Source: Bdellovibrionales bacterium RIFOXYD12_FULL_39_22 (GTDB lineage: Bacteria; Bdellovibrionota; Bacteriovoracia; Bacteriovoracales; Bacteriovoracaceae). From it: DNA of 64,000 bases. The notes under the pieces are model-generated. The model had not been told where the DNA came from. It was given only the letters and a program-made list of their open reading frames with translations, and did no database searches. Each line of letters opens with the position of its first letter. The first letter of the stretch is position 1. A program made the position numbers and the translations under genes. The DNA is taken from NCBI GenBank assembly GCA_001770205.1, contig MEQL01000037.1:1-64000 (forward strand), in the 5' to 3' direction. Below are positions 1 to 64,000 of the stretch, in pieces.

Positions 1-154
1 GATTCTTTCTAAATCTATTGAACTTTCTAACGTTGACTTGGCCACTGAGTTTATTGCGCTTATGGAACAGCAAAGAAATTTTCAGGCCAATGCTAAAACG
101 ATTAATACTGCTGATCAAATGTTGCAAGAAGTTCTAAATATCAAACGTAATTAA
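1..154 (+). CDS. flgE: Flagellar hook protein FlgE, C-terminal fragment (gene starts before the window)
   Basis: Hand translation from nt 2: ILSKSIELSNVDLATEFIALMEQQRNFQANAKTINTADQMLQEVLNIKRN*. This is the flagellar basal-body/hook C-terminal motif (LExSNVDL..E...QRxFQANAKxI). FlgG is not strictly excluded. Confidence 0.8.
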   Translation, partial: ILSKSIELSNVDLATEFIALMEQQRNFQANAKTINTADQMLQEVLNIKRN

Positions 155-164
155 TAAGCAATAA

Positions 165-219
165 AAGCTAGGTGAAAAACTTCTAAATATTAGGAGTTTT
201 TCACCTAGCTTGTTTTTTT
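165..219. terminator. Bidirectional intrinsic terminator between convergent flgE and ferredoxin
   Basis: Long inverted repeat AAGCTAGGTGAAAAACTTCTA...TAGGAGTTTTTCACCTAGCTT, followed by a T-run on + and preceded by an A-run. Confidence 0.85.
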
Positions 220-224
220 GCTGA

Positions 225-452
225 TTAAATTTTTCCAATCGCATTGACGGGGCAGACATCGATTGTCGCATGACACTTCGCTATTTCTTGTGTGGTGGCC
301 GGCTGTTTGTAAACAAAGGCATAGATATTGTCATTATCCATTTTAAAAAACTCAGGGGCCTCTACGATACAGGCGTTGCAAGCGATACATTGGTCATCGG
401 TGAAGAAGTCACCGATGACGTTTTCTGGAATTTTATATTTTAGATCGGCCAT
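225..452 (-). CDS. Single-cluster 4Fe-4S/3Fe-4S ferredoxin
   Basis: 75 aa; CIACNAC motif plus distal CPVNAI. Confidence 0.85.
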   Translation of the reverse strand: MADLKYKIPENVIGDFFTDDQCIACNACIVEAPEFFKMDNDNIYAFVYKQPATTQEIAKCHATIDVCPVNAIGKI

Positions 453-476
453 ATTTTATTCTTTCAAAATTATCTC

Positions 477-1976
477 TTATAGTGTGCCGTAACGTTTAAT
501 AGTTGTTGTGTTTTTAAGTTGAGTTAAAACACTTTGAAAAAGTTTATTTGAAATGGCCTGCGATAAAACTTTCTTGTCTTGTTCATTATCGTTATCGTTT
601 TTTTCTTCTCCCACAAAAGGTGCGGCCTGAACTATTATAGAGCCAGCAATTTCGTCAAAGATCTGTACCTCTTTGCTGGCATTGGTTTTACTTTTTTCAA
701 AAAGCGTTCGTAGTTGCTCATCGCTAAGGGACAACTGTCCACTAGTACCATCTAAACGATTGATCTCTTTTTCTTTTTCAAATAAAAAACCATATTTTTT
801 TTCAAGAGCTTCTAACTTAGTAATTTCTTTTTTATCCATGGCCGCTTTAACTTCCACTTTAACTTTTTCCAGAAGGGCCTTGGCATCATCGTTTTTACTG
901 TTTTGGATCATCTCCTTCGTAAACTGCATTTTGTAGTCTTCAAAAATTGCCTCTTTTGCCGCTTTTTTATCTTCGACCATAATTATGTGGTAGCCAAAAT
1001 CACTCTTGACGGGAGATGAAATGGTTTTGGCGTCCATATTAAAGGCAACTTCTTCAAATGCCGGAACCATCCGTCCCTTGGCAAACCAATCTAAGTCCCC
1101 CCCATTTGTTTTTCCACTTGGATCTTCGGTGAATTTATTGGCCATTTCCTTGAAGTTTTTTAGCGTAACTTTTTTGGCCAAATCTTCTATTTCCGCTTTA
1201 ACTTTCTCTTCATCTTTCCCTTCGGTTGTAAGGAGAATATGCCGGGCCTTTATTTGCTCGGGTTGGTCCAGTTGCTTTTTTTGCTCATTAAATTTAGATG
1301 TTACTCGTGCTAGGTTCGCATCATTTTTTAGAAAGCTATCCATTTCATCTTTACTAACTTCTACAAATTTAAACATCTCTTGCAACGTTATTTTGGCCAT
1401 GGTCGCCTTTATTTTTTGGCCTTTAAAGGTATTAATTTGTTCCATGTATTTTGAAGATATAGGGAAGGTTTTAATTATTGATTGTAGCTTCTTAGTTTTA
1501 AGATCCGTTAGGATATTTTCTTCAAACTCGTTTGGAGTCAGGCGGTTTCTGGAAAGTATGAATTTGTATTTTTCGATGTCGAAGTTCTCATCAGTTTTAA
1601 AATAGGAAATCTCTTTTATCTCCTGCTTGACTTCATCTGCGCCGGCCGAAATTCCCACCTCACTTGCTAAATTGGTGAGGAGTTTATTGTTTATAACACT
1701 TTCAAGTGCATTGTTTTTAAGGTTTAACCCGTCAATGTCTTGCTGCGAGAGCTCTTTTCCAAACATCTGCTGATAGAGTTGAATTTGGCGATTATATTCA
1801 TTGCGAAATTCCTCGACTTTAACCGAGGAGCTGCCAACTTTAGCGATTGTGCCACTACTACCGACTTTATTTGTGAAGGACTGATAATCGCTGAACATGA
1901 AAGAGACAACGATTAGGCCAATTAGGACAGATACTAATATTCCGGAACCAGTTTTTTGAAATCTATCAACGCTCAT
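477..1976 (-). CDS. ppiD: PpiD/SurA-family periplasmic chaperone with parvulin PPIase domain
   Basis: N-terminal TM anchor, SurA-N-like helical region, parvulin motifs ARHILL, EDPSGKTNGGDLDWF, MVPAFEEVAF, SDFGYHII. Confidence 0.85.
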   Translation of the reverse strand: MSVDRFQKTGSGILVSVLIGLIVVSFMFSDYQSFTNKVGSSGTIAKVGSSSVKVEEFRNEYNRQIQLYQQMFGKELSQQDIDGLNLKNNALESVINNKLLTNLASEVGISAGADEVKQEIKEISYFKTDENFDIEKYKFILSRNRLTPNEFEENILTDLKTKKLQSIIKTFPISSKYMEQINTFKGQKIKATMAKITLQEMFKFVEVSKDEMDSFLKNDANLARVTSKFNEQKKQLDQPEQIKARHILLTTEGKDEEKVKAEIEDLAKKVTLKNFKEMANKFTEDPSGKTNGGDLDWFAKGRMVPAFEEVAFNMDAKTISSPVKSDFGYHIIMVEDKKAAKEAIFEDYKMQFTKEMIQNSKNDDAKALLEKVKVEVKAAMDKKEITKLEALEKKYGFLFEKEKEINRLDGTSGQLSLSDEQLRTLFEKSKTNASKEVQIFDEIAGSIIVQAAPFVGEEKNDNDNEQDKKVLSQAISNKLFQSVLTQLKNTTTIKRYGTL

Positions 1977-2125
1977 TTTTCTTATCCTTTGAAAGTTTTA
2001 AGTGTTGTTGAAAGAGATAATATAACCCTTTCTTCTCTTAATTTTCAAGAAAGATAATTGGCAGGAGCTACGATTTTAGTTAAGCTACTGCTTAGAAGCA
2101 AAAATAATAAAAAGGAGATAAATTT

Positions 2126-2995
2126 TTGGGCCTAGTAGAACATGAGGGCAATCGACTAAAGCATTTTATAAACATAGTTTTCCTAGCGGTTTCTCTGTAT
2201 AGCGCTTCAACTACGGAGTACAGGCTAGCAGAGATCTCTTTTTTCGATCGTTTTTTGATTAATGCACTAGCGCCCATCCAGAAGGGACTATCTTCAACAA
2301 AAGACTATATTTCATCTGGGATAGAACACTATCTTTTAAATGTTACTGCCAGCCGCGAAAATATTAAATTAAAGAGAGACTACAGCGAGCTTGAAAGTGA
2401 GTTATTCAAAATTCGGGAGATAGAAAAAGAAAATAGAAGACTAAAGGCCTTATTGGAGTTCAATAGCGAGATACCTTTAAAGAAAGTTCTCGCCGAAGTC
2501 GTGGCCTGGGATGCTTCGAGCGAATTTAAAGTTATACGTATAAATAAGGGATCAAAAAGTGGCCTCCGCCTTCAATCTACTGTAATAACCACTCAAGGAC
2601 TCGTCGGATATGTCTATCGACTAACGGATAATTTTGCGGATGTTCTAACCATACTCGATCGTAATAATAAAGTGGACGCTGTTTTAGAGAGAATTCGCGC
2701 CCATGGAATTGTTGAGGGATATTCTCAGGATAAGTGCATAATGAAGTATGTGGGAAGAAAAGATCCTGTTGTTTTGGAAGATATCTTAATAACCTCGGGA
2801 TTGGGAAATGTTTATCCTAAGGGAATAAAAATTGGAACTGTATCTAGAATTGAGCGTGAAAGTTTTGGAATAACTCAGTACATTGAGGTTAAACCCAGTG
2901 TGGATTTTTCCCGTTTAGAAGAGGTTGTTGTATTGTTATCGCTAGACGATAAAACGCTTGATCAAGAATGGAATGTACTCAATAAAACAAAATAG
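2126..2995 (+). CDS. mreC: Rod shape-determining protein MreC
   Basis: TM segment, coiled coil (ENRRLKALL), INKGSKSG, GLVG, TSGLGNVYPKGIKIG motifs; AGGAG RBS before TTG start; first gene of an mreCD-mrdA-rodA run. Confidence 0.93.
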   Translation: MGLVEHEGNRLKHFINIVFLAVSLYSASTTEYRLAEISFFDRFLINALAPIQKGLSSTKDYISSGIEHYLLNVTASRENIKLKRDYSELESELFKIREIEKENRRLKALLEFNSEIPLKKVLAEVVAWDASSEFKVIRINKGSKSGLRLQSTVITTQGLVGYVYRLTDNFADVLTILDRNNKVDAVLERIRAHGIVEGYSQDKCIMKYVGRKDPVVLEDILITSGLGNVYPKGIKIGTVSRIERESFGITQYIEVKPSVDFSRLEEVVVLLSLDDKTLDQEWNVLNKTK

Positions 2996-3010
2996 TGAGG
3001 AGTTTTTTTC

Positions 3011-3547
3011 ATGAAGGTTAGAAGTGAACAGTTGCCGCAGTCATTATTTTTTACCATACTCCTACTGCTGGCATTAGAGATTGTGGCATCAACTTTTTTT
3101 CCAATAATTGGACTTGTGAGATTTCGGCCGGCGTTTAATATTTTAATCGTGCTTTATGTTGGATTTAAGTTGGAAACGCCATTTGTGGCGTTGGTTATCT
3201 TTGCCATTCAATATTTCCACTCTTTCTTTTCTGTTGAAGGCTGGGCGGCCGGAACGTTTGCTGGAATTATTATATGTATGATAATTTCTTATTTGCGAGA
3301 AATGATCCATTTTTCAACGGCACTCGTCACGATAGTAGTGGTGGAGATATTTCAAATTATTTGGTTTATAATTGCCTCCTTGTTGCTCTACTTGAAGACA
3401 GACAATATCACATATGTCTATGAAAAATTTTTTCGCTTTATCCCCGAGAGCATAATTATTGCATTAGTTGCGCCGTATTGCTTTACGATACTGGACCGTA
3501 TTTGGCATAGCCGAAATGAGAGGAAACTGCTTGGAGATGTCTCTTAA
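3011..3547 (+). CDS. mreD: MreD-like multi-pass membrane protein
   Basis: 178 aa with about 5 TM helices, located between mreC and mrdA. The call rests mostly on position. Confidence 0.75.
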   Translation: MKVRSEQLPQSLFFTILLLLALEIVASTFFPIIGLVRFRPAFNILIVLYVGFKLETPFVALVIFAIQYFHSFFSVEGWAAGTFAGIIICMIISYLREMIHFSTALVTIVVVEIFQIIWFIIASLLLYLKTDNITYVYEKFFRFIPESIIIALVAPYCFTILDRIWHSRNERKLLGDVS

Positions 3548-5520
3548 TGTTTAACCAAGAAGATCTGGTCAAGTCACACAAGCCCCGCGCAGACCTATTA
3601 GGCAATATGGTCGTTTTTGCGTTTGCCGTTGTGTTAGCAAGGTTGTGGTATCTGCAAATTTATCGTGGTGACCTATTATACAGGTTTTCCCTTGAAAATA
3701 GATTGCGAAAAGAAAATGTTGAAGCGCCACGCGGACTAATTTTTAGTCGAAATAATGATCTTTTGGTATTTAATACTCCACGCTTTGATGCTGTATTGGT
3801 TCCTCAATATATTTCTAATGAAGAGCAGACCATCGCTAAGTTATCACAGATTTTATCTATGAATCCGGCCGAAATTAAAAAGATCTTACAGAAAAGTTCG
3901 CGGCAGGCGCAATATCTTCCGATAACTATAAAAAAGAATATCTCTCATACAGAAGTTGCAATTATCGAAACAGAGCACAGTAAAATTCCCGGGATCAGCG
4001 TGCAGACTTTTATAGGCCGTGACTATGCTGATAAAGAAATCGGCGGCCATCTTTTTGGCTATATTTCCGAGATATCGCAACAGCAACTTCCCAAATATAT
4101 CAATCGCGATAAGATTAAATATAAGCAAGGAGATTTCATTGGCCAGTCTGGCATAGAAGAGCAGTTTGATAAATATTTACGAGGAGTGGATGGATATCTA
4201 TTCATGGAAGTTGATGCTATGGGGGCGCTCAAGCGGTTAATTCGTGACGACGCTTTATTTCAAGGAATTGATAACAAACCGGCCATTTCTGGAAATAATA
4301 TGCGTTTGACAATTGATAGAGAGATGCAAACTACGGCCTATAATGCTCTAGAGGGCAAGGCCGGAAGTGTGGTGGCCATAGATGTAAATAGCGGAGAGAT
4401 CTTAGCAATGGTTGCGCGTCCATCCTTTGATCCATCGAAATTTAGTATGAGTCTGTCTTCAGATTATTGGAGTTCTCTTGTTTCTGATGACAAAAACCCT
4501 CTACGCGATCGGAGTATTCAAGAACACTATCCTCCTGGCTCAACATTTAAAACCATTACGGCCATTGCTGCCTTGGAAGAGGGATTAATAAATGAATCAA
4601 CCACGGTTGCTTGCAACGGAACTTTTAAATTAGGAAAGAGAGTTTTTCACTGCTGGAAAAAACATGGCCACGGGGTGGTAGATATTCATCGCGCTATCAA
4701 AGAATCTTGTGATGTCTTTTTTTACAAAATAGGAACTATGCTAGATATTAATATTTTGGCCAAATATGCAAATATGATGGGGTTTGGCCGCCGTTCCGGG
4801 ATTACACTTTCCAACGAAAGAAATGGCCTGATTCCAACAAGAGAGTGGAAAGTGCAAAAAAATGGCCAAGAATGGCAACTAGGCGAGACGCTAATGAGTG
4901 TCATTGGCCAGTCATACGTCTTGGTAACAACACTTCAAATGGCACAAGCGTATGCGATAATTGCTAATGGTAACTCGCTATATCGTCCACATTTGGTGAA
5001 AGAGATATTTTCTAATGATGGAAGGATATTGGCAAAGTTCGGGGCGGAAAAAGTAGCGGAAGTTAAATTATCAGAAAAAACGTTGAGATTGGTTCGTGAT
5101 GGGTTGTACGGAGTTGTTAATGAACGAAGTGGTACTGCCTGGTGGTTTAAAGGAAGTGGAATTAGAATGTCTGGGAAGACGGGAACTGCTCAGGTGATAA
5201 GAATGTCGGCAGAAAAACTTTTTGCTAAATGTGAAGAGTCTGATTACAAATCGAGAAATCATGGATTATTCGTGGCCTATGCTCCTAAGGATGATCCACA
5301 AATTGCAGTGGCTTCGATCATTGAACATGGTTGTCACGGATCTTCGGCCGCTGCTCCAATTGTTCGAGATGTAATTACAACGTATATGAAAAAATATCGT
5401 CCAGAGCAAATGGAAAAATATATAGCCGAAGAGCGGGCCGAACAAGCGCGTTTACGAAAAGCGATGGCGGCAGAGAATAAAACAGAAACGGCACCAGTCG
5501 ATGGCCCGGATGATGAATAG
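3547..5520 (+). CDS. mrdA: Penicillin-binding protein 2
   Basis: APRGLI dimerisation motif; transpeptidase motifs STFK, SCD, KTGTAQ; adjacent to rodA. Confidence 0.95.
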   Translation: MFNQEDLVKSHKPRADLLGNMVVFAFAVVLARLWYLQIYRGDLLYRFSLENRLRKENVEAPRGLIFSRNNDLLVFNTPRFDAVLVPQYISNEEQTIAKLSQILSMNPAEIKKILQKSSRQAQYLPITIKKNISHTEVAIIETEHSKIPGISVQTFIGRDYADKEIGGHLFGYISEISQQQLPKYINRDKIKYKQGDFIGQSGIEEQFDKYLRGVDGYLFMEVDAMGALKRLIRDDALFQGIDNKPAISGNNMRLTIDREMQTTAYNALEGKAGSVVAIDVNSGEILAMVARPSFDPSKFSMSLSSDYWSSLVSDDKNPLRDRSIQEHYPPGSTFKTITAIAALEEGLINESTTVACNGTFKLGKRVFHCWKKHGHGVVDIHRAIKESCDVFFYKIGTMLDINILAKYANMMGFGRRSGITLSNERNGLIPTREWKVQKNGQEWQLGETLMSVIGQSYVLVTTLQMAQAYAIIANGNSLYRPHLVKEIFSNDGRILAKFGAEKVAEVKLSEKTLRLVRDGLYGVVNERSGTAWWFKGSGIRMSGKTGTAQVIRMSAEKLFAKCEESDYKSRNHGLFVAYAPKDDPQIAVASIIEHGCHGSSAAAPIVRDVITTYMKKYRPEQMEKYIAEERAEQARLRKAMAAENKTETAPVDGPDDE

Positions 5521-5542
5521 GCAGTAGGATTGGAGATAGAAA

Positions 5543-6658
5543 ATGGATTATTCAACAAAATTTGCTAACGCGCTAAAAAAATATGATTTTAGTTTTTTTG
5601 GGACGCTATCCATAATATTTTTAGTCGGTATTGTTAACTTATATTCAGCTACTCACGCATCCAATGAATCATCGATTGCTAATTTATATAAGGTGCAGAT
5701 CGTTTGGTTTTTTCTATCAATGGCGATAGGAGTAGGGATAAGCTTTGTAAATCCAAGAAATTTTTTTCGCTTTTCTTATATAATATATTTGGGGTGCATT
5801 GCAATGTTGCTTGCAGTACTTGCATTAGGCCATGTTGGTATGGGAGCACAGCGCTGGTTGGGATTTGGTTCAATTAAATTTCAACCTTCCGAGTTGAGCA
5901 AAATAGCGGTAGTTCTTGTATTGGGACGATGGTTTGTGAGAAATAATTATGAGCATGAATTAAGTCTATCAGACATGGTAATTCCGCTAATTTTAACCGC
6001 CATCCCCATGTTACTGGTAGTAGTGCAACCAGATCTTGGGACCGGACTTCTCATTTTACTTATATTTTCAGTTATTGCTTTTTATAAAAAACTTAAGTGG
6101 CGCTCTATTGTGGTAGTGGTTTTACTTGCGATGCTGACGGGGGGAGTTGTTTATAAATTTGGCCTTAAAGAATATCAGCGACAACGTATTTTGACCTTTA
6201 TTGATCCAACCGCCGACGCTCGAGGTTTTGGATACAATGCTATTCAATCTAAAATAGCAATAGGTTCTGGCCAGTTTTGGGGAAAGGGTTTTAAAAAATC
6301 ATCACAGGCCTCGCTTAGTTATTTACCTGAAAATCATACTGACTTTATTTTTTCTATTTATAACGAAGAACACGGCCTAACTGGATCGTTGTTGTTAATT
6401 TTCTTGTATATTGTTTTGCTTTTTCGCTTTTTGTGGTTAGCTGGCACGGTAAGTAACCTCTATGATTCGATTATTGTTATCGGCTTTATGTCTATTTTCT
6501 TTTGGCACACCTTTATCAACATGAGCATGGTTATGGGGTTGCTCCCCATTGTGGGAATCCCCCTTCCCTTGATGTCTTATGGAGGCTCCAGCTTACTCAC
6601 TTTTTTCACCTGTGCGGGCATGGCCACCTCAATTAGCAATTCGAGAAATCTATTCTAG
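5543..6658 (+). CDS. rodA: SEDS protein RodA
   Basis: GAQRW, FQPSE, QPDLGT, YLPENHTDFIF, GIPLPLMSYGGSS motifs; follows mrdA. Confidence 0.95.
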   Translation: MDYSTKFANALKKYDFSFFGTLSIIFLVGIVNLYSATHASNESSIANLYKVQIVWFFLSMAIGVGISFVNPRNFFRFSYIIYLGCIAMLLAVLALGHVGMGAQRWLGFGSIKFQPSELSKIAVVLVLGRWFVRNNYEHELSLSDMVIPLILTAIPMLLVVVQPDLGTGLLILLIFSVIAFYKKLKWRSIVVVVLLAMLTGGVVYKFGLKEYQRQRILTFIDPTADARGFGYNAIQSKIAIGSGQFWGKGFKKSSQASLSYLPENHTDFIFSIYNEEHGLTGSLLLIFLYIVLLFRFLWLAGTVSNLYDSIIVIGFMSIFFWHTFINMSMVMGLLPIVGIPLPLMSYGGSSLLTFFTCAGMATSISNSRNLF

Positions 6659-6664
6659 ATGCCA

Positions 6665-6681
6665 TTGGCATCTTCTTTGCT
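6665..6681 (+). promoter_or_regulatory. Putative sigma54 (-24/-12) promoter
   Basis: TTGGCATCTTCTTTGCT has exact GG-N10-GC spacing and matches TGGCA-N6-TTGCW; about 45 nt upstream of a GGAGA RBS and ATG 6726. Confidence 0.65.
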
Positions 6682-6725
6682 CTTTATATGAATAGAGGTT
6701 AACCAGATAGAACTTGGAGATAAAG

Positions 6726-6989
6726 ATGTCAAAAAAAGATGCATTCGTAAAAAAAATGGCCATTTTTGTAGTAGCTTTGCTTACTTATTCCACCTTAATG
6801 GCCGCAGACGAGATATTAAAAGAGCAGCAGTTAATGACTGGCCTAAATAAATACAATGTTAACAGCACTATGATCGAGTCTATCAGATACTCTCTGTGGG
6901 TTAACGGTATTGGCCATGATGCTATAGACAAAAGTGAAGTGGCCGCGGCGGCCATCCCAGAAGAGTTAGCAGTGGCGATTTCCAAATAA
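6726..6989 (+). CDS. Small hypothetical secreted/membrane-anchored protein
   Basis: GGAGA RBS, then MSKKDAFVKKMAIFVVALLTYSTLMA signal-like segment. Start moved from 6714 to ATG 6726. Confidence 0.65.
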   Translation: MSKKDAFVKKMAIFVVALLTYSTLMAADEILKEQQLMTGLNKYNVNSTMIESIRYSLWVNGIGHDAIDKSEVAAAAIPEELAVAISK

Positions 6990-7062
6990 GTTTTTTCTTG
7001 AGTTATTGCTAAATCATGCTATTAGTATCAAATCAATACTAAACACAGGTGTTATTACTATC

Positions 7063-7509
7063 ATGAAAAAAATTTCCATTATTGGTAGCTATCTCAAAAA
7101 AATATATCGCGGCTATAGCTCGGAACTACTTTTAAAACTGCAGGCCAAAGGCTTTTTGGATTTGCGGCCAAGTTTTTTAGAGGTCTTGTTATACATTTGT
7201 GAAAATGATGCTACCTCCATCAAAATGATTGGACGAAGCTGCGGCCTTAAAAAGCAAACCATGACTAGCCATCTAAATGAGTTAGAAAGTAGAGGCTATA
7301 TTTTAAGAAAAATTGGCCAAAAAGATAAGCGAGAGCAAAATATAGTTTTAACCGAGTATGGTGAAAAGTTTAAAGTTGCTTTAATGGAGAGTATCGAGGA
7401 GCTGGAAAACAGTTACGTTGATATTATAGGAAGCGTAGAACTCGACCGTATTGAATTAATGCTAAAAAACTTTCATGAAAAACTGCCATCGCATAATGCC
7501 ACCGTTTAA
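7063..7509 (+). CDS. MarR-family transcriptional regulator
   Basis: wHTH with TMTSHLNELESRGYI and DKREQNIVLTEYG (DxR motif). Start moved to ATG 7063. Confidence 0.88.
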   Translation: MKKISIIGSYLKKIYRGYSSELLLKLQAKGFLDLRPSFLEVLLYICENDATSIKMIGRSCGLKKQTMTSHLNELESRGYILRKIGQKDKREQNIVLTEYGEKFKVALMESIEELENSYVDIIGSVELDRIELMLKNFHEKLPSHNATV

Positions 7510-8418
7510 TTAAAAAGCTGGATAGAATGTGCCAAAATCAATTTGGCCAGCGATGATAGTGGTCAAAAAACTAGCGGTTAGATTTAGAGCTCCTTCATAA
7601 ATACCATATCCAATGGATGGCCCGGAAAGATCACGATTAATTTCAGCTTGATTCGCATCCCCTAATTCATCTTGCATTAGATAGATTTTTTGCAACCCCA
7701 GTTTGAATAAGGGATAGATTAAAATAGATAAGAGAATTTTTAACACAACCTGAACGGAGTACCAGTACAAGTTATTGACGCTATTGTTAAGGGAAGAGGT
7801 TATGATTAATGTCCAGCCCCACAAAAAGCCGGAGTAAGAGCATGCTAAGGCAAGATTTCCCTGGATGAGCAAGCGATTAAATGGAAGTTTCGATACCAGG
7901 GAATATGACTTAGATGCCAAACCTATAATTACGATAGCAAATGGCCAAATGAAAAAAAGCAGGATGAGAGAATCCCTTGATACCGATGCAATTGTTTTAA
8001 TAATAATTGCCAAAGTTATAGACATAGAAAAGCTAATAAGGGCATAAGCATAATTTTTTCGTTTAAGTATTTCGTCGGAGAAATCAAAATTATATAAAAC
8101 GATACTTTCCATAATATAGATGGAGGCCAGATAGATAAAAAAAGTTGCAATAGATTTAACAAAAAAATCCAAGATCGAGACAATAATTCCGTTGGCCATG
8201 TAAATATGGAAATTAGAAAAAATTATTCCAACTCCAATAATTCGTGCAAGCAAATGTAGTGTTTGTGCCGGATTTTGCGTTGGATAAAATCTTTTAAAAA
8301 GTTGTAATCGAGATGAAGGATAGAGGAAGGAGTGAGCATATTTATAGGCAAAAATAAGTGCACAAATTAACGCCACAAAAATGGCGCGTATTATTAATTT
8401 ATCAAATAACTCATTCAT
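7510..8418 (-). CDS. Polytopic membrane protein with DUF350-like repeats
   Basis: About 8 TM helices; repeated DEILKRKNYAYAL / LLIQGNLALA segments typical of DUF350 (recalled motif). Confidence 0.55.
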   Translation of the reverse strand: MNELFDKLIIRAIFVALICALIFAYKYAHSFLYPSSRLQLFKRFYPTQNPAQTLHLLARIIGVGIIFSNFHIYMANGIIVSILDFFVKSIATFFIYLASIYIMESIVLYNFDFSDEILKRKNYAYALISFSMSITLAIIIKTIASVSRDSLILLFFIWPFAIVIIGLASKSYSLVSKLPFNRLLIQGNLALACSYSGFLWGWTLIITSSLNNSVNNLYWYSVQVVLKILLSILIYPLFKLGLQKIYLMQDELGDANQAEINRDLSGPSIGYGIYEGALNLTASFLTTIIAGQIDFGTFYPAF

Positions 8419-9091
8419 ATATTTCCTGTGGTAAACTCAAAAATTTTTGCAGACGTTTTTTTAAAAGGGCCTTCAAAACAACAACCTCTGAGACATTTTT
8501 TTTGGGAAGATTTAGCAGTGTTACCGCGCCTTCTGTTCCAAATTCTTTATTTGTCCCATAAAATGGTGTTTCATTTTTTTGGGCCATTATCATCTCATTA
8601 TAAAATTTTTGATCTGGGCGAAAATCTCCCCAGCTTAACATTGATGGAAAGTGTTGATAGACACTATAAAAGGCCCACAGGCGTAATCCAGAATCCTGTA
8701 ATTTCCAATGGCCGTAGGCGCGATTACCAACAAATTGACTGCCAGGAGGAGAGGGAATTATATTGACTGGCACATCCTTGGCCTGACGTAAAAAAATCGT
8801 CATCCCAATATTTTTTTTGTTTTTTTCCCAAAAATATTTGCTGACGCGGAAAATCTGTTCATCTGCAGAGTTAAAACTATGAATAATGCGGTAGCGGTGA
8901 AAGTAGCTCTTTATGATAAAGCCAGTTTTAAAGTAGTCGGTTAAAATTAAAGAGGTATTTTCTTTGGGAAAATAGTTGGCAAAGACGGTCTCGTCGGGAA
9001 CATATTTAATGCCAGATTCAGATGGATAGAAGCTGGCAGAAATGCCAAGAAAATTTAGTAGTAAAAAAACATAGATGGAAATTTTTTTCAT
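8411..9091 (-). CDS. Hypothetical secreted protein
   Basis: Signal peptide; PPGSQFVGNRAYGHW..WAFY motif; 8-bp overlap with the downstream gene. Confidence 0.7.
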   Translation of the reverse strand: MKKISIYVFLLLNFLGISASFYPSESGIKYVPDETVFANYFPKENTSLILTDYFKTGFIIKSYFHRYRIIHSFNSADEQIFRVSKYFWEKNKKNIGMTIFLRQAKDVPVNIIPSPPGSQFVGNRAYGHWKLQDSGLRLWAFYSVYQHFPSMLSWGDFRPDQKFYNEMIMAQKNETPFYGTNKEFGTEGAVTLLNLPKKNVSEVVVLKALLKKRLQKFLSLPQEIYE

Positions 9092-10386
9092 TTTATAAGA
9101 TTTATAATATCACGCTTAATTTCATTTGATAATGCATTATAATCGCAGTGTAGCCGATTAACAGCGTGGGCCTTGCTGAATTTATTAAATAGATCAGTTG
9201 CTTGATTGATTTCAATAAACAAAGATTTATCATTCCCATATAGATCACGAGCGACATGAATGGAATATTTGTGAGAGTTCTCAGTCTCGCCCTGATACTT
9301 AGATAGTCGTCCAGAGGTGGAACAGCGAATATATTCGACGCCTTGCTGTTCTAGATATTTTTGAATTATCTCTAGCTGCGCTAGTTGTTTCTCACTAAAT
9401 GATTCATAAATTTTTTGAGGTATATTGTTAGCAACGATGGCCTGTGCATATTTATTATTACTTTTGCGTAAAACTTTCATCAAAAAGTGATCATCATGCT
9501 CGATGTACTGTTCAATATCAGCGGGAATTTTGTATTCGGTGGGAGCGGAGGCAAAGTACTTTAATAAAAGCTGCTCTAAGCAGACGGAGCGGTAGTGAAA
9601 ATAGACTTGCAAAAACATATGGAAGCGGCTGAGTAGAAAGTCATCGAAGGTGACAACGGCCCGTTCAGAAATTCCCAAAAAAGCATCATTTTTTATAACA
9701 CAAACGCGCAAGTTATCTATCATCCAGTCGAGATCAAAATTGCCATAACTAACCCCGCAAAAATAACTATCGCGGAGCAAATAATCCATGCGGTCACAGT
9801 CCATTTCGCTAGAAATTAATTGATGCAAAATGGGGAAATAATTTATGCCATCAATAGTGAAATATTCCAAATTGTCCGTATTGCCAGTGATCAAATCAGC
9901 AATCGCGTGTGGCCCAACACCAGTAGCATCAGAGGACATAGCAAATTTTTCAGTTAGCGAACTATCGACAATTGCTTTAACAGTATAATCTTCATGATTT
10001 GCCTGTCTGTTTAGATCGCTAGGTAGTGATTTATATTTATTGGCCAATTTTAATTCAGAAATTGTTGGCATGGCAGATTCGGTGGCGTGACTTAGTGGAG
10101 CATGTCCAATGTCATGCAGCAGGCATGCTAATTTAAATGTTTTCTTTAGTCTTTGGCCGGAATTTTTTTCTAAAATGGGAGTAAAAAGTCTATCAAAAAC
10201 ACGAGTTCCTATACTCATAACGCCGATGGAATGAAGATAGCGATTGTGAGTTGCTCCTGGATAAACATATTCAGAAAATCCGAGTTGCTTTATTGTCCGC
10301 AAGCGTTGAAAAAAATTGCTTGTAATGATGGGAATTTCCTCATCTTTAATATGAATCGAACCATGCACGGGATCTCTTATTTCCAT
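9088..10386 (-). CDS. HD-domain phosphohydrolase (dNTP triphosphohydrolase-like, SAMHD1/EF1143 type)
   Basis: IRDPVHG, FQRLRTIKQLG, HNRYLHSIG, LLHDIGHAPLSH, DCDRMDYLLRD, VYFH motifs. Confidence 0.88.
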   Translation of the reverse strand: MEIRDPVHGSIHIKDEEIPIITSNFFQRLRTIKQLGFSEYVYPGATHNRYLHSIGVMSIGTRVFDRLFTPILEKNSGQRLKKTFKLACLLHDIGHAPLSHATESAMPTISELKLANKYKSLPSDLNRQANHEDYTVKAIVDSSLTEKFAMSSDATGVGPHAIADLITGNTDNLEYFTIDGINYFPILHQLISSEMDCDRMDYLLRDSYFCGVSYGNFDLDWMIDNLRVCVIKNDAFLGISERAVVTFDDFLLSRFHMFLQVYFHYRSVCLEQLLLKYFASAPTEYKIPADIEQYIEHDDHFLMKVLRKSNNKYAQAIVANNIPQKIYESFSEKQLAQLEIIQKYLEQQGVEYIRCSTSGRLSKYQGETENSHKYSIHVARDLYGNDKSLFIEINQATDLFNKFSKAHAVNRLHCDYNALSNEIKRDIINLIK

Positions 10387-10401
10387 TAAATTTTAATCCA
10401 G

Positions 10402-10429
10402 AAAAAAAGGCCCGAATCAATCGGGCCTT
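10402..10429 (-). terminator. Intrinsic terminator downstream of the H1-like gene
   Basis: AAGGCCCGA-atcaa-TCGGGCCTT stem, followed on the minus strand by T7. Confidence 0.8.
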
Positions 10430-10469
10430 AAACTATCTTAAATTAGAAGCAGAAAATTATGCTGCCAAC

Positions 10470-11102
10470 CTAATCATCCTCGCCATCACCATCGGTCTCC
10501 TTGGCGTATTCTTCATCATCATCTGCCTCATCATCCTCAGCATCTTCCGGGCGATCAAAGGCATCATTGTATGACCATCCGTATCCATAGCCATCTTTTT
10601 CTTCATCATCCTGTTCATCATCGGGGTTATAGTCACTATCTAAGCGACGATCCTCATCTTCTTCTAGGCCATCTTCGCCTTCGATAACTTCATCGATGGA
10701 AACATTTCCTTCTTCATCATAAATATCATCGACGGTATTATCTAGGTCATCATTGAGAGGTGCTTGAATAGTAGGAAGTGTTTCAATTTTAACGGCCTTT
10801 TTCCCTTTTGGAGTGTCGGACTTTTTCTTTGATGCCGAAGGGGCCTTTTTCTTGGCCGGAGTTGCTTTTGCTACCTTGGGTGCAGCAATTTTTTTGGCCG
10901 GAACCTTTTTTTTGGCAACCACTTTAGTTGTTGCTTTTTTGGGAGCTGCTTTTTTAGCGGTGACTTTTTTTGGTGCTTTTTTGGGCGCCACTTTTTTAGC
11001 GGCCTTTTTTGTTGCTGTTTTTTTAGCTGGTGCTGCTTTGGCCTTAGCTTTAACTTTAACTTTGCTTTTTGCCGGTTTCTTTTTTGCGGTTTTTTTACTC
11101 AC
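10470..11102 (-). CDS. Histone H1-like Lys/Ala/Pro-rich protein with strongly acidic C-terminal half
   Basis: N-half is KKAPKK/KKAAKK repeats, C-half is D/E-rich; GAGGA RBS before GTG; own terminator. Confidence 0.75.
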   Translation of the reverse strand: MSKKTAKKKPAKSKVKVKAKAKAAPAKKTATKKAAKKVAPKKAPKKVTAKKAAPKKATTKVVAKKKVPAKKIAAPKVAKATPAKKKAPSASKKKSDTPKGKKAVKIETLPTIQAPLNDDLDNTVDDIYDEEGNVSIDEVIEGEDGLEEDEDRRLDSDYNPDDEQDDEEKDGYGYGWSYNDAFDRPEDAEDDEADDDEEYAKETDGDGEDD

Positions 11103-11203
11103 GTTGTTATCCTCGTTTTTTTAAGTTACTAAGATGAAAGATATTTGACTGATTATAACTAAAAACATTGAAAATTATCAAGCAGTTATTTTTGGGCCGA
11201 TTA

Positions 11204-13903
11204 CTAAAAATATAATTCTCCGAATTCTACTAAATCGTCGGGATTAAGCTTGTTGACGTCAGTGGAGATATTTTGGTCGCTCGGCGTATCGCCAAAAACC
11301 CTAGAGTTAGAAAAGATTGACTGGGCCCAATAAGAGTCGGAGGGGACATTGGTTTCAACAAACTTTTTAATTGAGACTAGTTTAGTCGAGTAATAATTGC
11401 GTCGAGAGATCCTTCCGGAAGGGGTTAAAAAAGGACTTAAATTTTCTCCGTTTTCGCCTGCACCTTGACGTGGGCCAGGCATAAATGCCGTTAGTAGTTT
11501 TTTATTCTCGTCGGGAGTTTCTGGGGCGTAGTAACTAGTAACGTAATAGTTAGCAAAGTCAGCTTCACTCGATGCCCTATTTACATACTGAGTCACCATT
11601 TCAGGAATAGGCTCAATATTGCAGGAGGCGGGGTTAGAGGCACGATTTCTTCCTACAAAGAGTTGCCAGAATTTTCCGGCCATGCTTTGACACTCTTTTA
11701 CTATATCTGCCTGGCCTACCAATCCTTGCTCGTTATCAAGATCATAGATCATATTAGCGGCGGCAGTAGCATCGCCTCCTTGTGTTGTTTCTCCATAAGC
11801 TTTGATTTTTTGAGCAACACGTTTTAGTGCTCCCATATAGGTTTGGATGGCCGAAAGATTATTGGCAATGTGCTTGTTAATGATATCTACAATTTTGCTG
11901 TCGTTGCGATATAACGTTTCATCTCCAATAATTGGGCCATATAGCTTATATTTTATTTTTGCCGGATCTTCCGAAACATTTATTACGGCAGAAGATGAAT
12001 CCAGTCTCGCATTTTCATTGTCAAAAGTTGGAATCATATAGTTTAGGGCCTCATACTTAGTCGGGCGACGGGCCTTGCTTAAATAATCATAGACGTTGGC
12101 CACTTGAAGTTGGTCCACATTTAATCCGTCTTGAAACATGCTAAATTGCTTCTGATTATAGAGTCCCACTGACTCTTTTACCTCCACCATATTGGTATCG
12201 CGCGTGATAGGGTCAAGTCCTTGTAGTCTTCTACCTCCACCCCCTTGTGGCCCTAGTTGAGAAGAGATATCCATCGTGTTATCAGGAAAATCATACAGTA
12301 GGTTAGGAATGGCAAAGTAGATATCGCCAGTTCTGGCGGGAACTCCACCAATTGGTGTTGTGTCATCCTGAGACCAAAAGTCGCGATCCATTGGGATGGG
12401 ATCACCGGGAGTATATTCGGTAACAGTAGGAGGAACTTTTAGAGTACTAACGTAAGGAGCTGACCAAGATTGACGATTTTCTGTTCTTGGAATAACGGAG
12501 AGGCCATTTACATCGGTACCAAAAATTCTTGGCCCAATTCTTCCTCCAAAAGGCTTGGCGGAAGCGTAGGTCTTGATGGTAATCCCTTTCGGATCGGCAA
12601 AGGGATAAAATAGTCCACGATATTTAGCTTCTCCTTTTACTGCGTAGTAAGTTGCCGTTGCAGGGTTTTTGACAAAGCCAAAGATGTATCCGGGGACAGG
12701 GATAGCAGTTTTAGATCCGGCACAGGCCGCTTCAGCATCTCGTTGACTTCCGCTTTGAGTGGTAAATTTTTTAGTGGTAGAAACAAAGGAGGTAAAAAAA
12801 GTTGCCAGATTTAAGGGGATAATTTGCAAATCAAGATATTGTTTTACGCGCGCTAAAGTCGGAGTGTTGCCAATGTGAGCATCCTCCGGAATCAAAAAGG
12901 TGCTAAGGGTTTCCGCATTTTGAGGAACGGCATTAGGTGGTAGTTCAAATAATTTGAAGGTTTGCTTAAGATCGTTATTTTCATCTCCGCCCAAGTTGCG
13001 ATAGGCGCTTAAAAAGGCCTTGACCGGCCTCTCATCCAGCGGAAGTTTATGATGCATATTGTTGAGTTCGGTGATAGTAAGGCATCCCCCCTCTCCACTG
13101 GTGCAGATTCCTTCCGAGATAGCAGGTCGATTGACAATCATTTCTAGATTTCGTATGCGTAGTGCTAACTCTAGCGCTTGAATCCAAGAGCCCACATTTC
13201 CTGTAGCAACATCGGGTTGCCCCGGAATCGTTTGTGTGGTTCCAGTTCCATAAACCCATGCTATCGCCGTTGAGAAATTCAAAATAGTTCGCATGGAGCA
13301 GTCATCTTGCTTGGCCTTAACAATTTGATTTAAAAACGCCTCATTATGCTCACTAAGTCCGGCCATGCCGACAATTTCAAAACGTGGAATCCCTGGTACC
13401 CCGTAGGTTTCGCAAATATTGTTGGCCGCTTTAAAGCTAATGCATGTCGAAGGAGCATTATATTTATCAACCTCTTCGGGCCGATAGTTATTACCGCCAG
13501 ATCCCTCTTTCCAAAAAGGATTTAGTCGAAAACTCATATTTGTTGGATGGGGTTGCATGTAGCGCGAGGTGCGATTGTTGAGATTAGTTGGCCAGATTTT
13601 TGGCATGGAGATTTGGCCTAAAACATAATATTTGTACATCCATTCTTTGTAGGTATTACGCAACTCCCAATTAAGATATGCAATATCGGTTAACTGTCTG
13701 GCCTGTACTGCCGCGCCAGACCAGGCGGCCGCATCAACGGCATTTTGTAAATTGATTTTTGCCTTTACGAAGAGACCGACATTGATCACAAAGGCCAAAA
13801 AAGCAATTAACACAAGAGTGGAGGTGGCCATGAAAATACTGAGTTGTCCTCGCTGGGAGCGAAGAAATTTTTTTCGCATAGTTAGGTGGAAAAAACGCAG
13901 CAC
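11204..13903 (-). CDS. Large TadG/Tad-domain pilus-associated protein
   Basis: Pseudopilin-like N-terminus QRGQLSIF + TM + LQNAVDAAAWSGA (TadG N-terminal motif). Start moved to GTG 13903, which has a GAGG RBS. Confidence 0.75.
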   Translation of the reverse strand: MLRFFHLTMRKKFLRSQRGQLSIFMATSTLVLIAFLAFVINVGLFVKAKINLQNAVDAAAWSGAAVQARQLTDIAYLNWELRNTYKEWMYKYYVLGQISMPKIWPTNLNNRTSRYMQPHPTNMSFRLNPFWKEGSGGNNYRPEEVDKYNAPSTCISFKAANNICETYGVPGIPRFEIVGMAGLSEHNEAFLNQIVKAKQDDCSMRTILNFSTAIAWVYGTGTTQTIPGQPDVATGNVGSWIQALELALRIRNLEMIVNRPAISEGICTSGEGGCLTITELNNMHHKLPLDERPVKAFLSAYRNLGGDENNDLKQTFKLFELPPNAVPQNAETLSTFLIPEDAHIGNTPTLARVKQYLDLQIIPLNLATFFTSFVSTTKKFTTQSGSQRDAEAACAGSKTAIPVPGYIFGFVKNPATATYYAVKGEAKYRGLFYPFADPKGITIKTYASAKPFGGRIGPRIFGTDVNGLSVIPRTENRQSWSAPYVSTLKVPPTVTEYTPGDPIPMDRDFWSQDDTTPIGGVPARTGDIYFAIPNLLYDFPDNTMDISSQLGPQGGGGRRLQGLDPITRDTNMVEVKESVGLYNQKQFSMFQDGLNVDQLQVANVYDYLSKARRPTKYEALNYMIPTFDNENARLDSSSAVINVSEDPAKIKYKLYGPIIGDETLYRNDSKIVDIINKHIANNLSAIQTYMGALKRVAQKIKAYGETTQGGDATAAANMIYDLDNEQGLVGQADIVKECQSMAGKFWQLFVGRNRASNPASCNIEPIPEMVTQYVNRASSEADFANYYVTSYYAPETPDENKKLLTAFMPGPRQGAGENGENLSPFLTPSGRISRRNYYSTKLVSIKKFVETNVPSDSYWAQSIFSNSRVFGDTPSDQNISTDVNKLNPDDLVEFGELYF

Positions 13904-14160
13904 GATAACCTCATAAATACCTACCGCCGTGGGAGCGTGGCCAAGAGTAACCACGGGAAAAATTTGCCGGTGACTCAATGCTACTGGAGACTTAAAGGGC
14001 AGTCAAATTATTCAGGTAATTAGTTGAAATGGCCGGAAGTGGTCAGTTATTTTTATGGTACAAAGATTGAAAGTATAAAAGTAGCTCCTTGGCCAGCTGA
14101 ACCATGGAGGTGGATCGTCTGATGCCTCGGCAAATCCTTTCCAACTGTCACGTCAAAAAT

Positions 14161-14169
14161 TTATCCACA
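14161..14169 (+). promoter_or_regulatory. Consensus DnaA box
   Basis: TTATCCACA exact match; a second one-mismatch box TTATCCATA lies at 14230-14238. Confidence 0.45.
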
Positions 14170-14182
14170 AGTGACATATCTA

Positions 14183-14216
14183 CCCTGGATCTCGAGGGGG
14201 GTCCAGGGCCTTTTTT
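14183..14216 (+). terminator. Intrinsic terminator in an intergenic region, with no + strand CDS upstream
   Basis: CCCTGGATCTC-gagg-GGGGTCCAGGG 11-bp stem (two G-U pairs, + strand), then CC and T6. Confidence 0.8.
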
Positions 14217-14312
14217 ATTAGCGGAAAAGTTATCCATATACATTGCCTTTGATAAATTTGCTAGAATGTAGTGTAGTAAGGTAGTAGGGGCGGAATAAGG
14301 AGTTTTTTTTAG

Positions 14313-14768
14313 ATGAGTGTGGCGCAAAATCGATCAGAAAAATTAAGGCCGCTTGAGCGGCGGGTTTATAAGTATAAAAATCCCAAAATGAATTTTTTTT
14401 GCCCATTGTGTCGTAGTGAACGTGCGCTGGTTTATTCATATCGCTTAAGTTGGATAAATTACGTTCAAATTGCGGTTGCTACCACATTTTTAATGTGGGT
14501 ACTATATCCAATTATGGAAGAAAAATCTTTCTTTATATTTTTTGTTTCCTGGGGAATTTTAGAATTTGGGATGCGCTTAGCATATCGTCGTCAAATTCCT
14601 TGCCCATATTGTGGCTTCGATGCAGCCTGGTATAAGCAAGATGTAAGGGTTGCTAGGCGTTTAGTTAATGAGTTTTGGGGAAGGGACATAGATGATACGC
14701 CTCTTCTTCGTCCAGAATCTACATCGACGGAGAAAGAAAAAGCTTCTCCAGCGCCAAAAAAAATCTAA
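14313..14768 (+). CDS. Hypothetical membrane protein with two CxxC zinc-ribbon motifs flanking a TM hairpin
   Basis: FFCPLCR ... two TM helices ... PCPYCGFD; AAGGAG RBS. Confidence 0.75.
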   Translation: MSVAQNRSEKLRPLERRVYKYKNPKMNFFCPLCRSERALVYSYRLSWINYVQIAVATTFLMWVLYPIMEEKSFFIFFVSWGILEFGMRLAYRRQIPCPYCGFDAAWYKQDVRVARRLVNEFWGRDIDDTPLLRPESTSTEKEKASPAPKKI

Positions 14769-14918
14769 GATAATAGAATCAATAAATGATTTTCATTAGT
14801 TAGTTATTCTTTTTTCTCAATTAGTTTTCATAGCAAACCAACAAAGAAATAACCCATAAAAAAACTTCAAAAAGGGTGAAATAAATTATACGTTGTACTT
14901 TTCAAAAGGAGAGAATCT

Positions 14919-15392
14919 ATGAGCGTTAACAAAGTAATTGTACTTGGAAGACTTGGACAGGCACCGGAACTTAAATACACACAATCTGGCCAGGCAGTAT
15001 GCCATTTTTCATTGGCCACCTCCGAAACCTGGACCGATAAGAGCGGCCAGAAACAAGAAAAAACAGAGTGGCATAGAATTGTGGTTTGGGGAAAAATGGG
15101 TGAGGTTTGTAATCAATATTTGGCCAAAGGCCGTCAAGCGTTTATTGAGGGGAAATTGCAAACAAGATCTTGGGACGGGCCGGACGGAACGAAACGATAT
15201 ACTACAGAAATTAACGCAACTAATGTTCAATTTATTGGAGCACAGACTTCGGCCAACACATCCACAAATGCAGCGGCACCAAATAATTATAAAAATGGGG
15301 CCCCTGAACAGTCTCCAGCTCCGACAACCCAGGAAGAAGAATACAATATATCTGCCAACGCCAACTATACCGCAGATGATGTACCTTTTTAG
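14919..15392 (+). CDS. ssb: Single-stranded DNA-binding protein
   Basis: [32 protein letters not shown]-terminal DDVPF. Confidence 0.97.
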
Positions 15393-15420
15393 TTTTTAAT
15401 AATACCAACAAAAATTTTAG

Positions 15421-15447
15421 GGCCAATCTTTGTTCTAAAGATTGGCC
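15421..15447. terminator. Stem-loop downstream of ssb (probable terminator)
   Basis: Perfect 11-bp stem GGCCAATCTTT-gttct-AAAGATTGGCC. The + strand U-tract is poor. Confidence 0.6.
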
Positions 15448-15492
15448 AAAAATTCACTCAAGCTTGTACTGTTTTTTGACGATAGCATCCGC

Positions 15493-16047
15493 ATGGGCAA
15501 GCGAATATTAATGGTGTTATCAGTGCTTTTTATCTGGGGAGAAATTTTAGCGGAGATACCAAAGGATATATCTCTGAGTGATTTGGCGGTAGTACCTTTG
15601 GCCGATTCTGAAAATTATGAGATGTTGCGGAAAAAAACCGAGAAGCGAATATGGATGCTAAAAATGCATAAATATACCGCCTATGCGGCATTGGCGGCAA
15701 TGACCGGAGCTATGATGACGGCCGAAGATGAAGGCGAGATTTCGGATGAACATTTAATTTGGGGAGTGGCCAGTGGGGCACTTTATTATACTGCCGCTTC
15801 TTTTGCACTTTTTGCCCCTACTTTTGATGAAAAAACAGAGGAAGAACGAAGCTTGAATTGGCATGAACGCCTGGCGTGGGTTCATGGGCCGGCCATGTTA
15901 TTGGCACCGATATTAGGATATATTGCACATCAAAAATATAAAAATCACGAAACATTAACGGGAATAGAAAAACAACATAGAGGCATTGCTTCGCTGGGAT
16001 ATTTATCTTTTTTAGCGGCGGCCATAACTATTTCTTTTGACTTTTGA
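15493..16047 (+). CDS. Hypothetical membrane protein (signal peptide, about 4 TM helices, His residues at helix ends)
   Basis: ORF track; start moved to ATG 15493 because the longer start overlaps the ssb stem-loop. Confidence 0.65.
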   Translation: MGKRILMVLSVLFIWGEILAEIPKDISLSDLAVVPLADSENYEMLRKKTEKRIWMLKMHKYTAYAALAAMTGAMMTAEDEGEISDEHLIWGVASGALYYTAASFALFAPTFDEKTEEERSLNWHERLAWVHGPAMLLAPILGYIAHQKYKNHETLTGIEKQHRGIASLGYLSFLAAAITISFDF

Positions 16048-16100
16048 CCGGCCCAAATTGCATTGAGTTTTTTGGTTTGGAAAAGATTAATTTTTAATCA

Positions 16101-16910
16101 TTACCAATGCATTACGTAGCTAACCATCGTGGAGTAACCACTTCCACTCAAATCATCGTAGCCAAAATCGTGGCCTTCAAGTGGCCGATAATCTTCCTTC
16201 CATTTGTCATGGAAATTTACTAGATGGATAAGAAATTCTACTCCGATATATGATTCTTTTAGCTTTATCGGAAATTCCAACCCTCCGCCCAGGCCCACAC
16301 CAATGCCTCCCCCGTTATCGTCTGGTTCCTTAGATTGATCGACAAATTCGTTAGAAAGATACCAATATTCAAAGCGTGCGGTAAGGTATGGATTAGAATA
16401 GGTGATGGCCGTGCCCAAGTTGGCGGTATTAAAATAATAGCGGTTAGAAAAATAAGCACGCAACATATCGACTTCTACCAGGCCGACTCCTTGATTGGTT
16501 TTGGGATTTCCGTGTCGCAACACCGCCTCTTCTAAAAAAAAATGGTGTCTCGAAAACTCTATGCCCAAAGCAAAAGAGGATTGAAAATCTAAAAAGTAGT
16601 TAATGTTCATTCCGTAAGAGGGGTGTTCATTTTCATAGGCCAGTCCACGATTACCATCAAAGTCGGTAATCCCGAGAGAAACAGCAAAGGAGTAAAAGCG
16701 GCCGTTGTGATAGAACTGTTCATCTTCTAAAATTTGTGTCTCTTCTAAGTTATCATTGAAGTCATCAAAAATATCGCTGCCAACTCCCATATCGTCTTCT
16801 TGCATATCAAAATCATATCCTCCCGGGACAATTTGACCGAGAAGCTTCCCGGCAAAGAGTAGCAGTAAAATAGCAAGCAGTAATATTGGCCGCGTAGTGG
16901 ATGGCCTCAT
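16101..16910 (-). CDS. Putative outer-membrane beta-barrel protein
   Basis: Signal peptide, amphipathic beta-strands (GGGIGVGLGGGLEF), C-terminal aromatic YVMHW. Confidence 0.7.
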   Translation of the reverse strand: MRPSTTRPILLLAILLLLFAGKLLGQIVPGGYDFDMQEDDMGVGSDIFDDFNDNLEETQILEDEQFYHNGRFYSFAVSLGITDFDGNRGLAYENEHPSYGMNINYFLDFQSSFALGIEFSRHHFFLEEAVLRHGNPKTNQGVGLVEVDMLRAYFSNRYYFNTANLGTAITYSNPYLTARFEYWYLSNEFVDQSKEPDDNGGGIGVGLGGGLEFPIKLKESYIGVEFLIHLVNFHDKWKEDYRPLEGHDFGYDDLSGSGYSTMVSYVMHW

Positions 16911-16912
16911 AG

Positions 16913-17401
16913 TTATAAGTAAAAGTGGATCCCGGCCACGACGAAATGGTAACCAACTGTTTCGACCACAAATTTATTTAACTGGTTGGCGGATAGGCCA
17001 AATTCGAAGCTTAGGCCCAAACTGTTTAGGCCGGTAAAGCTAAATTCAGTTCCGAGGGTAACATCAAATTGAAAGCCGAGGTCTCCGTCAGCGCTACTAC
17101 CTGTTTTATAGTTCAAGATAGAGGCCAGTCCGGACGAGTAAAAGGTAAGGTTAGGTTCGTCGAAGATGATTTTATACAACTTTAGTCCGGCCCCATAGCC
17201 ACCGCCGAATTCTTGGGTACTAAATCCCAAAAGGCCTCCGATGGCCAGCATCTCCGATTTTTGAATTTTAAACGAAACAGCACTTAGTCCGTTGCTAAGT
17301 TGGTTGCTCATGCCAATTCCGAGTCGAGCGATTCGATTGGTGGCCCAGAGATTTGAGGAAATTAGTATTGCTAACGCGGTAGTTAGGAGGAATCGTAACA
17401 T
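16913..17401 (-). CDS. Small putative outer-membrane beta-barrel protein
   Basis: Signal peptide, alternating strands, C-terminal AGIHFYL beta-signal. Confidence 0.7.
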   Translation of the reverse strand: MLRFLLTTALAILISSNLWATNRIARLGIGMSNQLSNGLSAVSFKIQKSEMLAIGGLLGFSTQEFGGGYGAGLKLYKIIFDEPNLTFYSSGLASILNYKTGSSADGDLGFQFDVTLGTEFSFTGLNSLGLSFEFGLSANQLNKFVVETVGYHFVVAGIHFYL

Positions 17402-17568
17402 TTGGACGTCCTTGTTTGATGTTCGAGTTCGATATCAATAGATTATATCTTACCTAACTACTATATTTTTGACAACGTGAGTTTTGATATTTAGAATTCA
17501 TGGGATTTCCCAAGTTTTACAGTATAGAATTTGCTTTTTTCATTTATTCACATCGGAGAGTCTTTTTT

Positions 17569-18264
17569 ATGGATAATAGTACCGCCAAAAAAACAGTTAC
17601 TGAGTTAGATGTTGTTGCTCGTGAAACCGGATTAGGTGAATTCATCGTCAAATATCGAGTTGCCTTTATTACTTTCGTTGGGCTCTTAATGCTATCTGTT
17701 GTTGGATATGGCCTTTACTCTAAATATAAGGCAAGCGTCGCTTCTGAGATGGATAAGATTATTTTCGATTATACGAAATCGTCCTTACAGGATTTTAAAG
17801 ATGGAAAAAGTGATGCAGATAAGTTGGTTGGAAGCTTTAATGCGCTCCAGGAAAAGATCAAAAATTATGATGGGGGAATTGCCATTACTGCGGAAACGGC
17901 CGATCTTTTGGTGGAAAAAAATAATTTAGATCAGGCACTGCTGATAGCAAAGAGAGGCCATGAGAAATACGCTAAAAATAACGCCTACACTAATTATTTT
18001 CTTTCAGTGAGATTGGCCGCTATTTATGAAGATTTAGGCAAGACAGCGGAAGCGATTTCGCTTCTAGAGGGGTTGCAAACTTCTGCGGTTAAATTATTGG
18101 AGAGTAAAACGTATTTGGATCTAGGAAGACTTTATTACAATATTGGAAATATGGAAAAGGCCAAAGTTAATTTGGAATATTTGGTAGGCCATTTCAATCA
18201 AGACGAATTTGCCAAAGTTGGTAAGCTCATTTTGGATGAAATTAACAAAAAAGCAGTGAAGTAA
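17569..18264 (+). CDS. YfgM-like membrane-anchored TPR protein
   Basis: Single TM followed by TPR helices; directly upstream of the bamB-like gene (conserved yfgM-bamB order). Start moved to ATG 17569 (GGAG RBS). Confidence 0.75.
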   Translation: MDNSTAKKTVTELDVVARETGLGEFIVKYRVAFITFVGLLMLSVVGYGLYSKYKASVASEMDKIIFDYTKSSLQDFKDGKSDADKLVGSFNALQEKIKNYDGGIAITAETADLLVEKNNLDQALLIAKRGHEKYAKNNAYTNYFLSVRLAAIYEDLGKTAEAISLLEGLQTSAVKLLESKTYLDLGRLYYNIGNMEKAKVNLEYLVGHFNQDEFAKVGKLILDEINKKAVK

Positions 18265-18268
18265 TCAG

Positions 18269-19420
18269 ATGAATAATTTTGAAAAAATAATTTCCACCTT
18301 GGCCTGTTTGGGATTTTTTCTCACCTCGCTAATATCTTGTTCGGCCTTTAAACAGGTGCAAAAGTCTTCTGATCTTGCTTTGACGGCCGAGCGGAAAACC
18401 AAGAGTAATTTTGATCTGCTTTGGATAAAAAACAATGATCCTGATTATGAAGCGGGCAATCTCCCTATTGCGACAAACTCGCCACTTTCGTACAAAGATA
18501 TTCTGTATGTTGGGCATAATGGTGGCCAGATGATGGCCTACGATTTAGAAAATGGTCGAGTCGTCTGGGCCCGTGAAGAGGGTGGCGATTTTCCGTCAAG
18601 GCCAATCATTTATAAAGATAGTGTAATTTATGGAAACAGTAACGGGAGTCTTTTTGCTCGGCACTATTTAACTGGAGAATTAAAGTATCGGGTAGATTTG
18701 GAATCGGCCTTTGAGTCAGAGGGATCTGTTTACAAGGGAATGCTTTTTTTTCAACTGCGCAATCATAAGATCGTGGCAATGGATGCTACTACAGGAAAAA
18801 TTTTATGGGCCTATAAGCGCTCGGTTCCATATTTGACGACAATTCAAATGGCCTCGCGCCCTACAGTAATAGACAATAAACTTTTTGCTGGTTTTGCAGA
18901 TGGATCAGTATGTGCTTTTTCTATTGAGGATGGTGTTTTGCTATGGGAGAAAAAAATTGTTTCAGGGTCTAAGTTTATTGATGTTGACATGACTCCGACT
19001 TTTTTTGCTGGCAAATTAATTATTGGTTCCATCTCTGGCCAGGTCACGGTTCTTTCCCCGGAAACTGGAAATACTGAGCGCAAGTTGGAAATTGTGGCAA
19101 ATCGAAGTCCTCTTGTCCAAAATGATAACTTAATTTTTGGTACGATGGATGGTTCCATTGTGGTGGTTGATGGATTATTTAACACGGTTAAAGAGAAAAA
19201 AATAACAGACCTTCCCATTGGAAAAATTAAGAAATGGAAAAATGGTTTGCTGGTTCCTTCCGTTGGGAGCAGGATTTGGTTGGTGGATATTAATACATTG
19301 GGCCCTCTTGAGGCATTTGATCTGGGGCATGCCTCTTCTTCAATTTTGGGAGAAGTGGACGTTGCCGATGATAAATTGTCACTACTTTCTTCTCGTAATA
19401 GGCTTTACGTTTTTAAGTAA
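18269..19420 (+). CDS. bamB: BamB-like PQQ-repeat beta-propeller lipoprotein
   Basis: Lipobox LISC; repeated AxDxxxGxxxW propeller motifs. Confidence 0.75.
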   Translation: MNNFEKIISTLACLGFFLTSLISCSAFKQVQKSSDLALTAERKTKSNFDLLWIKNNDPDYEAGNLPIATNSPLSYKDILYVGHNGGQMMAYDLENGRVVWAREEGGDFPSRPIIYKDSVIYGNSNGSLFARHYLTGELKYRVDLESAFESEGSVYKGMLFFQLRNHKIVAMDATTGKILWAYKRSVPYLTTIQMASRPTVIDNKLFAGFADGSVCAFSIEDGVLLWEKKIVSGSKFIDVDMTPTFFAGKLIIGSISGQVTVLSPETGNTERKLEIVANRSPLVQNDNLIFGTMDGSIVVVDGLFNTVKEKKITDLPIGKIKKWKNGLLVPSVGSRIWLVDINTLGPLEAFDLGHASSSILGEVDVADDKLSLLSSRNRLYVFK

Positions 19421-19450
19421 AGAAGTTAGCGCGTTGCCTTCCGATACAAT

Positions 19451-20437
19451 TTAGTTTTGTCTTCTGATTTTCACCAAATCATCAAGGTAATTATATGTCC
19501 AATGGATGTTGAATCTGTTAACCAGTTCGTTTACATAGCGAGTGTCATATGGAGCTTCATTGTTGTTTGAAGCAATCCCTCGTCCACTTTTCAATTCTTC
19601 CTTGGTGGTATGTGTTATGGAATCAATCAGTACTAAATTGGCAAAAACGGTTGTTTTAAAAAGTACTTTCAAGCTAGAAGGAGATTTTTCAAATTCTGGA
19701 TGTTGTTTTACATAGCTATACAAATTTTCGAAGGTAAAGTAATTTGAGCTAGTACCAGTTTCGCACAATTCATCTAATTCTCTATGTAGCTTAAGGATAT
19801 GCAGATCTATGGCCTGTTGAATGATGGCCGTCTGGCCATTTGTGGCCAAATGATCATGGGCGATATCGATTACTCGTGGGCGAATACTGTCGCCGTTTAT
19901 GGGCAGGGCCAATTCGGGGTAAAGGGCCACTAGCTGCTCGCTATTTGTGCGAGGGACAGATGAGAGTATCTTTGTGTATTTTCCCCACCAGATGGCATTA
20001 GGTCCTGCGGCCCTCGCCACATTTTTGCCACTATCCTTATAATCTAGTAAGGAGTTATGAAAATTTGGACAGAGATCAACTTTTGGTGGGCGTTGTTTAG
20101 AATATATAGATAAGGCATCATATTGGGAAAGCAGTGCAAGAAAATAGAGGCGCTTGTTAGAGTAATTTAAATCTTCACTATCATCAGGTGATGGACGGCC
20201 GGTTGGTTCTTTGATTGATGCGGGGCCTCGCCCGGTGGTGCTTGTTGCGTTGTTGTCGTTTTGCTTAAAAATATCGCTTTCGGTGAACACTGCCATTTCA
20301 GGGACTCGATTACTTATGGCCTCGTGAGGAGTATATCTGGCCATTTTCTCACTTATTGATTCTGGCCGCTTAAGGCCCGAGCAAGCGGTTGATAATACTA
20401 AAATCATCAGTGCCAAGAGGTTTATTGATTTTCCCAT
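19451..20437 (-). CDS. Hypothetical lipoprotein
   Basis: Lipobox STAC; GRGPAS and GRGIAS motifs; AAGGA RBS. Confidence 0.75.
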   Translation of the reverse strand: MGKSINLLALMILVLSTACSGLKRPESISEKMARYTPHEAISNRVPEMAVFTESDIFKQNDNNATSTTGRGPASIKEPTGRPSPDDSEDLNYSNKRLYFLALLSQYDALSIYSKQRPPKVDLCPNFHNSLLDYKDSGKNVARAAGPNAIWWGKYTKILSSVPRTNSEQLVALYPELALPINGDSIRPRVIDIAHDHLATNGQTAIIQQAIDLHILKLHRELDELCETGTSSNYFTFENLYSYVKQHPEFEKSPSSLKVLFKTTVFANLVLIDSITHTTKEELKSGRGIASNNNEAPYDTRYVNELVNRFNIHWTYNYLDDLVKIRRQN

Positions 20438-20500
20438 AGATCATCCTTTGGAATAGGCCGTTTATGACAGCGATCTTAAACCAAACCGTCAACTACAAAT

Positions 20501-20528
20501 CTTTCGGCATTTTTTTTAATTTTCTTGA
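20501..20528 (-). promoter_or_regulatory. Putative sigma28 (FliA) promoter for the lipoprotein gene
   Basis: Minus strand TCAAG-N15-GCCGAAAG resembles TAAA-N15-GCCGATAA; about 65 nt upstream of the ATG. Confidence 0.55.
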
Positions 20529-20537
20529 GTAAAATTG

Positions 20538-20563
20538 GCCGCCATTTTTAAATTTATAGCGGC
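20538..20563 (-). terminator. Possible terminator after the carboxypeptidase gene
   Basis: Minus-strand stem GCCGCTAT...ATGGCGGC followed by CAATTTT. Confidence 0.4.
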
Positions 20564-20622
20564 AAGTTGCAAAGAGACGTTATTTTAAGTAGATGTAAAA
20601 CTGAGTGGAGTCTAAATAGTCG

Positions 20623-21972
20623 TTAGTTGATGAAGATATAATTTCCATTATTTTCTTGTAGTTCATTTTTTACGACTACATTTACAGAGCGATTAGTTTC
20701 TTTCGATGTTGTTTTTATCTCAAATAGATATTCCCCTTCATCAAGAACTTTATAAAATTCACCATGCGAAAAACCAAAGGAACTAATAAGTTCATTTTTG
20801 TTGGCGTCTATTTTCTTATATATTGTGATTGCGCCGGAGAGTTGATTATCTGCGAAGTAAACCCCGGCCCCTTGATGAATTCGCCTCATGTACTGGATCA
20901 TAGATTCTTTGTTAAGATTGTATTGGCGAGAAATTTCAGTTATTCTCGGCCACTTTATTAGGGAAAATTCCAGAGTGATCTGCATGTCACCGTGCCAATA
21001 GTAGCTCCAGTCTTGCATTCCGCCATTAACCTCATACCAGTCATAACCGTTGGTGATACCGTCGTTAAACTCTCCCGAGCCTCTCATGTCCGAATTATTT
21101 CGAGCATACTCGGCAGAGAGATCCACAATTAGATTTTGGAATTGGAAATCCCCACCTTTCGTATCCCAAGGATAGTTTACAACGACGGCGCCATCGTGAA
21201 AGTTAGCAGATAGGGCAAAATTGCGTTCCTTTTGAAAATTCATTACGGCCACGGTTTCGGCCGGCCTGGAACCAGAAATGTTTTGATTGTCGGAGGTAGT
21301 GAAGTCCGGAAAGCTGCGATTTAGATCTCTATAATTAGCGTTACCTCGCTGGCGCTTAGCATTGCCGTCTGGATTGATAGAAGGAAGGAGATAAATCTCA
21401 GTATTGTTAATCAGAGAGATTATTCGCTCATTGTTATCGTAGTAGGCCATGGCCAAGTCGGCAATTAATTTTACAAGAAGTTCGCGCCCGACAATTTCAT
21501 CACCATGCATATTGGCGATATATTTAAATTCTGGCTCAATCTCATCTTGGCCGGCGTTATCGGATATTTTTACTGCCCAGATTGGGCGGCCCAAAACAGA
21601 TTTTCCAATGGAAGTTAGAGAAATTATTTCAGGATATTTTTCTTGCAACATTTTAAGTTGTTCGCCAATTTGCTCAGGGGTTTGATAATCGGCCAGAGCA
21701 CCACGCTCGGAATTATTTTTTCTGTTTGCCTCCGCTAGAGAGTTGTAGCGAAGCCCCTTGAAGGACTTAAGCCAAACACCTAGTCCATCTGGCCCATATA
21801 ATTCATATCCCTGAGAGCTAACGAGATCAATAATCATCTCAGGTCGAGAATTGAAGATTTTTAAGTAGCGGTGTTCTTTGTCATAAATGTAATACCCCTC
21901 TTTTGCCGTTTGGGCAAAAAGAGAAGAAGTAAAAAACAGACTCAAAAGAGCGAGAATAATAAATCTAATCAT
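20623..21972 (-). CDS. Secreted M14 zinc carboxypeptidase (CPD/CPE-like)
   Basis: Signal peptide from ATG 21972; PEFKYIANMHGDE, DLNRSFP, SANFHDG, GGMQDW, ITLEFS motifs. Confidence 0.9.
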   Translation of the reverse strand: MIRFIILALLSLFFTSSLFAQTAKEGYYIYDKEHRYLKIFNSRPEMIIDLVSSQGYELYGPDGLGVWLKSFKGLRYNSLAEANRKNNSERGALADYQTPEQIGEQLKMLQEKYPEIISLTSIGKSVLGRPIWAVKISDNAGQDEIEPEFKYIANMHGDEIVGRELLVKLIADLAMAYYDNNERIISLINNTEIYLLPSINPDGNAKRQRGNANYRDLNRSFPDFTTSDNQNISGSRPAETVAVMNFQKERNFALSANFHDGAVVVNYPWDTKGGDFQFQNLIVDLSAEYARNNSDMRGSGEFNDGITNGYDWYEVNGGMQDWSYYWHGDMQITLEFSLIKWPRITEISRQYNLNKESMIQYMRRIHQGAGVYFADNQLSGAITIYKKIDANKNELISSFGFSHGEFYKVLDEGEYLFEIKTTSKETNRSVNVVVKNELQENNGNYIFIN

Positions 21973-22088
21973 AAATGAAGCATCCTGCTTAGAGTTAATG
22001 AATTCTACCATTGAATTCATACAGCTAAATTTTCTAAGGTGGCCTGGTTTTAGTCAAACTAATAATTTTGCCGGATTTAATTTTTTGT

Positions 22089-23048
22089 TCAGAAATTTCG
22101 CAGGGTGAGTACTATAGGGAAATGATCAGAAGGTAGTTTGCGCTTAATTTCTTCGCTGGAGACGGAGATATTTTCCACCCGCAGTCCATTCACATCTATC
22201 TGCGCGGCCACTCCAGACTCAGATCTAACAATTTCTTGCAGAAGGGACAGAGGGACAAAAAAGTAATCAAACTGATTTAGGAATTTAGTGGCATCAACAA
22301 AATAGGTCAGAGAAATGCGTTGCTCTATTGGGATTTGTATTAGTTCTAGTAGATCAGCGAGGGAATTTTCTTTATAGATTGTCGCAAATTCAGAGTCACA
22401 AGTTTTTCTTTGAGCGTTGCCATTGAAGTCTCCGGCCATACAGATAGGTACCTCTGGTAAATTGCTGGAGCGAGAAGGATTGTTGAATTCATCAACCAAT
22501 TCTTTATATATTTCCATTAAAGTTTGTGCTTCAGCGGTTCGGCGCAATTTCCCTCCACGATCTATTTGGTTTATTGCCGGGCCAGTGGAATCTAATTGTG
22601 ATTTAAGATGAACCAGTAGCAGGATCATAATTGGCCGACTGTTGGGAAGATCGGGAGAGGTAGGGTATAGGCGCAATTCGGCAACATCTCGTGAAAAAGT
22701 GTACTTGATGCTGGGATCAAAATTAATATTGCGATCCTTGTGCGTTTTGTGCTGCCAAAAGAACTTAAATTTTTTTTTTATGAGGTAGGCAAGTTCAATT
22801 CCACGTTCAGAGTTGCCGGGGATGAGGGAGGGCACATACTCATTGTTTAAATACTTAGTGTTAAAAAGTTCGAGGGAATAAATACCACCAATTTCGGAAA
22901 GCATGAAAATGTCGGCATTAATCATTTGCATTGTTTTGGCCAATGCTTCCAATTTTTCAGCAGACTTTTCATATTGAGAAGCACTTGGGATTTTTGCCAG
23001 CGCATTGTGCAAAAATAGATTTTCAACATTGAAGCTGCAAATTTTCAT
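22089..23048 (-). CDS. Endonuclease/exonuclease/phosphatase (EEP) family protein
   Basis: SFNVENLF, HLKS, GDFN, DY, SDHFPI motifs; ATGA overlap with the upstream stop. Confidence 0.88.
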   Translation of the reverse strand: MKICSFNVENLFLHNALAKIPSASQYEKSAEKLEALAKTMQMINADIFMLSEIGGIYSLELFNTKYLNNEYVPSLIPGNSERGIELAYLIKKKFKFFWQHKTHKDRNINFDPSIKYTFSRDVAELRLYPTSPDLPNSRPIMILLLVHLKSQLDSTGPAINQIDRGGKLRRTAEAQTLMEIYKELVDEFNNPSRSSNLPEVPICMAGDFNGNAQRKTCDSEFATIYKENSLADLLELIQIPIEQRISLTYFVDATKFLNQFDYFFVPLSLLQEIVRSESGVAAQIDVNGLRVENISVSSEEIKRKLPSDHFPIVLTLRNF

Positions 23049-23791
23049 AAACAGCTCCAACCAAAAACGGTAGTGATGTAGGTTTTACTATCGATGTTCC
23101 AAATGTTTTTACAAAAATATTCAGAGTATAGATTTTTAAGATTGTCTCTTTTTTTGATAAAATGCTCTTTCAAATCTTCTGGGCATTGGGCCTCTATTGG
23201 TGCGGGGGCCTGTGAGAGAAAAGTAGTTAGCTCTATTTCGCCAGATAGTTTGCTTTTCAAGGCGTAATAGTTTCCACCTTCTTCCATAAGAAAGACCATT
23301 CCGCGATTGTCCATATAGGCCGGTACTTCCCCGCGAGGAATTATAAATAGTGCTTCTTCATGAGTAAATTTGGCCAGGGCAATTTCTGCAATAGCTCCAG
23401 GAAGGGAGACTAGTGAGTTGCTGTTTTTAACGATAACGCTTGCTTGATATGTTTGTGGATTGGTTTCGCTTGGGCGATGTCTAAGACAAGGGGAATCCCA
23501 GCTGGCAGAAAGCGGAGCATTTTTTATTTCATTAGTCGCCCATATATTCCAAGGAAGGCCCTTGGTTTTTATCTGTTCATTGGCGATACTGTTTGCGGCG
23601 TGTTTGGAAGACTTCTGCGATATGATTTTTCTCCAGGCGTTGTTGGCCACACCATACTCCTTTGTGCAATGAGAGTTGGTGGGGCAACCGTCGTATTGGT
23701 GGTCTAACATGTAGGGCCGAAATTTTTCTTCTGCCTGTATATTTAGAGCAAAAAGAAAAGGCCATACAAAGAAGGGAGAGATCAATTTCAT
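23045..23791 (-). CDS. Hypothetical secreted Cys-containing protein
   Basis: Signal peptide; GCPTNSHC ... WDSPC ... CKNIWN ... GWSC. Confidence 0.7.
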   Translation of the reverse strand: MKLISPFFVWPFLFALNIQAEEKFRPYMLDHQYDGCPTNSHCTKEYGVANNAWRKIISQKSSKHAANSIANEQIKTKGLPWNIWATNEIKNAPLSASWDSPCLRHRPSETNPQTYQASVIVKNSNSLVSLPGAIAEIALAKFTHEEALFIIPRGEVPAYMDNRGMVFLMEEGGNYYALKSKLSGEIELTTFLSQAPAPIEAQCPEDLKEHFIKKRDNLKNLYSEYFCKNIWNIDSKTYITTVFGWSCL

Positions 23792-23923
23792 CGCAACATT
23801 ATAATGTTTTTTCTTTGGTAATTACCACTTCATATTTTTTCTCTGACCGTGAAGCTATGGTATTGCTTCGTCAACCTTTTTTACTGGCCGTAAGATTTTT
23901 TTGAAAAAAACGCCAAGGATTAA

Positions 23924-23980
23924 GCACAATATCTAGTGTGCTGTCAGAGTTTTGGCAGGCGACACCCCAATATATTGTAT
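23924..23980 (+). promoter_or_regulatory. Tandem NrdR boxes
   Basis: gcaCAATATCTAGtgt (23924-23939) and cccCAATATATTGtat (23965-23980) match acaCwAtATaTwGtgt; starts 41 bp apart, upstream of nrdJ. Confidence 0.85.
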
Positions 23981-24125
23981 GCCCGGCGCCTTTTTGGTTG
24001 ACTAAGAAAAGGCCTTGCGTTTTTATAAATTGTATAAGCATTAATCAAAAACTTGAATTTTTTACTTAAAATATTTCGTGGTAGCTTGGACGCCACCCAA
24101 AAATTAAAGGAAAGGAGATCTAGTA

Positions 24126-27100
24126 ATGAAAGTTCGGCGCATTTTGACGACAAAAGGAAAATCATCTTACGAAGGAATCAAATTTGAAAAAAGAACTAGT
24201 GAAGTAAAACAACTTGATGGTTCTGGAAAGAACTCACAAGAGGTGGTGGTTCCCCACTTTTGGTCGCAGGTAGCTGCCGACATTATAGCTCAAAAATATT
24301 TCAGAAGAACTGGAGTTCCTAAAGTTGATGAAAATGGGCGGGCCATTTTAGATGAACATGGCCAACCACTTTTGGGCGGTGAAACGGATAGTCGGCAAGT
24401 TTTTTCTCGCTTGGCCGGCTGTTGGAGAATTTGGGGGGAACAGTATAACTATTTTGATAGTAAAGATGATGCTGATAGTTTTCAAGCGGAGATTGAATTC
24501 ATGTTGGCCAATCAGATGGCCGCTCCAAATTCTCCACAGTGGTTTAATACAGGACTACATTCGGCGTATGGAATTTCTGGAAAACCACAGGGCCATTTTT
24601 TTGTAGACCCAAAAACTAAAAAGTTAAAAAAATCTTCTTCTGCTTATGAGCGACCTCAACCACATGCTTGCTTTATTCAATCTATTAAGGATGACTTGGT
24701 AAATCCGGGTGGAATTATGGATTTGTGGATGCGCGAGGCGCGTCTTTTTAAATATGGCTCGGGAACAGGAACCAATTTTTCCTCTATAAGGGGAGAGGGA
24801 GAAAAATTATCGGGAGGCGGCGCCTCTTCCGGATTGATGTCCTTTTTGAAAATTGGAGATCGAGCGGCCGGTTCCATCAAATCCGGTGGAACGACTAGAC
24901 GAGCTGCCAAAATGGTAACTTTAGATCTAGACCATCCTGACATTGAGGAGTTTGTTGATTGGAAAACAAAAGAAGAGCGCAAGGTGGCCGCCCTAGTAAC
25001 TGGGTCAAAGGTTTGCAAAAAGCATCTAGTAAATATTGCAGAAGCACTAAGTGTAGAGGGATCGGGAGATGCTCGCTTTTCTACAAAGACTAACTCGCAG
25101 CTAAAGAAGGCCATCGCTGCCGCCAATCGCGATCATGTACCAATGAAGTATATTTCTCGGGTGATTGAGTTAGCACAACAAGGAATTACTCAAATTGATT
25201 TTGAAGAGTTTAACACGGATTGGAATTCCGAGGCCTATAGTACTGTGACAGGCCAGAATTCTAATAATTCGGTGCGTATTCCCAACAGCTTTTTTCAGAA
25301 ACTTGAACGCGACGAAGACTTTGAACTGATCAATCGTATTGATAAGAAGGTTTATAAAAAAGTTAAGGCCCGCGATTTATGGAATAAAATTAACCTGGCC
25401 GCCTGGAATTGTGCTGATCCTGGTTTGCAATTTGACGACACGATTAACGAGTGGCACACCTGTCCAAAAGATGGGCGTATTAATGCTTCCAATCCTTGTT
25501 CTGAATATATGTTTTTGGACGATACAGCTTGTAATTTGGCCTCGCTGAATTTGATGCGGTTTTTAGATCCCGTTACTTCTATGTTTGATGTTGAAAAGTT
25601 TATTCACGCCTGTGAGTTGTGGACGGTGGTATTGGAAATTTCAGTTTTAATGGCACAGTTTCCTTCGGAGGAAATAGCCAAGCGTTCTTTTGATTATCGA
25701 ACTCTCGGTTTGGGGTTTGCCAATATTGGTGCACTTTTGATGGTAATGGGAATTCCTTATGATTCAGACGAAGGAAGAAACATTGCGGCCGCCATCTCTT
25801 CAATTATGGGAGGAACTGCGTATAAAACATCGGCCATCTTGGCCGCCGAACATGGCCCCTTTGAGGCCTTTAAGCGCAATAAAGAGGATATGCTGCGAGT
25901 AATTAGAAATCATCGCCGTGCCACCTACGGAGAGCGTCGTGTTTATGAACAACTAACCATTGCCCCTGTAGTACTAAATGATAAGTTTGTAGATAAATAT
26001 CTAGTGGCCGCGGCCAAAAAGGCCTGGGATGATGCCCTCTCTCTAGGGACAGAGCATGGATTTAGAAATGCACAGACCACGGTAGTGGCACCCACTGGAA
26101 CGATTGGCCTAGTTATGGATTGCGATACTACGGGAATTGAACCAGATTTTTCGTTGGTAAAATTTAAGAAGTTGGCCGGTGGAGGATATTTTAAAATAAT
26201 TAACCAATCGGTTCCGGCCGCCCTCATCAAGTTGGGATATAAAAAAGATGAAATTGACGCCATTGTAAAACACGCGATAGGCAGAGGAACATTTGTTGGA
26301 TGTCCAACTATTAATAAAGATATCCTCTTTAAAAAAGGCCTAGATGAGAAAACAATTAGTAGTATCGAGGCCGGACTGTTTAGTGCCTTCGATATTACCT
26401 TTTCTTTTTCTCGCTTCGTATTAGGTGATAAATTTTTAAGAGAGACACTAAAGCTTTCCGAAGAAAAGATAAATGATCCAAATTTAAATGTATTAAACGA
26501 GATGGGATTTAACGCAGAAGATATTCGCTTGGCCAATGACTACGTTTGCGGAACAATGACGTTGGAAGGAGCTCCGGGATTAAAAGATGAGCATCTGGCC
26601 GTGTTTGATTGTGCCAGTAAATGTGGACGTTATGGTACGCGCGTTATTTCTGCTGAAGGCCACATAAAAATGATGGCCGCTGTTCAGCCATATATTTCAG
26701 GTGCTATTTCGAAGACAATAAATATGCCTGCTGAAAGTACAGTTGAAGATGTTGCTCACGCCTATAAATTATCTTGGCAACTAATGACCAAGGCCAATGC
26801 AATTTATCGTGACGGTTCAAAGTTGTCTCAGCCACTTAATGCACAGGCCTTTGAAGATTTTGGGTTGGCCGATTTGTTGGAGAATGCGGAGGAGATGAGT
26901 ACTCCGGATAAAGTAGCAACAGTCGCTCAGAAAGTGGTGGAAAAAATTGTCTACAAAGAAATTTCCAAGAGGCGGCCGCTACCAAGTAAACGCTTGGGCT
27001 ACACTCAAAAGGCCACCATTGCTGGCCATAAAATTTACTTGCGTACCGGGGAGTATGAAGGCGGTGATCTTGGTGAAATTTTTATTGATATGCACAAAGA

Positions 27101-27641
27101 GGGGGCGGCCTATCGCTCACTAATGAATTGTTTTTCTATCGCTATTTCCCTGGGACTACAATATGGAGTTCCGCTGGAAGAATTTGTGGATGCTTTTACT
27201 TTTACTCGCTTTGAACCAAATGGAATGGTGATGGGGCATGACAATATTAAAATGACTACCTCCGTAATTGATTATATTTTCCGCGATATTGGAATGAATT
27301 ATCTGGGCCGCTATGATCTAGTACATGTCAAGCCAGATGATTTGAAGGCAGATACAGTGCAAGGAGAAGTGGCGGAAGAACCATTGCTCGCGTTGATTGA
27401 ACAGGGAGAAGCGGCCTTGCATGCGGATGGTTCGACTTCTGCGGTACCGGCAGTGAGTGTCCACAAAGTTTTTAGTTTTGAGAGTGATTCCAAGATGGCC
27501 GTAGAACAGAAAAAACGGCAGACAGCAAAACTAAAAGGCTATGAGGGAGACTCATGCCCTGAGTGTGGTGCATTAACGCTTGTGCGCAATGGATCTTGTC
27601 TTAAGTGCGATAGTTGTGGTTCCACTACGGGATGTTCTTGA
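24126..27641 (+). CDS. nrdJ: Class II (adenosylcobalamin-dependent) ribonucleotide reductase with fused C-terminal TSCPD/zinc-ribbon region
   Basis: [51 protein letters not shown]-terminal [16 protein letters not shown]. Confidence 0.96.
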
Positions 27642-27664
27642 TTGTGGAAAAAAAGTTGTCATAG

Positions 27665-27696
27665 AGTTGTCGAGCACGCCATCGTGCTCGACAACT
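27665..27696. repeat. Perfect 14-bp inverted repeat between convergent genes (terminator-like)
   Basis: AGTTGTCGAGCACG-ccat-CGTGCTCGACAACT; no U-tract directly adjacent. Confidence 0.8.
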
Positions 27697-27726
27697 GAAA
27701 GGATGTTTATAATCTAGGGCAGTGAA

Positions 27727-28155
27727 TTAATTGTATTCGCAGTGTTGGTTTGTATATTGCCAGTTATGTTCTCGAACCAACCAAACATTGTCATTATTAT
27801 CAAAAAGATGATCAATTCCGTTAGTGATGTATGTCTTTATGTTTGCCGAATTACCATGATATTCAATACCCTCGGTATATTTATCGAAAAAAAAGAGCAA
27901 AAAATTTCCCACATCAACTATATCGTCTGGTGTAGAAGTTTCGTTTCCGACAATCTTTACTTGATAGTTTTTATAATGTTTTGCAATCAGATCTTTTGAA
28001 ACTGCTATCGTGGCGCTAAGAAAATTTCCACTACTACCAGTGATAATATTGCCGGCGCTTACGACAAAAATATTACAATTGCGGTCATCATATTCCGCGG
28101 CGTCAACCGCATAATTCATCATAATAAGTATTAAAAATGATAGAAGTGATTTCAT
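27727..28155 (-). CDS. Hypothetical secreted protein
   Basis: AGGAG RBS, signal peptide ending VDA, two Cys near the termini. Confidence 0.7.
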   Translation of the reverse strand: MKSLLSFLILIMMNYAVDAAEYDDRNCNIFVVSAGNIITGSSGNFLSATIAVSKDLIAKHYKNYQVKIVGNETSTPDDIVDVGNFLLFFFDKYTEGIEYHGNSANIKTYITNGIDHLFDNNDNVWLVREHNWQYTNQHCEYN

Positions 28156-28202
28156 AGATAATCTCCTGGTTATTGTTTAAAGTATTTCAAAGTTTGGCCA
28201 TT

Positions 28203-28496
28203 CTAATGATCTGTTGAAAAAGGTGGTTTGTTGGATTGATCAGAGCACTCGGCATGATACATACCATTTAAACACTCATTTAAAGATGAATAGCGGAGTG
28301 TACTACGTTCTTGATGGTATCCACCAGGGCATCCGTACCTTGGATCTCCGTTACAAACTGATTGGATTATTGAAAAAGAGTATCCGTCGATTTCTTCGCC
28401 ATTAAGATAGATTTTTTCTAAAATGCATGGTGTGCAATAATCAGCAGCATAAGAGATAGACCCAATCAGAATAATTCCAATTAATAATTTAATCAT
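28203..28496 (-). CDS. Small secreted Cys-rich protein (6 Cys)
   Basis: AGGAGAGG RBS; signal peptide ending SYA. Confidence 0.7.
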   Translation of the reverse strand: MIKLLIGIILIGSISYAADYCTPCILEKIYLNGEEIDGYSFSIIQSVCNGDPRYGCPGGYHQERSTLRYSSLNECLNGMYHAECSDQSNKPPFSTDH

Positions 28497-28610
28497 TTTT
28501 TCCTCTCCTTTTTGTTTGGTTTGTTGAATCTTGTAATTTATAGCACAGCTTGGAGGATTATAAATATTTTTATTTAAAATTGAAATAATTACATATATAA
28601 TGCTAGTTGT

Positions 28611-29234
28611 ATGGTTAAAACAAATAAGTCACTTGAAGCAAAGCAAAAAATCTTGGCCGGTCTAATACGGCTTGCTTATAAAGAAGGTATTGATAGTGTT
28701 ACATACCAAAAAGTGGCCGATGAAGTTGGTCTTAGTTATTACCTAGTACACTACTACTTTGCCAAAGGCACTAACACGCTTTTAGATGAAGGGATTGCTT
28801 ATGTAGGGAAGCGGGCCCAGGAATATATCAGCAACTATATTTCCAATGTTGCAAAAGAATCTAATGTGGTTATGATTCACCAATATATACTGGGGACTCT
28901 TAATTGGGGCCGTGATTTTCCTGATGAAAGTAGTTTTTGGGCATATTATTATCATCTTTGCTCGCGAAGAAGTGATATGGCAAAATTCAATCAAGAGGTT
29001 ACTCGCGTTGCCCAAAAAAGAGTGGAGCGATTGATTCGTGAAGATATCGGAAGTGAGCATTTTCCTTTTCAAAACAACATCCCGGAATTGGCAGAAGATC
29101 TACATACCTATATTGTTGGAGCAACGATAAAATATCTTACCAATCGAAATGATCAACAATTTGATCATGTAGTTAAGCAATCTTGGCGTTTTGCCGAGAA
29201 GTTATTTACGCTACATGCGCGTAAGTTTGTTTAA
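28611..29234 (+). CDS. TetR/AcrR-family transcriptional regulator
   Basis: N-terminal HTH EGIDSVTYQKVADEVGLSYYLVHYYF. Confidence 0.88.
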   Translation: MVKTNKSLEAKQKILAGLIRLAYKEGIDSVTYQKVADEVGLSYYLVHYYFAKGTNTLLDEGIAYVGKRAQEYISNYISNVAKESNVVMIHQYILGTLNWGRDFPDESSFWAYYYHLCSRRSDMAKFNQEVTRVAQKRVERLIREDIGSEHFPFQNNIPELAEDLHTYIVGATIKYLTNRNDQQFDHVVKQSWRFAEKLFTLHARKFV

Positions 29235-29254
29235 TAAAAAGCTAGATTAATTAT

Positions 29255-30451
29255 ATGAAGGTTTTGCTTATTGTTTTCGTTGCTTGTGTCTTTTGTGGTT
29301 GTGCGACTCTCGGTAAGCGTATTCCTGCGCAAATGTCGGATGCTTTTGTTGGTAATCACGCTTGTAGAGATGCGGCCATCAATCTTCTTGAAAAATCTTT
29401 TCTGAATCCACGAGAATACCCGATTAACACTAATCTAAAAACGTTTTTTTTTGAAGCATTAGAAAAAGATTCGGTAGAATCATATAAAACAACAAGACGT
29501 ACTTTTTGGGAACACTATGCCAATGAGTATTTATCTTTTTCTTTGCGCCCTTTTGGAACTTACGAAAAGGTTGTGATAAAAAATGAATTTCCTCAAATAC
29601 CTATTATTACAATCAATAAAGGTCTTTCTTCTCAGACGATTATGAAACGCCTGGCCCAATTGATAACAATGAGCAAATTTCGCAGCGGACAAATAACAAA
29701 GGATAAGGTACCGGCCATATTTAAAGATCGGTGTCTAAAGTTTGGTAATATGGATGGAGAAACTATGGCATTTCTTCATCCGGGAATATGGAAAGAATTA
29801 AGTCAGGAGCTTGCATTTAGTGATATTGTTCAATTTGGGCCACAGGAAAATGCGTATAATAATATTTCTGCGATATTTGCAATTTTACTAAATGAATACC
29901 GATTTAGAAGAAATTTTTCAGAAAATCGCCTGAAGTGGATCATGGACTCTGAAAAAACATTAGAGATTGATCGAATGATTTTTTTTCAGGTAGAAAACGA
30001 TGATGGGTGGTTGGAGGAGTTTATTCGGATTTATCGAGGGGATGGTATTGATTTTTTACTTCCTCTTGAACGACATGCGCAAATCTCTGTGCCAGAAAAA
30101 AATAAAATTGAAATTGGGCGCGCGTTATCGCTAAAATTTAATGAAACACAAGACAAAACTTTCGCGGATATTATGATAGAGATTGGAACATTTATAGATA
30201 AGGCCTATCTTTCAAAGGGTGAAGAAGTTGGTGTTTACATTCATACCGATGCCATCGGGAAGCGCGCATTTAGTAAATATGGTTTTGAGGATTTTGCTGG
30301 CCCGATGGGAGAAGACGAATATGTTATGCGAATGAGTGGAGATAAACTTAAAGAGAAATATGGCAGTCGCTATCCATATTGGCAAAAAATCCTCAACGAA
30401 AAACCACAAATAAAATCTGAAATGCCTAATCGAAAAGACCTATTTGACTAA
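29255..30451 (+). CDS. Hypothetical lipoprotein, possible C-terminal GNAT-like domain
   Basis: Lipobox FCGC; C-terminal IEIGRA...VYIHT...RAFSKYGF pattern resembles a GNAT fold. Confidence 0.6.
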   Translation: MKVLLIVFVACVFCGCATLGKRIPAQMSDAFVGNHACRDAAINLLEKSFLNPREYPINTNLKTFFFEALEKDSVESYKTTRRTFWEHYANEYLSFSLRPFGTYEKVVIKNEFPQIPIITINKGLSSQTIMKRLAQLITMSKFRSGQITKDKVPAIFKDRCLKFGNMDGETMAFLHPGIWKELSQELAFSDIVQFGPQENAYNNISAIFAILLNEYRFRRNFSENRLKWIMDSEKTLEIDRMIFFQVENDDGWLEEFIRIYRGDGIDFLLPLERHAQISVPEKNKIEIGRALSLKFNETQDKTFADIMIEIGTFIDKAYLSKGEEVGVYIHTDAIGKRAFSKYGFEDFAGPMGEDEYVMRMSGDKLKEKYGSRYPYWQKILNEKPQIKSEMPNRKDLFD

Positions 30452-30505
30452 AGACTAAAATGCCTGATTTATTTTATAGTAGTCCTGGGCATTAAGTAGT
30501 AGTTA

Positions 30506-31399
30506 TCAAAATTTTAAAAGGGTCTGTTCGTTGATTGGAAATTGATGTGTGCCTTCACTGGTGCAGGCATATGCTCCAGAAATATTCCCAAACAACATGC
30601 ATCTTTCTATTGGTTGTTTGTGACAGTGGCCATACAGGAAGCTTGCGACAAAGGCATCTCCTGCCCCGTTGGTATCGATAATATCTTTTCCAATATCAAT
30701 GGCCGGAAAGTGTTGCAATAAAATGCCATCTCGCACGGAAAGATAGGCACCATCTTTACCGGCCATAATAATAATATATTTTGCTATCCCATTATTAAAA
30801 ATATCTAAAATAATCGCCTTTCGTTTGTTCGAGATTCTGACGTCACTCAAAAAAACAATATCAGCGAAGTAGGCAAAGTCTCGATGATAATTGTTTTTTC
30901 CATCCCAATCATGAAGATCGGTAGAAGTAGAACCGCTAAAAGCTTTGATTGTTTTGAAGGTTTGTTTGACATAATCCATGATAGAAAGATGAACATGCGC
31001 AGTATCTGGCAATAATAGATTTAAATATTGTTCGAGGGCCGCTGACTCAACTTCACTATGACGTGGATCATAAAACGACATTCTTTGACCTTTCTTATCG
31101 ACAAAATTAACACTTCTTTTTGTGCCGGCCGAGGTGAGGCAATAGGAAAATGGAATTTGGGCCTTTTCAAAATCTTTTTTGATCAAATCTCCCCCCCAAT
31201 CATCTCCAATAAGATCTAAAAGATGGGTGCGCATTCCCAGAAAATGACAACCGCGTACTACTCCATTACCTGTATGCGCCACATATTCTTTTATCGGGCC
31301 AACCAATAGAGCATCTTGATATTGAATCGGGAAGGTGTTGATCTTTATGATCTGGTCGATCCCCACTCCTCCGACTACTAAGACATCAATTTTCTTCAC
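30506..31399 (-). CDS. PfkB/ribokinase-family kinase, acarbose 7-kinase (AcbK/Mak)-like
   Basis: DVLVVGGVGID, AGTKRSVN, STDLHDWDG, DTNGAGDAF motifs are collinear with AcbK as recalled. GTG start 31399 with AAGGAG RBS. Confidence 0.85.
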   Translation of the reverse strand: MKKIDVLVVGGVGIDQIIKINTFPIQYQDALLVGPIKEYVAHTGNGVVRGCHFLGMRTHLLDLIGDDWGGDLIKKDFEKAQIPFSYCLTSAGTKRSVNFVDKKGQRMSFYDPRHSEVESAALEQYLNLLLPDTAHVHLSIMDYVKQTFKTIKAFSGSTSTDLHDWDGKNNYHRDFAYFADIVFLSDVRISNKRKAIILDIFNNGIAKYIIIMAGKDGAYLSVRDGILLQHFPAIDIGKDIIDTNGAGDAFVASFLYGHCHKQPIERCMLFGNISGAYACTSEGTHQFPINEQTLLKF

Positions 31400-31409
31400 T
31401 ACGGTCTCC

Positions 31410-32678
31410 TTAAAAAATTTGTCGAAAAAGCTCATCACTCATTTTTAGTTCAGAAAAATAGGAATGAATTTTATTTTGGGCCTTTATCATTGGGTTAATT
31501 ACACCGGCCTCCATTATGATATCTTTATCCTTTGCCAGAATCCCTTGCAGTAATAATAATTCCGCCTTTTTTAATTGTCTTAGGTGTGGATAGGTTCTTT
31601 CGTCTATGCCAATTTTTGCACTATAATCTTTTATTTCGAATGTTCCCCCAGCAAAAGACACGTTCGTTTCGACAATAGTGTCTTTTGTACCCAGTGCGAA
31701 GGGATCACTCTTTAAGGATACATTTAAAATGTGATTCCCTGAGCTATCCAGGATATTTTTTATCAGAGGAACCACCGCTAGTAAGTACCAATCACTGGAT
31801 CTTTTTCGTAGGATGGGAGGAACTTGAAATATGCTTGGCCGTTTATTATCCATGTTTTTATAAAATTCATGTTCGATATCAACAAGTAGTTGGGCGCGAT
31901 TTATGCTTTGCTTGTTTTGCTTTCCAATTATAATTTCTGGATTGAAGATAATATCCCAATTAGGGATCATCAGCGCAGGAAAAAGACTTTGATCTTTTGC
32001 TTTTGGCCGGAAGGGCGTTTCTTGGTTATGTTTTACAAAATCCGCATAGATTGATTTGCCATCAAGATAAATATCCCAAACTGAGGCGATATGATTTAAT
32101 CCAAAGTAGTCAATTGTCAGCTTTGTCTGATCAATACCCATATAGTTGGCAATCGCATTTTTGAGGCCAAGAGGATAGTCACAAACGCCAATCATGTTCA
32201 GGCCAAAGCTAGCAACTGCGTATTGCGTGATAATGCTACAGGGGTTGGTAAAGTTAATCAGGTGATATCTATTTTTTTTCCCTGACAGCATCTCAAAATA
32301 GGGGGTGATACCCGTAATGGCGCGGATGGCATTTGACATTCCGACTATTCCTAGCGTCTCATCTGCGATCAGTTGATTTTTTATTGCAATTTTTTCATCG
32401 AGATTGCGCTTTTCTATCCCACCAAAACGAATCTGGTTAAAAATGATATCGTAATCTGATGATAGTGAATGTTCAAAAGTAGTAGAAAAATTAATTCTCA
32501 CTGCATAGCGGTGTTCCAGCGGTGACAATAAGGACACCAGATACTTTAATTTTTTTTCATCTCTTCCAAATAGCGTAATGAGATGGAACGAATCAAGACA
32601 TTCGCTCTGTACTAGCGCTTCAAATAGAAGGGGGATATAGATGCTACTACCTCCCCAGATGGCAAGCCCTTTTTTCAT
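31410..32678 (-). CDS. GH4-family NAD+-dependent glycoside hydrolase fold protein (6-phospho-glucosidase-like, divergent)
   Basis: GGSS, QIRFGG..R..DE, ADETLG, NFTNP, GVCD, GLNH motifs. Confidence 0.85.
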   Translation of the reverse strand: MKKGLAIWGGSSIYIPLLFEALVQSECLDSFHLITLFGRDEKKLKYLVSLLSPLEHRYAVRINFSTTFEHSLSSDYDIIFNQIRFGGIEKRNLDEKIAIKNQLIADETLGIVGMSNAIRAITGITPYFEMLSGKKNRYHLINFTNPCSIITQYAVASFGLNMIGVCDYPLGLKNAIANYMGIDQTKLTIDYFGLNHIASVWDIYLDGKSIYADFVKHNQETPFRPKAKDQSLFPALMIPNWDIIFNPEIIIGKQNKQSINRAQLLVDIEHEFYKNMDNKRPSIFQVPPILRKRSSDWYLLAVVPLIKNILDSSGNHILNVSLKSDPFALGTKDTIVETNVSFAGGTFEIKDYSAKIGIDERTYPHLRQLKKAELLLLQGILAKDKDIIMEAGVINPMIKAQNKIHSYFSELKMSDELFRQIF

Positions 32679-33861
32679 ATTTAGAGGCCAAGGTTAATTT
32701 ACAATTGGAGATAATGTTCATATCTGCGATGGCCTGTCGTAAAATGGCAGGGTCAAAATCGGATATACTAAAAATGAAAGAGGCATGGCCAATATCCAAT
32801 GGGATCACCAGGTTGAAATCTCCATTTTTTCTAATGATAGTTTTTTCCACCCCCATCCATAAATTATCAAAGGTGCAAATCTCAGCGTCAAAAATTGGCA
32901 GGCCGATGTTGGTTAATAGGCCAATAATTCTTTCGAATGCTTCCAGACCTAGTTTCCCAAGCAAATAAGCAATCCGAGAAGAGATGGCCATGTCAATTGC
33001 AACGGCCTCCCCGTGCTTATAACGATAGACGCTTGTCATTTCTATTTGTGGACTAAGAGTGTGGCCAAAATCAACTAGTCGCTTTGTGTCAGTTTCATAA
33101 AGATTTGGCCGCAACTGAGCGGCCATGCCAGTGATTGAATCTGAAATTATATCGCAATCTATCTGTTTCATTTTGGAAAGATCAAATTTGTGTTGCATGA
33201 TATTTTGAAATCTCTGTTCTAGCATTTCAAAAAGTTGACGATTTAAAATGATTCCCATTTTTATCATTTCAGATAGCCCACATCGAATTTCTCGATCATT
33301 TAATGTTTTTAGGAAAGATGGATCGTTGATTGATAGTAATGGGAATTTATATGTACCGATTTCATTTTTGCTTTCATGGAAATTGACTGCGGCCTTTATG
33401 CCAACCCCTACATCAACCTGCGCAACTAATGTCGTATTTATTTTAATATAATCTACAGACTTTTTATAAATGGATGCTGCTAGCCCAACCGTATCTAAAA
33501 CAATCCCACCACCAATAGCAATAAAAATTCCTTGTCGATCAATTTTGTAATCTTGTGCCGCCTTACAAATTTCTTGAACCGTGTGGAGATTTTTATTTTC
33601 CTCTCCTGTTTTGATTTGCAAAAAATTAACATGTCCTTGAAGTGGAAAAAAGTAATTAAAATATGCTTGTATTTTTTGGCCATAAAGCTTGCTGACAGTT
33701 GGCCCAGAAATGATAAGTATTTTTCGGCCTTTGCATCTTTCATACAAAAAAGAATTTTCGGGAGAAAAAAGATTTTGACATGAAATGACCTGATAGGTTT
33801 TTAAAATACGCTCTTCAATTTGAGCGAGTTGAGTTATGCTATCATGTTTATCATCTGCCAT
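32647..33861 (-). CDS. Sedoheptulose 7-phosphate cyclase, 2-epi-5-epi-valiolone synthase (AcbC/ValA-like)
   Basis: DHQS-superfamily GGGIVLD, TTLVAQVDVGVGIK, KNEIG; EEVS-type signatures QLRPNLYE and RLVDFGH; KHGEAV. ATG 33861 with GGAG RBS. Confidence 0.88.
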   Translation of the reverse strand: MADDKHDSITQLAQIEERILKTYQVISCQNLFSPENSFLYERCKGRKILIISGPTVSKLYGQKIQAYFNYFFPLQGHVNFLQIKTGEENKNLHTVQEICKAAQDYKIDRQGIFIAIGGGIVLDTVGLAASIYKKSVDYIKINTTLVAQVDVGVGIKAAVNFHESKNEIGTYKFPLLSINDPSFLKTLNDREIRCGLSEMIKMGIILNRQLFEMLEQRFQNIMQHKFDLSKMKQIDCDIISDSITGMAAQLRPNLYETDTKRLVDFGHTLSPQIEMTSVYRYKHGEAVAIDMAISSRIAYLLGKLGLEAFERIIGLLTNIGLPIFDAEICTFDNLWMGVEKTIIRKNGDFNLVIPLDIGHASFIFSISDFDPAILRQAIADMNIISNCKLTLASKYEKRACHLGR

Positions 33862-33947
33862 AGGCAAATCTCCGTTCGATTGCGAAATAGGTACAGTCTA
33901 AAAAAAAATAAATCGTACGACAAGCTCAATAAAATAGTGTCAAAATA

Positions 33948-35147
33948 TTACAGTAGTTGCCTATATATTTCGAAAGTATCTTGTATTAACTTATCAAATT
34001 GTGGAAGTTGAAACGTGTAAGGTGTTGTTAATGGACGATTATTGATATGATTCTGAACATCTATCATTGCCTGGCAAAATCCTGTTATATCCAGTGGATT
34101 TATAATTCGGAGAGCTTCTTTTTGGCCACTATTTGGAATTAATTCCGCAATGCCACAGAATTGAGAAAGAAGCAGAGGGCGATTTAGGGTGATCGCATCG
34201 TAGGCAACCATATTAAAAGGGTCATATAAACTTGGAATTATAACAATATCACAATTTGCTAAAAATTGAAGATATGTCTTTCTATCTGATTGCCAATCAA
34301 ATAGCTGGAGCTTTTTACTTCGTATTAGTTGGTGGTAACGAATTTCATTTTCTCGGTCCAGGCATTCAGCGAGTGTTGCAAAGCGACACTCCGAAAAATT
34401 ATTCATTACGAAAAGCTCGCCCTCATAGTTTTGTTGATAAAGATAGAAGGCCTCAATCAATTCTTGAAGCCCTTTGCGATAATCCCAGCGCCCAGCGTAA
34501 CCAAATCTTGTGGTCTTGTGTCGGCCGTTTAAATCCTTCTGATTATTATTGTTGGCAGCACGAGAAGGCGGATAAATACAGCTCACTGGACAGCTAAAAT
34601 TTCGGTGATAAAGCTCTGCAATTTTCTGGTCAAACCGACTATTAAAAATTAGATGATCTGCGCAATCAAACATATCCTTTTGTGCTGTTACTGATTGATT
34701 AAAATTTGTTTTTTTTGTATTTTTGTTAATGATGTATTCATGCTGGATGATGGAAGAAATCCAGTAGATGATCTTTGGCCGAATGCCAGGAGTTGCCTTC
34801 AAGCGCTTTATTAGCGATCCCCAAAAATAGCTAACAGAGATAACTAGATCAAAAGATTTGAGCTTCGCAAAAATTTCATCACCACAATCAAAACAATTAA
34901 CACTCTCAAATTGTACTTCATTGTAATAGTCATTTATTTCAAAATTTTCCATCGTCTTTTTATATGAAATATCATCACGGCCACTCTCAATATGTGAAAA
35001 TATTTTGATGGCGGATAGATTAAAATTATGGTTAATTTGTTCCAAGAGGAGCGAAACGTAGTAATTTATCGCTAGGTTGTGGCCCTTAAGATAATTCAGG
35101 GACAAAAAAGCAATCGATATTTTTTTTTCCTCTTTAACTTGCTTCAT
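33948..35147 (-). CDS. GT-B (GT4-like) glycosyltransferase
   Basis: YAGRWDYRKG and IPSLYDPFNMVAYDA C-terminal motifs. Confidence 0.82.
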   Translation of the reverse strand: MKQVKEEKKISIAFLSLNYLKGHNLAINYYVSLLLEQINHNFNLSAIKIFSHIESGRDDISYKKTMENFEINDYYNEVQFESVNCFDCGDEIFAKLKSFDLVISVSYFWGSLIKRLKATPGIRPKIIYWISSIIQHEYIINKNTKKTNFNQSVTAQKDMFDCADHLIFNSRFDQKIAELYHRNFSCPVSCIYPPSRAANNNNQKDLNGRHKTTRFGYAGRWDYRKGLQELIEAFYLYQQNYEGELFVMNNFSECRFATLAECLDRENEIRYHQLIRSKKLQLFDWQSDRKTYLQFLANCDIVIIPSLYDPFNMVAYDAITLNRPLLLSQFCGIAELIPNSGQKEALRIINPLDITGFCQAMIDVQNHINNRPLTTPYTFQLPQFDKLIQDTFEIYRQLL

Positions 35148-35233
35148 ATTTAGGTCAAATTATTTCTTATGCTGTCAACAACGTCAATAGCGTGTATATA
35201 TTAGTTTGATCTGTTAAAAATTAGAGGTGGTTC

Positions 35234-36832
35234 ATGCATATAGTTGAGTGTTTTATCGAGGCCGGTGGTTTTGACTATAATCTTATTCGAGGTGGGATCT
35301 CCGTCTATATTTGGAATCTAGCACGAAAATTCAAACAACATGGCCACAAAGTATCTGTTGTTACGGCCGCTAACGGACAAATTCCCTATTTAAAAAGTAA
35401 GTATCATTTAAAGGAACTTAACTATAAACATCAGTATGTGCTGCCTTTAGTGCTGGATCAGGCCATTTGGAAAAATCACCCTGCCCAAGTAGACATTTCT
35501 CTTTCTACCAAGGCCTTTCAGGTGGAGATTGATGGAGTTGAATTTTATTTTTTGTCCAACGAATATTTAGATATGTATCCAGCAAGCTGCTTTCCCCCTT
35601 ATGAGAGCAAGGGGAAAGAGCTTGGTTTTTTTAAGCCAATAGTTTATCAGGTTGATGCCATAGAATTTATCAAGCAGTATTTTAAAAATGAAAAGTGCTA
35701 TTTGCATGCGCATGAGCCCTACTATCAATATCTTTTTCCCCTTGCATTTAGAGACGATAATTTAAAAGCTATGATTAGTACCGTTCAAAGTAATATGCCA
35801 ATTAATAAAAAAATATATCGTCCGAAGCTTGAAAAAATTCTATCCTTGCTGGGAATTTCCGTAGATCTAGATCAATACATGGATAAATTAGATGAGCAAG
35901 ATCCGGAAGTCATCAAAATGAGAAAAACACTACCGATCACTCATTTGTTTTATAACTATGATGATAAAAAATACATCAACTTTTACTCTCTCATGTTGGA
36001 CCATTCCGATAAGATTGATTTTCTTTCCGAAGGGCATCTGGAATTTTACACGAGCTTTGCAAACACTCCTTTTGAGTTCTTTTTTAAGAAACTCAAAGTT
36101 TCTCACTTCGTTGAAAAAAAGCGAGAGAAGTTATTTGTAGGTTGGTGTGGAACTTCCGATGAGTGGCTGAGCAAGGCCCCAGACAAAAGCGGTCGAAAAA
36201 AGACCTTGGATGCATTAGGGTTGAAAGATAATCTTCCAACATTCTATCATAACGCTCGCTTTGCTATAAACCATAAGGGGCAATATGAGCTAATGCAGGC
36301 AATTGATCGTTTCCTTTCCGCAGGAGGAGAGGCCAACTTTATAGTACGTTGTCTTTGTTCTAAAGGAATTGAATTTCCATATTTTCATGAAGTCAAAAAT
36401 AAATTCCCCCATAATGTATATCTTGAGTGGGAAACCAAGGCCGTGGAAACACTTATGCGCCACGTTTCGGCCAGCGATTTTTGTATCTTCCCTTCAAAGT
36501 TTGAAATGGATACGTTTTTAATTGCGCAGGGAGAAGCAATGTTTTTTGGACTAGTTCCAATTGCTACCAACCAAAAAGGGATGCAGCATTGGAATCATCA
36601 TCTACCGATTGAGCATCTGGAGGCCACTGGTTTTGCACTTAAGAGATCTTTTGAAGAAAATGACCAGCAATTGGTGGCAGAGATTGTCGATAGAATCAGG
36701 GATGCTATTGCTCTAAAGCAAGATGCCGCTGAAACTTATGTCAAGCTTTCCAACAATTCAAAGGAGCTGGCAAAAAAATATAGCTGGGAGCATGCCGCAC
36801 AGGCACACTTAGACGCCTTCCGCTCTATCTAA
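35234..36832 (+). CDS. Glycogen-synthase-fold (GT5-like) glycosyltransferase, AcbS-like pseudo-glycosyltransferase
   Basis: GGISVYIWNLA, PPYESKG..FFKP, HAHEP, STVQSNMPINK, FYHNARFAINHKGQ, FPSKFEMDTFLIAQGEAM match the acarbose-cluster GT as recalled; GAGGTG RBS. Confidence 0.82.
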   Translation: MHIVECFIEAGGFDYNLIRGGISVYIWNLARKFKQHGHKVSVVTAANGQIPYLKSKYHLKELNYKHQYVLPLVLDQAIWKNHPAQVDISLSTKAFQVEIDGVEFYFLSNEYLDMYPASCFPPYESKGKELGFFKPIVYQVDAIEFIKQYFKNEKCYLHAHEPYYQYLFPLAFRDDNLKAMISTVQSNMPINKKIYRPKLEKILSLLGISVDLDQYMDKLDEQDPEVIKMRKTLPITHLFYNYDDKKYINFYSLMLDHSDKIDFLSEGHLEFYTSFANTPFEFFFKKLKVSHFVEKKREKLFVGWCGTSDEWLSKAPDKSGRKKTLDALGLKDNLPTFYHNARFAINHKGQYELMQAIDRFLSAGGEANFIVRCLCSKGIEFPYFHEVKNKFPHNVYLEWETKAVETLMRHVSASDFCIFPSKFEMDTFLIAQGEAMFFGLVPIATNQKGMQHWNHHLPIEHLEATGFALKRSFEENDQQLVAEIVDRIRDAIALKQDAAETYVKLSNNSKELAKKYSWEHAAQAHLDAFRSI

Positions 36833-37825
36833 AAATATTCCCATGCCGATTAAGCAGGGCTCTTTTTCGCTTGCTAATGTAAACATGGTTTCGACTTGAT
36901 TTTCGTTTAATCCAAACAACGCAAATCGTTTAATTTGTTTTATGAGTGAGCTTAGGTAACGCGTGCCAATTGCCTGCGCAAAACCACCGAAGATTATATA
37001 GCGCCGAATACCGATGGCCGCATAGATAAGTCCGATTGCCTCAGAAAGTGGAGCAGTCGTTTGATCTAAAATATCTGTGGTAAAAGGATCATCTTCTAAA
37101 ATGGCCTGAACAATGTGATGTGTAGTTAAGTCCTGGGCCTTAGGGCACAAAGCTGAGAGTTTTGAATTAATAAATTTTTCTGGCGATTTTGCTGATTCCA
37201 ATTTAACCTTGGCCAAAACGCCTCGACCAGAGGCAATTGCTCCCAAATGACCTTTGCCTCCACAATCACAAAGCGGAGCATTTTCAGAATGGTCGCACGT
37301 ATAGTGGCCAATTTCTCCGCCATATCCAGTATCATTAATCAAAATAGAATTATTATAAAAAACTTTGTTGCCAATTCCAGAGCTTACCGTAATGGCACAA
37401 AAGGGTTCATTTTCCGAAGAAGCAAAATACCACGTAGCGGCGCTAACGTCGTTGATGGCCACGACATCTCTTTGCATTTTTTTCTTTAAAATTTTTTTTA
37501 AATTCAAATCAATGTTTAGGTTGCCAGTTATTGTGGGGGCCCGATGAATAACCCCTTGAGGAGAGACCGGGCCGGCAAAAGCGATTCCAATTTTAGAAAA
37601 AGTAAATGAGCTGTTTTCCTCTATGTATGTTTCCATATTAAGCAATAGATGATTAATGAACTTATCTTCCAAATTATTCTGACTGTCTTGCCTAGTGGCC
37701 AAGTAATTAAGCGTTTCAATTTTTTTAATGGCAGTTATTTTTTGTACAGAGGGGATATAAGTGGCCAAGCGAAAATATGTTCCCCCAAGGTCAATAACTA
37801 GATATGCGTTTTCTTTCATAGGCAC
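36809..37825 (-). CDS. ROK-family cyclitol kinase (AcbM/ValC-like)
   Basis: DLGGT, NDVSAA, TVSSGIGNKV, GGEIGH, CDCGGKGHLGAIASGRG. Start may be ATG 37819. Confidence 0.85.
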   Translation of the reverse strand: MPMKENAYLVIDLGGTYFRLATYIPSVQKITAIKKIETLNYLATRQDSQNNLEDKFINHLLLNMETYIEENSSFTFSKIGIAFAGPVSPQGVIHRAPTITGNLNIDLNLKKILKKKMQRDVVAINDVSAATWYFASSENEPFCAITVSSGIGNKVFYNNSILINDTGYGGEIGHYTCDHSENAPLCDCGGKGHLGAIASGRGVLAKVKLESAKSPEKFINSKLSALCPKAQDLTTHHIVQAILEDDPFTTDILDQTTAPLSEAIGLIYAAIGIRRYIIFGGFAQAIGTRYLSSLIKQIKRFALFGLNENQVETMFTLASEKEPCLIGMGIFLDRAEGV

Positions 37826-37826
37826 A

Positions 37827-38939
37827 CTACCATTCAGTTAAAAAATTGCGGTCCATAAACCTATTTTGCACAATTTCATTTTCTAATATGATTGAGTTTT
37901 TTATTGATGTTTTTCCAAGTATTTTTGCCCCTGATAAAACGATACTATTTTCAATTAAAACATCACTGTCGATAGTAACATGTGGATAGATCAGCGAGTT
38001 CACAATTTGGGCCGATCCGCTTGATAAGTCTGGCACAATAATAGAATTTTTTATTCTTCCGCTGTCTCTCACATATTTTCTTGATATTTCGGGGTAAATG
38101 GTGCGAGGCATATTATCTATAGTTAGTTCGGAATCTTTTGCTAGTAAATTAAGATTCGATTGCAAATATCTTTCTACTGTCCCTAGATCTTCCCAGTAAT
38201 TTTTAAAATAAAAGCATTTGATTGTTTCCTTTCCTGCTAGCATTGCGGGAATGATATCTTTACTGACGTCGTGACGCCAGGAGGTTTTTGCCAATTTTTC
38301 CAAATATTCCCAGAGTTTTATTTTGTTAAAAAAACAGACCGCCGAAAAAACATATGACGATGTTGGATTGGGACATTTTTCGACAAAGTTAATAAGATTT
38401 TCTTTCTCATCAACTTCTACCATTCCAAAGAGCTTTACATATTCTAAGTCAATTTTTTGGTAACCAATTGTTAGTGCTGCATTGCTCTCACGATGCAATT
38501 TATACATTTCGTGATAGTCAAAATTGTAGACATGATCGCTATGCAAAAGGAGTAGATCATCGACATCATCAGTAAAAATAAATTGGGAATTTTGAATAAG
38601 TGCATCCGCGGTTCCTTCTTCTTTAGGTCGTATAAAGCGGGAAAAGACTGTTTCCAAATCTTCATGATGAACTCTATCATAGTATCCAAAATTTAATGTT
38701 AATCCTCTATTATTTGGTTTGGCCCAAGTGTCCAATAAATACTTTGTTAATTTTTTTTCTTCAAAATAAGACAAAAGCACTAGTTCCGAAATATTTGACC
38801 TCAATACATTGTTCAAAGAAAAATCAATTAAGTGACAACAGTTTCCGTAGGGGATCAGCGGTTTCAGGCGATTTTGTCCCAAGCGTCTCATGCGGACACC
38901 TAATCCTCCGGCCAATAATAATGCCTTTACCCTTTTCAT
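37827..38939 (-). CDS. GlgC-like nucleotidyltransferase, valienol-1-phosphate guanylyltransferase (AcbR/ValB)-like
   Basis: LLAGGLGVRMRRLGQNRLKPLIPY..LIDFSLNN, GTADAL, DHVY, FVEK, YWEDLGT, beta-helix tail. N-terminal loop is ValB-like rather than the GlgC GxGxRLxPLT..RAKPAV. Confidence 0.85.
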   Translation of the reverse strand: MKRVKALLLAGGLGVRMRRLGQNRLKPLIPYGNCCHLIDFSLNNVLRSNISELVLLSYFEEKKLTKYLLDTWAKPNNRGLTLNFGYYDRVHHEDLETVFSRFIRPKEEGTADALIQNSQFIFTDDVDDLLLLHSDHVYNFDYHEMYKLHRESNAALTIGYQKIDLEYVKLFGMVEVDEKENLINFVEKCPNPTSSYVFSAVCFFNKIKLWEYLEKLAKTSWRHDVSKDIIPAMLAGKETIKCFYFKNYWEDLGTVERYLQSNLNLLAKDSELTIDNMPRTIYPEISRKYVRDSGRIKNSIIVPDLSSGSAQIVNSLIYPHVTIDSDVLIENSIVLSGAKILGKTSIKNSIILENEIVQNRFMDRNFLTEW

Positions 38940-38945
38940 AAAATC

Positions 38946-40424
38946 CTATTCTCCCTTTGAGTCGAGTTGAGTACTTGTTGGTATGTTTTTTAGAAGATAG
39001 GAGATATCGACATATTTAAATTGCCCCCGGCCGTTATAGGAATAATTATATTCTAACTCTTTTAAAAGCCGAGAGTAATAGCAAATCATTTCAAAGATTC
39101 GAAGATTTTCTTTCCCATAACTATTGCTGATGAGTGACTCTACTTTTTCCATCCACAAACTAGTAGCTAAAATCAAATTTTGCAGTTTTTTACTGCTACT
39201 TGAAAAATCCATGTCATTTAGTAGCAACATGATGATCTCATCTTTATCTGCCCATGGCGGAATCATCTTGGCCACAACATCTTGTAGTTCACTATATGAA
39301 AAATACTCAATTGATCTTTTGATTGAAACCAAATCCACCAGCGTTGATTGGGGTCTAATTCCATCACTATCAAAAATTTGCGGGTCGATAAAAGCGACTC
39401 GTTGATCCTCTCCAATAATAATATGAGACATGTGTAAATCGTTGTGGGCGTCAGTGGCACTGGGAATTAGTTTCTCTTTATTTTTGTCAACATATTTATA
39501 AAAACTTATAAGCTCTGATAGCGCGTTAGCAATTATTTTATGGTATTTGTCAAACTGCTTGTCTTTATTGATCAACGCTGAAAGCCACTTTATTTTTTCT
39601 AAATCGCTGCTTATAAAATCGAAGTTGGCAAAATTATTGTTTTTTGAATTTAATAAAGTGTGATAGCGCCGCAAATCATCACCAATCTTTACAAGCAGTG
39701 CTCCCAGCGATTCATCGATAGCATTGCTTACGATGTTTGCAATGTTAACTTTTTTTTCATCTCCTGTTACGATGGATGAAAAAATTTGTCTTATGCTTTT
39801 TCGAAGTACCACGTCTAGACTATCTCCAGTAAAAAACTCTCTAATCTCTATCAGTCGAAACTTTTCTCCGCGTGTCCTATTGTTGTAGGCAAGAGTGGCC
39901 AGGGTAGTATCGTGCAACGCCCTATCCCAATAATTGAAACAATCTCCACCTTGCACATGATTTAATCTCTTTAAAATTTTGCAGGTGAGATGTCTTCCTT
40001 CGGCATTAAAATAGAAGTTGTGATTAGTTGATTCTGGCAAGACTTTCAAATTTTTCAAATCCAATAGATCCTTTTGAATGAATGCTCCGTGAAACTCAAT
40101 CGTGGCCCCTCCCGCCGTGGCCAAGCTTTTTATGGCGGCCAGATGGGCAATTACAAAAAGCCCTGATAGGGGAGAAGATTCCATCTCGCGAATAACCAAA
40201 CCATCTCGGACAATAATGGGGATGAAATAGTATAAATCTTTTGTTGATGCTTTTGCGTTTACTATTATCAAGTATACGCTTTCGTTGTTTTCGATTTGAA
40301 ATGATGCATAGTCATAAAGAGAAAATTGTAAATCATAAGATGCGAGATCTCCAAACCACCGTTTGGTTCTAATAAATTCTGGAAGTTTCTCTGTAACAAA
40401 TTTTTTTAGTGTTCTATCAATCAT
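38946..40424 (-). CDS. Maltokinase/APH-fold kinase, AcbU-like cyclitol 1-kinase
   Basis: N-cap KRWFG, ESTN, HNDLH, FIDP, DLVSIKRSIEY, ELEYN motifs; sits between the AcbV-like and AcbR-like genes. Start moved to ATG 40424. Confidence 0.75.
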   Translation of the reverse strand: MIDRTLKKFVTEKLPEFIRTKRWFGDLASYDLQFSLYDYASFQIENNESVYLIIVNAKASTKDLYYFIPIIVRDGLVIREMESSPLSGLFVIAHLAAIKSLATAGGATIEFHGAFIQKDLLDLKNLKVLPESTNHNFYFNAEGRHLTCKILKRLNHVQGGDCFNYWDRALHDTTLATLAYNNRTRGEKFRLIEIREFFTGDSLDVVLRKSIRQIFSSIVTGDEKKVNIANIVSNAIDESLGALLVKIGDDLRRYHTLLNSKNNNFANFDFISSDLEKIKWLSALINKDKQFDKYHKIIANALSELISFYKYVDKNKEKLIPSATDAHNDLHMSHIIIGEDQRVAFIDPQIFDSDGIRPQSTLVDLVSIKRSIEYFSYSELQDVVAKMIPPWADKDEIIMLLLNDMDFSSSSKKLQNLILATSLWMEKVESLISNSYGKENLRIFEMICYYSRLLKELEYNYSYNGRGQFKYVDISYLLKNIPTSTQLDSKGE

Positions 40425-40425
40425 T

Positions 40426-41724
40426 TTACTTTTCCGGCCCAATTGTCCTCAGAACTTTTTTCATCCTTTCTAAAACTTCCATCAACACATTTTCTTCTGT
40501 TATAAAAGGAGGGGCCAGGCGAACAATATTGCCACCAAGACTCACCTTTATCCCATCTTTTATGCACTTTAAAAAAAATTGCCTTGCATAATTAGCTGAT
40601 GGCCTTTTTGAGTTTTTATCTTCGACAAACTCGATTGCGTGTAAAAGACCTATTCCACGAACATCTCCTACAAAGGAAAATTCATCCATCATCTGCTGCA
40701 ATTTTATTGAAATAATTTCACCTAGCTTTACAATATGCTGGCCCAAATTGAGGCGGGATAGTTCTTTTAATGTAGCAGCGGCGGCGGCCAGGCCCAGTGG
40801 ATTAGAAGCAAACGTTGAAGAGGATGAACCTGGAGCACTGAACTCATGGGAGTTTAAAATTTCTTTCTTTCCTGCCAAAACTGCGAAAGGAAATCCCGAG
40901 GCCAATCCTTTGGCCATTATCACCAGGTCTGGATTGATATTATAGTAGGAAGAGGCCAAAAATGATCCAACTCTTCCACCGCCAGTGACTACTTCATCCG
41001 CAACAAGCAATACTCCATTTTTTTGGCAGGCCCGGGAAATAATATCCCAGTATTCTTTTGGTGGGACGATCACGCCACCGGCCCCCTGTATTGGTTCAAA
41101 AAAAAGTGCGGCAACACTTTGGTTTTGACAGACTTCCGCCTCTACTTTCTGAGCACAAAGTATTTCGCATGATGGATATGAAAGAGAGAATGGACAGCGA
41201 TAGCAGTAAGCACGATATGCCAAAACAGAATCGGCCGGCAGTGAATTATTTCCAATTTTCCAATGAACCAGCATTCTGGCGCCTAACGTTTTTCCATGAA
41301 AACCATAACGAAGGGCGGCAAGTTTGGATCGTGCAGGTGATGCAAAACAAAATATTGCGCGAATGGCCGCCTCTACAGCTTCTGCCCCCGTAGTTAAAAA
41401 ACAGAAAGTGTCTATTTCCGCTGGTAAATTTTCCGCCAGTATTTTACAACACTCCAACCTCGGGGGAGTAGTAAAGTCATGCACATTCCATAATTTTTCA
41501 ATTTGCTTATGCAACGCTTCTCTAACAAATGGATTATTATGGCCAAGTGATTGGGTAAATATTCCGGAAGCAAAATCAAAATATTTTCTCCCCTCGATAT
41601 CATAAACATAAACCCCTTCGCCTCTTTCTAAAACTACGCGAGACAGCAAGGCCTCTTCTGAAATGCCAGCGACAAGATGTTTTTGTTCTTCGAAAATATA
41701 TTGATCTTGTATTGAATCACTCAT
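40426..41724 (-). CDS. Class III PLP aminotransferase, AcbV-like
   Basis: DFASGIFTQSLGH, LWNVHDF, TGAEAVE, FHGKTLGARMLVHW, YCYRCP, EPIQGAGG, DEVVTG, AKG (PLP lysine). Confidence 0.88.
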   Translation of the reverse strand: MSDSIQDQYIFEEQKHLVAGISEEALLSRVVLERGEGVYVYDIEGRKYFDFASGIFTQSLGHNNPFVREALHKQIEKLWNVHDFTTPPRLECCKILAENLPAEIDTFCFLTTGAEAVEAAIRAIFCFASPARSKLAALRYGFHGKTLGARMLVHWKIGNNSLPADSVLAYRAYCYRCPFSLSYPSCEILCAQKVEAEVCQNQSVAALFFEPIQGAGGVIVPPKEYWDIISRACQKNGVLLVADEVVTGGGRVGSFLASSYYNINPDLVIMAKGLASGFPFAVLAGKKEILNSHEFSAPGSSSSTFASNPLGLAAAAATLKELSRLNLGQHIVKLGEIISIKLQQMMDEFSFVGDVRGIGLLHAIEFVEDKNSKRPSANYARQFFLKCIKDGIKVSLGGNIVRLAPPFITEENVLMEVLERMKKVLRTIGPEK

Positions 41725-42080
41725 CCGCGTTTACTTGTCTGATAGACGATAATTAACATATCTTTTGTTCCGGTGTTTTCTAGGCCATGTTCTGCAAAGT
41801 GGGGGTTTTCGATGATGTCCCCAGGATATACCGCTATATTATTTCCATCTATCTGCATTTGTCCATTGCCTTCAACAATAATGTAGCGTTCGGTATTCTC
41901 TCCATGCATATGCAGGCCGATGGAAGAACCGGGAGGAACTATTGTGAAATCAATGAAATCAACCACCAGCTGGCCATCATCATTTGCATAAAGACGATGA
42001 GTTAAGACGTGGCCTAATCCACCGTGGCAATTTGGTTGTTTAACTAGAAGTTTCTCAAATAAGTTGAGTGCTCTTTTCAT
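41721..42080 (-). CDS. Cupin-domain metalloprotein
   Basis: PGSSIGLHMH...E.Y...G and PGD......HGLEN metal-binding motifs; ATGA overlap with the aminotransferase. Start uncertain (42080 or 42119). Confidence 0.82.
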   Translation of the reverse strand: MKRALNLFEKLLVKQPNCHGGLGHVLTHRLYANDDGQLVVDFIDFTIVPPGSSIGLHMHGENTERYIIVEGNGQMQIDGNNIAVYPGDIIENPHFAEHGLENTGTKDMLIIVYQTSKRG

Positions 42081-42143
42081 GGTGAAAAATATCGTAGCAG
42101 AAAAGATTGGATATTTCATGGATATTCTGACACATTTTATAAC

Positions 42144-45100
42144 ATGATAAAATTTAAAGAGAAGCATTTTTGTCTCCTCTTTTTCGTTCTACTAATCGCC
42201 ACAACTTCGCAGGCGATGGAGCTAAAAAAGACGGTGATGGTTCATCTTTTTGAATGGAGATGGACGGATGTAGCACAAGAGTGCGAAAAATTTCTAGGGC
42301 CCAATGGATTTAGTGCTGTGCAAATATCTCCACCCAACGAGCACGCTGTAATTAAAAATTATCCATGGTGGCAGCGATATCAATTTGTCAGTTATAAATT
42401 GGAAAGCAGAAGTGGCAACAGGCAGGAGTTTGTTGATATGGTGCAAAGATGCAATAAAGCGGGAGTTGCTATTTATGCCGATGTTACTTTAAATCACATG
42501 GCCGGATCATTTGGCCCGGATGATAGTGAACGAGTTGGATATGCGGGAAGCAAATTTGCCCACTATAACTATCCCGGTATTTATGAAAGGAGCGATTTTC
42601 ATTATTGCCAAAAACAAAACGATTCTTCACGCGAAATTAAAAGCTATAAGGATGCGTGGGAGGTGCAAAATTGTGAGCTGGTCTCTTTGGCCGATTTAGA
42701 TACTGCCTCAGAAAAAGTTAGAAGTACCCTTGCGGCATTTTTAAATGATTTGATTAGCATTGGAGTTCGCGGTTTTAGAATAGATGCTGCCAAGCATGTC
42801 TCGCCGGCGGACACAACGGCGATATTAGCAAAAGTAAGCAGTAAACCTCATATCTTCCAAGAATTTTATAATATCCCAGGGGAGCCATTTGATGTAAATC
42901 AATTCTTGCAAAATGGAGATGTGATTGAGGGGAGTTTTGGATATAGATTAACCGCTGCCTTTTTAAGAGATAAAATGATCACCCATGTAAAAGACATTGA
43001 ACAGGGACTGATTGATTCAAAAAGAGCGATCACCTTCGTTGACAATCATGATAAGCAACGAGAGATTAACTATTTAACGTATAAGCAAGGCAATCTTTAC
43101 GATATGGCCAATATTTTTATGCTCGCTTATCCCTACGGTTATCCGGTGATAATGTCAGGGTATCGCTTTGATCTAAAAGATCAGGGCCCTCCCTCGGACC
43201 AAAATGGAAATACAAAGCATATATATATCAAGGGAAAATTTCTATGCACTGAAATTGGTTTTTCCTGTGAACACCGAAAAAGACCGATTAAGAATATGAT
43301 TAGTTTTAGAGAATATACTGCGGGAGAAAAAGTAATCGACTGGTGGACAAACGATTTTAATCAATTTGCATTTGCTCGAGGCCGCAAAGGCTTTGTGGCC
43401 TTCAATAATGAAAACACAACACTGCAAAGGAAGTTAAGCACCCATCTTCTTCCTGGACGGTATTGCGATATTATTAGTGGGGACTTTGATTCTAAAAGTA
43501 AAACATGTACCGGTAATATTGTTGACGTAAATAACGAGGGTGTGGCCTTAATAATTCTCCCTCCTCATACATCATTGGCGATCTATGAAAAGGCCCGGAT
43601 GGAGACTCAAATAACACTCGTAGGAAATCTGCAAAAAACTTTAGGTGATTTTTCGGACTGGAATCCTTCTTCTTCTAAAACCAGGATGGAATATCTTGGC
43701 AGTGGGCTATATCATTTTAAAACCTTTCTTCCCAAAGGATCATATGAATACAAATTTGCCATAGGTGGCAGTTGGTTAGAAAATTACGGGCAAAATGGAA
43801 CTCTTTCCGGAAAGAATATTCCCCTCGTTGTTCCCGAGGGCCAAGAGATCATTTTTTATTTTAGCGATAAAACGCATAAAGGTACTTCTAGTCTAGATTA
43901 TAAATTACAAAGTAATCCGCCAGTGCTTTTTTTATCAGACGAGCGGATGATAAAACTAGTAGATCACAGCTTTAACAATCTTTTTTACACCACGGTAACT
44001 TTGCAAGATGGAAATTATAATTTTGTGGTGCAATATCAAAATAATAAATATCCACTTCCGCCCTTGAAATTAAATAGAATTCAAGATGTTTCGCTCTATT
44101 TCGATTTAAGCAAACTAGAGACATCTTTTGACTTACATACACTGGAAGAAGCTCAAATCCTTCATGATAGCTTCAATGATCTCTATCGAAAACCATTTCA
44201 TGCCATTGAAGAAAACGAAGCGATTACTATCAAGCTCTCAGTAATTCCAAACAAGTTAAAGAAAGTAGAACTTTTTTTGGTACAAGAAAATATTCAAAAG
44301 CGAGATAAGGTTGAATATACGGAATATAAGACTATTTCCATGAAAAAAACGGCAGAAAGTGATTTGAGGGAGTTTTGGTCTGCAACACTTACCTTTCCTG
44401 AAAAAGGAGTATATGGATATAAATTTCTCATTAACGGTAATGAAGAATATGGTGACGATCAATTTCCAGGAGGTGTTGGCCAACTATATAAAAAAGATGG
44501 CCGATATTTTCAGATTACGGCATATGATAAAAACTTCCACCCACCAGAGTGGTTGCAGCAGGGAATTATCTATCAAATTATTCCGGATCGTTTTTATAAT
44601 GGTGATTCCAAGAATGATTATGTAAAAAAATATGCGCGAGGCCTTGATCCTATTTTTCATAGTCAATGGAATGCGATTCCCTCCAATGGCGGGCCACTTG
44701 ATCACGATTCTTTTTACTGCAATGATTACTACGGAGGAGATTTACAAGGTATAATTTCCAAACTGGATTATCTGCAAGCAATGGGAGTTTCCATTATATA
44801 TCTTAATCCTATTTTTAACAGCGGATACAACAGTAAATATGATACTGGAGATTATCTTTCAATTGATCCAATGTTTGGAACAAATGATGAGTTTGCAAGG
44901 CTTGCTTCCGAATTACAAAAGCGTAACATGCGTCTCATCCTTGATGGAATTTTTAATCATGTCGGTGATGACTCTATCTATTTTGACCGTTACGAAAAAT
45001 ACCCTTGGGTAGGTGCTTACGAATATTGGAGCAAAGTCTATAAGAAAATTAATGATCAAAAACTATCAATTGAAGATGCAAAGAAAGCTACAACCCAAGA

Positions 45101-46241
45101 ACTTTTAAGTAACGGACAGAGGTTTCATCCATCAAATTGGCAAAACTGGTTTACCATCGAAAACAATTTTATTTCCACTCCAAAGAGAGGAGTGCCTCGT
45201 TTCCAATATGAGGAGTGGTGGGGATACGACAATCTGGCGGTGTTTAATGATCAAAGCGAATTAAATAATCCAGAATGGAGAAAATATTTTTTAGATGGCC
45301 CGGACTCTGTGGCGCAAAGATGGATTAGAGCTGGAAGCGCTGGATGGAGGCTAGATGTCGTTGCTGAGATGGATACAACCTTTATTAATAAATTTAGAAT
45401 GGCCGTCAAATCTCAAAAAACTTTAAGTGGAGATGAGCCTATTATTTTAGGAGAAGTTATTCCCGATGCTTCTCATTATTTGCTTGGTGATAAATTTGAT
45501 TCTGTCATGAATTATCGTTTTCTAAGGGCCGTAATAAAAGACTTTCTTGTTCGAGGTAAGGCGGAAGATGCTTATCAAATATTAACTAATGTTTTTCAAA
45601 GCTATCCACCAGAGGCACTAAGGGCAACAATGAATCTGCTTGATTCTCATGACTCCATGCGAGCAATTTATCAATTAGGTGGCGGGATTGCCAAAAAACA
45701 TTTGGTGGCAATCCCCGGGAAAAATTTTGACTACGAACTTGGAAAAAAAAGATTCAAAATAGCACTGGCCTTCATGATTGGCCTGCCGGGTGTCCCGACA
45801 ATCTATTATGGTGATGAAGTTGGTCTTTATGGTGGAGAAGATCCTGATAATCGCAGAACTTATCCTTGGGGACGAGAAGATGTTGGGTTGCTTGCATATA
45901 CAAAAAAAGTACTGAACTTTAGAAAAAAACATTCTGAGATTTTTTCTCGGGGAGATATCAAGACGTTGTACGCAAAAGGTGATGTCTATATTTTTAAACG
46001 ATCTTACAAAGATAGCGTTTTTATTTTTGGCCTTAACCGTGGAGATTCGATATTTGAAATGACTAAAGTTATTTCGGGGATCAATTTAAAAAAGTGGTGT
46101 GATATTATGCCGGAAAATAATAAGCAATATTTAGAGTTTTCGGTAGATCAAATTCCTCCGGCCTCTGTGCGCATTATTGAAAATTGCCAACATCGGCCAG
46201 ATACCCGAGTTTTACATTCGGGATTGTTTGGGAATGACTAA
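42144..46241 (+). CDS. Secreted alpha-amylase/amylopullulanase fusion with two GH13 catalytic domains
   Basis: Signal peptide (..TSQA). Domain 1: DVTLNH, GFRIDAAKH, FQE, FVDNHD. X25/CBM-like linker (DWNP..YEYKFA..W.ENYG). Domain 2: DGIFNH, GWRLDV, LGE, LLDSHD, YYGDE. Confidence 0.92.
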   Translation: MIKFKEKHFCLLFFVLLIATTSQAMELKKTVMVHLFEWRWTDVAQECEKFLGPNGFSAVQISPPNEHAVIKNYPWWQRYQFVSYKLESRSGNRQEFVDMVQRCNKAGVAIYADVTLNHMAGSFGPDDSERVGYAGSKFAHYNYPGIYERSDFHYCQKQNDSSREIKSYKDAWEVQNCELVSLADLDTASEKVRSTLAAFLNDLISIGVRGFRIDAAKHVSPADTTAILAKVSSKPHIFQEFYNIPGEPFDVNQFLQNGDVIEGSFGYRLTAAFLRDKMITHVKDIEQGLIDSKRAITFVDNHDKQREINYLTYKQGNLYDMANIFMLAYPYGYPVIMSGYRFDLKDQGPPSDQNGNTKHIYIKGKFLCTEIGFSCEHRKRPIKNMISFREYTAGEKVIDWWTNDFNQFAFARGRKGFVAFNNENTTLQRKLSTHLLPGRYCDIISGDFDSKSKTCTGNIVDVNNEGVALIILPPHTSLAIYEKARMETQITLVGNLQKTLGDFSDWNPSSSKTRMEYLGSGLYHFKTFLPKGSYEYKFAIGGSWLENYGQNGTLSGKNIPLVVPEGQEIIFYFSDKTHKGTSSLDYKLQSNPPVLFLSDERMIKLVDHSFNNLFYTTVTLQDGNYNFVVQYQNNKYPLPPLKLNRIQDVSLYFDLSKLETSFDLHTLEEAQILHDSFNDLYRKPFHAIEENEAITIKLSVIPNKLKKVELFLVQENIQKRDKVEYTEYKTISMKKTAESDLREFWSATLTFPEKGVYGYKFLINGNEEYGDDQFPGGVGQLYKKDGRYFQITAYDKNFHPPEWLQQGIIYQIIPDRFYNGDSKNDYVKKYARGLDPIFHSQWNAIPSNGGPLDHDSFYCNDYYGGDLQGIISKLDYLQAMGVSIIYLNPIFNSGYNSKYDTGDYLSIDPMFGTNDEFARLASELQKRNMRLILDGIFNHVGDDSIYFDRYEKYPWVGAYEYWSKVYKKINDQKLSIEDAKKATTQELLSNGQRFHPSNWQNWFTIENNFISTPKRGVPRFQYEEWWGYDNLAVFNDQSELNNPEWRKYFLDGPDSVAQRWIRAGSAGWRLDVVAEMDTTFINKFRMAVKSQKTLSGDEPIILGEVIPDASHYLLGDKFDSVMNYRFLRAVIKDFLVRGKAEDAYQILTNVFQSYPPEALRATMNLLDSHDSMRAIYQLGGGIAKKHLVAIPGKNFDYELGKKRFKIALAFMIGLPGVPTIYYGDEVGLYGGEDPDNRRTYPWGREDVGLLAYTKKVLNFRKKHSEIFSRGDIKTLYAKGDVYIFKRSYKDSVFIFGLNRGDSIFEMTKVISGINLKKWCDIMPENNKQYLEFSVDQIPPASVRIIENCQHRPDTRVLHSGLFGND

Positions 46242-46334
46242 TTTTTTTTATCTTGTTTGTGTCGGGAATCGTGTGATAATATTTACAAGGAATAACTGGG
46301 TCAGTGTTAACCAATAAACCACAGGGAGCATAAT

Positions 46335-46820
46335 ATGAAATTTTTAGTAATTATGATGGTATTGTTAAGTGTTTTTTTTAGTTGTTCTAGTCCGCAATCA
46401 ACAGGGGCATCGAAAATAGATAATCGAGACCTTGCCTCCTCTAATTGGGATTGGGTAATTAGATGTGATAATTCAGAAGATGGGAAGATAAGAATAGAAA
46501 AGAGAAACTGCTACTATGGTGGAACCTTCCACGAATCTCAGTATTGCGAGTGGCAAGCAGTCGTTAACGGAAAGAAAATCATCGACGAAATGAGGGCCGC
46601 CAAAGTATTTTATGATGGCCGGTCGACTGAAGAATATGTTATCCGCGAACTTAGGGATAATGGAGGTACTAATTTTACTGCGTACTCATATTATGGAGGA
46701 TATGACCTTCGATATATTATTGAACCGGTATCACCTGGAAGTCCAAATATGAAACTTTTTGCACGATCCCCTAGTGTAACCAAAGAATGGACTTTCTACG
46801 ACTGCTCTTTCCAAAAGTAG
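46335..46820 (+). CDS. Hypothetical lipoprotein
   Basis: GGGAG RBS, lipobox FFSC, NRDLAS motif. Confidence 0.72.
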   Translation: MKFLVIMMVLLSVFFSCSSPQSTGASKIDNRDLASSNWDWVIRCDNSEDGKIRIEKRNCYYGGTFHESQYCEWQAVVNGKKIIDEMRAAKVFYDGRSTEEYVIRELRDNGGTNFTAYSYYGGYDLRYIIEPVSPGSPNMKLFARSPSVTKEWTFYDCSFQK

Positions 46821-46830
46821 TTAGAAAAAA

Positions 46831-47766
46831 TTATTTTTCTAGTTGGCGATTGTTACTTCGTGCTAATCCATATACTCCAGCTGGGAGAATCCGTTCGTCG
46901 TTGGAATGAATAAGACCGATGTCTCCAGATGTGATGTTAAATTTCCAGAAATTACTTTTTAAAACATTGCGCAATGCCTGATGCTGAACTCCAGGTGTAT
47001 GAGTGGTAAGCAAGAAAAAAGATTTTTCCGGGCGTAAAATAGTGGACGATAATTTTAATAATTCAAAAATATGTTCTTCAAAAATCCATTTTTCTTTTTT
47101 GATTCCGTGTCCCCAACTTGGGGGGTCTGCCAATATGCCATCAAATTGTATTTTTTTTCTGGCCGCTGAACGAATAAAGTTCATCACATCATCATGCTGC
47201 CAATTGATTTTATGCTCTGGAATAGAATTTAATTTTTGATTTTCCTCACCCCAAGATAAAACCCCTTTGGCACTATCAACATGAGTTACCTCTGCTCCCA
47301 AATTGGCCATTACGATGCTTGCACAACCTGTATATCCAAAAAGGTTTAAAATTTTTGGATTCTTTGTACCACTTGCTTGTAGTGTAGAGACTAATGTTTG
47401 CAGCAAGGACCAGATGGCCTCTTGTTCAAAGAATACTCCGCAATGGCCAAAGGTAGTGAGTTGAATAGAAAAACGCAGTTCTTTTTTTTCTCCAGCGCTT
47501 GGCCATCCAACGGAGAGATTGGCCGGGACTTCCCTTAAATGTTTCCAAATTCCGCCGCCATCTTTTTTCCGAATAGATATACTGGTGGCCAAAGACCATT
47601 CAGACTTTGCTTTGCGAATTGGCCAGATAGATTGTGGTGATGGACGTTCAACAATAATCTGGGAAATGCGCTCTAATTTTCTCTCGTTGCCACTATCAAT
47701 CAATTGATAGTCTAGGCAGTTTCGGGCAAGAAGTTCTGATGGTGTTGTCCAATCTATTTCATTCAT
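46831..47766 (-). CDS. Class I SAM-dependent methyltransferase (RlmI/RlmK-like, short form)
   Basis: YQLIDSG..KLER, FGHCGVFFEQ, LNLFGYTG, HVDS, ADPPSW. ATG 47766 overlaps the upstream stop. Confidence 0.85.
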   Translation of the reverse strand: MNEIDWTTPSELLARNCLDYQLIDSGNERKLERISQIIVERPSPQSIWPIRKAKSEWSLATSISIRKKDGGGIWKHLREVPANLSVGWPSAGEKKELRFSIQLTTFGHCGVFFEQEAIWSLLQTLVSTLQASGTKNPKILNLFGYTGCASIVMANLGAEVTHVDSAKGVLSWGEENQKLNSIPEHKINWQHDDVMNFIRSAARKKIQFDGILADPPSWGHGIKKEKWIFEEHIFELLKLSSTILRPEKSFFLLTTHTPGVQHQALRNVLKSNFWKFNITSGDIGLIHSNDERILPAGVYGLARSNNRQLEK

Positions 47767-49136
47767 TGATGTTCCTTCGAAGCATCGATAATTTGACAAA
47801 TTATGGCCTTAAGATAATTACCTTGAGGGAAGTTGGCCAGCGTTGGATGGTCTAGTGAATGCCCACCATGGGCCAGCGTTTTTAAGTGGCAGCTATTTTT
47901 TTGGGCCGCATTGGCCACTATTTGTGTTAAATCACTCTCGGAAAGATGTTGAGAGCAAGAACAAGAGATAAAATATCCGCCAACTTTTACTTTAGAGAGA
48001 AGCGAGTTGTTTAATTGTTGATAAGCACTTTTTCCGTTGTAGTAATCGTTACGATTTTTAATTAATGCTGGAGGATCACAGATGACAATATCAAATTTTT
48101 CCTCTGCCAATGTTTCAAGAAGTTGTGAATTTTTTTTGATAATATCACTTTTAATTATTCGGCATTGGCCACCAGCGCGCAATACATTGGCGTAGGCCAA
48201 ATCCAGGGCAGAGGCAGAAGAGTCGACCACCGTTGCGATTACTTGATGGCGCAAATAAGTTAGATGATGGGTTAGTTGAGTGGACCACTGTCCAACATAG
48301 GAAAACAGGTCTAGTATTCTTATTGGGGAGGTGTCATCAATTCTTGAAGAAAAATTTAAATTTTCCAAGAGGAGTGAAATATTGTGATATTGATCAAGAA
48401 AAAAACCAGTCTTTTGTCCTCCCTGTAGATCAACTGAAAAAAGTAGATAGTTGTTATTATTTTTCGATGCCGATTTAATTTTAATCGAAAAGGTAGATAA
48501 GCTTGTTGGACAGTTTTTTAAAATGATAGCTTCTTTTTCTTCTTCATTTTCACTTATTTCTTTAGCTGGTAATCCCTCTAGTTTTCTGGCCAGAGCATCG
48601 TTTTTTAAAATAACAAAACTCTTATCCCAGGAGCGAGAGGTATATTTATTCAGTCGACTGAGGAATGTCTCGAGTATACCAGACATTGATGGGAGTAATT
48701 GATCCATTGCGGCCGTTGAGGCCTGAATAGAAAAACATTGATAATCATCTTCTAAAACAAAACAATCGATTACTAATCCGGGCAGAGAGTCTGCCTCGGC
48801 AAAACAGAGTCTATGACTATATTCCAAAAAATTATCTTTAAAACGTCTATTGGCCGCCGCAACTAACTTATCGATCACAAAACTGGCCAGAGTTTCGCTG
48901 CTGTTTTTAAAGTCACGGGGCGAGCGTGATAGCTGGCGAAAAGCAATTTGTGAAAAGGCGTTGGTAATTCCATGGCCCAAAAACTTTTCCTTTTCATCAA
49001 CCAATTCGACGATAGCACCAGGCGGAGTGCCGTTTACGCCTTTAATTATGTCGCCGATGAAGACCCAAGGATGTCCGGATAAAAAATGTTTGGCACCTTT
49101 TTTTGATGCGACCCAACGTTTTACTACAGTGCTCAA
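47763..49136 (-). CDS. RlmI-like rRNA m5C methyltransferase with N-terminal PUA domain
   Basis: GHPWVF, EADSLPGLVID, GQKTGFFLDQ, LDLFSYVG, CDPPALIK, SCS, DHP, YLK. Confidence 0.88.
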   Translation of the reverse strand: MSTVVKRWVASKKGAKHFLSGHPWVFIGDIIKGVNGTPPGAIVELVDEKEKFLGHGITNAFSQIAFRQLSRSPRDFKNSSETLASFVIDKLVAAANRRFKDNFLEYSHRLCFAEADSLPGLVIDCFVLEDDYQCFSIQASTAAMDQLLPSMSGILETFLSRLNKYTSRSWDKSFVILKNDALARKLEGLPAKEISENEEEKEAIILKNCPTSLSTFSIKIKSASKNNNNYLLFSVDLQGGQKTGFFLDQYHNISLLLENLNFSSRIDDTSPIRILDLFSYVGQWSTQLTHHLTYLRHQVIATVVDSSASALDLAYANVLRAGGQCRIIKSDIIKKNSQLLETLAEEKFDIVICDPPALIKNRNDYYNGKSAYQQLNNSLLSKVKVGGYFISCSCSQHLSESDLTQIVANAAQKNSCHLKTLAHGGHSLDHPTLANFPQGNYLKAIICQIIDASKEHQ

Positions 49137-49211
49137 AAAGATCCCCTTTAACTATTATTATTTCATTGCTTGAAAAGTGAATCAGAAAATTATATTACAA
49201 TCAGAACAAGC

Positions 49212-49991
49212 ATGGAACAAAACTTTTTTTTAATCTCAATCTTACTTTTTTTTGCCGGCCTATTTGCTGGTTGGATTGATGCGATAGCGGGAGGTGGTGG
49301 ACTAATCACATTACCTGTTCTTTTGCATGCGGGGATACCTCCGGCCATGGCCTTAGGAACGAATAAATTTCAATCTAGCTTTGGTAGTCTAACTTCATCG
49401 TATCAATTTGTACGAGCAAAAAAAATTAATTTGAAAGAGATTATTCCCGGGATTGTTTGTACGGCACTAGGCGCCCTTGCTGGTACGACAGTGGCCCGTA
49501 CCATTAGTTCACAATTTTTATCCAAAATCATTCCACTTTTGATGCTCTTAATTGTTGGATATATGCTGCTTGCCCCGAGACTGTGGCCTACTGGAATGCA
49601 GAATCTTTCAATGCCCAAGATAAAATCACGAAGGCCTTTTTGGTTGTTCACTATCGGGGGCGTCGTTTTAGGATTTTACGATGGCTTCTTTGGGCCAGGC
49701 ACTGGTAATTTCTGGGCATTCTCGCTGATGGCCTTTGCTGGCCTTAATTTAGTTGACGCTACTGCCCATACTAAGATTTTTAATTTTACTAGTAATATCG
49801 TGGCATTCTTCCTTTTTGCTATGGCCGGGAAGGTTCTTTATTCCATGGGGTTGGTAATGGCGATAGGGCAGATAATTGGCTCCCGAATAGGTGCTAAAAT
49901 GGTAATTAATCGCGGGCCAAAGTTTATTCGGCCAATTTTTATTACGGTAGTAGTGGTGTTAGCGCTGACTCTTGCATATCGCAATGTTTGA
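49212..49991 (+). CDS. TSUP (TauE/SafE, YfcA-like) transporter
   Basis: AGWIDAIAGGGGLI, ALGTNK, GFYDGFFGPGTG. Start moved to ATG 49212. Confidence 0.9.
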   Translation: MEQNFFLISILLFFAGLFAGWIDAIAGGGGLITLPVLLHAGIPPAMALGTNKFQSSFGSLTSSYQFVRAKKINLKEIIPGIVCTALGALAGTTVARTISSQFLSKIIPLLMLLIVGYMLLAPRLWPTGMQNLSMPKIKSRRPFWLFTIGGVVLGFYDGFFGPGTGNFWAFSLMAFAGLNLVDATAHTKIFNFTSNIVAFFLFAMAGKVLYSMGLVMAIGQIIGSRIGAKMVINRGPKFIRPIFITVVVVLALTLAYRNV

Positions 49992-50091
49992 TATCCAATA
50001 TGTAGAGATTACTTTGTTCATTTACAGTTATACGAGTTTCTGTTAATAAGGTCAAAATATTGTCAAATTCTTGAATATTTAAGGAGGGTCT

Positions 50092-52728
50092 ATGAGATAT
50101 CTTGCAATTCCTATTATATGTTGTTTGTTTTTTGCTACGGTTTCTTGTTCGGGAGGAGGCCCAAAGGTGCCAGGATCACAGTCCGGGCAAGATGCTCTTA
50201 ACCAATTATCTGTTACGCACCGTTCAAATTTTGAAAATTGGAAAGCTAGTATCAGTAAGTCGTGCAACGCCATAGAAGCGTTTAGTTCATCAAGTGTCGA
50301 TTCGGGAAGTTCTAATGGTTTGGATGTTATTGCTTTGTTGAATAAAAATAATAACTCCTTTGTTTTTTCAGATGAAGATCAGTTTGCAATACTTTCTAAT
50401 TACAATACGTATTTAGGTATGGAAACTTCAACTTTTGAAGAGAGCACAGAAATAAATGGGCACACCTACAAGATACGTGCAGAAGCGAGACGCGATGGTT
50501 CTACTTGTACGCTGTCTCTTTTTGGAAAAAAGATTTATGAGACCTATGTCGTTGCAAATTTCGGTATTGGGTATGAATCTTCTGTGGACAAGAAGATATT
50601 TTCGAAAGTTTCCGCTCCCGTCGTGCGTAATTTAGGAAAAAATGGACAAGCTGAAATAGATGGGGATGGGATCTTTAATTTAATTAGAGAGACACTAAGG
50701 CCAAGAGAATTGGCGGTTAAATTCATTGGTGAAAAATTGGGATTAGATTTAAGTTCGGCAAAGCAATTATTTTTTGTCGCTGATTATCCAAAGAATGAAT
50801 TTATAGCAAAAATTTCGGAGGACGAGAATGCTGTGTGGTCAAGTCTTTGGTCTGGTAATATTATTTCTCAGCGGTCTGTGTTAGAAAAATATTTTGAAAG
50901 TTATAATTCATCGATTCCGCTAGAGGTTCTAGTTCCGATTCCTGCTTTTGAGTTTATGCAAGTATCTAATAAATCGGATGTTGGAAATTTTAAATTACAT
51001 TTAATTGCTAGAATGTCTGCGAAAGAACAAGTTCATACTTATGAACTAGAACGGTTTGAAAATAAAGGGATAGAATTGTTTAATAAACATGAAGCCGAAA
51101 AATGTGCAGTAGATAGATTATTTGCGTATCTTTCAGATGATAGCAACTATCGTGGAGAAATTCGGCCATCAGTGGAATTGATGATGCAACCTTGCCAAGT
51201 TATTTTTTCAAATATTCGCGAAGAGGCATATGCCAGTGGTTTCTACAAAGACAACATAGCACATGTTTTTGCTGGTATTATTCCTTCGGCCAGATTTAGT
51301 TATGGAGAGTGGGATGATGTTTTAGCTACATTGGCAAAACAATCCATGGCCGCCGAAGTTGATCCCAAAGAAGATCTTGATCCTTCAGGAGTAACCCAAA
51401 TTATTCCGAGTATATCTGCACAGCTATATTCTATCGAAGATGAAGTGAAGAAAACAAAGAATATGAAACAATTTAAAGAGCAGCTTTATAATATGGGGAT
51501 GGGATGGGTTTTTACCGGTACACTTGTTGATGAAACAAGATTAGAAAATATTATTCAATCTTTAGATCCCGCCGGGGATATTTTCACTAACTCGGTAAGA
51601 GGAGTTATTTCTTCATTTGACCAATACAGCGGCCGAAGTGAAGCACTGCTTGCGTTTGCATCTGGCATTGATGAAGAATACAAAGAAGAAGCTCAAAAAG
51701 CGCTCAGGTTGTCTCAACAGTTAGAATATGTGGGTTTTGAAACAGAGGTATTTAATCAGATTATTCAAAAACAAATTTCGATAGAAGAGTTGAAAAAATG
51801 GAATGTTAATTTTTCTACAATAAACAATGAGATCAGCAAATATAAAAACTTAAACAAAGTAAAAGGGCAATTGGTTGCAGCAACAGTCAATGGGCTAAGA
51901 AGTGGCGAAGTTCGTCCGTCGGATTTGAAAGGATATTATGCTTCTTTAAATAATGTTGTGGCCACCTTCTCAGAGAGTTCTTTGCGCCTAATTGGTGATC
52001 TTGAAAGATCATTTTTAGAAAGCAAACCAGCGCTAGATTTTGCAAACACTGTTACAGAAAAATATAAACAGTTGGCCCAGGCGATCTTAAAAAACTCAAA
52101 GGCGGCCGAATTTGAAGATTGGGGAAAAGACTTTTTTGATACTATTTTGCAGAAACGTCCCACATTAGATCAATTGAAAAAATGGAATGGTTTATGGATT
52201 TCAACACTGGCCTTTGTAAAAAGAGATAGTGCCAGGGTTGATATGGTCACCGAAATGAGAAGTAAGTGGGCCCGCGAAGAAATAGTTCAAATTGCGATTA
52301 ATGAAGAGTGGGGAGAGCAGGATTATCGTTCATTGGAAGCTATTTCTGCATTAGCAGTTAATAAATTCATGTGCGATAATCTAAAGGATGCTAGCGGACG
52401 CGCCAGTTGCGCGGGCCTTGATTCTTTTAGTAATAAACCGAAAAAGTTTTTTGATCCTGAATTTAAAAATCGCTACACAGCTTTAGCAAAAAAATTTAAT
52501 GGATATATGAAAATCTTGACTGGGTTCGAATTATCTTCGCTGCGCTCAGAGTTAATTGATAGTTTTTTTGGTTATCCTATTTGGTCGGAGTGTGACAATG
52601 CAGCATTTGCAAAAAAAGAAGTTTTGCTGGATAAACAAGTTAAGGCAATTGCTAAAATAGAAGATGTATTTAGACGTTGGGATTTGGAGCGGCAAATAGG
52701 AGAAACGCTCAGCAATTGTAGTAACTAA
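50092..52728 (+). CDS. Large hypothetical lipoprotein with an internal ~128-aa duplication
   Basis: AAGGAGG RBS, lipobox TVSC; two helical repeats each ending LKKWN. Confidence 0.75.
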   Translation: MRYLAIPIICCLFFATVSCSGGGPKVPGSQSGQDALNQLSVTHRSNFENWKASISKSCNAIEAFSSSSVDSGSSNGLDVIALLNKNNNSFVFSDEDQFAILSNYNTYLGMETSTFEESTEINGHTYKIRAEARRDGSTCTLSLFGKKIYETYVVANFGIGYESSVDKKIFSKVSAPVVRNLGKNGQAEIDGDGIFNLIRETLRPRELAVKFIGEKLGLDLSSAKQLFFVADYPKNEFIAKISEDENAVWSSLWSGNIISQRSVLEKYFESYNSSIPLEVLVPIPAFEFMQVSNKSDVGNFKLHLIARMSAKEQVHTYELERFENKGIELFNKHEAEKCAVDRLFAYLSDDSNYRGEIRPSVELMMQPCQVIFSNIREEAYASGFYKDNIAHVFAGIIPSARFSYGEWDDVLATLAKQSMAAEVDPKEDLDPSGVTQIIPSISAQLYSIEDEVKKTKNMKQFKEQLYNMGMGWVFTGTLVDETRLENIIQSLDPAGDIFTNSVRGVISSFDQYSGRSEALLAFASGIDEEYKEEAQKALRLSQQLEYVGFETEVFNQIIQKQISIEELKKWNVNFSTINNEISKYKNLNKVKGQLVAATVNGLRSGEVRPSDLKGYYASLNNVVATFSESSLRLIGDLERSFLESKPALDFANTVTEKYKQLAQAILKNSKAAEFEDWGKDFFDTILQKRPTLDQLKKWNGLWISTLAFVKRDSARVDMVTEMRSKWAREEIVQIAINEEWGEQDYRSLEAISALAVNKFMCDNLKDASGRASCAGLDSFSNKPKKFFDPEFKNRYTALAKKFNGYMKILTGFELSSLRSELIDSFFGYPIWSECDNAAFAKKEVLLDKQVKAIAKIEDVFRRWDLERQIGETLSNCSN

Positions 52729-53627
52729 TCTTTTTTTCCAAACCGGCGTACAAAGTCACAGCGTTGACATAAATCCTCTACCAGTACGTTGTGTTCGAAT
52801 CCTCTTTTAATTGCCTGTGCACGTGAGGAGTTTATGATGGAAAATAAACTCCTCTGCAGGCAATTTCCCAAGTTAATAATTCCACCAACATCTAAGCAGC
52901 AAGGGACCACGCTACCATCGGCCAAAATTCCTATTTGATCACGCATCCCATGACACCTGCCGTATGCGCCTAAAGGGCGATCTTCGAGATTGGGCCATTT
53001 GAATCTGGAATCAAAATGAAGATAGATTTGCGGAGCTATTTTTTTTGATTTAACCATTTTCACATCCACATTGCGAGAAATTTTTTGGCCATAAGCGCGT
53101 TCCAATAAGGCCAATAGAACTTCATTGTGTTGGCCATTTGATTGTTGAGGATGCAAATTCCAGAGGCGATAATTAACATAAAGATGAGGATTAATAGTTA
53201 ACTGTTTTGACGTCAGTGTTATTATATTATTTAGGTAGTTTTTAAGCAGATCAATGTTTTTGTCCTCAGGGCCATCTAAAACAGCTTGTAGCGAATAATT
53301 AATTTGGCGAATGATTGGTGATAGCAAGGCACTTTCTTTAAATTTAGAAATAAGTAATCCATTTGTAGTTATTTGTACTGCCGTCTGATAGTGCTCACAT
53401 ACTTTTATGACCTCTTCAAAATGAGGATGTAGTAGCGGCTCCCCCAGCATGTGCAAAAAAACTTCTTGGCAGAGATCTTTTGCTTGTTTAATTATGGCCG
53501 TAAAATTATCAATAGACATGATTTTGGCCGGTGAATTTATTTGATCAGCGGCCGGACAGAAAGAGCAGCTTAGATTGCAACGATTAGAAATTTCAATGTA
53601 AATTTTCCGTAAAAGTTTTTTCTCCAT
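52725..53627 (-). CDS. Radical SAM protein with SPASM/twitch domain
   Basis: CNLSCSFC, GEPLLHP, TTNG; C-terminal C...DGSVVPCC..GN...CQRC. Confidence 0.9.
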   Translation of the reverse strand: MEKKLLRKIYIEISNRCNLSCSFCPAADQINSPAKIMSIDNFTAIIKQAKDLCQEVFLHMLGEPLLHPHFEEVIKVCEHYQTAVQITTNGLLISKFKESALLSPIIRQINYSLQAVLDGPEDKNIDLLKNYLNNIITLTSKQLTINPHLYVNYRLWNLHPQQSNGQHNEVLLALLERAYGQKISRNVDVKMVKSKKIAPQIYLHFDSRFKWPNLEDRPLGAYGRCHGMRDQIGILADGSVVPCCLDVGGIINLGNCLQRSLFSIINSSRAQAIKRGFEHNVLVEDLCQRCDFVRRFGKKD

Positions 53628-53656
53628 AAAGTTACTGTAAATGCTGATACACTAAA

Positions 53657-54481
53657 CTAGACAATATCAATTATTGTTTTAACTAAAATAAAAACAAGTA
53701 GACCTAAAAAAAGATACTCGGCACTTTTTTTAGAAATGCGATTGCTTAGGGATGCCCCGAATTGAGAGGCAATGGCCGCTCCAATAGATAAGGCCAACAC
53801 AATGAGGAGGTTTACTTGTCCCATTTGAAAATTATCTAGGATTTTTAATGGAAAATTGTTTTCTACTGGAGGAGAAAAAAAAGAATAGGTGATTACGGCC
53901 GCGAAGCAACTAACCGCCATTGCCACATTGGAGTAAACGGGAATCCAGCGATAGGGCATTTTCAAAAAAGAGATAAAAAAGGGAATGATGATTATCCCAC
54001 CTCCAAGTCCGGTAATGCCGGAGATCAGTCCAGCGATAAACGCAGGCGGGATCATTTTTATAAGCGCGATGGCATTTAAGTCATCTGCAAAAGATTCGTT
54101 GAGATTGTCTGCGTGGCGTTTGCCGCGAATAATTTTTTTAAAAAGAGAGAAGGCGACTAATAATGCAAAAATAATTTTTATACTCGTGCCAGAGAGTAGA
54201 TTAATCAAATGCCCTCCGGCAACTGATCCCACGAGCATGGCCAAGGCAATAATGGATATTAATTTAAAATTTGGAATCCGTCCGCCGCGAACAAAGGTGA
54301 TGGTGTTAATAACAGAGTTAAAAAAAATCATGGTTAATGAGGAACCAATAATGGTTTGAGGGGCTGTGCTAGGAAAAATATTATATAGGGCCGGAATGGT
54401 TATTATTCCCCCCCCGATTCCAAAAAAAGAAGAGACAAAACCGACAAGAAGGCCTGTTAAAATTAAAATTGTAAAAATCAT
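53657..54481 (-). CDS. TSUP (TauE/SafE) transporter
   Basis: Duplicated GFVSSFFGIGGG / GLISGITGLGGG motifs; about 8 TM helices. Confidence 0.88.
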   Translation of the reverse strand: MIFTILILTGLLVGFVSSFFGIGGGIITIPALYNIFPSTAPQTIIGSSLTMIFFNSVINTITFVRGGRIPNFKLISIIALAMLVGSVAGGHLINLLSGTSIKIIFALLVAFSLFKKIIRGKRHADNLNESFADDLNAIALIKMIPPAFIAGLISGITGLGGGIIIIPFFISFLKMPYRWIPVYSNVAMAVSCFAAVITYSFFSPPVENNFPLKILDNFQMGQVNLLIVLALSIGAAIASQFGASLSNRISKKSAEYLFLGLLVFILVKTIIDIV

Positions 54482-54557
54482 TTCACTTTACCTTTTATCT
54501 ACCTATGATAGTGTAGTTACCTTAGTAATGACGTTGTATGAAAAACAAGGATAGCAT

Positions 54558-55619
54558 ATGGAATTCTTATACGCATTTATAAAATATCTAGTAATCACAG
54601 CTCCATTTTTGTTGTTTGGATTTGGTATTGCTGGAATCATTAACGCAGTTGTTTCCATGGAATATATCAAAAAAAACCTAGGAGGTAGTGGGGTGTGGCC
54701 AATTATCAAAGCGGCCATTTGGGGTGTTCCCCTTCCACTTTGCTCTTGTTCGGTAATCCCCACTGCGGTTACGTTAAAAAAAAGTGGTGCTTCTAACGCA
54801 ACAACTTCTGCCTTTTTAATTTCTACTCCGGAATCAGGAGTAGACTCTATTGCAATTACCTACTCGTTAATGGATTTACCGATGGCCATCATTCGGCCAG
54901 TCTCTGCTTTTGTCACAGCATTTATCGCCGGAATATTACAGAATATTTTCAATAGAACTAATGATAATGCTGAAACAGAAAAACCTGAGAAAGAATCTTG
55001 TGGTTCTTCCTGTTGCTGCAGTGAAAAAAAGACTCCACCACCATCCACTTCGATTTTTGAAAAAATAAAAAGTGTATTTACATTTGCCTATGGGACACTG
55101 ATTGATGATATGGCCGGTTGGTTACTTTTTGGGTTAGTGGTTGGTGCGGCCATTGACTATTTAATTCCGGTTCATATTATTGAAAATTTTAACGGTATCG
55201 GGGGGAAATTTGCTATGTTGCTCGTGGGGATTCCTCTGTATATTTGCGCTTCTTCCAGCACCCCCATTGCTGCCGCCCTTATGCTTAAGGGGATGAGTCC
55301 AGGGACGGCGCTTATTTTTCTTTTAGCGGGCCCGGCCACTAATATATCCAGTTTGATTGTTATGCAAAAATATATCGGACGCAAAGGTGTTATAATAAAT
55401 GTTGCAACAATTGCCATCGTGTCATTAATAATCTCGATCATTGTTGATTTTCTATATGAGTTTTTTACATGGCCAACGACCTATAATATTGCGGCCCATG
55501 AACATATGGGCCATGGAGAGTTTTCGTATGGAGAAATTGCCATGGCAACGATTTTATTCCTGCTGCTTTTAAAAGGGATCTATATGGCAAATTTTAAGGG
55601 TGGAGAAGGAAAGAAGTGA
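54558..55619 (+). CDS. DUF318/ArsP (SO_0444-type) metal permease
   Basis: GVPLPLCSCSVIP, FLISTPESGVDS, GIPLYICASSSTP, LLAGPATN; Cys-rich loop. Confidence 0.88.
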   Translation: MEFLYAFIKYLVITAPFLLFGFGIAGIINAVVSMEYIKKNLGGSGVWPIIKAAIWGVPLPLCSCSVIPTAVTLKKSGASNATTSAFLISTPESGVDSIAITYSLMDLPMAIIRPVSAFVTAFIAGILQNIFNRTNDNAETEKPEKESCGSSCCCSEKKTPPPSTSIFEKIKSVFTFAYGTLIDDMAGWLLFGLVVGAAIDYLIPVHIIENFNGIGGKFAMLLVGIPLYICASSSTPIAAALMLKGMSPGTALIFLLAGPATNISSLIVMQKYIGRKGVIINVATIAIVSLIISIIVDFLYEFFTWPTTYNIAAHEHMGHGEFSYGEIAMATILFLLLLKGIYMANFKGGEGKK

Positions 55620-56362
55620 AGGTTTTCATCACAGGCGGAACTTCTGGAATTGGATTGGCGCTAGCGATAAAATATTTGGATCAGGGGTACAAAGTCGGAG
55701 TTTGTGGTCGAGATCTTTCAAAGGTACCGACGGCCGTAATTGAAAAGTATAATAACAATTTATCTCTTTTTCAAGTCGACGTTACAAGCAGAGAGGAGTT
55801 GAAATCATCAATTGCCAAATTTGCTGAGGGGCGATTAGATATTTTAATTGCTAGTGCTGGCATATCTATCCCGCACAAAAAGACATTACCTGATTTTGAC
55901 CGTGCTCATGCAATAATTAACACGAATGTACTGGGATTATTAAATAGCTTTGAGGCCGCCTTAGAGGTTATGTTGCCAAATAAAGGCGGCAAGTTAGTGG
56001 CCATTGCATCGGTTGCCGGAATGATTGGCGTTCCCAGGGCCGCGGCGTATTGTGCTTCCAAGGCAGCTGTTATAAAATTTTGTGAATCTCTGACAGTTGA
56101 TTTATTGCCAAAGGGAATTAACGTTATAACAATTGCTCCTGGATTTATTGATACTCCGCTTACTCAACAAAATAATCACCCACTTCCTTTTGTTATTGAT
56201 TCTTCCACGGCCGCCGAAAAAATTTATGTTGCCATTGAGAATAATATTCCGCTTTACATTTTTCCAATTCCAATGAAAATATTGATATATTTTTTATATT
56301 TTTTACCACGATGGTTATATCGAAGGTTTATGATGTTTATCCAATGGGGAGGAGAGTCATGA
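55616..56362 (+). CDS. Short-chain dehydrogenase/reductase
   Basis: TGGTSGIG, SAG, YCASK, PGFIDT. Confidence 0.9.
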   Translation: MKVFITGGTSGIGLALAIKYLDQGYKVGVCGRDLSKVPTAVIEKYNNNLSLFQVDVTSREELKSSIAKFAEGRLDILIASAGISIPHKKTLPDFDRAHAIINTNVLGLLNSFEAALEVMLPNKGGKLVAIASVAGMIGVPRAAAYCASKAAVIKFCESLTVDLLPKGINVITIAPGFIDTPLTQQNNHPLPFVIDSSTAAEKIYVAIENNIPLYIFPIPMKILIYFLYFLPRWLYRRFMMFIQWGGES

Positions 56363-56625
56363 AAATTACGCTAGTAACTATTTTATTATCAATCATTATC
56401 TTGAGTGGTTGTGATTGCCCTGTTTTTTCATCAAATGATGAGAGTGGCCTGAAAGCGACCACAACAGTTTCTCAAGCGTCTTTTGATTTAGATAAATTAG
56501 AGAAGGGCCAAAAGGCCGAGAATGCAGCTGATGATTGTGAAATCAAAGACAAAAATAAAATAGATCTTGAGGCCAACAAACCATTTAAGCTACAAGGAAA
56601 CGATGGTGGCTGTGAAACCAAATGA
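56359..56625 (+). CDS. Small hypothetical lipoprotein
   Basis: GGAGGAG RBS, ATG 56359, lipobox LSGC; 4-bp overlaps on both sides. Confidence 0.7.
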   Translation: MKITLVTILLSIIILSGCDCPVFSSNDESGLKATTTVSQASFDLDKLEKGQKAENAADDCEIKDKNKIDLEANKPFKLQGNDGGCETK

Positions 56626-57431
56626 GTAATCTTAAATCAGGTTCCTATGATCATATAATCTTAGGGCATTATAAGAAGGTGGCAAAAAATAATGGCCTTG
56701 ATGGACGCTCTTCAATCGAAGATCAATATATTCGTAAAAGTGAATTGGAATGCCTATCTGCCGAGATTGAAATATTACAAAAAATTCATAAAAAAGAATT
56801 AACTGTTCTTGATGTTGGTTGTGGTAATGGCCATACCTTGGCCACTGTTTCACAGAGATTTCCTGGGTGTATGTTTTATGGATTAGAATTTTCGCCAGAC
56901 CTTTTTCAACTGGCCACATCTCGAAAAATTCCCAATGTGGAAATTATTCATCACGATTGTCGGCAAGAAATTCCTTTTAATGTTAATTTTGATTTAATTT
57001 ATACCGAGCGAGTTATTATCAACATACTGAATCGAAAGGATCAATATATTGCGGTTGATAATATTAGCAAAAGACTATCGCCCCAGGGAAGATATTTGGC
57101 CATGGAGAGTTTTCGTGAATCTTTGGTGGAGTTAAATTTGGCGCGAAGAGAGATGTGCTTGGAAGATGTTTCTCCCTCTAAGCATAATCTTTTTTTGAGT
57201 GAGCATTTTGCTAATAAGCTGGAGAGATTTGGCCTTCACCGTATTCCAACAGCGATGCCCTTTAACCATATGTCGACTCATTTTTATGTAACGCGAGTAT
57301 TTCACAAGGCAATTCGTCCAGAGGGTGGAAAAGTAAAGTTTTCCCGAATGGCACAATTTTTTACGGAAGCGCTTCCTCCGGCAATTGGAAATTACTCGCC
57401 TATTCAATTTCATCTTTTTGAGAAACGATAG
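56622..57431 (+). CDS. Class I SAM-dependent methyltransferase
   Basis: VLDVGCGNG motif I, GLEFS, FDLIY, LSPQGR. Confidence 0.85.
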   Translation: MSNLKSGSYDHIILGHYKKVAKNNGLDGRSSIEDQYIRKSELECLSAEIEILQKIHKKELTVLDVGCGNGHTLATVSQRFPGCMFYGLEFSPDLFQLATSRKIPNVEIIHHDCRQEIPFNVNFDLIYTERVIINILNRKDQYIAVDNISKRLSPQGRYLAMESFRESLVELNLARREMCLEDVSPSKHNLFLSEHFANKLERFGLHRIPTAMPFNHMSTHFYVTRVFHKAIRPEGGKVKFSRMAQFFTEALPPAIGNYSPIQFHLFEKR

Positions 57432-57446
57432 AAAGGAGATTTTGCA

Positions 57447-57941
57447 ATGATTTTAAAAAAAGTGCTATTCGTCTGCATGGGAAATATTTGTCGATCTCCC
57501 GCAGCAGAAGGGGTTATGCAGCATTTGCTAAAGGAGCACAAGCTAGATCAAAGCGTGAGGTGTGATTCTGCCGGAACAATAGGGTTTCATTCAGGCTGTC
57601 CGGCAGATGGCCGGATGCAGTCACATGCTAGACGACGAGGCATTGAATTACTAAGTCGTTCTCGGAAATTTGATGAGCAAAATGATTTTGATAAATTTGA
57701 TTATATTGTAGTAATGGATAAGCAAAATTGGCGAGATGTAAAAAAATTGGATCATGGTAATAAATATGCGGATAAAATTTTTATGATGACGGATTTTTGC
57801 CAGAAGAGATCTGAAAAGGAAGTGCCCGATCCATATTATGATGGTGGAGATGGATTTGAACTAGTACTAGACATCATCGAAGATGCGGCATCGGGCCTGC
57901 TTGCGAGAATAAAAGCGGATCTAGAAAGGCAGTCTACTTAG
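57447..57941 (+). CDS. Low-molecular-weight protein-tyrosine phosphatase
   Basis: FVCMGNICRSP P-loop, DSAGT, VPDPYY. Confidence 0.93.
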   Translation: MILKKVLFVCMGNICRSPAAEGVMQHLLKEHKLDQSVRCDSAGTIGFHSGCPADGRMQSHARRRGIELLSRSRKFDEQNDFDKFDYIVVMDKQNWRDVKKLDHGNKYADKIFMMTDFCQKRSEKEVPDPYYDGGDGFELVLDIIEDAASGLLARIKADLERQST

Positions 57942-57954
57942 GAGCGAGTGAGGC

Positions 57955-58335
57955 ATGAATATTTTATGTCAAATTTCATTGGGCGAGTTAGTTGATAAGA
58001 TATCTATTTTGCGCATAAAAAAGCGCAAAATAATAGAGCAAAGCAAGCTGGATTTTGTTATTCAGGAAGACAATGTTCTCACGGCCACTCTGGCAAAACT
58101 TAACATTACAGATATTCGTCACTACCTAGATGAGTTAATTGCGATTAATTCAGAATTATGGGAGATTGAAGATAAAATTCGTCTTAAAGAACGTGCGCAA
58201 AAGTTTGATGATGAGTTTATTTCTTTGGCGCGTAGTGTTTATATTATCAATGATCGACGATTTGTCGCAAAAAATAAAATCAATCGCGATTTTGGCTCCT
58301 CATTGCGAGAAGTAAAATCATATGAGGATTATTAG
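57955..58335 (+). CDS. Conserved helical protein (DUF6165-like)
   Basis: ISLGELVDKISILRIK..LWEIEDKIR..LARSVY..ND.R...K..IN....S.L.EVKSY (recalled family pattern). Confidence 0.75.
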   Translation: MNILCQISLGELVDKISILRIKKRKIIEQSKLDFVIQEDNVLTATLAKLNITDIRHYLDELIAINSELWEIEDKIRLKERAQKFDDEFISLARSVYIINDRRFVAKNKINRDFGSSLREVKSYEDY

Positions 58336-58348
58336 GTTCGGGCAAAAA

Positions 58349-59080
58349 CTAACGAGTAACAATATAGCGATAGTTTTCTAGATGCTCTAGAAATGTTTTT
58401 CGCAGCATTGGGCCGGCAATTACTCGTGCGACTGGAATCCGTAGAATGGTTCTCATTTTATGAGCAGAGTGAAATGTCACTAAAGTGTTTTCTGGCCCAA
58501 AAGATCTAAATTGAACGGAGCCAAGATCTGCGTCAGTCGATCCATTATCTGAATAATAAACGCGCCAACAAATTTCACTGAAGTTTGTTCCGTAGTTAAT
58601 GATCTCCGCTTTGGTCATATCTTGGTTAAAGGGAAGAACCATTCGTTCAATTTGTCTAATAGGTCGCCCCTCGCTATCTCGTTCAACCACTCTAACTTCT
58701 CCGCCGCGATACTCCGACAGTTGCATTCCCCAGCTCTCAGGAGGAAGCTTGCGGATGAATTTATTATAAGGAATGTTAATGAGCATTTGACTATACTCCA
58801 CCGTAACATCTTTTTCAGTTTGAATAGTATCAACCTCAATAGTAGAAAAATAATAAGTTGAACGGCCACGCTCTAAATCTTCATTTTTCCATGATTTAAT
58901 CAGATCCATTTTTTCTTCCGGAACTTTTGATTGAAATTTTTCCAGTAGATCTAAAAATTGCCAATCTTCTTCCTGCGGGGCCTGGGTTACAGGGAAATTT
59001 GGATTAATACTTGCCATAGTACTACTAGTAGTACACGAACAAAAAAGTGTGATAATAGCTATTAAACCTAATTGTTTCAC
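58349..59080 (-). CDS. Hypothetical lipoprotein, possibly START/SRPBCC-like fold
   Basis: GAGGTG RBS before GTG 59080 gives MKQLGLIAIITLFCSC lipobox. The fold guess is weak. Confidence 0.6.
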   Translation of the reverse strand: MKQLGLIAIITLFCSCTTSSTMASINPNFPVTQAPQEEDWQFLDLLEKFQSKVPEEKMDLIKSWKNEDLERGRSTYYFSTIEVDTIQTEKDVTVEYSQMLINIPYNKFIRKLPPESWGMQLSEYRGGEVRVVERDSEGRPIRQIERMVLPFNQDMTKAEIINYGTNFSEICWRVYYSDNGSTDADLGSVQFRSFGPENTLVTFHSAHKMRTILRIPVARVIAGPMLRKTFLEHLENYRYIVTR

Positions 59081-59263
59081 TTTCACCTCTTGTTGGTCTG
59101 ACATAATTTTTAATTCAGTATGATTGGCATTTGAAATTTTTACAAGAGTAAAATTTTTCATATAACCAAACAGCTTGGTTATATATTTTGCCAGCACTTG
59201 ACCCATGACAACATCCTAGTATACTTATCCAAATTTATCAAAGTATCTACATAGGACGTAATC

Positions 59264-60073
59264 ATGCAAGAAGAAATAGAATGTACACTCCCACCAGAAA
59301 TTAAATATCAGTTATACGAAACATCAGTACAGTGTCACTCGGCAGATATTCTGTTTATCAATAGAGAATTTAAACAGGCCTATGATAAAGCCCCCCTGTC
59401 TCTTAGAGAAGATTTTTGTGGAACAGCTATTATGGCATGTGATTGGGTTTGTCAAAGTCAAGAACATTTGGCCTTCGCAATTGATATTGATAAATGTCCG
59501 CTTGAATATGGCCTCTCCCATCATTACCCCAAGCTATCAAGTGCTCAGCAGTCACGCATGAACTATGTATTAGGTAACGTCTTGGACAATTATTCTTTTA
59601 AAACGGACGTAGTTGTTGCCTTTAATTTTTCTTATTTTGTGTTTAAAAAAAGAAAAGAACTATTGGATTATTTCAAAAAAGTGCGTAAATCACTAAATGA
59701 GCAAGGTGCCTTTTTTATAGATCTCTTTGGAGGAACTGAGGCATTCGCACCACTAGAAGAGGAAACAGAACATGATGGCCACTCTTATTATTGGGACTGT
59801 GAGGGATATAATCCTCTTACCGCAGAATGTCAGTACTATATTCATTTTAAGACTCATCATGATGGAATAAAACATAAAAACGCTTTTAGTTATTCCTGGA
59901 GAATGTGGACGGTAGCAGAGCTATGTGAAATTTTAGAGGATGCTGGATTCTCGAAAACTATTACCTTCTGGGAAGGAGAGGATGGAAAAGGCAGTGGTGA
60001 TGGCGTTTTTTATAACACCAAACAGGCCGAAAACTGCGAATCTTGGGTGACCTACATACTGGCCTTAAACTAA
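59264..60073 (+). CDS. Class I SAM-dependent methyltransferase-like protein
   Basis: LYETSVQ, LREDFCGT (variant motif I), AIDID, AFNFSY, DLFGG. Confidence 0.8.
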   Translation: MQEEIECTLPPEIKYQLYETSVQCHSADILFINREFKQAYDKAPLSLREDFCGTAIMACDWVCQSQEHLAFAIDIDKCPLEYGLSHHYPKLSSAQQSRMNYVLGNVLDNYSFKTDVVVAFNFSYFVFKKRKELLDYFKKVRKSLNEQGAFFIDLFGGTEAFAPLEEETEHDGHSYYWDCEGYNPLTAECQYYIHFKTHHDGIKHKNAFSYSWRMWTVAELCEILEDAGFSKTITFWEGEDGKGSGDGVFYNTKQAENCESWVTYILALN

Positions 60074-60406
60074 TTAAACCATTGGGGCGCGAACTGACAA
60101 CTCATCAAATAAATCCAACGATAACTCTCGCTGCATCTCAATAGCAAATCCCATATCATCTCTTGCCACATCTTGCGCCAGCCTAACAACGCGAGCATTA
60201 CCTGAAGATTTTGAGCGGCCATATTTGTCGGTAATTACATACGTAATAATCTCGCCCAACTTCGGTAGGTGCGTAGACTTGATAAATGCTCCTCTGCGGC
60301 TAATGTCTTTTAAACTAACGGTGTAAGAGCAGATAGAAACACTAGTGTACAGCTTCATAAAACCATTAGATGGCCTTCTTTCTTGTCTGTTTCGTTCTAA
60401 TCCCAT
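60074..60406 (-). CDS. PilZ-domain protein (c-di-GMP-binding motifs intact)
   Basis: RQERR (RxxxR) and DISRRG (DxSxxG); GGAGG RBS. Confidence 0.85.
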   Translation of the reverse strand: MGLERNRQERRPSNGFMKLYTSVSICSYTVSLKDISRRGAFIKSTHLPKLGEIITYVITDKYGRSKSSGNARVVRLAQDVARDDMGFAIEMQRELSLDLFDELSVRAPMV

Positions 60407-60436
60407 GTAAAAAACCTCCGATACTTTTCTGTTTGC

Positions 60437-60979
60437 TTATTTATTGGTGTTGCCTTTAAGCATTTTTAATTCATCAATACTTAAAACCTTACCAATATCC
60501 AAAAGTAAAACAAGATTTTGTTTTTCTTGCTTAGCAACTCCGGTAACGAATTTACTACTAACATTGCCTTGAATTTCTAAAGAACGCTCTATTTGATTTT
60601 GTTCGAGGCCAACAACTTCATCAACATCATCAACTACGGTCCCAATTTTTATCCCTTCAATTTCCACAATGATGATGGATGTCTTTTTTAAGGCAAGTTT
60701 GCTTGATGGCGCAATAGATAACTTGGTTCTTAGATCAATAACAGAAATAATGTCACCACGTAAGTTTATTAAACCCTTAAAAAAATTTGGCACTTGTGGT
60801 ATCGGAGTTATTTCTACGGAACCAATTATTTCTTTGACTGTGTGAAGTGGGATGCCAAATCGATCATCTCCCAAAGAGAAAATTAAAAATTTCTCTCGCT
60901 TTATTTCATTTTTTTGTCCTAGGCACTGACTTCCCATGAGTCTCTTTGCTTTTGCCTCGGTAGTACTATCTGTGTTCAT
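60437..60979 (-). CDS. cheW: Chemotaxis adaptor CheW
   Basis: FLIFSLG, VKEII, ITPIP, GLINLRGDIISVIDLR, VVDDVDEV. Confidence 0.93.
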   Translation of the reverse strand: MNTDSTTEAKAKRLMGSQCLGQKNEIKREKFLIFSLGDDRFGIPLHTVKEIIGSVEITPIPQVPNFFKGLINLRGDIISVIDLRTKLSIAPSSKLALKKTSIIIVEIEGIKIGTVVDDVDEVVGLEQNQIERSLEIQGNVSSKFVTGVAKQEKQNLVLLLDIGKVLSIDELKMLKGNTNK

Positions 60980-61148
60980 CTGATTAGTGCCTCAAATAAA
61001 ATAAGACAACCTAATTTTATGAGGTAATAATTGCTTTTGGAATAGTTATTTTTTGCCTATTTTTTTGGCACACAGGGCCATTTAAAATATCTTCAGATTA
61101 ACTAACTAGAATTGTTAAAAATTACGTCAAAAAGTTAATCTCTTTAAA

Positions 61149-62168
61149 CTATCTAATGGAGGAAGAAATTTTTTTCCAGACCGTTTCAACTTGAAGTTTT
61201 CGTAAGCAATCCATCGTTTCGCAATGAAATTTACCACAATAATGCGCATTCTCTGTTCGGCAGATAACATCTTCAATATAAAAATAGGGATGAGTACTAA
61301 CATCATAGGGATGCCACTCATTAGGTGGCTCTGGCCCAAAAAAGGTATAAGTTTTTAATCCTACAGCGATGGCCAAATGTTTAATACCGGTATCATTTCC
61401 AATGTACAAAAAACTTTCTGCGAAAAAATGGGGAAGTTCTGCGAGTGACAAATGTACAAAGATTATGCGTGAATCAATCTCGTGTTTGGAAAATTTTTCT
61501 TTTATTGCTAAATCGTCGGAGGATTTGGAAAGAGGAATTGCAATTTCAATATCAGGATGATGTTTGAAAATTATTTTACTCAGCAGAAGATAATTTTCTA
61601 TAGGCCACATCTTGGTTGCTCTGGTGGCAACAACACCAAAGATTATGCGGCGTTGTTTTTGGGCCTTTCTAGTAATCAATAATCTGGGTGGGTAATGCAG
61701 GTAATGGGGAGGGGAGGTATCATGATTATTTGTGCGTCCCAAAAAAGAGTATACACCATCAAGATCTCTTTGAATTAGTGGCCTGATCATTCCTTGGCCA
61801 ACAACAGAGGTTCCATCTTTGAGGTGATGATTATGGAAGAAATATGGGATGCGATGTATTAGTGAAAATAATGAGAAAAATTTTTTTGATCTACCGCTTT
61901 GATGCATTTCATACACAAGATCTATCTTTAGTTGCCGCATAAGGCGCCAGCATTTAATCCAATCATGCGGCCGCTTAAGGTCCATAGCAATAATTGCATC
62001 GGCCGAGATTTTAACGTTATCATAAAGTGGGACAATCCAACTGGGGACTGCATAGTATATTTTGCTCTGCGGATACAGCGATCTCAAGTAATCCACAGTG
62101 GATAGTCCCATTATTGAATCACCCAATGCGCGTAGCTTTACGATAAGAATGCTTTGTTTGTTTTGCAT
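61149..62168 (-). CDS. GT9 ADP-heptose:LPS heptosyltransferase
   Basis: LRALGD, KMWP, GNDTGIKHLAIA, FFGP...WHPY. Confidence 0.9.
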   Translation of the reverse strand: MQNKQSILIVKLRALGDSIMGLSTVDYLRSLYPQSKIYYAVPSWIVPLYDNVKISADAIIAMDLKRPHDWIKCWRLMRQLKIDLVYEMHQSGRSKKFFSLFSLIHRIPYFFHNHHLKDGTSVVGQGMIRPLIQRDLDGVYSFLGRTNNHDTSPPHYLHYPPRLLITRKAQKQRRIIFGVVATRATKMWPIENYLLLSKIIFKHHPDIEIAIPLSKSSDDLAIKEKFSKHEIDSRIIFVHLSLAELPHFFAESFLYIGNDTGIKHLAIAVGLKTYTFFGPEPPNEWHPYDVSTHPYFYIEDVICRTENAHYCGKFHCETMDCLRKLQVETVWKKISSSIR

Positions 62169-62267
62169 AAGATAAAAAAGATTCTAGCACTGTGCAAATA
62201 AAGGATCTAGTATTTCGCTCAATTTTTCCTATACAGAAAGCACTATTCAGCATTAAAATTTAGTTCT

Positions 62268-63521
62268 ATGTATAAAATTATTCTTTTCGCGATTTTGTTT
62301 TTTAATTTTTTTATGGCATCTGCCAAGGACTTTGTTGGAAAACTGTCTGCTAGCGCGGCCAGCAGTAAGCTTGCCACACTAGAGATAAACGCCAAAAGAG
62401 TTACCACTAGCTTTGGAGAATTTTTAGTCATTGAGGATACTGTTTTATCTGGCCTAATAAAAAACAAATTGAGTGATGACCTATTTGAATACATTGAACC
62501 AAATTACTCCTATCATGTTGATGTAAACGACACTCTGCCTGTTTTAGATCCAATGTTTTCTCGCCAGTGGGGCCTTCGAAATACCGGGAAAAATGTAGAA
62601 CAGTCACTTTTGCGTGGAAAGAAAGGAATGGATATAGATGCACTACGAGCTTGGACTATTACTACTGGGAAAAAAAGCGTAAAAATTGCCATTATCGATA
62701 CTGGTGTTGATTACACTCATCCTGATTTATTATCCAATATGTGGGTGAACGAGGAAGAAAAAAATGGATTAATGGGAGTTGATGACGACGAGAATGGTTA
62801 TATCGACGATATCCATGGATACAATTTTGTAAACAATAGTGGAGATCCTCAAGATGACTATGGCCACGGAACACATTGCGCAGGTGTGATTGGCGCATCA
62901 CATGATACGATTGGTATTTCTGGAGTAATGGCACAAGTTTCATTAGTAGCTATTAAATTTTTGAATCAAGAGGGAGTTGGTTCGCTGGAAAATGCACTTA
63001 AATCTATTCAATATGCTATCGATATTGGTGCAGATATCATGTCAAACTCGTGGGGAGGTTTTGATGAATCTGCAGCACTGGCAGAGGCAATTCGTGCCGC
63101 GGAAACGGCCGGGATTGTATTTGTGGTGGCGGCCGGAAATTCGATGAGCAACAATGACAAAAAACCTGTCTGGCCCTCCAATTATGCGATGAGCAACGTA
63201 ATTAGTGTTGGCGCTATGAATGGCCAGGGTGGGCGATCTTATTTTTCTAATTTTGGAGAAAAGAGTGTTCATATTTTCGCTCCAGGAAGTAATATTTTAT
63301 CAACCTATAAAACTGGTGGTTACTACCTATCTTCTGGTACGTCTATGGCCACTCCTTTTGTTGCTGGTATGGTGGGCCTGTTATTATCACATCAAGCGAA
63401 ACTAAATCCTCAAGAAGTGCGAGATAGACTTATTGATACTGCCGAAAAATCGTTTAAACTGGATAAGTCAGTGGCCGGTGGCCGGGCAAATGCATATAGA
63501 CTTTTGTCAGATACTAGGTAA
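62268..63521 (+). CDS. Secreted S8 subtilisin-like serine protease
   Basis: Signal peptide; IIDTG, HGTHCAG, AAGN, SGTSMATP catalytic motifs. Confidence 0.95.
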   Translation: MYKIILFAILFFNFFMASAKDFVGKLSASAASSKLATLEINAKRVTTSFGEFLVIEDTVLSGLIKNKLSDDLFEYIEPNYSYHVDVNDTLPVLDPMFSRQWGLRNTGKNVEQSLLRGKKGMDIDALRAWTITTGKKSVKIAIIDTGVDYTHPDLLSNMWVNEEEKNGLMGVDDDENGYIDDIHGYNFVNNSGDPQDDYGHGTHCAGVIGASHDTIGISGVMAQVSLVAIKFLNQEGVGSLENALKSIQYAIDIGADIMSNSWGGFDESAALAEAIRAAETAGIVFVVAAGNSMSNNDKKPVWPSNYAMSNVISVGAMNGQGGRSYFSNFGEKSVHIFAPGSNILSTYKTGGYYLSSGTSMATPFVAGMVGLLLSHQAKLNPQEVRDRLIDTAEKSFKLDKSVAGGRANAYRLLSDTR

Positions 63522-63533
63522 TATTTATATTCC

Positions 63534-64000
63534 ATGATCAAATTATCAGTTGCAATTATCACGTACAATGAAGAAAACAATATTGGCCGCTGCTTGCATT
63601 CAGTGCAAAATATTGCTGACGAAATAGTCGTCGTTGACTCTTTTTCCACTGATAAAACGGCCCAAATTTGCCAGAAAATGGGAGCAAAAGTTATTACCCA
63701 TACATTCGTTGGGCACATAGAGCAAAAAAATTATGCGTTAACACAAACAAACTATGACTACGTCTTGTCTTTAGATGGAGATGAAGAATTAGGCCCAGAG
63801 TTAATTGCAGAGATAAAAGAAATAAAACAAAATAGTGACATTGCCCATTTGGCCGATGGATATTTTTTCAATCGCCTGACAAACTATGCTGGCCACTGGG
63901 TGCGATATTGTGGTTGGTATCCAGATCGGAAATTGCGTCTATTTAATAAGCACAAAGGACAATGGAGTGGAGTTAATCCTCATGATATTATTCGTATGGA
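63534..64000 (+). CDS. GT2 glycosyltransferase (WaaE/KdtX-like), runs past the window end
   Basis: Hand translation: MIKLSVAIITYNEENNIGRCLHSV..DEIVVVDSFSTDKT..QKNYAL..YVLSLDGDE..GWYPDRKLRLF. Confidence 0.88.
   Translation, partial: MIKLSVAIITYNEENNIGRCLHSVQNIADEIVVVDSFSTDKTAQICQKMGAKVITHTFVGHIEQKNYALTQTNYDYVLSLDGDEELGPELIAEIKEIKQNSDIAHLADGYFFNRLTNYAGHWVRYCGWYPDRKLRLFNKHKGQWSGVNPHDIIRM

Follow-up and report, generated by a model that had tools for sequence, protein, structure and literature searches.

What does an enzyme with a GH4 fold do in a gene cluster that appears to build a cyclitol, when the tyrosine on which GH4 catalysis depends is missing? The question is raised by a gene in the 64,000-nt stretch of contig MEQL01000037.1 of Bdellovibrionales bacterium RIFOXYD12_FULL_39_22 analysed here (the window), whose product is referred to below as P0001. 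GH4 glycosidases use an unusual oxidation-elimination-addition-reduction route, and to our knowledge no role other than glycoside cleavage is known for enzymes of this family. We consider the chances even that P0001, though built on the GH4 fold, has lost glycosidase activity and been recruited to a C7-cyclitol pseudo-sugar cluster (Table 1), the product of which, judging by gene content, would seem to be an acarbose/validamycin-like glycosidase inhibitor.

Table 1. Genes in and around the putative cyclitol cluster of the window, with supporting matches and candidate roles.
Feature	Position	Strand	Basis and candidate role
TetR-like regulator, cluster edge (weak)	28611..29234	+	Pfam TetR_N 21.5 bits, under cut-off 24
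PfkB/ribokinase-family kinase	30506..31438	-	Pfam PfkB 82.6 bits; candidate AcbK-like product kinase or further cyclitol kinase
GH4-fold protein P0001 without catalytic Tyr	31410..32678	-	422 aa, ATG start; proposed cyclitol-7-phosphate oxidoreductase/dehydratase
Putative ValA (EEVS)-type sedoheptulose-7-phosphate cyclase	32647..33867	-	Pfam DHQ_synthase + DHQS_C; stop overlaps GH4 start
GT-B glycosyltransferase, GT1/GT4-type	33948..35147	-	Pfam; weak GT20 match
Divergent GlgA-like (GT5-like) transferase	35234..36832	+	Weak Pfam Glyco_transf_5; candidate AcbS/AcbI-type (pseudo)glycosyltransferase
ROK-family kinase	36809..37825	-	Pfam ROK 106.6 bits; candidate cyclitol 7-kinase (AcbM/ValC-like)
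GlgC-like sugar-1-phosphate nucleotidyltransferase	37827..38939	-	Pfam NTP_transferase; candidate AcbR/VldB-like NDP-cyclitol synthase
Maltokinase-like (APH-fold) kinase	38946..40442	-	Candidate pseudo-anomeric 1-kinase (AcbU analogue)
Class-III (GabT-like) aminotransferase	40426..41724	-	Pfam Aminotran_3 285 bits
Small cupin	41721..42167	-	Pfam Cupin_2; candidate cyclitol epimerase/isomerase
GH13 alpha-amylase with pullulanase X25 domain	42144..46241	+	Pfam; 1365 aa; divergently oriented from cluster

The assignment of P0001 to the GH4 fold was evaluated by profile, sequence and structure comparison. P0001 matches the Pfam GH4 N-terminal model PF02056 at 67 bits (cut-off 23.2) and gives no match to the C-terminal model PF11975 at E<=0.001, a model that is matched by its clade members from loci L013 and L011; its NCBIfam GH4 score lies under the cut-off (68.7 versus 486). 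PDB sequence matches were obtained to BglT and 1s6y (E~1e-26; ~21% identity), and an ESM Atlas look-up returned generic GH4 clusters only. The AF2 model (pLDDT 90.2, pTM 0.91) predicts with confidence the GH4 two-domain, LDH-like fold: the top Foldseek matches are all GH4, with a TM of 0.81 to BglT (1up6_B) and of 0.78-0.82 across the GH4 6-phospho-beta-glucosidases compared (Thermotoga maritima BglT, 1UP6; Geobacillus 1S6Y; Gan4C, 5C3M). Common to P0001 and these enzymes are the glycine-rich NAD motif (G9-G10-S11-S12, kept in 32/32 clade sequences that cover the N-terminus), N142-F-T-N-P146, and the Cys and His metal ligands, found in G164-V-C166-D167 and G193-L-N-H196. C166 and H196, invariant in 35/35 clade sequences, align with residues 163 and 193 of the 1up6 chain, which correspond to native BglT Cys162 and His192, named as Mn2+ ligands in an excerpt of PMC10755693. 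Similarity to the 6-phospho-alpha-glucosidases GlvA and AglB (1U8X, 6DUX) is lower (E about 1e-17), although the GH4 fold and the metal-site Cys-Asp pair (C166-D167 in P0001) are again held in common; GlvA has the Tyr base and P0001 does not.

It is at this base that P0001 departs from its characterized relatives. The first Tyr of the BglT segment NPYLRYY (Tyr241 by chain offset) is presumably the C2 base, and we take the equivalent in GlvA, which abstracts the C2 proton, to be Tyr265. Opposite the BglT Tyr, hhalign and a phmmer alignment to 1s6y place N240, MAFFT places W241, and the proline-anchored register of the first-pass annotation gives D242, all within LMIPNWDIIF (residues 236-245; window positions 31944-31973). 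Residue-level placement of the lost Tyr was dropped, given that phmmer (to 1up6 and 1s6y), MAFFT and hhalign disagree by 1-2 residues, and hhalign against the nearest ('CELP') branch is gapped over the segment and gives no placement; none of the three residues is Tyr, whichever alignment is used. No conserved Tyr was found at positions 239-246 among the 35 subfamily sequences, and P-x(0-2)-Y occurs in the segment in 1/35 of them, as compared to 50/60 'GR'-type relatives and 119/126 other GH4 relatives. Absence of the motif is thus characteristic of the clade rather than accidental. The missing Tyr proposed in the first-pass annotation is thereby borne out, as are the other motifs listed there, including RSSDWY (residues 293-298), and the 32-bp overlap of the gene with the upstream cyclase; the downstream PfkB ORF is overlapped by 29 bp.

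As dehydration would also require a base, the missing Tyr alone is no argument for a dehydratase, and, because the register is ambiguous, a compensating base such as the invariant D106, D167 or Y168 could still act and could support elimination and hydrolysis. Invariant Tyr168 was considered as a relocated base and found not to be specific, since some ordinary GH4 proteins that bear the Tyr motif also read GLCNYP. P0001 may still be a lyase or hydrolase of a phosphorylated (pseudo)glycoside that works with another base and serves self-protection, recycling or maturation, a reading to which we assign a modest chance. By this route, the product or an alpha-glucan fragment would receive a phosphate on its terminal 6/7-OH from the ROK or PfkB kinase, and P0001 would then remove or trim the phosphorylated unit by oxidation-elimination. 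Retention of all GH4 core residues but the Tyr, including the invariant Asp167, which we take to be equivalent to the GlvA acid/base, is consistent with such an activity, whereas the clade-wide absence of the C2 base motif and of any conserved acid/base in the segment argues against it and weakens the earlier suggestion that the enzyme trims a phosphorylated product.

The Tyr-less proteins form a small clade on a single, long branch (SH-like support 100; stem length 1.34; FastTree, 33 tree rows), set apart by a gap in score (173 to 135 bits) when 1.84 billion representatives were searched exhaustively. No variation is seen, in the clade or among ordinary relatives, at R84, R91, E107, N145, P146, C166, H196, R261, R293 and E337, and Asp167, directly after the metal Cys, is invariant in the clade. 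W241, D106, N81, N260 and E269 are invariant residues of the clade's own, with C147 and C295 nearly so (P0001 itself has Ser at 295). Given these shared residues and the retained NAD and metal motifs, P0001 has the look of a working enzyme rather than a degenerate one. That it is a catalytically dead relic, kept as a binding, scaffold or regulatory subunit, is highly improbable in our view: the residue assigned as catalytic is absent, as a relic would predict, but at least 30 positions, including every cofactor and metal ligand, stay invariant in loci whose GC content ranges from 27% to 70%, which indicates selection on an active site. An uncharacterised 'GR/CELP' GH4-like branch (including P0037, P0072 and P0086) shares LFGRD, ADETL and R-x-x-x-W-Y with the clade; it is separate in the tree and mostly keeps P-x-x-Y, as the count for the GR group indicates. 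Gly38-Arg39 of P0001 replaces the Asp that closes strand beta2 in the BglT-type enzymes and may be a weak cofactor hint; as a clade-specific NADP(H) signature it was rejected, being also present in 60/186 other GH4-like matches.

The genomic context of P0001 is biosynthetic, as opposed to the PTS/catabolic context of the BglT-type enzymes. The neighbouring cyclase is most similar in the PDB to ValA (4p53, 207 bits), followed by DDGS (5tpr, 194 bits); it reads LVDFGH as ValA does, where DDGS has VIAYGH, and carries Arg where ValA has His in the segment tvkHrdg. The cyclase is ValA-like, and its product may be EEV or a related cyclitol. In the window, L001, L002, L003, L008, L010, L011 and L014, that is, wherever the available DNA extended far enough, the locus or contig with the GH4 gene also carries a ValA-like cyclase, which bears out the co-occurrence of the two genes. 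A ROK homologue precedes the GH4 gene by no more than 2 kb in 10/10 loci with upstream flank, and among these loci GlgC-like genes are syntenic in 9 and GlgA-like genes (44-53% identical) in 8, with the near-duplicates L005 and L006 both counted. Tyr-less GH4 genes were found only inside such clusters (10/10 loci with upstream flank). The window gene order (cyclase-GH4-PfkB) differs from that of the related loci, so the GH4 gene is tied to the cluster rather than to a single operon. Its link with the cyclase is stronger than the first-pass annotation could know.

The remaining genes supply candidates for further pathway roles: besides the cyclase, these are a 7-kinase, a 1-kinase (maltokinase-like), a nucleotidyltransferase, a transferase, an aminotransferase and an epimerase (cupin). 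The maltokinase-like protein has no Pfam match alone, but a profile of four homologues matches maltokinase 4o7o (E 4.8e-7), its L003 homologue matches PF01636 at 4e-8, and the HGDLH motif is invariant. Aminotransferase homologues (53-59% identical) occur in L002, L003 and L013, with cupin homologues adjoining them in L002 and L013. In the Massilia locus L003, a PfkB homologue separates the ROK gene from the GH4 gene; AcbK itself is described as adenosine-kinase-like in an excerpt of PMC9200736. No homologue of the GT-B glycosyltransferase was found in the related loci by tblastn, and PDB sequence searches returned no match for the GlgA-like protein or for a 398-aa lipoprotein. The logic of cyclase, ROK kinase, and GlgC-like and GlgA-like genes is shared with the acarbose cluster by family-level homology. 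The window cluster is nevertheless no copy of the acb/gac clusters: neither dTDP-glucose synthase nor dTDP-glucose 4,6-dehydratase (AcbA/AcbB) was found in the 14 ORFs of 24126-42167 or the ORFs at 42144-52728.

The flanks of the GH4 gene hold both GH13 and GH31 genes in L001, L003, L005, L008, L010 and L011 (L002 has GH31 only). A mere alpha-glucan utilisation island was rejected, both because the GlgC-like (NCBIfam glgC 220.8 bits, cut-off 424.9), GlgA-like (glgA 43 bits, cut-off 328) and ROK-like scores are far under housekeeping cut-offs, and because the same genes travel with the cyclase, aminotransferase and cupin. For a retained lyase or hydrolase, this abundance of alpha-glucan enzymes (GH13, GH31, GT5) is favourable, as are the catabolic pairing of a ROK kinase with GH4 and the AcbK-type PfkB kinase that adjoins the GH4 gene in the window and L003. 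This PfkB gene is, however, confined to those two loci, whereas the GH4 gene is present in all, and the latter sits among biosynthetic genes and in the window seems translationally coupled to the cyclase.

When the window cluster and nine related loci were annotated with Pfam, SDR, ADH, aldo-keto reductase and Gfo/Idh/MocA proteins were all absent from the clusters, leaving the GH4 protein as the only enzyme with a nicotinamide-cofactor fold. From this absence we infer that P0001 could be a cyclitol-7-phosphate reductase/dehydratase that derives from GH4, depends on a metal and NAD(P), and is analogous to AcbL/AcbN, a proposal we regard as equally likely to prove right or wrong. The ValA-like cyclase would convert sedoheptulose 7-phosphate into a keto-cyclitol, the C7-OH of which would be phosphorylated by the ROK kinase. 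The resulting 7-phospho-cyclitol would mimic the glucose-6-phosphate moiety bound by 6-phospho-glucosidases and hence fit the retained GH4 pocket by the nicotinamide and the Cys/His metal. There, the metal would polarise the ketone and adjoining hydroxyl, NAD(P)H would reduce the ketone, and Asp167 may help eliminate the tertiary C5-OH, giving a valienol-7-phosphate-like product. Subsequent activation and coupling of the cyclitol would fall to the maltokinase-like kinase, the GlgC-like nucleotidyltransferase and the GlgA-like transferase.

AcbL is alcohol-dehydrogenase-like and AcbN is a short-chain reductase; their folds are unrelated to that of GH4, and here one GH4-fold protein is the only candidate for the work of both Actinoplanes enzymes. 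According to an excerpt of PMC9200736, valienone 7-P arises through AcbL and valienol 7-P through AcbN, such that the job proposed to be common to P0001 and these enzymes (ValK/ValN in validamycin) would run from 5-epi-valiolone-7-P via valienone-7-P to valienol-7-P. The role in dehydration or reduction suggested in the first-pass annotation fits a cluster-only clade and a sole nicotinamide-fold enzyme, and is drawn from context; likewise, we infer the substrate, the redox direction and the inclusion of dehydration or epimerisation. It is important to note that L001, L005/6, L008, L010 and L011 have no aminotransferase, cupin or maltokinase-like gene within 10 kb and thus have other pathway holes, which leaves the hole-filling argument incomplete, and that housekeeping reductases encoded elsewhere could perform the redox steps. 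In the usual GH4 pose, moreover, the nicotinamide faces C3, not C1, so under this proposal the cyclitol would need to bind shifted or flipped. ROK kinases and GH4 phospho-glucosidases are a known functional pair (BglK with GH4 enzymes; PMC10628242), and a pair of this kind could have been the evolutionary origin of the cyclitol module.

Two further activities have to be weighed against a reductase/dehydratase. P0001 may be a stand-alone 3-dehydrogenase that carries out the first GH4 step only, oxidising a 6/7-phosphorylated sugar or cyclitol at its C3-OH with NAD+, and passes the ketone to the class-III aminotransferase, by analogy with the handover from NtdC to NtdA in kanosamine synthesis. 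Loss of the C2 base would halt the GH4 cycle after oxidation, and an aminotransferase accompanies the GH4 gene in the window cluster, L002, L003 and L013. We nonetheless hold this reading to be doubtful, with only a slight chance of being correct, in that the same L001, L005, L006, L008, L010 and L011 loci combine GH4 with no aminotransferase within 10 kb, and the cyclase product already has a ketone for transamination. Alternatively, P0001 may be a C2 epimerase analogous to AcbO that acts via a metal-stabilised enediolate, with the cofactor structural or transient. The metal site by the vicinal oxygens is kept, and the cupin-less loci are without that alternative epimerase candidate; C2 epimerisation, however, needs proton abstraction where the lost Tyr acted, and the full NAD-binding motif is conserved, making this very unlikely. 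For epimerisation, one of the roles first put forward for the enzyme, the cupin is the better candidate.

There is a small chance that one GH4-derived active site replaces all three of the actinomycete enzymes AcbO, AcbL and AcbN. Literature searches returned no relevant paper joining valiolone/EEVS with GH4 or 6-phospho-glucosidase, and none on a pseudoglycosyltransferase in Proteobacteria, a cyclase/EEVS in Massilia, or aminocyclitol genome mining; in excerpts on the kirkamide/streptol clusters of Burkholderia, ROK, HAD and aminotransferases are named but GH4 is not. Hosts of the Tyr-less clade include the culturable Massilia and Paraneptunicella. The clade marker (GICDYP, ADETLG, P-S-W and R-[DN]-C-x-W-Y) could be used to find acarbose/validamycin-like clusters outside actinomycetes. 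Conversion of keto-cyclitol phosphate into valienol phosphate is the most recently resolved part of the pathway, and a single alternative enzyme for this step could help to engineer production of valienamine-type glycosidase inhibitors. A clade that keeps cofactor and metal, has dropped the base and is tied to cyclitol clusters would show that GH4 machinery has been re-used in carbasugar biosynthesis; were one site to cover the work of AcbO, AcbL and AcbN, the GH4 fold would gain a new function other than hydrolysis, and the loci would mark a family of clusters for acarbose-like inhibitors, as yet undescribed, in Proteobacteria and a reportedly predatory bacterium.

The ATG of the gene encoding P0001, the GH4-fold protein under study, lies 32 bp within the 3' end of the upstream DHQS-like ORF, so that the overlap with the cyclase gene described in the first-pass annotation is confirmed from ORF coordinates; its stop lies 29 bp within the downstream PfkB ORF. 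P0001 carries a GH4 N-terminal domain (Pfam, 67 bits), and its closest solved structures are the 6-phospho-beta-glucosidases 1S6Y and BglT of Thermotoga maritima (1UP4/6/7; E ~1e-26). An AlphaFold model built with 30 relatives as input was confident (pLDDT 90.2, pTM 0.91), and its top Foldseek matches were GH4 structures throughout (TM 0.81 to 1up6). All motifs quoted previously were found: GGSS (9-12), NFTNP (142-146), GVCD (164-167), GLNH (193-196), LMIPNWDIIF (236-245), and RSSDWY (293-298). C166 and H196 align to 1up6 chain residues 163 and 193, i.e. native Cys162 and His192, which PMC10755693 gives as Mn2+ ligands of BglT. That P0001 is non-catalytic we consider highly improbable.

The first Tyr of the BglT segment NPYLRYY corresponds to Tyr241 by the offset used for Cys162/His192, and we take it to be the C2 base. 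The residue opposite is N240 by hhalign (clade profile against ordinary-GH4 profile) and by phmmer to 1S6Y, W241 by MAFFT, and D242 if the alignment is anchored on the preceding proline, as was done initially. Among the 35 sequences of the clade (P0001 and its Tyr-less relatives), Ser, Ala, Asn or Gly occupies position 240, Trp is universal at 241 (34/34), 242 varies, and positions 243-246 lack a conserved Tyr; the alignment-based conclusion that the Tyr is absent is thus unaffected by the disagreement between methods. The pattern P-x(0-2)-Y occurs in the segment in 1/35 clade members versus 50/60 'GR' relatives (GH4-like proteins in which, as in P0001, strand beta2 ends with Gly-Arg) and 119/126 remaining relatives, which bears out the proposed loss of the catalytic Tyr and makes it a trait of the whole clade. 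Strand beta2 of P0001 ends in Gly38-Arg39 rather than in the Asp of ordinary GH4 proteins; this hints at altered cofactor handling, although it is non-diagnostic, being common to 60/186 other GH4-like matches.

Of 4816 candidates from a word-indexed search, 94 were homologues at E<=1e-5; ~30 of these 94 scored 224-328 bits (33-43% identity), the next one down scoring 119 bits. Across 1.84 billion cluster representatives, searched exhaustively, 1330 matched at E<=0.001 (only 19 at E<=1e-30), with bit scores falling stepwise from 173.5 to 134.6. In a FastTree phylogeny (n=138) of 33 clade members, 60 'GR' relatives, and 45 of 115 Asp-type relatives, from which P0002 and P0020 were omitted as fragments, the clade forms a single branch (SH-like support 100) whose stem measures 1.34 changes per column. 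Residues invariant in both clade and relatives include R84, R91, E107, N145, P146, C166, H196, R261, R293, and E337; those invariant specifically in the clade include N81, A105, D106, D167, W241, N260, and E269, and C147, Y168, and C295 are near-invariant there. Elimination or hydrolysis via another base, with D106, D167 or Y168 as possible candidates, could trim a phosphorylated pseudo-oligosaccharide, a reading we regard as unlikely. Residue 295 of P0001 (window 31794-31796) is Ser, against Cys in 33/35 clade members (R-[DN]-C-x-W-Y); the second clade-specific Cys, C147 of NFTNPCS, is retained. A large uncharacterised GH4-like branch (P0037, P0045, P0072, P0081-P0093, and others), reading LFGRD, ADETL, GxCELP, and PLKYF, has the beta2-end Gly-Arg in common with the cyclitol clade and mostly retains a Tyr.

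Features of the window cluster and its edges
Feature	Coordinates	Strand	Length (aa)	Remarks
Class II (B12-dependent) ribonucleotide reductase	24126-27641	+	1171	TSCPD domain; marks cluster boundary
Lipoprotein-type signal peptide protein (…VFCGC)	29255-30451	+	398	beside weak TetR-like gene at cluster edge
PfkB kinase	30506-31438
P0001 (GH4-like)	31410-32678	-	422
EEVS-like cyclase (DHQS-like ORF)	32647-33867	-
Maltokinase-like kinase	38946-40442	-	498	profile built with three syntenic homologues hits 4O7O (mycobacterial maltokinase) at E 4.8e-7; invariant HGDLH
GH13 alpha-amylase	42144-46241	+	1365	pullulanase X25 domain; divergent from cluster
Cupin
Class-III aminotransferase
GlgC-like nucleotidyltransferase
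ROK kinase
Divergent GlgA-like transferase
GT-B transferase

ValA is the best match of the cyclase (207 bits), closely followed by DDGS, another cyclase of solved structure (5tpr; 194 bits). The cyclase has LVDFGH in common with ValA, where DDGS reads VIAYGH; at the His of the ValA segment tvkHrdg it has Arg, and DDGS Thr. By sequence, it is EEVS-like, a label that does not fix the product; given the Arg, it may make something other than typical EEVS enzymes do. The maltokinase-like protein, which alone has no Pfam match, is a candidate kinase for the cyclitol pseudo-anomeric 1-OH. GH13 and/or GH31 genes flank related clusters too, and the flanking GH13 amylase is reminiscent of acarbose clusters, in which amylases are present. 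At the cluster edges, the ribonucleotide reductase appears to be ordinary housekeeping, and no family, solved relative or homologue in related loci was detected for the signal-peptide protein.

Fourteen related loci carrying the clade gene (L001-L014) were identified, only 4 in a one-genome-per-species set (185,579 species) and 10 in a metagenome collection; named hosts are Massilia, Pseudomonadota MAGs, and Paraneptunicella aestuarii. This sparse distribution, together with GC contents of 27% to 70%, absence of the gene from 40/40 relatives of the window's genome at E<=1e-40, and a single copy in that genome, points to horizontal spread. When loci were probed by tblastn with the window's cluster proteins, a ROK kinase lay <=2 kb upstream of the GH4 gene in 10/10 loci with upstream DNA (L001-L006, L008-L010, L013, counting the near-duplicates L005/L006), accompanied by a GlgC-like gene in 9 and a GlgA-like gene in 8; the remaining 4 begin at or inside the GH4 gene. 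Co-occurrence with EEVS-like genes, an earlier suggestion, was seen as a ValA-like cyclase within the fetched DNA of L002, L008, L010, L011, and L014 and past its edge on the same contig in L003 (~0.7 kb) and L001 (~9.5 kb), a tally that leaves out L004, L007, L009 (contigs <3 kb), L005/6, L012, and L013. The window has another gene order (cyclase-GH4-PfkB, the ROK gene being 4 kb off), which argues for association with the cluster rather than for one operon arrangement. Extras in related loci comprise GH13 amylases, GH31 glucosidases, true GT5 synthases, an ABC-2 exporter, PhyH dioxygenases, and an acyltransferase. The aminotransferase and maltokinase-like genes of L013, the most similar locus (43% identity, GC 27%), are separated by a gene for a 633-aa radical-SAM protein, and a phage-type integrase directly follows the GH4 gene (L013:1978-3879 and L013:11501-12397), which suggests that this cluster is mobile.

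In acarbose biosynthesis, as described in PMC9200736, AcbC is the cyclase, AcbM the ROK-like 7-kinase, and AcbO the 2-epimerase; AcbL yields valienone-7-P, which AcbN converts to valienol-7-P; AcbU is the 1-kinase, AcbJ the 7-phosphatase, and AcbR makes GDP-valienol; AcbS and AcbI are GlgA-like transferases, and AcbK is an adenosine-kinase-like product kinase. Candidates exist here for the cyclase, 7-kinase, 1-kinase, nucleotidyltransferase, transferases, aminotransferase, and product kinase. The epimerase candidate is the cupin; that P0001 itself is an epimerase is very unlikely. No dTDP-glucose 4,6-dehydratase was found among the annotated window-cluster ORFs, and hence it does not strictly qualify as an acarbose cluster. 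Two cluster types were distinguished, one with cupin, aminotransferase, and maltokinase-like genes (window, L002, L003, L013) and one without these within 10 kb (L001, L005/6, L008, L010, L011). An enzyme that stops after C3 oxidation and feeds the aminotransferase is weakened by the six loci lacking one nearby, and we judge it distinctly unlikely. Ether linkages might occur in the products of loci that lack an aminotransferase; C-O-forming activity is reported for the pseudoglycosyltransferase ValL in PMC12041759.

The GH4-like protein is the sole nicotinamide-dependent oxidoreductase fold in the annotated clusters, where neither SDR nor ADH nor any other was found. A 7-phospho-cyclitol closely mimics the glucose-6-phosphate moiety bound by its GH4 branch, and ROK kinase plus GH4 phospho-glucosidase is a known pairing (PMC10628242). 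On these grounds, we propose a role in cyclitol-phosphate reduction: the enzyme would bind the ROK kinase product beside metal and nicotinamide and reduce the ketone, the AcbN job, possibly with beta-elimination of the tertiary hydroxyl as well, the AcbL job; with the C2 base lost, the sugar-like ring would be spared an unwanted elimination. From pathway logic, we give this reading about an even chance. Full-text searches found no paper linking GH4 to cyclitol clusters or describing these Gram-negative clusters. The fold and cofactor chemistry are already known; what would be new is the proposed non-hydrolytic, biosynthetic role of a GH4-like protein and the cluster family in which it occurs.
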